Both the position numbers and the translations under genes were made by a program. From Pavona decussata (taxonomy: Eukaryota), in contig CDRNST010000010.1 of NCBI GenBank assembly GCA_977016875.1, forward strand, positions 186,001 through 250,000: DNA of 64,000 nt. Reading direction: 5' to 3'. Numbering within the stretch: position 1 is the first letter of the stretch; each line of letters starts with the position of its first letter. The notes beneath the pieces were generated by a model. That model ran no database searches, had not been told where the DNA came from, and saw nothing but the letters and a program-made list of their open reading frames with translations. Below are positions 1-64,000 of the stretch, piece after piece.

Positions 1-1145
1 TAACAAAGTTATAACATAAATCTGGGAATGTAACTCGCAGCTTAAAATTGTCATGAATATATTTCTAATTTATATGTGAGTAAAAGAGTAAGATAAAATT
101 GCAAAACGGGGGAATTGACTTAAGAAATCACAACATTTGTGTTCACAGTTAGCACTAATTTTACGCAAATACAAAGTTTATAAAAAGTTGTTCTTCCTAG
201 TTCAGGTAGCCAAATAGGATCCAGACTATTGTTAATGTCGTTGAAAATCTGTACTCTGAAGTCAAATGCGAAGTTTACGTGAATATATGTAATGATCATA
301 CATGTGAAAAGTGGGTGAAAGATTGAGGTTGAAAGAGATAGAGATTTATTAAGTAATTTCAACTTAGATGAAAGCAGGTTATCAGACATGAACATCACTA
401 GCACCCATGAACTTCAAATGTGGAGTAATAAAGCTACTAAATGGGCTGGAAGGGGTTATTTGTGATTTCAAACTATACGTTAGGGGAAGAAGAAATAAAA
501 AAAAACATGTTTTTTCTGGCTTCCTCTGCCTAAGTTAATTTTGAATAAATCACTGCATATCTTAAATGGTCAAGACCTAAACAAGAGTCATGAAGAAGAA
601 CTTACTGGGCACTACAGGTGTTAAATCTTATTCTATGTGCACAAGACAACAGAAAAGTACTGCTTCTACATTTTTGTATTTCAGGAAAATATAACACTTT
701 AAAGTAAGTTGACATTTCGCGTTTCGGTGATACTGGACTTACAACACACGCAAATTCATGGATAAAGAAGATTCAGTTATTATGTCACAAGTGGAAATGC
801 TACTACCAGTAAATCGATCTTAAAGCTTGGTTTGTTGATGAATTTAAGAAAGAAAACAATTTTAAGTATGCACGAAAAAAAAAAGAGAGAGAGAACGCGA
901 AAACACATCAAAGTGCATAACAGACTTGGTTACACAGTGGTAAAAAGGGAACCGACTAACAAACGTTAATATGGTCTTATGGTGTCACAAAAACAAAATC
1001 AATCAAATAGCAATACAAGCAGTTTAAAATTAGAATTTAGAGCGGTTTAAGTGCGACAATGAATGTCAACTAATTAAACAATGTCCGCACGGATAGAGTC
1101 CGCTTGCGTGTTTAAAGTTGGTCTCCTTTCCTTGATCAATTTCAT

Positions 1146-1389
1146 GTAATGTTTAAAACACGAGCAGCAGTGTTTTATCGAGATTTAAAACCACGAGGCG
1201 CACACGTCTTTAAAGTTTTTTGAATGGCTTCAAAAACGTTCCTGGAAAAGCGTGTCAAGAGAAAAACATTAAACACCGCATACTAATAAGGAGGAGGTTT
1301 GGTCGGTTTCTTAAACCACTGCACGTGATTTTTTATCGACCATTTGATAGGTCAATGGGCTTATGAATTATTAATGAGTCTTTTAAAAA
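1146..1389. repeat. Dispersed repeat (second copy at 45094-45399)
   Basis: Shares GTAATGTTT.AAACACGAGCAGC.GTGTTTTATCG..GAGAAAAACATTAAACACCGCATACTAATAAGGAGGAGG..CCATTTGATAGGTCAAT with the 45.1-kb copy. Confidence 0.85.
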
Positions 1390-1586
1390 TTCTTCATATT
1401 TGGTCGGTCAAGGTTGTGACTTTCTGGAAGATGGTTTCCAGTAGCTGAATATCTATGTTCATTAATGCATTGAAAGAGGTGTCAGAGCATGTATCCGACA
1501 TACCTTGAATTACACAAGTTACATTTGAATTCGTAAACAACACATTGCTGATTCACTAGTTATGGATTGTTTTCTGTCACTCTTAG

Positions 1587-3380
1587 TCCCAGTAAAAATA
1601 TTTTGTGATCACAACGTGATCACAAATCACGGGCGTGACACTCCTTTCACCGTGATCACGCCTTCAGCAATGCGTGATTGGAGTGATCACACCCGTGATC
1701 AGGGTGTGATCACTCCACTGACCGTGATTCTCTACAGTGATGGCGTGATCACGTTTGGGTAGGGTAAAATTGAAAATCAAAAACATTACCATCTCATTCA
1801 AATGGTCCAAAATATCTGTTAACAATAAATGGAGTAAAAAAAATCATACTCCAGTAATTTAACAGTCCAATGACTTACCGCACTAAACTCGGGACGTTAA
1901 TTTGAATCTTTCTTTCACAGTGCGTGTCGTTCCGGTCTTTCGTTACATGTAACTCTCTGGTTTCGTGGTTTGGTTTTTTTTTTGTGCGTCAAAAGCTTAC
2001 TCTTACATGTTTTTTTCTGCGTTCATCAGTCCGGTACAACATTTTTATAGCAGCTTATTAAACGACTAACAATGAATATTATTTGGACGATCAAATTCAA
2101 TCTTGATATTACTGTTGTAGAATATGGTGCCTTCTAATTGCTCGATTCATTTCACTTACTCAATCCAAGGCGAAAAATCAAGGCTGCTTTTTTGTATGTT
2201 CGCGACAAAGCACTGATATACACTGAAAAATATTTTCAAGGTACGATTCTAACTTCAGTTTCGAGAAATATAGCGCCTTTTCTCTGAGTTCCGTGACACG
2301 TGCGTGTCGGAATTTTATCTAAAAGGTCTCTTGAGACATCTGCGGGTTTAATCTTATTGGCCAAACGTCATGAACCTGTTTCAAATTTAATACCACTACC
2401 TGATCGCGTTACAAAAATGGTCCTGAAAATAAACTCGACCGTTGGTAATTTGACTTAGAAGAGCGGGAACGTTTTCAATGCGAAGTATCTTCCCTTATCA
2501 GTCTGGGAAACAGTTTAATGTTTTGGGTTTCTGAAGCGAAGATCTGGACCCGGCCGTTTTGTAAACAACAGACTGTTCTGTCGGATTGTCTCCGACTGCG
2601 TAGCCACTTGGATGTTTGAAGTTCGCCGCGGGTGTTTGAAGTTTGAATGTTTGAAGTTCGTACTCTGATCGAGAACTCTCTGAGAGGACTTCTTTGGTCT
2701 GCTGAAAACGAAATGACTCTTGCGAGTTGTATTTTAGTCCACGTTTCCACAAGGGAAAGAATATTGAAGAACGTTCCAATTATTGAGGTGAGCAACATGA
2801 CGATCGCATAATACAATAACAGCGAATTTTTAGGTCGAAAGTGATTCACGGTTAGCATCCTTCTGAACTGTAAGAAAATATTAGTTCACGGTTACCCTTG
2901 TGGTTCTCAACTTGTCAAACTGTATACTATTTTAGCTTATTCCACTGCACAACAGACTGCGCCGTTCTTTAATGGAAGTTCTGCCCCCGCCTCAAATAGC
3001 CACTGAAAGGCTATTACTTTGGGGCAGTATTTTATATACACATTTATGTAGCTCGTTTTTGACAGTTACTGTAACAAAATTTGTTGTTGTTATTACATTA
3101 TTGTACAATTTGTTTAACTTCCTGTTTTTTGTGCTTTATGTTCTTATGTAGTTCACACAACGTTAATACTGTGATCATAAGGGTAACTGTGATCACAAGC
3201 ATGATCACACTTGTTGTGATCACAGTGCTAACAATTATGTGTGATCAGAACCTGTGATCTAACCTAACATCACACCCATGATCACATCTCTGATCACATC
3301 ACATCTGTGATCACATGTAAAAGTTTTTACGTGTGATCACTGTGTGATCACAGAGTGATCACATTATATTTTTACTGGGG
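1587..3380. mobile_element. Non-autonomous CACTA/EnSpm-like DNA transposon (~1.8 kb)
   Basis: TIR CCCAGTAAAAATA..GTGATCAC at both ends; dense subterminal GTGATCAC palindromes (1605-1752, 3170-3362); probable 2-bp TSD AG; no transposase ORF. Confidence 0.7.
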
Positions 3381-3971
3381 AGGTCTTGGATGAGTTTCCT
3401 ACTCGTGAAGATGGGTTGTAAATTGTTGAAGATTTTTTCTAATCTTCAAGGAAAGATCACGTCAATCTCTCCGTACAATTTCAGCTGAGATTTGGTCTTT
3501 AAAGGCAAAGTAATGCGAATCGGGTTGCACGGACAATTTAACATCCTAAAAAATGCAGAGGGAAGTTGCAATGTTTGATTTATTAAATGCTATTGATTAA
3601 GGAAAGAAGACCTACTTTAAACACGTAAGCGGACTCCATTCGTGCAAAACTGTTTACTTAGCTGATATTGTTTACTTAGTTGACATTACTCATTTTCACA
3701 CTTAAACTGCCATAAATTCTAACCTACAGCCTTAATAATTTACATTTGATAATGGCAGAATGACGCCGAAACGTCACATTCTCTCGTTAATATTTCTTTT
3801 AAACAAAAAAGACAAATGTACGAGGAAAAAAGGATGACACGAACTGCCAGGCAGGAGGAAGGCGTGCTTTTAAGGTGCATAGGACATGAATGCTAAGACT
3901 TTGAAATGCTCTTGGTTCGTTACACATGCCAAAGGGAATTACCCACTTAGTGGTAAAACGGAAATAATTAC

Positions 3972-4167
3972 CAAATCTCTGAAGAAAACAGGGCCATAGT
4001 TTCCATGTTAAAACGTGCTTGAGAATTGCTTTGCTTGGGTCTCCTGGTGACTGTGGCCAACATCTTGTTAGCATCAAAGTAAGCAGATCTCGACACTTCG
4101 AGGCTTGGGGAGACTCCAGTCCATGCTTCCACAGGTTGTTGACCACTTCCTCACCTTCACTTCCCCT
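3972..4167 (-). CDS. RNF213: RNF213-A exon 15
   Basis: LLTLMLTRCWP..ILKHVLTWKLWPCFL; donor G|GTAATT, phase 1; next exon not found in the window. Confidence 0.82.
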
Positions 4168-7100
4168 CTAAAGTTAAGATACTTGGATGTGTTATTCTTT
4201 AACCTTTTTAGAGGAGATGGGCATTTGTCATGCAACAACATTGAGGTCAACACTGCCTAAACCGATTGTTCTTGGAGTTGAACTTTCAAAAAATATTTAA
4301 GTAAGCTGCTGTATGTCTGAAAGTTTCCTCTTTCTCTCGGATTGATGATTAATCTCTTTGATAGCGTCTTCGTTCTTAACCAAAAGGACACAGGACAAAT
4401 GATAGTGCGTGACTTCTTGGACGAAACATTAAAACCAAATAATTAAGCAAAAGAGGCAGCTTTCTCCAATTTTTTTCCTTTCTGTTCATAGAAAATGAGC
4501 TTCAATCAGTGAGATAGACGCAATGTTAAGATGAACACTACTGTAGTGCTTACAGTTAAACCGAACCAAATTGCTTACTTAGGTGTAATTTACTGCTTCC
4601 AATTAACAAATCCGATTAACATTGTACAATACCTTTGGCTTTGTGGATGACACCAATAGGTTGTATTTAGTTGGGTAATATAAAATACATTCTATAAGCT
4701 TACTTCTTTACTGTATTATCTCACCTGAAGCATGCTTTCAACTTTTCTAAACGTTACTTCAGACACTAAGTCTTGAACGCAGTTCTGGTGAGTTGCCATA
4801 TTGGCTTTGGTGAAGACTTCAACCAAATCATTGCAGTCACACTACACAGAAAAACCAAATCCATCACTTAGAGATGTGCACATTCACTTTCTGGGTTAAA
4901 CCTGGCACAATAGGAAATGTAGAACAGTAACTAGTTGCCCTTTCATTCAATATTTCGCAACCTCGACTTGGATTCAGATGGCTCCCAGCCTTTTGACTTC
5001 GATGAATGGTCAGTTAATTGCAATAGGTCAAAGCCTTACCTCTGGGCATGAAGCCTTATTATTTTGTACAGATTGCTGTAAATTCGTCTTTTTCAAGTAC
5101 CCCGAAAAAGATATTTAGCCATGCAGCCTGCCTTTTCACCTGGTATCCTTATTTTACTCTCGTATGCCTTGAATTACCATATTGAACACACAGAAACCCA
5201 CCACTTACTCATTGGACCACGATAATATATTCTTTTTAAAATATCGTGTCTTACCTCTTCCAAACGCATTTTCAACAACTCTGACAAATTGCGTCTCCAA
5301 CGTTCTTGACATCCCTCACTTTTCCATTCAATAGACAGTAAATTTGTCCAAACCTACAAATCCATCAAAGTTCATGAAAACTTGCTACAAAAAGTAACCA
5401 AAATAGCTCACAGCGTGACTTATTTTTTTTCCAATAACCTGGAGCTTCTTCTTGCTTTTACCATCTAAAAGTTTTAAAAATGATAACGCAACACTGATGC
5501 AGAAAAATAATAAGCATTTCGGATTCGTGTTTGATTGCTTTTACTGCAAACGTTCCCGTACTGTTTCAGTGTTACTGGCTTTCCATCATCAATTTCACAA
5601 GCATTTCCGTTTTCAATTCATCATTGGTCACTCATGACACCCGGTGTTAAATTTACTCTTTAACCAGAGAGCTGAAAGAAACATTTTCTCAGGGGTCCAT
5701 GACTGAAATGAGGACTCACAGTGCATAATGCACTCTAATCTAAGCAAGTACTGTGCAATTTAATAAACGCAGACTTAATAATCAGTATTACCGCTCGACA
5801 GAAACAGTAAACGATTAAGAGAGTACAATAATGAGACGAAAAAGTTATATCAACATTTAAAGCAATAATTCTAGGCGTAGTCAAGAGCTTTCACTCGATG
5901 AAACACTAATGCTGTTTTTCATTACCGTTTGAGCTTCAAAAATTGCTGCTAACATTATTTGGTTATCTGCCTTGATTAGCCTTTCCTACTCGAAGGTAGG
6001 CAATTACATGAACTTACCTGTGATACGAAATAAAGTGTGGCGAAATCGTTATTGAGATATTCCTCTAACACTTTGCACCAATTAATCAGAACTTTGTCTA
6101 CTGGCCATGGCAAGATGATCACATGGCAAAAACAGAACTAAGTACCAAGTTCTTGTAAAATTAATAAGACAGAGAGTGAAGAGTTGGGAGAAAGTTCAAT
6201 ATCACAAGTGAACTTAGCTATGGAGAGATGAAAACTACCACGTACGGTCGAACACAACGATGCGTTGCAATTTTTCTTTTACCTTTCTCAAATGAAAATC
6301 CCCAATATATGAAACTTTTTTCTGTTAAAATTCGATTTCTTTTATACATGGTCATAAAAACATTGTCTTGATTTTTTGGGTAATTGCACACGGGCTAGAT
6401 TTAACTGGGTTCCCAACAATCTCGTCCTCAGAACCCACATGTGCTAAGGTCAGCGGAGGCCAAACGTCTTGCTTCCTTGCTCTTGACCAAAAGGAACACA
6501 GTCTGAGAACGAGATTGGGTTCCCAAGGCAAACATAAAAAAATGCAATTAGTTTGGGTTATTCACTTCCTTGCGACCTGACTTTCTCTAAAATTTCGACC
6601 CTACATAAGCTTCCGCACATACACACTGGGTGATTTGAAGAAAATTAGCACTTTAAATTCCATAGCAAACGAAATTAAGAGACCACTTGCTCTGTCTGTC
6701 TCAGCTAATTTCAGCACGTGCTGACACACTCACAACCTTAAGAAGAAAGGTACCGGTATGCGCTAAGTGTAGTGTTAGTCTGTGGCTAGGACCACCAAAG
6801 AGTACCCATTTTAGTGAGGTGTTTGTCTGCAGGAGGTTCCAGTTAGCAGAGACTTGGTTGTAGTTAAAAAGTTAATATTGCACTTCTGCTGGTCAGCTGA
6901 CTAGTACTGGGTCATGGATTTGACTCCCATTGAAAAACCAGACTCACTAACATGCCCTTTTCTCACAGGCTGATTAAGTTCATACGGTAAAGATCACTCC
7001 TTTGACTATTAGAAATTGTCAGAACATCATTTTCCGGGAGAAGTAAATCACGCTTAGCACTTACCTCATTAATAAATGCAGCGGTACAGAAAACTGGCTT

Positions 7101-10100
7101 TTGCACAGCCTTGAGGTATTTTGGTTTGGTCTAGTTTTCAGTGTGCATTGTAACAGGAACAACGTTTAAGACATATAAAGAGAAAACGCCTTGCTACTAA
7201 TTCTAGCTGCCTTTCAATTTTTCCACGCACAATTAAAGAACTAAATTCAGGTAAACATGCGGTAAACATGCATGTACCTCAAGCTCTTTGTCTGTTTCAC
7301 TTGTAAGATAACACGGAAGTTTGCTGAGTAACGTCTTCTTTAACCATTTCTTTACAACTTCAAAACTCTCCCCAACTATTTTGCTCGTTTGTTTTGAACA
7401 GTTTTTGTCTTCTTTCTCTAGCACACCTGTGTTGCCTTCCTCTGAGATGTATGTCCCAATACTACGTAAACAATCAAGCAACAGTTGTATTTCACAACGA
7501 GAGTTAACAAGAGCCTTTAGAATCTGCAAACAAGACTTGGCACAGAGAATGGCTTCTTGCTTCAAAATGACAAGATCATCAGCAGAGGGACATCTAAGAG
7601 GAAATGAAGTAAAAAAAAAACTTTCAGCAACAGGCGTATTAAAACCTATTGTAGTGTAAATCAAGCATTTTATAAATAATCTCAAATGCTTGCAATCTTT
7701 CCCCATGACGATGATTATATGTAATCAATACTAAACACTACTTTCAAAAAAAAACATCACAATCCTTACTTTTTGGTCCTGATTTCCATGGCTTTGTTGA
7801 CAACTTCCTGTGTTAAATGCAAGCAGGTGGAAACAGCTTCCTCCTACATAAAGTAAAATAAACGAAGCAGAATGTTTGGCTCAGGCTTCATAAGCCCTAA
7901 ACTAATACAACAATCCTCCTAATGAAAGAGTATTCAATTAACAATAATTCTACGAGGGTTCGCCGACATGGCTTATATTGCTAAAATGGATAAATCAGTT
8001 CATATAGAGCACGTTCGAATATGATTGTTTTACTAACATGACATGACATGACATGAAATGACAACATAACAAAGGCTCCAAAATATTTTGTTGCAGCTTG
8101 GGTGCAAAGAAACACAATTTTAGGACAAAAAAATTCCTAGCTCTGAACTACAGTTCACACTTGACGTTGTCCTTAAACATTGTTCCACTCATTGTCTAAC
8201 GCGAAAGGTGAGTTCGATTGAACTGAATACAGAATTCATAATATTTTTATAATACCATCTAAATAAAAACCTCAAAAAACAAGTTCACTGAAGTGAGGAA
8301 TGAAACAATAGGCATCTTATACTACACCAAGTTGTCAACGGCAACATAGCATGACACCGAAAACTGGAGTCCTGATTCCCAGAACAGTCTGATCACCCGT
8401 CCAAAACTATCTAGAGGACAGCAGTAATTATTGCCTACTTTAGTTCGTGCGACCCAGTTTAACAGATTCAACAGCTTTCACAGTCGATATACTGCTTTGT
8501 AGCCAAGATGTGACTGTGCCAGCTCAACTGTTTTAAACCGTGAGGTGTCTGTGCAATAAGCAGGGTGACTCTATTTCGTCTTCCCGCAATATGTCTTCCA
8601 ATGCCATGCTGCAACCTCATGAAATTAACACCTCTCTTTAATGGCTTACATGCTTACACGAAAAAAACCGCCAACGCTTTGCATGGTAAGTGAAACCTTC
8701 AACTCTTTGGCTGGACGTATCGCCCAAGAAAAACCGCAAAAGCTGAGTAGGCCTTGGAAACTTAATAAAGTGTGCATAACATTGCGTAGTATCTGTCAGC
8801 CTGAACTACCTGGCATTGATATTACAAAGAAATCATTGTGTGAACGTTTTGGTAGATCGGAGAATTATGTTGACATACATGTATGTGTATTTTAGGGTGA
8901 AATAGTTGATTTAAGAATGACAGCAAAAGATTCTGAAATGATACATTCAGTCAAGGCTAAGAGCAACAATCCACAAAACTAGAACACTTTGGGGCAACTT
9001 ATCCCGATTCAGTTAAAGTTATAAATATATCCATTAAATATGTACCTCATCTGATATGATGAAATCCCTTTCAGACAAACTCCTGGCAAGTGTGGTGTAT
9101 ATTTCAACGGGTGCAAATCTGCCTGAGGATGCAATTTTGCCAAATGCTCGACAAGGAACTACCAGAAGAAACGTCCTTCTGAAGAGAGGGTCCAGCTCAA
9201 ACAAAGGTGACAACAAGTTTATCAAAGAAGAAGGACAGCTAAGACACGAGAAAAAGTAGCGCCATCATGATTTGTGTTTTGTTTTTGTTTGTTTGTTTTT
9301 TTCAGTTAAGGGAGGGTAGAATTGATTTTTTTTTTATTTCATACCAGGAAGTTTTAAAAAATCGCCCCAAAGCTCGGTTCTCTCAAACGCATGAATTGTA
9401 TACAATTCACTTAGATGATTACAAAGTTTCATAGACCGGAGATTAACAAATACAGTGGTCGAACGTAAAATTCTACAAGCCACACTGTGTTTCACGGCTC
9501 CAACATTTTGATCTTTAATCTTAACTTTGTAGATAAAAATGCTTCATATGCTTGATCACCCATAGATGGAAGGAAGTTGAAACATAATGGCCAAGTTTGA
9601 TTGAAGCTAGTAACACTTTCTTGCATCGTTTTAAAAGCATTTGAATGTTTTGTTGCCTGAAATCGTTTTGCCATTTTACGCTGTACCCAGGCATGTTTGA
9701 CCGTCTGCTGACGTCAGTTTTTCTGTGGATCCAGCTTTTCTAGGGTGCTCAGTCTATTTTTATGGAAAGAATGTTGAGATGTTTCCAGCTCCACTTCGTA
9801 TTTCTTCTACTTAAAAATTGGTAACATGTTAACATCACAAAAGGTGGATACAGTTTGATTCACGTACCATTTACTCTCACACATATTTGAAAGCAGTTCT
9901 GCCAAAATATTCAGTAACATGAATAATGTATCAGAGAATCATCATTACCTGTTCCCTGTAAGATTCCTTTGCCTCACAGAACTCGTTCCAAATCCAGTTC
10001 CACCCCACCATGTGTCATCTTTACCTTCAGGCTCCTCCATAAGCAACACTGCATTACTAAATGGTTCTGATGTCTGAGTGAGGAAGTGAACCAAAGGCAC

Positions 10101-13100
10101 TGCAAACAGCCAGTCATGTAAGTCATTACGTTCCCTGGCAGCATATCTGCAAATGGCCTGAATTGCCTCCCCGAGATTCCTGGCAGACAAAGACAAGACA
10201 AACAAAACATGGCAGCTCGGGAATGCAGTCAGTCAGTACGTTCGTAGGCAAGTAAACTGCATTAATATTTTCTACGAATGACTACAAAGGTAAAGTTATT
10301 AGTCTCAACCGCTGCTCTAATATATGACCTTTTGTAACAGCTTGGAGTTATAGAGAGACCGGAAGCGAGCCACAATTAGGTAATTTACTAGGTTTGCTAT
10401 GATAACAAACTAGCAGTATGTAACCTAAAAAACGTAAATGACCTAGCTAACGAAGAATCTTTCTTCAGTTTCAGCAGTCAGATAGTACAGGTGGTGCATG
10501 GTCATGGGTTCAACTTTTTCTATCAAACTTTATTGGGCAATCCACATAGATATGAATAGTACAGATAATTACATAAATATTAAAAAGGTTGCCTAAGAGG
10601 GAAAGGGGCCAACGGGAAACTCAGAGCCTTGCAAGGCAGCCACCCAAAGGATTAAAAACATTTAAGATATATACAGAAATAAGAAATTAATCTATGATGG
10701 GTGACATGAAGAATCCTGTGAAATGGACCACGAACACGCCAGGTCCATATAAAAAAAACTGACTTTAAAAGAGACATACGTATTCTTCAAAAATGATTTA
10801 AAAGAGCCAAGGGAGGTAAACCAACTTGGGAAAGCTACATTCATGGTCCTTTGTTAAGGACTACGAATTATTGTAAGCTTTGTTAAGGATAACACACTTT
10901 GTGAAACAACTATTTGGCTGAACGTCAAATACATCAATAAAAATGATGACATTTACTTTTACATTTCCAAGCGCTAGTATTCAGTACTGACGCAATACAA
11001 TACAATACAATACAATACAATACAATACAATAGGGAAACACTCACTGCCATTCCCCACTAGGAAAGGAGTTGAGAAGCTTGCGAAATGCAGTACAAGATG
11101 TTTTGTTGGGATCTGGCCAGAGTATCAAAGATGAAAATAATTTGGCATAATCTTCATCATCAAGATGCACTTTGTGAGTAAACAGCACATAAGCAATTGC
11201 AACTGATGACACCAGACGAGGAACTTTTCCGCTGCTTTCTTGGCCATCTGACGGTGGTAAATAATTTTGGTGAATCTTGGGTTTGAAAAAGTCCTTTAGA
11301 ATCTAAGGAGTAAAAAAGAGAACATGATGGAACAATTTGACAACTAAACAGAAATGAATGGCAAATAAGAAACAGTGAATGAATAAGTTAACTGTGTAAA
11401 CTTGTATCAACACGGCATGACTCATTGAGTACAGAACACCAAATCGTGCTGGTGTAAGAAGCGATTCCCTGGATATGTAGCTACGGGTTCAATTTCGTGA
11501 AAAGTCAAGTGTTCCTCACTTCCTCACATCTGTGCCTGGATGCCTTCAACTGCTCATTCGAAATTACTGCATCATCGAGCCAAGTGTTATTGGTACAAGT
11601 CTGGAAATGATGTTTTGAGTCATAAATGATGAAGCCAGTTACTGTGCCATTTACTAGAATTGCAGAAATACCTTTCAGTTCATCATTACTTAAAGGTTGT
11701 AGCAATAGCCAGAAATTATTTAAAGACAATAGAATGACTTCAGGGTATTTGCACAAGAAGCGACAGACCCAGCTGCTTTTTATGGATCTCTTCTGTATCC
11801 AGATTGAATTGGTTTGAAAATAATGTTTTACATTGTCAAGGGAGAAAACCAGTGATTCATTACGAGCACAAGGCGATAATAAATGACAGACTCAATCACA
11901 TAAGACACTGACTCCGGAATTAGAGGCATTAGTGGAAAGAACTCTAGCATAATCGTGTGCTCTCCCTTGCTTCTAACAAGTCAGTAAAATGAACATAGAA
12001 ACTGATAAAGTAGTGACCTACTCTTTCAAAGTCAAAAGACGATGGAACATTCCTTCTGTAGACACCATATTCCTCTGCCTGTGTTTGTGTCATACAATAA
12101 GCCAAATTCTTGATAACTTCTATTGCATCCCAGGCAGTCAAACTTGTATCTACGTTGTCCACTAGGAACCCTTTCCAAGGAGGCAGTAATGCCCGAGTCG
12201 CAATGATCCTTCCTTCAACAGGATCCATGCTCTTTAGAATTGGCATTATGTTGCGCGCTTTTTCAAACCAGTTGGGCGAGCTGAAGATTGTGTCATCATA
12301 CTGGTGCCACACCGCTGTATAAATAAAGAAAAAAAAGAAGGGCGAGCTGAAGATTGTGTCATCATACTGGTGCCACACCGCTGTATAAATAAAGAAAAAA
12401 AAGAAGGAACTTTCCGGAAAGGGAAGTATTAACACAAAAAAGCATGAAAAATGTACACATTTTCAAGGGTTTATCTTTTGTTCAAAAGTGCTCATATTCT
12501 TCCATAACAATAAACATACCAGGAATCGTTAGAAGCCACTTGACAGCCGGACAAAAGCTTGCTGTACCCTATTCAAGGATTCATTTTCAGGCATTTGAAT
12601 ACTACTATACTACGCAAGTCGCAAAGTCTGTGCAAACACCACCACCAACAACAACAATTTTATTCACATTTCTTTGCATTCCAAAATTTTCAAATTTTTA
12701 AACGGATACAGGTCACTTATTGTAAGGTTTCAAACACACCGAACACAGATTGCTTGATGAGATACAATCCTGCAAAGAGTGCCACAACAGTTAATTTTAC
12801 TCAATTTATTGATGATAGGGTACAAAGAATACTAAGAGGTCTTTCGTCGTCACAGCATATTTGTTCTTGGGATTTGTTTAATTCTGTGGTGGTGGCTTCT
12901 TTGGTTTTGCTTCTTCAGTCAATTTTACGCCAGATTTCTTCGTCTTCTTTACTTAATTTATCTAGTACGCTGTCTATGTCTTCGCCGTCATAAATTCCTT
13001 TAACGTGTTTGAAATTTTCCTAATACCTGAGGTCTTGTCAGTTTCTGACAAGTCCAACGACAACACGTAGTTTCTCCACATCAACTGGACTCATTTCTAA

Positions 13101-16100
13101 AACTTTTCAAGCATTAAACTCCTTTACATTTTTACAATTTAGCATTCAGTAGATCTTGATTTTCCATTTTCCCTTTCCTTCATGGGTGATAAGTTGCTAC
13201 CACGTGCAACTAAATAGTTTTTATGCGTCCGCGTACTTCATAAAAAGAATGCCTCAGTGCACCTTTGCAGGCGTCGGAATTTGGGCCAGAATGTATCTTT
13301 TAGTGTACTTTTGGCTCCTAGACCTAGTCAGAGTGGTTATTTGTTAATACTGTAGTGAGTCTGATTAGTTTCGGCCCCTTGTCAGATTGTCTGTTTGCTA
13401 AAGCCGCGTTTTGCCTCTGAGTCGTTTCAGGCCTTTGTAAGAGTGTTTATTTGTTCTGTGCCTGTTGTGCCTCCGATTGACCAGTTCAGACCCGTCGGAG
13501 TGTCTATTTGTTGATACTATGTTTGTTTTTCTGATTGCCTTCGGGCCCTTGTTAGAGTTCTTAGTTTATTGAGAATCCTTTCGTCTCTGATTTGGGCTTC
13601 GGGCACTTGTCAGAATTCTTATTTTGTTGACAATGGACTGTGTCTCTGATTGGCTTTGGGTTCTTGTCAAAGTGCTTATTGTTTTGAGAATGCGCTGTCT
13701 CTAATTTGTTTCCGGCTTTGTTACAGTACTCATTCTGTTGAGGATGGGCTGTGTCTCTGATTGCATTTGGGCCCTTGTCAGTCTCATAAGCTTGGGGCCT
13801 TTGGGTAAGTGCTCCTTTTGTTGACTAAGCGCTGTTTCCTTGATTGACTTGGGGATCTTGTTAGAGTGCTTATTTTGTTGAGAATGCATGCTGTCTCTGA
13901 CTGCCTTCGGGACCTTACCCGAGTGTTCATGTTATTAAGTATGTGTCATATCTCTGATCAACTGCGGGCCAGTGTGAAAATGATTATTTGTGTTGAGAAT
14001 ATGCCATGTCTCTGATTAGCTTTGGGGCCATGTCAGACTACTTACTTTGTTTACAATGCGCTGTTTTTGATTGGCTTCAGGTCCTTGTGAGAGTGTTTAC
14101 TTTTAATGTACTGTGTCTCCAGGCCCGTAGGCTAGGGTGGGGGGGGGGGGGGGGGGTAATGGTTCAGAGGAGGGGGGGGGGTCCTTTGAAGGGCCCTCCC
14201 CCAAGCCCTTACTCACTGCCTGAAGAGGTCGGTTTTCTCAAAAAAAAAATTTTCTGTTATTTCAAGGAAATGCTTGTTAGTTTATGCTACATGATTGCGT
14301 ACATTCAACAAAAATGACCAAATTTCCTGAAACCTTTCACGAATTCCCCAGTTTTTGGTTTTTAAACTAGAACTAAAGGAATAGCCCTCATATCTGCTAA
14401 TCGACGACGTTTGGTGTGGTTTTATTTCCAAACATCAGCATTCTTTTTCAAATCGCCTGCATGATTGCAGTCACATCTTGCAAATGTGTAGGCAGTATGT
14501 GGCCCCGGTAGCTTAGACGAACAGTGCTGAGCTGAAATTTGGCCTAGAAATTGTCACATAATTCAAGTTACATATCAAAGGTGAACCGCCAGTGTGCTTG
14601 TTTCCTGACCTTGTAGCACCGACAATCACACAGTTTAAAAAAAATTAGTGAAGAAAGCTTGTTTCTTTTCACGAATGCAAAATTTATCGCGCCCGAGCAC
14701 AAGTTGTTGCTTTATTTTCTCAGACTTCTGTTAAATTTTTACAGCGAAATCCTCTTTTTGTACTTTGAATGTAAAGTCGATTGAAGGTTCACAAATCTTC
14801 GTTTTCTCTGCTGGCCGCTAGTGTGCGGAACAGGGACCTGTCGCACGAATTCCATAGTTCTATTGATTCGCAATTTTAGTTTGACTTTCAAACTGTGATC
14901 CTAAATATTTTAGGCCGGCTGAAATAACGTTCATTATAGTTTCTTCATACCAAAATTAATTTTTTAAGCAAACGCATACTTTATAAGAGAAAACGATAAA
15001 TATAAGCAAGTAATTCAGGGCACCATGAACATGAGAATGGCAATGAAACAAAATGTACCTACTGACGAGAAAGCTTAAAGTTTGTTGGGAGAGAAGAAGG
15101 AGGAAGGTTTTTTGCAAGCTGAGGCAATTTTTTGATGGTTTAATATGAAAGAACATCGTATGGTGGGGGATGAAACTGAAGTGCTGCTCTCTGTATCTTA
15201 ACCCAAAGTTAATGACGGTAGGAAGGACAATACTATTAAAAGTCACTTAAATAGTACTATGTTGTGCTGGTCACAAGTCTGTGGAAATGCATTTGGTCTT
15301 TTCTAAAATCGCACCGAAATTCGCTACAAATGTTTAAATGTACACATTCGTTTTTCAGCCACGTTTTGAAGGCTTTTTTAGTTTCAAGACTTCTTTCAAT
15401 GCGTCATTTGAAAATACATTTTAAACAATAAACACTTTTGACCTGAACGAAGAGCATTTCATGATGAAGACTGCCTTTTCCATCACCACACGTGAGTGTT
15501 GGTCAATCAGTTCAGCAATACGAGTTTTCTCAAGCTGATACTTTCTATGGGTAAGTCCAACTAACTGATTTCTCGTTGCTAACATATTACATATTTGTTT
15601 ACCTCTACTGAACTACTGAACGTGAACAACAGACACGCACTTGAGAAGAAATGACATCTGCTACCGTGGAATTGTGACAGAAAGCCCGTCAAAAGATAAC
15701 TTACGGGTCTTGCTTCACAGTTTGAAAGGAATAAAAAACACTCACAAAACAAAGCTGTGTGATTGATTTTTTTTCTTTTGCAAGGATCATATACCGACTA
15801 CATAACATTGATGAAACAAATATATATTACATTTTCTTTTACCCGTTGAATTTTCAAGAATTTCAAGGGATTTTAGGCGGTAATAAGTGGTGCATCAGGC
15901 GGTAAATTTCTTAGGTTACCGCCTGAAAAGGAGAACATTGTTACTTCGTGTTAGCCTTGATGTCCTGGCATACACTTTTGTTTGCGCTTGTTTTTACAAG
16001 AAGACCAACGAAAAATCAGCGACACCCCATGCCATTCATGACTGTGCCAGAGTGTTGCTCTTCGCATCTTGACACATGAACAATGTTGACCAGACAAAGA

Positions 16101-19100
16101 ATATAGTACTATAGAAATAATTAAGGATGTAGTTGCCCCAGTGGAACTAACACCCAGATAAAATAGAAATGTAGCAATAAATGATTACACGTGATTGATT
16201 GAACAAACCCATATATTAATACATGATAACGAGAAATACCTTCTGGTTTACAGTAGTCTTTTGGAATGTTAAGGCTTCTGTTGCTTGCAAATCCCCAGCC
16301 AACTAAACGGTCCCACAAATACTCTCCTTTCTCTCGTGATTTTTTTCTGTTTGCTTTCCATACGATGTACTTGTACGGGACTCTGTGCGAAACATATGTA
16401 GGTGGTACCAAAAGCCTTGCCTCAACCAGGATATACCCATTTTCAAGAGAGCTATAACGAAATACAATCCAGCACAACATCGATGCATATCAATGCACGG
16501 TAGTTGAACTCATTCTCGTTTTTAGTGTTACTCCATACAGTGGTACAAAAACCTTTCTTCATAGAAAAGAGAATTCAGGGAAGCAGTTTCTGATATGCCC
16601 AGTACAATTAAACAATTTGAACACATTTCAAGAACAAGCTATTATTTACTATGATGGCAGCCATTTCAAGTATAAAACTTTTCGAGGCATTATTGTGTAC
16701 TTAGACTCAGTAACATTAACTCGATCTAATAATCAAAGGCTCCTGTGAGCCAACTCATGAATACAGATGTGAATAGCTGGGCAACCGTATTAAAAGTGGT
16801 ACAGTGTACTCCCATCAAACTAAGCGACAATGATTCGTGGACGCCATGCGGGACTTCGGGAATGCATTATGTACATAATGTTATTTGCTTAACACGCAAA
16901 ACAATTAAAAGCCCCGGCTAAACAATGGGGGCAAGGGATGGGGGTGAGTTCTATTTTGTTTGGTTGATGATGTTCGAATCGTCGTTTTCACGAGCTTGTT
17001 AGGTAGGCAACTGCCAAACCTAATTTGTTCATGGGGCGAGTTGTGGGGATCTGCGATCCACGAAATTGCTTTATGCTGTGAGAACCTCAACATTATTGAG
17101 TTAGGCAATGTTCGACAAACACATAAAAGTAATCCAAACTGTGGCCTGCTTTTTTTTTAGACTCATAAGATCTAACACCTGACACTGCAAAGTGCTCGAG
17201 GAATTCCTTGGATCAACTAAATGATACAACTTTGGTACAATGTGTGAGAATGTAATATTGAAATCAAAACATTCATTCAACAAAAAAGTTGGTCAAAGAT
17301 CACATAACTTGGGTGCTAAACGTTCTAACTTGGTTAAACCAACAAATGTGGCACAACATTAAGCCGGCGCTTACTATCGCTATATCCACAAGTGTTCTTC
17401 TTTTGAGTTATGAATCGTCTACTGTCATATTGGTTTTCACTCTTCAAAATGTAACAAAACTGTAACTGTATATGTACAAATAAACTAGATTAACTTTTCC
17501 TGGTTAATCATTTGCCATACTGGCTTTCGAAAAACCGGTCGTTAGGCTGGTTTGCCAATGATACAAAGTGGAGCAAGCGTCAATTTTACTAATTGTCGCT
17601 ATTGTCACGATACAATTACAAATGTCGTTATTGTCATTACACAAACAAACGTCCTTCTCTTGAGATATGAACCCTCTACTCTCACATTAATTTGGAATCT
17701 TAAAACTGTAACAAAACTGTAACTGTAAATAATCTGGATTAACTTTCAGGGTAATTCAGAATTTGCCAAACTGGCTTATGAAAAACGGGACTCTAGGCTT
17801 GTGTTGTTGACTGTATCAAACAAAGTGCCATCTTTACTTTAATTGGTGAGCAGTTTCCTTCCTTTTCCCCCTTTTTTGTGCTGCAAAAAGAAAGAAACTG
17901 GGTTCTGGCCGCGAGGGTAGGGGGAAAAAACCTCTTTCCCTTTTCTCGTTTGTATTGGTGATTAAGGCATGCTACATTTCGAATCTTCATTTCTAATCCT
18001 CTCTAGGATAAGAGAAAAAAGAAAGAAAAACGTTCACTGCCTTCAGTTTATAATTTCTTTCAATTTCAGATTTCCCTTTTTCCCTCCCTTGCAATTAGAC
18101 TTCCATTAGTAGAAAATGGAACATAAAAATAAACAAACAAACCAACATGATTTGTAGTAACTAAAAGATGCTGGTATCACTTATAATTATTCGATAGGTA
18201 ACTCCCACTACGGTAAGCTCTAGTGTATATGCTGTTGCCGATTAAGGCATTTCAGTGGTAGAATCGTCCAACTGAGTAAAGCTTGAGGTTGGCCGCTGAT
18301 AAGATTGGTCTTTAAAATTTTTAACGGACACCCATAAATAAAGCTGAAGTAACGTGTAGTGGGACTTCAATGGCACAAACAACTACAGCTGACAATACAA
18401 TTATTAATTCACTTCGAAAAAAACTTCTAATCAGCTCGATAACCTAAACTGGCAGCGTTTTGTGGATGACCCTTACATCAGGCGAACACGGCCGAAACTG
18501 AACATTCTGTAGTCTTTCAGTCCTACACAAATTTACTATTTGGGTTCCCACTGAAAGGCTTTTTGGAGTGGCGAATAACAGATATGAAGGAGATTGCGAA
18601 CTCCTAAGCTAAATCTCGCAATTGCGAACTTCATATATACAACAAACTTAGCACATAATTTTTTGGCGACACTTTTTCATTTTGCGGATTTCGTGAAAAC
18701 GGGAAAATTCAGAGTCATGAAAAATTAAAGTGACTTGCCGTGCAAGCCTTTAGAAAATTGGCCAAAGACAAGCGCTGTGAAACATGCACACTTCAAAATC
18801 TCGAAATTCACGTGTTGCGAAAAATTCATTTAATAATGTAAACAAGCCAACGAATCTCATGTTAGTGGTGGTTTTCAATGTAGTCATGTTCAGTTGGTGC
18901 TTACAAGCGGAACTATAATGAACGAGGATGCACAGGGGAAATTTCCATCCCTTGCTATATGCAATTACGATGTAATTTCTTTTTTTTGTAAACGTTTTCA
19001 GTTTTCGCCAGGACCAATATGATACCGTGAAAATAACCTGCATGGATTACATACTTATATCCCCATCAGACAACTTGTCTTAATACCCAAATCCAAAAGC

Positions 19101-22100
19101 TCTAAAAAGCAGCTGGAAGTGACTTGCAGCAAGGTTGCTTCCTACATCTTCGTGTACAACTAGGTTTTTTCCGTCCTCCAAATTGCTGCAGCATCTCTTG
19201 GATGATGATAATAGACCGTTTCTGGATGTTTTGAAATATTCAGTTTATTGTCACCTCGCCATCTGTATACCCTCCTCTCCAGGTGACGAATAAAAATGTT
19301 GTAAGGGGGTGGGCCCGGTGCGTCTGAAGGTTTTTCCTTGGCCTTTCCCTTGAAACCATAGCACATCCTGGCACTTGTGTCCTTTACAAAAACAACTTCT
19401 TACGGTCTATTATCACCACAAAAACTGACATTTTCGCCCGTTCAACTGCATTTCGCTCCAGATGTTTAAGAGATGAGGAAAGACCATAAGATCCCATGTG
19501 CAGTATTGAACGATGCATGTCCCTTCTGGTGCTTTCTACTAGTTTTTTTGTACACTTCGATGACCTCTACCCACGTGCACTTTGTGTTCACCTTTTAGCC
19601 CGCACTGTTCTCCATCTTTTTCTCACGAATCTTACTCTTAAAATCATTATTGTAAAAAAACTCATCACGGAGGCCTGGGGATCTACGCACCAGCAGGATC
19701 ATGCCTTTGAGCATGTCTTGCTCGATGTGGCGCCTGAAGTATGAAAAAAATTCATGATTTTTTCCATGCCGTACCTCTTTTTCTTGTGCATCCCATTTGC
19801 AATAAAGAGCGTCAGCTTTTTGCACGAAATCAGAAATCATATTTTAAATAGCTCCCAAAGATGTCTGCCAGAATAGCAGCCTTGAGTGAGCTAAGTTCTA
19901 ACGCCGTTAGCTTTCTCGCTACCTCATCCTGAACATGTTTCATACATGGAAAAAAGGTTGCACCTTTAAGAGGTATCATGAACCCTGCTTGAGCCTTATC
20001 CCTGTCGTCTCCAACATAGTTGACTAATTCAATGTTCTCGTTTATCTCGAGAAGAGCATGACAGAATGCTTGATAGTCCTTCTTTGTTCTTGTAACATGG
20101 AACATCGCCGGGGTTGGTAGGTTGGCTCGTTTTCCAGTGTCCACATAACAGAATTTACTACTTTGATATATTGTGGACGACACGTAAAAATCACCGACAT
20201 TAAATGTTGTGTCTATCAACGGAATGCTTGTTGTATTGTGATTGCAGCACTCTTCGATGATATCTTTTATCTGATCATCGGTGCTGAAAACAACTCTCGG
20301 GGCCGGACAGTTTGGTCGGTCTTGGCCATACTGAGCAAACTTCAAAATTCATCTTCCTTTTTTGGAAGTGATTACGCTTCTAGCATTCGTTACCTGCTTC
20401 TTGTCCCTTGGCATATCTGCCGTTTCTTTGCAACCTACTATGGCGCCTGTTTGCTCCACTGCCAGATCAATATTGAGGATGGACCCCTACATCCACGTAC
20501 TTCTTGCTGTATCAGCGTTCTTGTTAATGGTGCAGTGAGAATAAAAGGGTTTTTTGATACTTCTGTGGACTGATCTTGTGCTCTTCACCGACAAAGGCAT
20601 ATTGTATAAGTCGTATAAGTCCCAACTGCAATTCATTTCCAGTGCTGTCAAGAATGACGGTTGCAGTTCTGTGGAAATCAGTGTATCGTCTTTGTCTACT
20701 AACAACAGTTTTCACAAGGTACTCGTTCTTCTTGAGGTTTGCTATATCTTCCTTTCTCCCTTGGCTACCGCAGCTATTTACAACTTCACTGCCATTTACT
20801 TCAAATACTCTGGCACTTGGTCCACGACGTTCAAATGAACCCAGGTCGGTTGTCAGCGAGTCAGAAGGGTCCCTTAACGTAAATCGATCACAAACCCACA
20901 GTTACGCATTACGCAGTTCGGGCGCTCAGTGCAGATTTTTGAGATGTCGACATTCAGAAAAAGCACTTGAAATCATTCTTCAAATGACAAAGTTATTTTC
21001 CCATCGTACAAGAATGGAGTCGTGACATCCTCGTTAAAATAAATAGTTTCCTTTCTGCAAACAGGAATAACTGAAAATGAATTTAGAAATTAAAACAATA
21101 ATAAATACCTACTGATTTTTAGGGACCTAAACACATCTAAAGATATGGATCGGAGGCAAAATAACCTGTTATGTAGTTATTTCGAATGTTTATGTTTTTA
21201 ATTATAATTTTTACCTACTTTGTACAAATGAACATTTTTGTTTTGCAATTTTATTGTTCTTTCATTGCTTGCATGCATTTTAAAGTTTTTGATTGTTATT
21301 GCTGTCAGTTATCACCAACTCTAAAAATCCATGAAGTTCCAGAGGGGTGCAGAATCCACCTTTCCACCTCACTTTTGTCCGTCCCAGAAAAAAGTAAAGT
21401 CTCTTTATTGAACAAGGAAAAATATGGTTATGGGAAGCCCTCCCCCATTGCCATTCTGATTGCTCCCATCATCGCCAATTAATCTCACGCTTTATTTCGC
21501 AACAAGAAAAAGAGGGTTAACACCCCCATTCATCAAAATAACATTTTTCCAAAAATGTTCCCAATTAAGTTTCCGCTTAATTCTGTTTTGTTCTTGCTTG
21601 CGTAATCCTTTGCAGAATATTTCTATGTTGCGCTCGCCCTAATAAGAACCTCATGGAACTACTATAGCAACCTCCTTATTGGTAGTAAAGCAATACTTTG
21701 CCAGGAGCGATATACATTTTGGTACATTTCTGTCGTCTTCTGCTACACAATAAAGTGAAATGGTCTAATTCGAGTTTTGTGGAGCCGTGAACACACTACA
21801 GTAGATTTGAACAGCATCCCTAATAAATTCAACTCCAGACCCACAGCAGTAGTAAATCCCGTTTTCAGTAGTTCAAATGTGGCTTTTTTTTTAAATTTAA
21901 AGTGTGTTTTTTTCTCTTAAGTTTAGGAAACTAACGACTTCATTTGTACTAAATAGGTTTTCTCAATACCACGAAAAGACAAGGAAATTGGGAAAGCCGT
22001 TCCAAAATCCGGGTAAAAATTGTAGGTGATCCAGTTCATTTAGAAACTCTGGTCCGTTTTGTCCTTTGCCTAGAGCTTGTTGTTGTTATAGTAAGGGGCG

Positions 22101-25100
22101 TGATTACCATAGAAATTACCTAGCAATAGTGGCACCTTGCTAAAATGTTATTGACATTATCAGTAGCATTATCTGTTTAGTTTCTTCTCTTATCAAGCAG
22201 CCTCCCCTGCCCCGAACTCTCCACCCTCTGGCTTTAACCGTTTTGAAAAGTTCCCTTGAGATCGATGAAAGGTTTTTTTTTATACATCCTCCTAACTGTG
22301 CAAGAAAGAAGGTAAAACTGCAGATAAAACTCCCCCTGTAACGGTAGTTTGTATTCTTGTCATACCTTGCCGACAGAGTTTAACTTGAGAGCGTCAAGCA
22401 GGTGCGTAACCGGGCGCATAACCAAAATGTAATATGAGAGTTTGTCAAATTATATGTGACATTTCGGTAATCGACTTTTGGGCAGAATTTGCCTAAAACT
22501 GCCCCCAGAAGTTAAAGGAAAAATGAAAACAAAGAAAACCCACAAAGGTATGGTTTTGTAAACTTAAGTTCCATTTCTCTGTTCTCTTTTTAACGAAAAC
22601 GGAGATTAATTTCGATCGAATTTCAGGTCCATACCAACTCTCATATTACTCATTAATTACACGTGCTACAACATCTGAGGAAAAAATTGAGCATACTCTT
22701 TATGTGGAGGATTAAACCAAGCTGAAACCAGTGGATAACTTCCTTCTCACATAGCGGTGACTGGTGTGTGAAAGGGCAATTAAGAGCAAGTATCAAAACA
22801 TCCCGACTTTGTTGGTCTCGTTTCTAATTCACGTAGAGCTTGCTCGCAGGCAGCTCGCAGGCTACAATCCACCAAGGGGCGACGGCGGTTTAGAGATTTT
22901 TACAAATACATAAGAACATTAGCCTGTCTATGTTGACAGGAAGGCTTACATTATGCAATTCACAGTAATATCAACTGCGCAATGGTGATACGAATATCAT
23001 CTGAAAAACAGTGATTAAGGACTTACCTCGTACAACGACATGTTGAGAAACTCAACGTGCCAGTTACCAGGCGAGTGAGTGCACAACTTCCCATCACATT
23101 CCTCCCAGTAGGATACATGTTTTTGGTTTGCGGTTTTGTGGTTTCTTATAAACTGTTGTATCGAGACAGTATGACAAAGTGAAAGGGGCTTTGGGCTGCT
23201 ATGGAACCAATTTTGTTTTAGCACCTAAGATAGTGTGTGAATTGAATTCAAATAAATTAGCAATAATGTAAAAATTACAGTTCGTTCTCAGGAAACTTAT
23301 CAGTGTCACATGCATCACGTTACAGATAACGCAATACACTCAGATTCTTAAATAACATCGACGTATGGTAATATTTAGTGAATGTCAGGTATTAGATGCC
23401 TCTCAGATCTCAGCAAAATAGGGCAAAGAAACAATACCTGCAATAAAGGAAACTACAGTCTTGACTGTAATTGTATTGAAATAAAGTGTCATCCATCCAT
23501 CCATCCAATTTCGTTTACTTTTTGTTAGTCGAACATTGGCTCAATAAAGTTGAGGTTCTCATTGCACGATCATTGAGCAGCATAATTATCCTCACCCCCC
23601 ACCCCTACCCCTCACTCCCGGAATAGACTTGCCGGTTGTGTTCGGCTGTATGTAAATTCAGTGTTTACGTCCTGATCTTGTCTATTACGTTTGACACCGA
23701 AGGGCGATTTATCGCTCTGTAGAATAAGTTATTCATTGAGTTGATTTTACGTCCTTGTTTTTTGTCCTGTAATGGCGGCTGATGGTGAATACATGCACTA
23801 TAGGTTGACTCATAAATAATTTATGTTTTTGATTTAATTCCGATTAAATTGACATAAAGTTAACAACACATCGACCAAGTGACAAAACACCACATCGCGA
23901 TAACTCGTTCATTGTGCATGGACGCATTCACGAGTTAAAAAGGTGTTGTTTACCATATCGCAAGGAAACTTTAGAACTAGTTTACAAATAAATCTAATCT
24001 CTACAAGTTGACCTTTGTTCCCCAGACAAAACTGATACAGCCAACTCTCTCCAAGCAGAAAGAAGTCTAAGGTGGTCTCCTCCCTGACGCGACCCTGGAT
24101 GGCTAGTCCCGATTGAATTTCCTTTTGCCGTCTGCACTTAAATTCTCTTTAAGCCAGACACCTCTTTAAGGTGGATAGCTTAGCTTTAAGGCGGATGTAC
24201 AGCATGAAAAGCAATTATAGTTCATTCCACTGGAATCAAAGAAGAGGTGTTTTCCGAATCACGTTTCAAAGAGACTGTAAATATGCAATTGTAACTTGCC
24301 TTAACAATCATCACATTCCAGTTCTGATGTCACTGATTTCTGGTGTCAAGTTGCATACACTATTTATAATGAGGACACCTCTCTAAGACGGAGAGCTAGA
24401 ACTAGTCCCATGGGTGTCTGCTTTAGAGAGAGTTGACTGTATCAGTGAGTTGATTAAATTTCAAGATCTTGAAGACCAACAGCACTTCCAAATGTTAGCA
24501 ACATTGATTTTGCAACATTCTACTCATGCAGTGACTTACTAGCACTCTATTTTGTTTATTTATTTATTTATTTTATTTTTTTATAGTCATCCTGACTTGA
24601 TAAGATTTATCTTAGAAACCAAAGACTCAATTCGTCAATCAATCTGATAAATTAGGGTTCTAACTTAAGCCAGCAACTTTTTTCCTCAACATTACATTAG
24701 CATTAATTTTCAATACCATAACCCAAAGGGTTGCTAATGCAATCTCAATCTATATGTAGCTGCCTATAGAATTTTCTTCCTTTGGTCGATAGTTGGCCTT
24801 CGGGGTGCACACCCCATTTTTACATGCACCATCATCAAAGAGTGTTAAACAGAACTGCAATAAAGCAGCATTGTCAACATTTTTGTTCTCAACATTTCAG
24901 CCACTAGGCTATCGTAAAACCATTACACCAATCCCTCTTGGCCTCCACCAACTTTGAAAGTTGATTCACTCAGGTCATCGCCATTCACTAACTGTCAGCT
25001 AATAAAATTTTTAGCTTGTCTCATAAAATTGAAACTCCACCTTTTGATTGTTCCAATCAAAGTCCAAAAATAACTTTTATAATTTTATAATTATACTCTA

Positions 25101-28100
25101 GATGAAAAATGGACTGACTGATAGAACAACTAATTTTACTTAAACAGTTAAAGAAATGTATCAATAACCAAGCTACTTTACAAAGTATGAGTGCAATACG
25201 TTTAAAATGCTATAGCAAACTTACCGATCAGCTGGATACACCTCTACAACATTATCTTGGAAACTTCCAAACAGGGATCCACCAAACCTCATGAAGATTC
25301 TGTCACCTTCACTGGCTTCAAATTTGAAATGTGGTGCAAGCACAGCATGAAAAATGACAGTCATTTTGGCTCCCTTGTATTTTTTAAAATACTCCAACGC
25401 TGTACCTTCCTTCATTGTTTTCTTCCCTTGGTCATCTTTGTCAGGGACTTTAGTATGATCACCTTTCTCCTTTTCAAGGCGTTGGCGGCCCTGATCATTG
25501 TCAGGTTTGCCTTTCTTGTTGTTTCCACTCTTACCTTTCCCTTGCTTTTGGTTCTTTCCACCACTCTCTTGGATTTTCCTCCTAGCCAGAAAAAAATTCT
25601 TTATCATTATGTGTACGTTTGAAACCACTAATAGGTTCTTTCATCATTAAATCTTTTCTACGCAATTAGAAAGTATGCCTGAAAAACCAAGAGATAAACA
25701 CAATACTCAAGACCATTACAGTAGCCAATGACTGTAGAACGTGTCATGTCCAAACCTTGCCTATTATCATCATAATCAGCGGCTACAGAGATTACATTGA
25801 AGATATCAACTCAATGGACTGGTTTCATCAGACACCAAAACAGAAGTGCAAAAATGGGCTGGCCAATTACTAATGATTCTCATAAGATTAAGTTGAAACA
25901 GAGGAATATTCTTCACCAAAAAAACTGCCCTGGTGCCCTTTTAGCTGCCATGGTGACCAGAAAATAATTCCACATCATATTATCACTACAAAGACAGGCA
26001 CAATTGAAAGTGAGGCATTTAAAACAAAGAACAGATTTCTAAAACAACATTTCTAAACAAGATTATACTTTCAAACAAAAAGGTTTCATTTATCGAAAAT
26101 TTGTATTGAAATACAAGCTTCCGATTCCATCTCGGAATCTTTGTCAAGTGGTGTAGGACATTTTGTCACATGATTAAGTTGATAAAATATCATGTGACAA
26201 AACGTCCCGATAGATCGCCGGGAGCTCACATCTAACGTCATGATTCAATGTCAGAGCCTGGCAATGAGTTTCTATAGCCTCTCTAATTCTCCTTTTGAAA
26301 GTGTCATTCTCCCTTACAAAAATTGACAAGGAAGAAAGATCGAGCGCGTGCTTCATGTTCCTTAGGTGGTCACCCAATGCAGTCGTTGACGATCTTGTAC
26401 TGTTGACATGTTCTCTAAATCTGACCCCAAAGAGTCTTGCGTCTCCCCGATATAAACCTCTTCACAATCCCTGCAAAGTATTTTATAGACCACTCCACAT
26501 TTCTTTTCCATGGGTGTGGGACCCTTGGGGTGTACCAGCTGTTGTCTTATGGTATTTACAGGCTTGTGACAAGTGCCCACCCCTTGTTTTCTGAAAACTC
26601 GTGTGAGTTGCTCAGAAACTCCTTGCATATAGAGGAGAGGGATGCTGATACTGGAACCGCCTTTGTTGGCTGTGCCTTTGGGTTTGTGGGTCGTACCTAG
26701 AGGGGTCTTGAAAATCCAAGGTTTGTAGTTATTATTCTGGAGGACTGACCTCAGGTGTTTCATTTTGGTTTCTTTATCCTCGATCCATCTCGATCTTTCT
26801 TCCTCGTCAATTGTAAGGGAGAACGACACTTTCAAAAGAAGACTTAGAGAGGCTATTGAAATTCATTGCCAGGCTCAGACATTGAATCACAACGTTGGAT
26901 ATGAGCTCCCTGCGATCTACCGGAATGTTTTGTCTCGTGATATTTTATCAACTTAATCTTGTGCAAAACGTCCTACACTACTTGACAAAGATTCTGAAAC
27001 GGGATCTAAGGCTTGTTTCTCAATATATATTTTCGATCCTGAAAATGAAACCTTTTTGTTTGATACAATATGACAGGATTAAGGAACAAATTATTTTTTC
27101 TCTAAGATTATTCTTACTGTGCTTTTTCGCATTCTGCTTCTCCTTTCTTCTTTTTCTTCTCTTTCTCCTTCTGTTTTCGTTTTTGGGAAGAACTTAATGG
27201 CTTTTTTCCCGCTGACTTGAGTTGTGCTGCCTCATCCTTTGAATCGGCCTCCTGATAGTAGACAATTTTAATTTTAATTGGATGAATTAAAATTCACCAG
27301 ACACAACATCCTTGGAAAAAAGGCGTTCTTTACCTATTAAGATACACTATAACAATTATGGTAAACGTAGCAGTTACATTGTGGAATAAATTGCATTTTA
27401 GAATTGCTTAAGAAATAGCTATCCAAAACGAAAAAAGTTTGGAAAATGACATCCAGAACAACATTTTTTAACACTCAAAGTTATTCCTGCATTAAGCATA
27501 CATACAAATTAACCGTCAGGCCAGAAAAAACCATACGCCAACAAGCAAAGAGTAGTTGTAGTTTTAGAACGGATAAGGGGGTTAGTTTCTAAAGAAAATG
27601 TCATACTACGACAGAAATAAATGTTTGGTTTTACCACGATGTAGAGAAATGCCATGAACTACCATTTGTCGGTATCATAGAAAGCCGCAAACGTTTAGAA
27701 CAAAACTTCATCTTCCAAATCTGCACCCTTAATCTCCACAGAACCAAGGAACATTTTTCATTTGACTAATTTATTCTTGTTTTCGACGTTACCATGTTCC
27801 CACCATTGTTCACTGTACAAACCACATACGACCCACAATTCTTTGAGTTGCTCCGACAAAGGGCTAATGCTCGGAACATCAGAACTCGAATCTCTTTACA
27901 GTGGTGAAATTATCTTATCAACTCTGTTGATAAAACTAAGCATACATGTAGTTTTAGAATAGCTTTACAAACTAATCCAAAAATAGACAAGCTTGGAAAA
28001 TAATATCCACAAACAATTTTTTTCTCAAAGTTGTTTCTGTAAAGTGAATATAAAAATAAGGCTCACCCGAGAAAAAATAATTGCACACCTGCTTGGATGA

Positions 28101-50500: not shown

Positions 50501-53500
50501 TCAAGCAATCATTAGGGCCAATAAGAAATCGATTTTGAAAATTTTGTTGTTGAGTACTCCTGGATAGTGTTTTATTGTGTGGGAATTCACAGTCTGGATA
50601 GGGTTTGCTAATCACCTCCCACCATTTTTGTTTGCTTGTGTTTCTTCGTTTTTGCTTGTTTTTTTGTCCACCATTACCAACCTTCACAGCAGTTTATAAT
50701 TGTTAATTATACTTCACTTCATTATGGTTGTAAGTTAGTCTACTGCAAAAGCGCATTTATCTATTAAGTCCCCCCAAAAAGTAATTGATCGATTTTAATT
50801 CCTTCTCTCAGAATTGAATGTAAACACAAACCTTGCTGGTCGAGACTCAGTCTCACAAGATTCCATGCATTGTTAAAGCTCGCAATCAGAGAAGCGATTT
50901 CATCTCTTGCTGCTTCTGTGAAGAAAGACGTGAAAGGTATTGTAATATGATATGTAAAAACACTACAGTCAAACCCGGACTGAGAGGAAACCTTTAGGGC
51001 AAAGCCTACGTCGGCTGTAACTGTGTGCGCTCAAGTAGTTGGCACCTTTTCGATTCAAGACCTAAACCTGCTGTAAACAGCGGAAGGGCTAGCAAGAACG
51101 ACGTGGCATTGAAATAAATTATCTCCCGGTGAGGTGCATTTCGGGCATAATGGAAAAAACAACATCAATATTTCAAATAGAACAAAACAATTCAAGAATC
51201 CCAGCAAGCGTGGCCGGTTGTGGATTGTGGACTCGGGGCTACCGAGAAACGACTCCAGGTAGCGGCCAGAGCAGGGCTTGAACCCAACCGCTCGGCCATG
51301 CTGCTCCAATCAAATAGGGCAGATGGTTGATAAAGTTTCCGTTAAACACAAATTTAATACAAATGGATTCCGTCTGGGCTGAATGGAAAAGGAGCACCTG
51401 TGTCAGTCGCCTCTCGCATGGAATTGGAAGCTTAGAAACCTTGCTTATTGTGCAGGGAGGAAACCCTTTGTGCAAGGCAGAGAAGAACCATCAGAATCTT
51501 CATGATGCCGAGTGGGAGACTTGAGCGCAGGTCAGGTGGGCAAGAAGTGCTGCCACCACTGTGTCTCCCAGCTGCGACTAATATAAAATGTCATGTGAAG
51601 TGCAATACGTTTAATTCTACGATATGATTGGCCACTTACTGGAAGGCATTTTCCTCAGAAAATCTCTTATCTTGATGTTCTCCGCTTCCGTTCTGTCGAT
51701 TCTTCGGTGGAATTTGTCCATGAGAAGGCGTTGCAGCTTAACGATATCCGGGAGAAAACGGAGGGCACGAAGTTTGTGTTCCTGTAACAGGACAAGGCAG
51801 AAATAGAAATGTTAATATGAAAGAGGCTGCTATATGCTCTCCTTTATTGAGTTTTTTTTATTCAAGACCACGTGAATTGCATTTTTCCTTAACCCTTCAT
51901 TAAATATGGCCTTATCTAAGAATTGAAAAGTCGAATCAATTGATGAAGGTTTCACACTCCTTTTTGCAAGTAGGTTTCCGCTAGAGTAATTCAAACGCAG
52001 GACAAATCGAAGTCTCTAACTGTGTGGTAAATAAAACTTAGAGTATTTATCCACTGGCCAGTACAACCTGAGGTCAGATAGAACCAAGTATCCAATACCA
52101 ATCAGGACTGAAAGATTCAAGAACTTTGTAACCATGAAGTACCAGACTATAATCTAGATTTCTCGATTATGATTGTTAACATTATTAATCCCTGAATTGT
52201 AATCGGTCAGGAATTCAGTCATGGACTGCAAATGAGTAGAATAAACTATATTACTATTACTACTATCTATTCTGGAAGAGGAATACAAGGAATAGACGTT
52301 ATCCGTGTTCCTTTGGGGCCTATTCTGTTTTCGGAATAAACAGAGTAGTCTTCTGGTCATTCTATGCCTGAAATTAATAAAAGGAATGGCAGCATTCCTT
52401 CGGGAAGGTTGCCAGGTGAATGGGAATAGGCCGAATTGCTCCGTTTTGGGAACCCGTATTGTCTATTCAGTTCTTCCCGAACCGGAATAAGAATAGCTAG
52501 AATTGCCCCCAAAAGAATGCTCACTTAGTCTGTTGGTCAAGTCAGCTTATTGCCATCTAAGGAATTTTTTTCTGTTACTTTGTAACTAAATTAATAATCA
52601 GAATAAACGTTAACTGTTTCCTCGGCTGATTGAAACCTCTGAGATGGATAACATTTACAACGTGCCAGCGCGTAAAATAATGGATTATCAAGCATTTTGA
52701 AGAATATTCAATAGTTGACCTAATACCCGTGTGAGTTTGTTTACCTGTTGTAAGAACTCAGCTAGCACTTTGTTCCTCTCAGGATCAGTAGACAGCACCT
52801 CTTGCTGAAACGTGTGTGAGAAGTGATCCAAAGTGACTTGAGTCCGATACCTCCATAGGGCGGGGCAGGTAGGTAAGATGCCTTCAGTCAGGGTATCAGG
52901 AGGAACATCTACCTCGTACAGCTGGCGCATCAGGGGGTTATTACCTACAGAAATAATAATATTATAATACAGTCGAACCTCCACTAACGGCCACCTCTCC
53001 ACAGCGGCCACCTCTCTACAACGGCCACTTTTTTTGTCCCGGCGGACAGTCCATACATTACCTCTTGTTTAAACCTCTCTACAACGGCCACCTCAACGGC
53101 ACTAAAGTGCGTCCCCAACTGCCAAAATAACCTCTCGACAACGGCCAGTATACAGTTCCTTTTTGTAGAAACATTTTTTTTTTTATAAACTGATGCAGTA
53201 ATCAACATTTGTCTTCGGAACATTACGTTTCTGTATTCATTCTAATGATACACTTATTTTGATTGTGTGCCATTTATATGCTGCGGAAAGCATAAATTGT
53301 CTCCAATAATATAGCGAATGTTGCGAACCTTGCTCGTTTCGTCTTGTTAACATTTTGATTCAAAACACTATTTACGTTTTATCGTGTATTTTATCCATAT
53401 ATATATTATTTAAGATTAGATTGTCATTATAGGCTACAGTAGGCATGAACTTGGCACAATAAACATGTTGTACTTCCCGAAAAAAAAAGGTGTCATATTA

Positions 53501-56500
53501 CACCCCTACCTTCCCATAACGGCCACCTCTCCACGACGGCCACTTTTTTCTGTCCCCAAGGTGGCCGTTGTGAAGAGGTTCAACTGTATTATTAAAATAT
53601 AATATAAGGTTTTGCCTTCAGTTTGTCACCTTTTTGCATAGAGAATCAAGGCTTGACTAGCATAATTGGTTCCACAGAACCATTAAGGGACCCTAAGAAA
53701 ATGCTTTGAGTAGTGATGAGATGGACTCGCAGACCTTTAAGGGGAAGTAGCACTTCTCCTATTTGCTTCTTGGTCTAGAAAGCGGAGTTAAACTGCGACT
53801 TTATCTGTCTGGTCATGAATGTAACAAGGAAATTTAGCTTACCCAGTCGATTGTCACCGACCAACAGCCCCAAACAACGCTGAATCTTTTCTTCGAGGTT
53901 CTTAAAAAAATGACCATTAAACATTTTAAAACACATAAATATAATAAACAACTGAAACCAAATATAACAAACCAAAAGAGAGGTGGAAATGGACATACCG
54001 TTAACACTGGGGTGACCACACTGGTGTTGAACATTGCTTCCCATTCTCTTCGGGAGTCCTTGGACATCAGATTAGGGGCGACATCTATGGCTTGTTGTGC
54101 TAACACAATAAAAGCGGATAAAAAGCGTACAGTCAAATTAAACATTGGGGTGTGACTTCTTCAAAAGGCGCAAAGCTTTTGGGTATATATTTTTTTACTA
54201 TGGGAAAGAGGAGGTTGCAAGGCACGTGTTCCTGTTCACCCTTTCACGTCCTGCGGGTCTTACAATGTCCCCTGTACTTTTCAACAAATGGCGGAAGTTC
54301 TTCTTTGGCAAAAGCTAAACGACACTAATTGTAGTTATTTTAAATACTTTCACGTTAAAGTACCAAAGCCCTTACTTAAAATTTAACCCAGAAGAGCATT
54401 AACGAGGGCAGAGCCCGACCAACTAAGCAAATGTTGTGGATACAAAACAAGTCATTATATTGCTAAAGCAATGTTGCCCTTTTTGACCGTTATGCGTCTC
54501 CACTTACGGTTAGAGACATGGGCAGTAATTTGTACAAGGACCATGTGGACGCATAGAACTGTATCGTCTACACTTCTCCCCAGGCTGTTAGCAAGAAGTT
54601 CTACATCCATTTGGAGGTGGTCCCACAAAAAGCGTGCCAACGCTACAGGAGGAACTGTGGGATGGATAAGGGCGCCCACGTCCTGAGAAAAAGACAATTA
54701 AATAACAAGCAACGACATCAGAATCAGGAAAGTTAAATCATATAGTCAATATTTACTCAGTCTACACAAGTGGGATTGTGAGGACGTATAATGAAGAAAT
54801 GCTTCAATGATGGTCTAACATTGTGAAATTGTAAGTGTGGTTTGACATATGACTGTTTCTAAGCAGACCTGTGGATGGCGGCAGGCTCCCTCAATCATGG
54901 CACAATGCATAAGGATCCTTGTAATACCAACAACTACAGGGGATAGGTTTCGCTCTGGAGCAAGAACTTTAGGCCTTGCACTGGGATGCCCAAGCACGTG
55001 ACCTGTCATTGTGCGGTCAGCTCTGCAAACACAAGATAAGACTGTAAGGAAGATGCCTTTTACTATGTTGAGACGTGGTGTGGGGGCGTATCCAAGGCCA
55101 GACGTGATTTGAAGAATGGCTGAAATCATTTATGTCAACGATATACTAACTGGTAAGCAAACATCGGTTACAGGTTAATAGTGGGATTATGCGCAGCTTG
55201 GTTAAGTTGTTAAGTTGTGTAGGCACTGTGTTGCTGGCAACTGATTGTGTATGGAAAACAAATGAAATTTTTTAATAGTTCACGTACACAATGGAATCGC
55301 ATCGGAAATGGGGTCGTGGACAGCCAATCAATCTGTTCGTTGGTTCAAGCATTGAAAGAGGTAAACAAAAAACACCAGCTACGGGGTTACATCGGAAAAC
55401 GAGCACTAAATAACATAATAGTGTTCATTTTACATTGACATATTAAACAATAAAAAAGTACAGAGTATGTTTGTCAGGTGGATAACAGTACCTTTAATCT
55501 GAAGATAAAGAAGCAGTCTCTGGTTAAGATAGAATTGGAAAGTAAATAAGCGAACTTCGGGTTCTACTGGCGTTTCCTACTTTGCTGTAACCCCAAACTA
55601 CTTTGTGACCCCTAACAGACAGTCCAGAAGATACAGCAGTGTCCTACCTCTGAGCCGTGGTATTTCCTCGGGAGAGATTGTACCCAGTGCCACCAATATT
55701 GACTTTGCACTCAGGGCAAACCTTCACTTCCACGGGACGACCACACTGCAAAAAAGTAACATTGTACTTGAAAGACACTAGTAATTAGGCGGTAGCAATT
55801 GAGCATAGTTTTCAAACAAAGTATCACTTGGACGAGTATTTTGTGTCCCTTCAGCCACGGAAACCATGCAAAACGCTAAGGATAACTCTGAGATTGAAAT
55901 GCATTCTATGCAAGGGAAACTAGCACTGCTCAGGCGTGTGGGCCTTTGGACAGAATGTTACTTTACCTTTCCTTAAGGACGATTAGTACGATTGAACAGC
56001 TTTAGTTTAAAGTGGCTATATTGGTTAAGAATACTTACATCTCCGATGTAATAGGGATGTCCTTTTGGGCACTCTACAAACAAGACAAGAAAGAACACAA
56101 CAGAACGTGTCAAGAATTTACACCATAATAATTTACTTAAGGTGTAGTTATTTTCTGCATATGAATGTAGCAGTCGCATTTGCCTGTGGGAAAAGTCTAT
56201 TGTTTATTTATTTTTGCACGGACAAATGAGAGTACTAGACATGTACGCTACAAAAAAATCCACCATAATGACAAATTTTCACGTAAAACAGATTACACTG
56301 AAATAGATCCAGTTTGTATGCCGAGCCCCCTAAAATTGGCAAAAATTACAATAAATCAGCCAGGTAACCACACAAAAAAAGTAGTACACTTTATGGTGAG
56401 AGAACACTGGACTAACACGAACTGAAGGAGAATTTCTTCTAAGTGAGTACATAGAGCAGTTTCCAATTAATTGTGTGTCGAAAGTAATTTGCGTTTGCTT

Positions 56501-59500
56501 TGGTTTTGCTTTACTTTTGCTCAGAGATTGCTTAGCAAATTCTGTGCCAAAACATGCCGTTTAATAAACAGGTATGTAGACAACCTGACGTTTGCTAGAC
56601 CACATAGTTATCCTGTTTGTAAATTCCTCACAGCACAATATACCATTTCCGATATATTAAAATTCTAGCTTGGCTACAAGGCAAAAGAAATTAATTATTC
56701 ATCTATGAACCTCAATAAAATTTCTGTTGTTTTAATACCCCAAGCCTCGTACCAAAGCTAGAATTTTAATTTGTCGGAAATGGCCTATATAGTAAACTGT
56801 AATACTTACGATACCAGCTTCCAGTCTCTCGCATCCCTGCCATTACCTCTTGAAGATTGTCATCAGGCATTGTGGGTAAATAGGCATTCTATGACACAAA
56901 CAACAGGAGCCTCATGAAATAAGCGCATGCTAAATGCGAGAACTGTTTTGAATCGAATTATTTCGAAACTGGGCAAATGTGGACTTCTATTATGTGACAT
57001 ACTGCTCCACGTTGTATCCTTGCCACTCGCAAAAACTGTTTTTAATTCTTCCATTTTTTGGACAACTTCCTGATGGCTTCAGTCTCAAACTATCGAAAGT
57101 AAGAAATGTGGGAGGATAACTTTTGAGTTTTCGTACAAAGTGAACATGGGACTCGACAAGTCATACTCCGCCACAATTCTTGCAATTTGTTCGGAGATTG
57201 GATAACGAGACCATCAGAGGAAAAAACACAAAGGAAAAAAAAAGTAGAAACTATGAAAGTTGCAACGGTACGAAGCGACCACTAAAATAAAATCGTGCGA
57301 AAATCTATCCAATTAATTGCATCCACATAATTCAGATAGTGTAATAGTTACCGAATAATCCTAAACGTCCTTATAAGAGATTTTGGGGTGACAAAAGAGA
57401 AGTTAAGCACAGACATTCGTGAGTTATGTATGGTAACCGGAAGTCAAATTTTCCCCTTGTTGCCTTGGTTTTGCTTGCAGCCAAAACAAAGCCAAGTACT
57501 GGATAAATTTTGTTCTGGTGTTAGTGGCTTGTCATTACAAGATGGCGTTAGAAAGCATCCAGAAAAGAAAGCATTCAATTTCGGTTTGCCGTCCGCGGCC
57601 CACGAACGTGTGTTTCTAAGTTCTGGAAAAGAATTAGGAAGATAAACTGCACCATTAGAGTCGCAGGGCTTTCCATCAGAAGTCGCAGTGGCTCACACAC
57701 AGTCAGATGGTTAATGCACTGAAGTACTGTTGTAGCATGGATGACAAGTTCTGCCAGGTTCTGCTCCATTGCTGAGCGACGGGGTACAACTCTGGTGCTG
57801 GGAGAGACAGCTGTACCCTGAGCGTTGTTCAGAAGTTGAAAGGCAAAAGGTCGGGTCTGAAAGCGCAAATAAAACCAACTTGAAAAAGCACAGATAATAA
57901 CCTAAAAGGTAAGAAGAGATCAAACCCGGACCAGTGGTACTGAACTCCAATTTTCTTTACATTAAGCTACCAAGAACATTGTTGGTTTCCCTTGGATGAA
58001 TGCTTGTCCATCTCACAGCTGCCCCGAGGCATTTTGTTTTAAGATTCCCTAAAAGTTTATTGGTACCTATTTTTTAAAAAAAGGTTCTGGTATAGGCATA
58101 CTTGACGAGTAACAGTTCCTCTGTAAAGACCAACAAGACTACGGCAACAAAAACTCGATCCGTCGACCTTATAAGACCAACACGGCCACAATATGGAAGT
58201 AGTCAAGTAAAGCTTTCTGTGCAAAAATGACAAAATATTAATTGCTCACTCACCCTGTCAGACAGATGGGCATCTTCTTGCAAAAATGTTTTAAAACACT
58301 GGTGAGCCTGACGAGCAAATCAGAAAGAGATACAAGAACAGTTATTTCAGGACTAGCCTTCCGTTTCTCCGAAATGCAGCCACGACAATAATTTCTATGA
58401 CATCCCACAAGTAGCTGTTTTTACATTACAAGGTAGCGACATTGTTCCCACGATAGTATGCATGGTTGTTTCTGCTTGGATTATTCTTGTGAAAGATAAA
58501 TGCAAGTCATGACAAGGTTTAATAACACTGGACATTCTATCCTCAGTTAGAACTCGACTTGCATTTTTGCATTCCATACATAAGAAGAAAAGCAAGGCAA
58601 CCGACAGGAGATTTATAAATCTCCACCACAGGGATTCTCGGCAAAACATTTCTAGATACTCGTTTTCTCATAGCCACACAAACACAAAACACTCTTCGTA
58701 CACTCACTTTTGTGGAGAGCTGACGCTGGGTGGAAGCGAAGCCGTAACACGTGGTCACTTCACGGTATTCAGACAACAGCATCATGACCTCTCTGACGAC
58801 TGGTGGCACAGCAGCGGCCTAAAGTGATATGTAAGCATGGTCAAATTCTATGGATCCTGGCATGCTAGTATTTGTGGCTGGTACAAGACGTCGATTGTGA
58901 AGCATGGTTTTTTACAGCCAATCGAATTTTGTGTGCAAATCCGCATTGCTTCAAGCATAATTTGTCGGCTATTGACATCCGGTCAATCTCCAGCAGCTCA
59001 AGGCTACAAATCCTGGGTTTGCCAAGAACAATTTCAATGGTTGAAACGACGCATAATTCATTGGTCATCATCGTCATCATTCTAACAACACTTTTTCAAA
59101 CATATCATGGAAAATGAAGAAACTCTTGGGATTTCAACATGCAAATACCATTGACGAGCGACTGAATACAAAAGCTGCAGGGTCTGAGATAACTACTTTT
59201 ACTTAAGACCTGCAGAGACGAGTTCGGTCATGAGGCTTACATTTCCCCTTATATCTTTCTCTTTGATCCATGAAATTGCTCGCTTACTCCAGTTAAACTC
59301 TAGATATTGTGTTATACACTATCTCAACTTGTCGTACCTGTAGCGTTTCAGTCAACTCCCTATGTGTCCCGCTCAGGACTGCTTTGGCGGTGGCTTCTCG
59401 GATCTTTTTGTAGTCTTCTCCATAAATAATGAATCTATCAGGAACAAGATCCTCTTGCTGTAAGAGAAAAAGATTATTTCTAACCAATTTATTTAATAAT

Positions 59501-62500
59501 GTTTACTGAAACTTAGTCGTCAAGTAAAAGAACTAGACGACTTCAAAATCAAGACTTTGAGAATTAGAACTACTTTAGTGTTACACCAACGAAGTCAGCT
59601 GGTAAAAACTTTTCTCAGCGGCTAATGTTATTAAAATATGAGCGTGTAAGTGATTCATGATCTTTATTTCATATGCAAATTACACGGTAAACCTTATGAA
59701 TCTAATTACAAATAATAATTCACCTGCTGTACTCTGCTCTCAGGTGGTACAATCCAGTCAAGGTCTTTCCTACCACACAACACATTGATAACCTCCACAC
59801 CAAACCTCCTTGCCAACTGCTTGAGGAGGTACAGTCGGGGAGCTGGATTAAAACTTTTGTCACACATTCCTCTCATTGCTTCAAAAAGGATTTGCAACTC
59901 GTTTTCAATTTGCCGATCATTCCAAGGACTTGTGTCTTCCACCGCACTTTTGTACATAAACTGGGCCGTCAGTGCTAAGATATAACGCGCTTTGGCAACG
60001 CCTTCCAACACCATGACATCAAGTTCTCGTGTGGGTTGAATTAAACTTGGTATCAGCAATGGTGTACATTCATCGCAAAGTTGCTGGGCTAGTTTTATCA
60101 TCACCACCAAATTCTCGGAGGCTTTAGCATACAGGCTGATAAGAGAGTCCTGGAAGAAAGTAACAACAAATTATCAAGATAAAACTGCAATGAGTTTGTA
60201 GAAAAAAAAACTTTTCTATCTTCCCACTGAGTACTGAACAAACAATCTCACCTCCCAACAGTGAACAAATAGTTGACAGACTTGTAACAGATGACCAATG
60301 TCTGGTCTTAGTCCTTGAGCCTCCGACAAGTATCGTGACAAGTGCTCTTTGACTTCTTTATCACTAAACGGAAATGCAGACATGTAAAACGTTTATTACC
60401 TCTTTTACAAAAGGGGACAGGAAAATAACGCAATAAAATGACGCAATAAAATTATCGTCATCAAAACAACTGACATTGAAAAAAAACTGCACATTGCAAT
60501 AAATATGGCGTCACGGTAACCACGTCAACTAGCGCTAATTTCACCACAGGTGTGCGGATTAAAGTTCTAGTAATGTAAAAAAGTATAACATAAGGCGTGA
60601 AATCTATCTTAAATGTGGAACTATGAAAGGGTCGTTCGTACGTTCTGAAGGCTGGTAGTATAGTGTGAGCCAACCGTGTTAGTCTTAGTAACAGACAAAA
60701 CGTCTTTTTACGAAAGAAACTTTGCTTCACTCCTTCACATCGGGAATCAAGGGCCTCCAGCTTTCAAGAATTTGTTTCCCATGGGAACTGTTTAGTTTGC
60801 CTTGCGAGATTCTGCTGCAGGCTGGGAGGGGAGGGGGCCTACGGGGTTGAGACCACAACGCTCTTAGCATGTGTGGGGAATGGAGAAAGAAACGGCTTTT
60901 CTTGACATGAACAAGCATCCTTCTGAAGCAGAAGAAATTTTAGTAGTTGCTACATGTTAAGAAATTCGGATGAGTGACCAGACTCCCTAATGTACAGGAT
61001 GGAAGCACATGACAACACCCTTCCCACTTTTTATTCAAATGTGTGAGCCCCGTGGCACCTTTGAAATGTGATTTGGAGAGCTCTGTGAGCAGTATTACCT
61101 TTGCAGTTAACCCAGATTACTAACACTGGAAAGGATATTTGAGTCGCACGGCACAGAACAAAGAAAACCTTTGACCTAGGTAGGATTTGAACTCACAACC
61201 TCCAGATGACATAACAGATCACCTCCCACTGCACTCATAGCTCAGTTGATAAGAATAACGGTTAACTCAATTTGAAAGCACAAACATATCCCCATGGCCA
61301 TGACTAAGGTTGCGTTCGATTGACTGTATTCCGGAATAAGAATAAGAGGAATAGCCGTAAGATTTCTCTTACTTTAGTAACTCCAAAAACCTCTCAGAGG
61401 GATTTCTTGTCATCATTGTACGTATTCCTATTCCGGAATAAGATCAATCGAACGCACCCTTAAACTTTTACCAGAACGCCACCTAGCTCAGTTGGTTGGA
61501 GCGATGATGATGTGATCAGGAGGTCGTGAGCTCAAATCCCGCAATCTCAAGATCTTTATTCTCGGGACCCTTATGTCATTCCGGGGGAGTTTCAACGACA
61601 CTACTGCTCACTCTAGAACTCTTACATGTACTTTAGCATGACTTTTGTCACCTTTAAAACATACCCTGTTCTCAACAGTTGCTGTAACAGAAATGACCTC
61701 ACTACAGGAGTTGCATCAATACCATGTTCAGGGAAGGGAGAGAAGGCTTTAGTCTTGGAACTACCCTGTAACACATAACTCATAAACATGGAGAACAGTT
61801 CTGAGTCAATCACACCAGCCTCAGCACCAAAACAGAATAAGGAAACAAGCTCCATGAAGAATGAGTTACATCGGCGGCGGAAGTCATAGTGTTCACGTAC
61901 AGCTCTCCTACAAAACAAAAAAATAAAGCTAGAAGATAGAAATGGTATTTTTATTGAACATGCTTTCCACGCCTAATTCTGTTTCCTTGTGACATTCTGG
62001 CATTTATTTGTCTGATGCTATATTTTGACACAGACTGACAACAACTTCAGAGTATCCAATAATTGAATGCCACATGGTTTTAGATTTAATATTGATTGAT
62101 GCATTAAAAAATACTTGGATAGCGTCTTTCCTCGAACGTACTCTCGGGATCCAGTGCCCTTCCTTGATAGGTGCCCCCTTTGTGTCATGAAAACTGAGAT
62201 AAGCAAGAACCCCTCCCCCGTAAAAAGATAATAAATGGTGCAAGATGCCAGGGAATTCATTCTCCGTTAATTACCACGCCAGTTTGTTGATGACATGGAA
62301 TTTAAAACAAAGGAAATGCGCTGTTATACCTTATAGATTTGGTGGACACTATCCTGAAATCCTCAGGAACGTCTTGTTTGCACAATGGACAACTACGTTC
62401 CTGTGCAATCCACTCGGAAATGCAGGGAAGGCATATCACGTGACCGCATGGTATTTTCACAGGATCCTTCCCAGCTAAACCTTCCAGGCACACGGGACAT

Positions 62501-62515
62501 GTATTGCCACCATAA
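41333..62515 (-). CDS. RNF213: RNF213/mysterin-like E3 ubiquitin ligase, copy B (3' part, 25 exons, RING to stop; 5' part beyond window end)
   Basis: Exons 62515-62330, 61907-61665, 60363-60252, 60149-59724, 59457-59338, 58818-58708, 58307-58254, 57856-57653, 56888-56810, 56073-56039, 55745-55648, 55022-54869, 54682-54508, 54099-53999, 53900-53843, 52944-52745, 51781-51640, 50915-50832, 47942-47762, 46301-46094, 45705-45631, 44356-44159, 43432-43343, 41813-41641, 41501-41333 (3676 nt; all GT-AG, phases consistent, ends in TGA). RING, AYLPTMP, RZ finger, CNYSLEVGRG, LDIAIGFLSSTGG and CQLRHVISLW match the RNF213 E3 module and CTD. Confidence 0.93.
41641..41813 (-). CDS. RNF213: RNF213-B penultimate exon
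   Basis: DPFEQIADTYKH..LDRFVSEVLELILLNL. Confidence 0.87.
41859..42570 (-). mobile_element. CR1/L2-group LINE 3' end with (TTG)n tail
   Basis: IAKLRYFVP..IYQSLIHPYLTYGLAAWGQA..ILILQKRALR and SFSRL.VKLWNEIP; (AAC)n on the + strand at 41860-41888. Confidence 0.85.
42627..43007. mobile_element. Kolobok-type MITE (TTAA TSD)
   Basis: TTAA|AGGGGCAGTATCA ... TGATACTGTCCCT|TTAA. Confidence 0.8.
43343..43432 (-). CDS. RNF213: RNF213-B exon
   Basis: ttag|AQQCCQLRHVISLWRLLTLERARILIRRGE|gtaagg (a different frame from the ORF track). Confidence 0.88.
44159..44356 (-). CDS. RNF213: RNF213-B exon
   Basis: LSSLDIAIGFLSSTGGKADMLLNEYLRGVLRM. Confidence 0.92.
44905..44990 (+). repeat. Penelope pLTR/retrozyme-like fragment with broken hammerhead core
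   Basis: CTGATGATGACTTCCGCTC.GGTTGTCG..CAACAGTCCTTCT.AGGACTA..CCGGACGATCA; the GAAA core is missing. Confidence 0.55.
45094..45399. repeat. Dispersed repeat (same family as 1146-1389)
   Basis: Direct sequence similarity to 1146-1389. Confidence 0.85.
45631..45705 (-). CDS. RNF213: RNF213-B exon
   Basis: DERFAFSRDLQLDSVFAAVKVKVPQ|gtaata. Confidence 0.87.
46094..46301 (-). CDS. RNF213: RNF213-B exon
   Basis: LISYDAERDLLPLILAQCNYSLEVGRGTLVQYNWDALERQLIDRFIRGRP. Confidence 0.93.
46623..46847. mobile_element. Kolobok-type MITE (TTAA TSD)
   Basis: TTAA|AGGACCCTAGTCAGCC ... GGCTGACTAGGGCCCT|TTAA. Confidence 0.85.
46852..47620. mobile_element. Kolobok-type non-autonomous element sharing its TTAA with the previous one
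   Basis: TTAA|GGTGGCCGAACACAGTTT ... AAACTGTATTCGGTCACC|TTAA. Confidence 0.82.
47762..47942 (-). CDS. RNF213: RNF213-B exon
   Basis: PLAVLLPSTSGMGICSTALVFHLTMVHNEF. Confidence 0.9.
48500..50033. repeat. Degenerate GGTTGCA-based minisatellite, interrupted by an L1 fragment
   Basis: Units such as GGTTGCAGTGGTTGCAAA.GTTGCCAATTAAATATGTGACTATT at 48500-48930 and 49545-50033. Confidence 0.85.
48935..49545 (-). mobile_element. L1/Tx1 LINE 3' fragment (zf-RVT region plus poly-A)
   Basis: RSFQFKLL..TKTRLAKM..CTFCELEPETVYHL; T-run at 48935. Confidence 0.8.
50052..50479 (-). mobile_element. Probable solo LTR
   Basis: TGTTA...TAACA termini; TATA-like and AATAAA signals in the expected order on the minus strand; no clear TSD. 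Confidence 0.5.
50832..50915 (-). CDS. RNF213: RNF213-B exon
   Basis: LIASFNNAWNLVRLSL; phase 1-1. Confidence 0.85.
51640..51781 (-). CDS. RNF213: RNF213-B exon
   Basis: EHKLRALRFLPDIVKLQRLLMDKFHRRIDRTEA. Confidence 0.9.
52306..52522. mobile_element. MITE-like inverted-repeat element
   Basis: GTGTTCCTTTGGGGC..TATTC / GAAT..GCCCCCAAAAGAATGC. Confidence 0.5.
52745..52944 (-). CDS. RNF213: RNF213-B exon
   Basis: NPLMRQLYE..LWRYRTQVTLDHF..VLAEFL. Confidence 0.9.
52970..53586. mobile_element. Tc1/mariner/pogo-type MITE
   Basis: TA|CAGTCGAACCTC..CGGCCACC ... GGTGGCCGTTGTGAAGAGGTTCAACTG|TA; internal ACAACGGCCAC repeats. Confidence 0.88.
53843..53900 (-). CDS. RNF213: RNF213-B exon
   Basis: NLEEKIQRCLGLLVGDNRL|gtaagc; phase 0-1. 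Confidence 0.83.
53999..54099 (-). CDS. RNF213: RNF213-B exon
   Basis: LMSKDSRREWEAMF..PVL. Confidence 0.87.
54508..54682 (-). CDS. RNF213: RNF213-B exon
   Basis: FLWDHLQMDVELLANSLGRSVDDTVLCVH. Confidence 0.9.
54869..55022 (-). CDS. RNF213: RNF213-B exon
   Basis: DRTMTGHVLG..ERNLSP..RILMHCAM. Confidence 0.92.
55648..55745 (-). CDS. RNF213: RNF213-B RZ-finger exon
   Basis: CGRPVEVKVCPECKVNIGGTGYNLSRGN. Confidence 0.92.
56039..56073 (-). CDS. RNF213: RNF213-B RZ-finger micro-exon
   Basis: (Q)CPKGHPYYIGD; 35 nt; GAT|GTAAGT donor. Confidence 0.9.
56640..56788. mobile_element. Short MITE
   Basis: CCATTTCCGA.A.ATTAAAATTCTAGCTT inverted with AAGCTAGAATTTTAAT.T.TCGGAAATGG. Confidence 0.7.
56810..56888 (-). 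CDS. RNF213: RNF213-B exon (start of RZ region)
   Basis: NAYLPTMPDDNLQEVMAGMRETGSWY; compare human AFLPTMPED. Confidence 0.9.
57653..57856 (-). CDS. RNF213: RNF213-B exon
   Basis: LAELVIHATTVL..PLRLLMESPATLM. Confidence 0.87.
58254..58307 (-). CDS. RNF213: RNF213-B exon
   Basis: cag|AHQCFKTFLQEDAHLSDR|gtgagt; 54 nt, phase 0-0. Confidence 0.75.
58708..58818 (-). CDS. RNF213: RNF213-B exon
   Basis: MLLSEYREVT; tttag acceptor, AAA|GTGAGT donor. Confidence 0.85.
59338..59457 (-). CDS. RNF213: RNF213-B exon
   Basis: PDRFIIYGEDYKKIREATAKAVL. Confidence 0.9.
59724..60149 (-). CDS. RNF213: RNF213-B exon
   Basis: LEGVAKARYILALTA..PRLYLLKQLARRFG..WIVP. Confidence 0.9.
60252..60363 (-). CDS. RNF213: RNF213-B exon
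   Basis: DKEVKEHLSRYL..LFVHCWE|gtgaga; phase 2-0. Confidence 0.85.
61307..61459. mobile_element. PIF/Harbinger-type MITE
   Basis: TIR GG.TGCGTTCGATTGA..TATTCCGGAATA; TAA/TTA flanks. Confidence 0.75.
61665..61907 (-). CDS. RNF213: RNF213-B exon
   Basis: FRRRCNSFFMELVSLFCF..SPF..IDATPVVRSFLLQQLL. Confidence 0.92.
62330..62515 (-). CDS. RNF213: RNF213-B RING-finger exon (C3HC4)
   Basis: CPVC..PCGHVICLPC..W..CPLC; cag acceptor and AG|GTATAA donor. Confidence 0.92.
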
Positions 62516-62624
62516 CTGTGGAAACAGGTTTCAAATTCTACAACTTAATTCAAATTAAGCAGTAGGCACCATATAGGGCCCTATTCCACAGTCCGGGAAG
62601 AAGGAAATGATCACGATGATGATG

Positions 62625-64000
62625 AAGTTTTAAACTCCTTCCCTCCAAATAAGGTTCCAGGTAACGATGGATTACCGGTAGAATTTTACAAAATATTCTG
62701 GGCTTCTATTGGAAACCGTCTAGTAAAATGTTTTAATGTATCATTTACAAAAGGAGAATTGAGCTCATCACAAAAGCAGGCTGTAATTACTCTCATTGAA
62801 AAAAAGGACCTAGATCACTGCGACCTAAAAAACTGGAGGCCGATTTCTCTTTTAAATGTTGATGCAAAGATTGTTTCGAAAGTCATTGTCGAAAGGATGA
62901 AACGGTTGCTACCGGGAATAATACATCATAATCAAACTGGATACATTCCAGGAAGAAACATCGGAGAGAATATACGTTCAATTCTTGACATAATGAGTTT
63001 CACGCAAGCTAAAAATTTGCCAGGCCTTTTGTTATTTATTGATTTTGAAAAAGCTTTTGATAGCTTAGAATGGCATTTTCTTAAAAAGTGTTTGGAGCTA
63101 TTTAATTTTGGACCTGATCTTATAAGATGGGTTAATATTTTTTACAAAAATGTAAAAAGCTGCATAATAAATAATGGACTATGCTCCCACTATTTTAATG
63201 TTGAGCGTGGGGTTAGACAGGGAGATCCCCTCTCTCCGTATCTCTTTGTCATTTGTGTTGAAATATTGGCCATTGCAGTACGAAACGATGAAAATATTAT
63301 AGGGATTAAAATAAGTGATTCGGAAACTAAATTACTTCAGTTTGCTGATGATACAACTGCCATTTTAGCGGATTTGAACTCGGCTCAAGCTTTGCTTCAA
63401 CTACTTAACGATTTTGAGAAAGTCTCGGGCTTAAAACTGAATGTTATGAAAACAGAAGCCATGTGGATTGGATCTCTTCAAAATTGTGAAGACGGACCTC
63501 TGGGATTCAAGTGGAAAACATGTGTCAAATTTTTTTTGTCATTTTCATTACATCCGATGTAAAGATACTTGTTGAGAAGCACTTCAAACAAAGATTGAAG
63601 AAAATCGCAAATTTAATAAATCTTTGGAAGTCAAGAGGTCTATCAATTCATGGCAAAGTGAGCATTATCAAAGCAATACTTCTTCCCAAAATGATTTATC
63701 CTAGCTCTTTTTTCAGTACACCAGCCACGGTAATAAACGAATTCAACGCTTTGGTGTTTAATTTTTTGTGGAATGGGAAAGATAAAGTCATTCGACGCTC
63801 AACGTACGCGCCTTATGATTCTGGTGGTCTTAAAATGATTGACTATGAAACTATTGTAAAGGCATTAAGATTAAGTTGGTTAAAAAGAATAGTAGATGTT
63901 GAGTGTTGTGGCTTTTGGAAGCATTATCTCAATTATCTTCTGAGCAACAAGGGAGGCTTATTTTTCCTTGAATGTAATTATGACGTAAAGCAAATCTATG
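62625..64000 (+). mobile_element. 5'-truncated L1/Tx1-clade LINE, reverse transcriptase (antisense, in an RNF213-B intron)
   Basis: NKVPGNDGLPVEFY, NWRPISLLNVDAK, IDFEKAFDS, GVRQGDPLSP, LQFADD; one frameshift in the T-run near 63530, after which coding continues to the window end. Confidence 0.93.

Follow-up and report, generated by a model that had tools for sequence, protein, structure and literature searches.

RNF213-B of Pavona decussata is an intact and selectively maintained gene whose RZ finger carries a tyrosine in place of the general-base histidine, and we consider it probable on balance, judging from the sequence, that this natural Tyr-type finger discharges ubiquitin in an altered way. 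RNF213 is a giant ubiquitin ligase of immunity. The RZ Cys/His dyad was defined between 2021 and 2025 and is thought to explain the ubiquitylation of non-protein targets, lipid A and RNA among them, by RNF213 and ZNFX1. The "two conserved histidines" in the original definition of the RZ finger include the general-base His. From the comparisons presented here, two natural versions of the RNF213 RZ active site, His and Tyr, seem to be in use.

Gene structure and RZ finger of RNF213-B

The window, that is, the whole stretch of 64,000 nucleotides analysed here, contains the 3′ part of RNF213-B on the minus strand (41153..64000, tblastn) and, as context, the 5′ part of its tandem twin RNF213-A, also on the minus strand (1..33585). 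RNF213-B runs upstream past the window end, to at least C10:302376. All searches were run exon by exon. In tblastn comparisons with four full-length RNF213 proteins, RNF213-B was collinear with residues 383-4734 of P0043 over C10:302376-230177 (minus strand), and RNF213-A gave the same collinear pattern. The gene has the architecture of full-length RNF213, consisting of an N-arm, a dynein-like AAA core, an E3 shell with RING, an RZ finger and a C-terminal domain; the AAA exons are present and, where best conserved, share 58-67% identity with P0043. The RING exon (62305..62493, minus strand) reads CPVC...CGHVICLPC...CPLC, a canonical C3HC4 RING by translation and Pfam, as the preliminary description had stated (zf-RING_2, E 6e-10; zf-C3HC4, E 3.7e-8); its coordinates are those of the searched open stretch, either end of which may hold a few intronic codons. 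A 123-codon E3-shell exon (59724..60092, minus strand), used as a protein search query, matched RNF213 proteins of Saccoglossus, Lineus, Glandiceps and Ptychodera. Exhaustive searching of proteins with this query returned mainly single-exon ORF fragments, only four long proteins and no annotated cnidarian RNF213, which restricts statements of orthology. Downstream of the RZ finger, the next exon core (RADRTMTGHVLGHPS..., 54866..55024, minus strand) marks the start of the C-terminal domain, as judged from collinear tblastn to RNF213 proteins and from alignment.

The RZ finger of RNF213-B is encoded by three minus-strand exons (56888-56810, 56073-56039 and 55745-55648). Exon 1 (56810..56888), flanked by an AG acceptor at 56890-56889 and a GT donor at 56809-56808, translates as NAYLPTMPDDNLQEVMAGMRETGSWY. 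It supplies the RZ N-terminal helix and ends in WY followed by the C of a Gln codon, the remaining AG of which lies in exon 2. This exon is the same in RNF213-A and RNF213-B and is conserved at all coral-lineage loci. Exon 2 (56039..56073; AG acceptor 56075-56074, GT donor 56038-56037) translates as (Q)CPKGHPYYIGD and holds the first two zinc ligands, the equivalents of C4505 and H4509; it too is identical in the twins, and CPKGHPYYIGD is invariant at every related locus yielding exon 2. Exon 3 (55648..55745; AG acceptor 55747-55746, GT donor 55647-55646) translates as CGRPVEVKVCPECKVNIGGTGYNLSRGNTTAQ, in which translation, Pfam and alignment place the nucleophile Cys (C4516 equivalent) as the first residue, followed by a CPEC zinc pair equivalent to C4525/C4528 and by the GGTGY loop. 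It matches Pfam PF20173 (ZnF_RZ-type; E 2.4e-10) with 40.3 bits, the curated cut-off being 27, a score that covers exon 3 alone, exons 1 and 2 having been checked by alignment only.

By the codon table, the codon TAC at 55680..55682 (minus strand) encodes Tyr where the human enzyme has H4537 and the mouse enzyme H4483, the general-base His. The preliminary description had reported this codon at 55682-55680, and the three exons translate exactly as given there. Exon 3 alone found no match among PDB sequences, and a profile of the RZ fingers of the genome was needed. This profile aligns without gaps to human RNF213 (PDB 8s24_A, E 7.7e-14), and the human row is identical to the sequence given for the gapless alignment in that description. 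With the 40-residue offset of the 8s24_A chain, the equivalences to C4505, H4509, C4516, C4525, C4528 and H4537 hold. Thus, the claim that the nucleophile Cys and all four zinc ligands are kept (C and H in CPKGH, C..C in CPEC) is borne out, while Tyr takes the place of the general-base His. Among the ten RZ-finger exons of the genome, RNF213-B is the one with Tyr; the other nine have His, including exon 3 of RNF213-A (CAC; C10:127991-128086, beyond the window). We looked for a compensating His and found none in the RZ exons of RNF213-B beyond the zinc ligand His, and no consistent nearby His in other Tyr-type RNF213 proteins. The His of a TGH[IV]LG motif about 20 residues downstream was also considered as a compensator; it occurs in both His and Tyr types and explains nothing.

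Ancestry of the tyrosine and evolution of the tandem pair

Close relatives on other public contigs have TAC or TAT at this site in four of five lineages, including many Tara metagenome scaffolds, where the related loci are metagenome or assembly contigs with orthologues and paralogues pooled and lineages need not equal independent species. Tyr (TAC or TAT) is found at L037/L038, L040-L042 and L055 and on Tara scaffolds L046-L054, His at L044/L045 and Cys at L043; the codon is CAC in RNF213-A and TAC, TAT, TGC or CAC in the relatives. One Tyr sequence, P0142, is present on 22 contigs; the six of these that were fetched are Tara metagenome scaffolds and come from different samples. Both copies of a second tandem pair (ERZ25071797) lack His at the H4537 site. 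Tyr is the commonest state in the coral-type RNF213 lineage, and its presence in independent assemblies of relatives argues against a base-calling error.

The main clades of the tree have 97.5-100% bootstrap support, and between lineages dS is 0.7-1.4 and omega 0.08-0.12. In the Tyr lineages the RZ core (CPKGHPYYIGD/CGRPVEVKVCPECKV) is invariant, except for a single E-to-D variant (P0148). Under strong purifying selection, Tyr has persisted at dS above 1 while its codon turned over synonymously between TAC and TAT. This conservation of the rest of the finger argues against a dead domain, without thereby giving its chemistry. Since the outgroup lineages have Tyr and the tandem twin has His, Tyr is most parsimoniously ancestral in the coral-type lineage, and RNF213-A would have reverted to His (CAC). 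A Tyr root requires three changes and a His root five, under a criterion that is a weak guide where a site switches so often; locally, His as the ancestor of both twins costs one extra step. The preliminary description had implied a loss of His by RNF213-B, and parsimony would place the change in RNF213-A instead.

RNF213-A and RNF213-B form a 110-kb tandem duplication with introns about 90% identical. Over about 3,570 paired codons, the two copies differ by dS 0.123 and dN 0.035 (omega 0.28), statistics that are sums over separately aligned exon cores, and neither a stop nor a frameshift occurs within these cores. Against four distant outgroups, the derived changes are symmetrical (43 in RNF213-B, 38 in RNF213-A). 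When polarised by the nearest outgroup clade, they comprise 14 non-synonymous and 27 synonymous changes in RNF213-B and 26 and 13, respectively, in RNF213-A (Fisher p 0.007). RNF213-A is the faster-evolving copy at the protein level and RNF213-B the more conservative one, contrary to a reading of Tyr as a mark of decay. The possibility that RNF213-B is a pseudogene was rejected on its intact frame within the paired exon cores, omega and slower protein evolution. A second, alternative exon 3 of the kind seen in Ptychodera was sought in both twins and none was found (next best match E 0.47). Gene conversion may have homogenised the A/B pair, and also the tandem pair of the second species, in which case the duplicates would be older.

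His/Tyr switching in other RNF213 genes

To place the coral gene in the wider family, we compared 91 RNF213 RZ domains, a non-random sample from a word-seeded search. The H4537 site is H in 80 of these, Y in nine, S in one and a gap in one, and the four Cys positions, nucleophile included, are kept in all 91. The nine Tyr fingers come from eight genes outside the coral-type group, in bivalves, two acorn worms and one bird. Thus, the H4537-equivalent His is not universal in the RZ family, and the earlier suspicion that Tyr is a shared trait rather than unique to RNF213-B is confirmed by the coral-type relatives and by these nine fingers. In Saccoglossus (XP_006816196), Ptychodera (XP_070580813), Mercenaria, Mytilus, Ruditapes and a bird isoform (Pseudopipra), Tyr occupies the same position and the other catalytic and zinc residues are kept. 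These annotated Tyr-type genes represent independent switches on different branches and often have a near-identical counterpart of the His type, either a gene or an isoform. In bivalves, H and Y are intermingled among close paralogues. The Mercenaria proteins P0097 (His) and P0111 (Tyr) have near-identical flanks around a sharply diverged segment at the catalytic half of the RZ finger. Isoforms X1 (Tyr) and X2 (His) of Ptychodera differ solely in the RZ exon, of which they are alternative forms; the His/Tyr pair is thus produced there by alternative exons, whereas the coral pair is produced by tandem genes.

His/Tyr switching recurs at the H4537 site in bivalves, acorn worms and a bird, and the site tolerates almost nothing else. 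Under a rough model in which the site is free and Tyr accounts for about 1 in 4 replacements of His, the chance of eight or more exclusive H/Y switches is ~1e-5. A second change co-varying with Tyr was sought in the alignments, and no consistent one was found; rebuilt chemistry might bring such a change, which is a point against altered discharge. We found no description of a natural Tyr-type RZ finger in the literature searched.

Comparison with known ligases

Mammalian RNF213 (human C4516/H4537, mouse C4462/H4483; PDB 8s24, 7oik, 6tax) has the same zinc ligands (C, H, C, C) and nucleophile Cys as RNF213-B, and in both the RZ finger follows the E3 shell and precedes the C-terminal domain, with the RING upstream. 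They differ at the general-base position, where RNF213-B has Tyr and its tandem partner His. ZNFX1 (human C1860/H1881) has an RZ finger of the same Pfam family, PF20173, in an SF1 helicase host and in one exon, compared with three in RNF213-B; the Pavona genome contains five ZNFX1-type RZ exons, all with His. RBR ligases and the RCR domain of MYCBP2 also use a Cys/His dyad, in unrelated folds, and would resemble the RZ finger in working principle only. In these transthiolating E3s, the general base serving the acceptor is a free His next to the catalytic Cys (PMC12075652, PMC11549300). The catalytic role that the preliminary description assigned to H4537 is supported by the mouse RNF213 H4483A substitution, which lowered autoubiquitination (PMC12075652), and by H1881N in ZNFX1, which abolished the RZ-dependent arm (bioRxiv 10.1101/2025.09.05.674436); the role of the RNF213 RZ His is also treated in PMC11549300.

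Proposed mechanism and alternative explanations

Because everything needed for transthiolation is conserved, we infer that transfer of ubiquitin from the E2 to the RZ Cys still works in RNF213-B. The step predicted to be different in Tyr-type fingers is discharge. Tyr has a pKa of about 10, some 4 pKa units from that of His, and at neutral pH serves poorly as a general base; for this reason, discharge from Tyr-type fingers would be slower or more selective. Such fingers may prefer acceptors that are good nucleophiles already (amines, thiols) to hydroxyl groups like those on lipid A. With a His-type and a Tyr-type unit, encoded by tandem genes here and by alternative exons elsewhere, the animal might then have two acceptor chemistries.

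A further-reaching version of this mechanism is possible, and we put it forward tentatively. The H4537 site may be a built-in specificity switch and the Tyr fingers a distinct catalytic class, with other acceptors or a gated thioester, both types being deliberately kept and the switching adaptive. His-type fingers would then ubiquitylate hydroxyl acceptors (lipid A, sugars) as well as lysines, and the gated thioester of a Tyr-type finger would last until the finger encounters a particular target. Both types would be kept in marine invertebrates via tandem genes, as here, or via mutually exclusive exons (Ptychodera, possibly Mercenaria), and by switching repeatedly these animals would adaptively tune a ligase of innate immunity.

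It is rather unlikely, though the most serious of the rival explanations, that His and Tyr are equivalent. The site would need only an aromatic, hydrogen-bonding side chain by the thioester, serving in packing or in positioning the ubiquitin tail or the acceptor, and would drift neutrally, with A and B doing the same job. H and Y are one transition apart, and switching is frequent and in both directions, even among very close paralogues, with no consistent co-varying residue. The Pfam scores of His and Tyr exons are nearly equal (40.7 and 40.3 bits), and the effect of the mouse His-to-Ala substitution is a reduction, not a loss (PMC12075652). However, neutral drift does not account well for Ptychodera, where a single exon exists in a His and a Tyr form, or for Mercenaria, which retains two sharply diverged versions of the segment within near-identical genes. 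The loss of RZ-dependent activity in ZNFX1 H1881N (bioRxiv 10.1101/2025.09.05.674436) and, from general chemistry, the pKa gap between Tyr and His also stand against equivalence.

A crippled Tyr-type finger, holding a stalled ubiquitin thioester, leaving the RING to act alone, or regulating or partnering the His-type copy, is improbable. The stalled thioester and the reliance on the RING are among the consequences that the preliminary description had predicted, as is an absence of LPS ubiquitylation. It is established that in other Cys/His ligases, such as RBR and RCR enzymes, the thioester becomes trapped once the general base is lost (cited in PMC12075652); the RING of RNF213-B is canonical, and the Tyr copy adjoins a His copy in the genome. 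Against this, Tyr lineages show an invariant nucleophile Cys, zinc ligands and RZ core at dS above 1 and omega ~0.1, which would not be expected of a spent domain; the ERZ25071797 pair has no adjoining His-type partner, and the RING is dispensable for the activity of mammalian RNF213 (PMC11549300). Finally, a base-calling error, or a young pseudogene with a chance loss of His, could be suspected from the single-base difference between the twins (TAC vs CAC), but is close to refuted by the same residue in independent assemblies and many Tara scaffolds and by a copy that evolves the more slowly of the two and lacks stops and frameshifts over about 3,570 codons.

Significance

The coral RNF213 genes concerned are apparently unannotated in the public protein sets searched. 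A "conserved histidine" is an unsafe criterion for telling active from dead RZ fingers in invertebrate genomes. The Tyr form, being natural, long-lived, strongly selected and in many cases retained next to the His form, constitutes a ready-made experiment on the function of the His.

The RZ finger of RNF213-B

The RZ finger of RNF213-B is encoded by three minus-strand exons with AG/GT borders, at 56888-56810, 56073-56039 and 55745-55648. The first ends in GSWY and part of a Gln codon divided between exons 1 and 2, the second encodes (Q)CPKGHPYYIGD and the third encodes CGRPVEVKVCPECKVNIGGTGYNLSRGNTTAQ. Joined, they translate in frame as ...GSWY-Q-CPKGHPYYIGD-CGRPVEVKVCPECKVNIGGTGYNLSRGNTTAQ. 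The exons were searched singly, one per query, and exon 3 by itself was enough to exceed the cut-off of the Pfam model of this zinc finger type, PF20173 (E 2.4e-10). Alignment of a profile of this genome's RZ fingers to the PDB chain of human RNF213 (8s24_A) was gapless, and the 40-residue offset of that chain supplied the human numbering. The equivalents of the zinc ligands C4505, H4509, C4525 and C4528 and of the nucleophile C4516 are all retained, and a Tyr (TAC, 55682-55680) occupies the place of H4537. The preliminary description had reported this gapless alignment, residue numbering and substitution against a quoted human sequence, to which the 8s24_A row is identical; the RING exon likewise proved canonical, as it had stated. 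It had also allowed that a nearby His might substitute for H4537, and we found no compensating His specific to RNF213-B. Just upstream of the RING exon, a 267-codon reverse-transcriptase-like (LINE-type) open frame lies at 62759-63562 on the plus strand, opposite to RNF213-B, presumably within an intron.

H4537 (mouse H4483) adjoins C4516 in AlphaFold models and is the predicted general base (PMC11549300; bioRxiv 10.1101/2025.10.14.682297; both from the Randow laboratory). Autoubiquitination is lowered by mouse H4483A (PMC12075652), and the RZ-dependent activity of ZNFX1 is removed by H1881N (bioRxiv 10.1101/2025.09.05.674436). Given this placement and these mutant effects, the premise that the His promotes discharge from the RZ Cys is sound. 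Tyr at this position was not mentioned in the literature searched.

An intact gene with a His-type tandem twin

Self-comparison of C10:90001-380000 (C10, coordinates of the whole contig, on which the window spans 186001-250000) revealed a tandem segmental duplication of ~110 kb, with collinear arms about 80-95% identical, introns included. Each arm carries one full-length minus-strand RNF213 gene, collinear with acorn worm and ribbon worm RNF213 proteins. In the twin, RNF213-A, exon 3 lies beyond the window (C10:127991-128086); it encodes ...KICPECKVNIGGTGHNLSRGNTMAQ, and the codon at the site is CAC. Nine of the ten RZ-finger exons in the genome have His; only RNF213-B has Tyr. With exon cores aligned separately, A and B differ by dS 0.123 and dN 0.035 (omega 0.28, about 3,570 codons), in-frame indels add up to +6 and +3 nt, and all apparent stops and 1-nt gaps fall within intron flanks or are shared. 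Derived changes relative to four distant outgroups are balanced (B 43, A 38). Thus, RNF213-B is an intact, constrained gene.

One 30-codon core of RNF213-A (C10:144178-144267, outside the window; L016:4178-4267) differs from B at nine residues but has not a single synonymous difference, and four of the nine are positions that do not vary among three outgroup proteins. The core may record a rapid run of substitutions in A, or it may be mis-paired or an alternative exon. The collinear blocks are broken outside the window by insertions of 6.4 kb in B (C10:277657-284065) and 15 kb in A (C10:150399-165770), probably intronic transposons. Upstream of RNF213-A, 38500-38892 in the window (C10:224500-224892) is 83% identical to C10:323935-324340 and marks where the duplicated unit ends on its far side. 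Contig C58 holds three further RNF213-like exon-3 copies (L008, L009, L010). In all of them the site is His and the nucleophile Cys is followed by CSKP or CGKP; L010 has two extra residues behind the CPEC pair.

Related loci and the history of the site

Public gene calls from eukaryotic contigs that lack annotation were searched by shared words, the query being the 44-codon open frame that surrounds exon 3. Small ORFs over exon 3 came back in three clusters, whose members carry Tyr (16), His (1) or Cys (1). In assembly ERZ25067862, locus L037/L038 has TAC (Tyr). In ERZ25071797, L040 (Tyr) and L043 (Cys) are separated by 149 kb on a single 3.1-Mb contig, and L055 has Tyr. L044/L045, from two other assemblies, have CAC (His), and L046-L054, on Tara metagenome scaffolds, have TAT (Tyr); one Tara Tyr protein, P0142, is alone present on 22 contigs. 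The RZ core CPKGHPYYIGD + CGRPVEVKVCPECKV is invariant across all fetched loci, and variation is limited to the loop around the site. L043:10001-10195 and L055:10001-10213, from separate contigs of the same assembly, are 0.3% divergent in 2,364 coding bases, with TGC and TAC at the site. They are probably alleles, to judge from this near-identity, and a third state, Cys, may be segregating at the general-base position.

A distance tree of up to 1,269 codons, in which orthology among contigs is uncertain, grouped (A,B), (L040,(L043,L055)), (L037,(L044,L045)) and the Tara clade at 100% bootstrap each, and joined the first two at 97.5%. Lineages differ from one another by dS 0.7-1.4, with omega 0.08-0.12. 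A Tyr root requires three changes, to His in A and in L044/45 and to Cys in L043, and a His root five. Polarised by the L040 clade, B has 14 non-synonymous and 27 synonymous changes and A has 26 and 13 (Fisher p 0.007). Since this polarisation places the Y-to-H change on the A branch, RNF213-B is the copy that appears to retain the old state and RNF213-A the one that changed. Gene conversion between the tandem copies could blur this history.

The exon after the RZ finger (54866-55024, minus strand) encodes TGHVLGH in RNF213-A and in every Tyr-type coral lineage (L040, L047 and L037 equivalents); L044/L045, the sole long-standing His-type lineage, has TGHVLGD instead. The final His of TGHVLGH may go with the Tyr state as a second His, or the pattern may be chance; Tyr-type proteins from other phyla did not show it.

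Two states across the RNF213 family

The preliminary description had proposed aligning RZ fingers across metazoans and local paralogues. With a Glandiceps RNF213 as query, a region-limited search yielded 86 long RNF213 proteins. In the 91 RZ domains compared, a non-random sample seeded by shared words, the four Cys positions are invariant; at the site, 80 domains have His, 9 Tyr, 1 Ser and 1 a gap. Tyr occurs in Saccoglossus (one gene, two versions), Ptychodera (isoform X1), Mercenaria (two), Mytilus (two), Ruditapes (one entry) and the bird Pseudopipra (one isoform). With Tyr also in most related contig lineages, the suggestion that it is a shared invertebrate trait rather than unique to this copy gains support. 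Separately, six bivalve proteins from Mercenaria and Ruditapes (P0086, P0096, P0097, P0099, P0102, P0110) space the second zinc pair as CxC (e.g. CQCGAEIGG), not CxxC, and this spacing accompanies His and Tyr forms alike.

His and Tyr forms are intermixed among close paralogues in a quick C-terminal region tree with some long branches. Ptychodera X1 (Tyr) and X2 (His) differ only in a stretch starting immediately downstream of the nucleophile Cys, the point at which exon 3 of RNF213-B starts too; this is the pattern expected of mutually exclusive exons. Mercenaria P0097 (His) and P0111 (Tyr) have near-identical flanks and a sharply diverged catalytic half of the RZ finger. If the site were free to vary, at least eight exclusive His/Tyr switches would have a probability of about 1e-5, under a rough model that takes Tyr as ~1/4 of His replacements and estimates switches from trees.

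These comparisons show that the site takes two states, His or Tyr, within a catalytic domain that is otherwise rigid; both states persist under purifying selection and are often paired. Were the two residues functionally equivalent, the paired exons of Ptychodera and the cassettes of Mercenaria would not be expected. The Cys and the zinc site have stayed conserved across dS above 1, which speaks against a crippled Tyr-type domain. In a Tyr-type finger of the two-state kind, loading of the Cys with ubiquitin would be unaffected and the discharge step would be altered, because Tyr is a much weaker base than His at neutral pH. The Tyr-type finger of RNF213-B and its relatives would then most likely have a changed acceptor preference or a longer-lived thioester.
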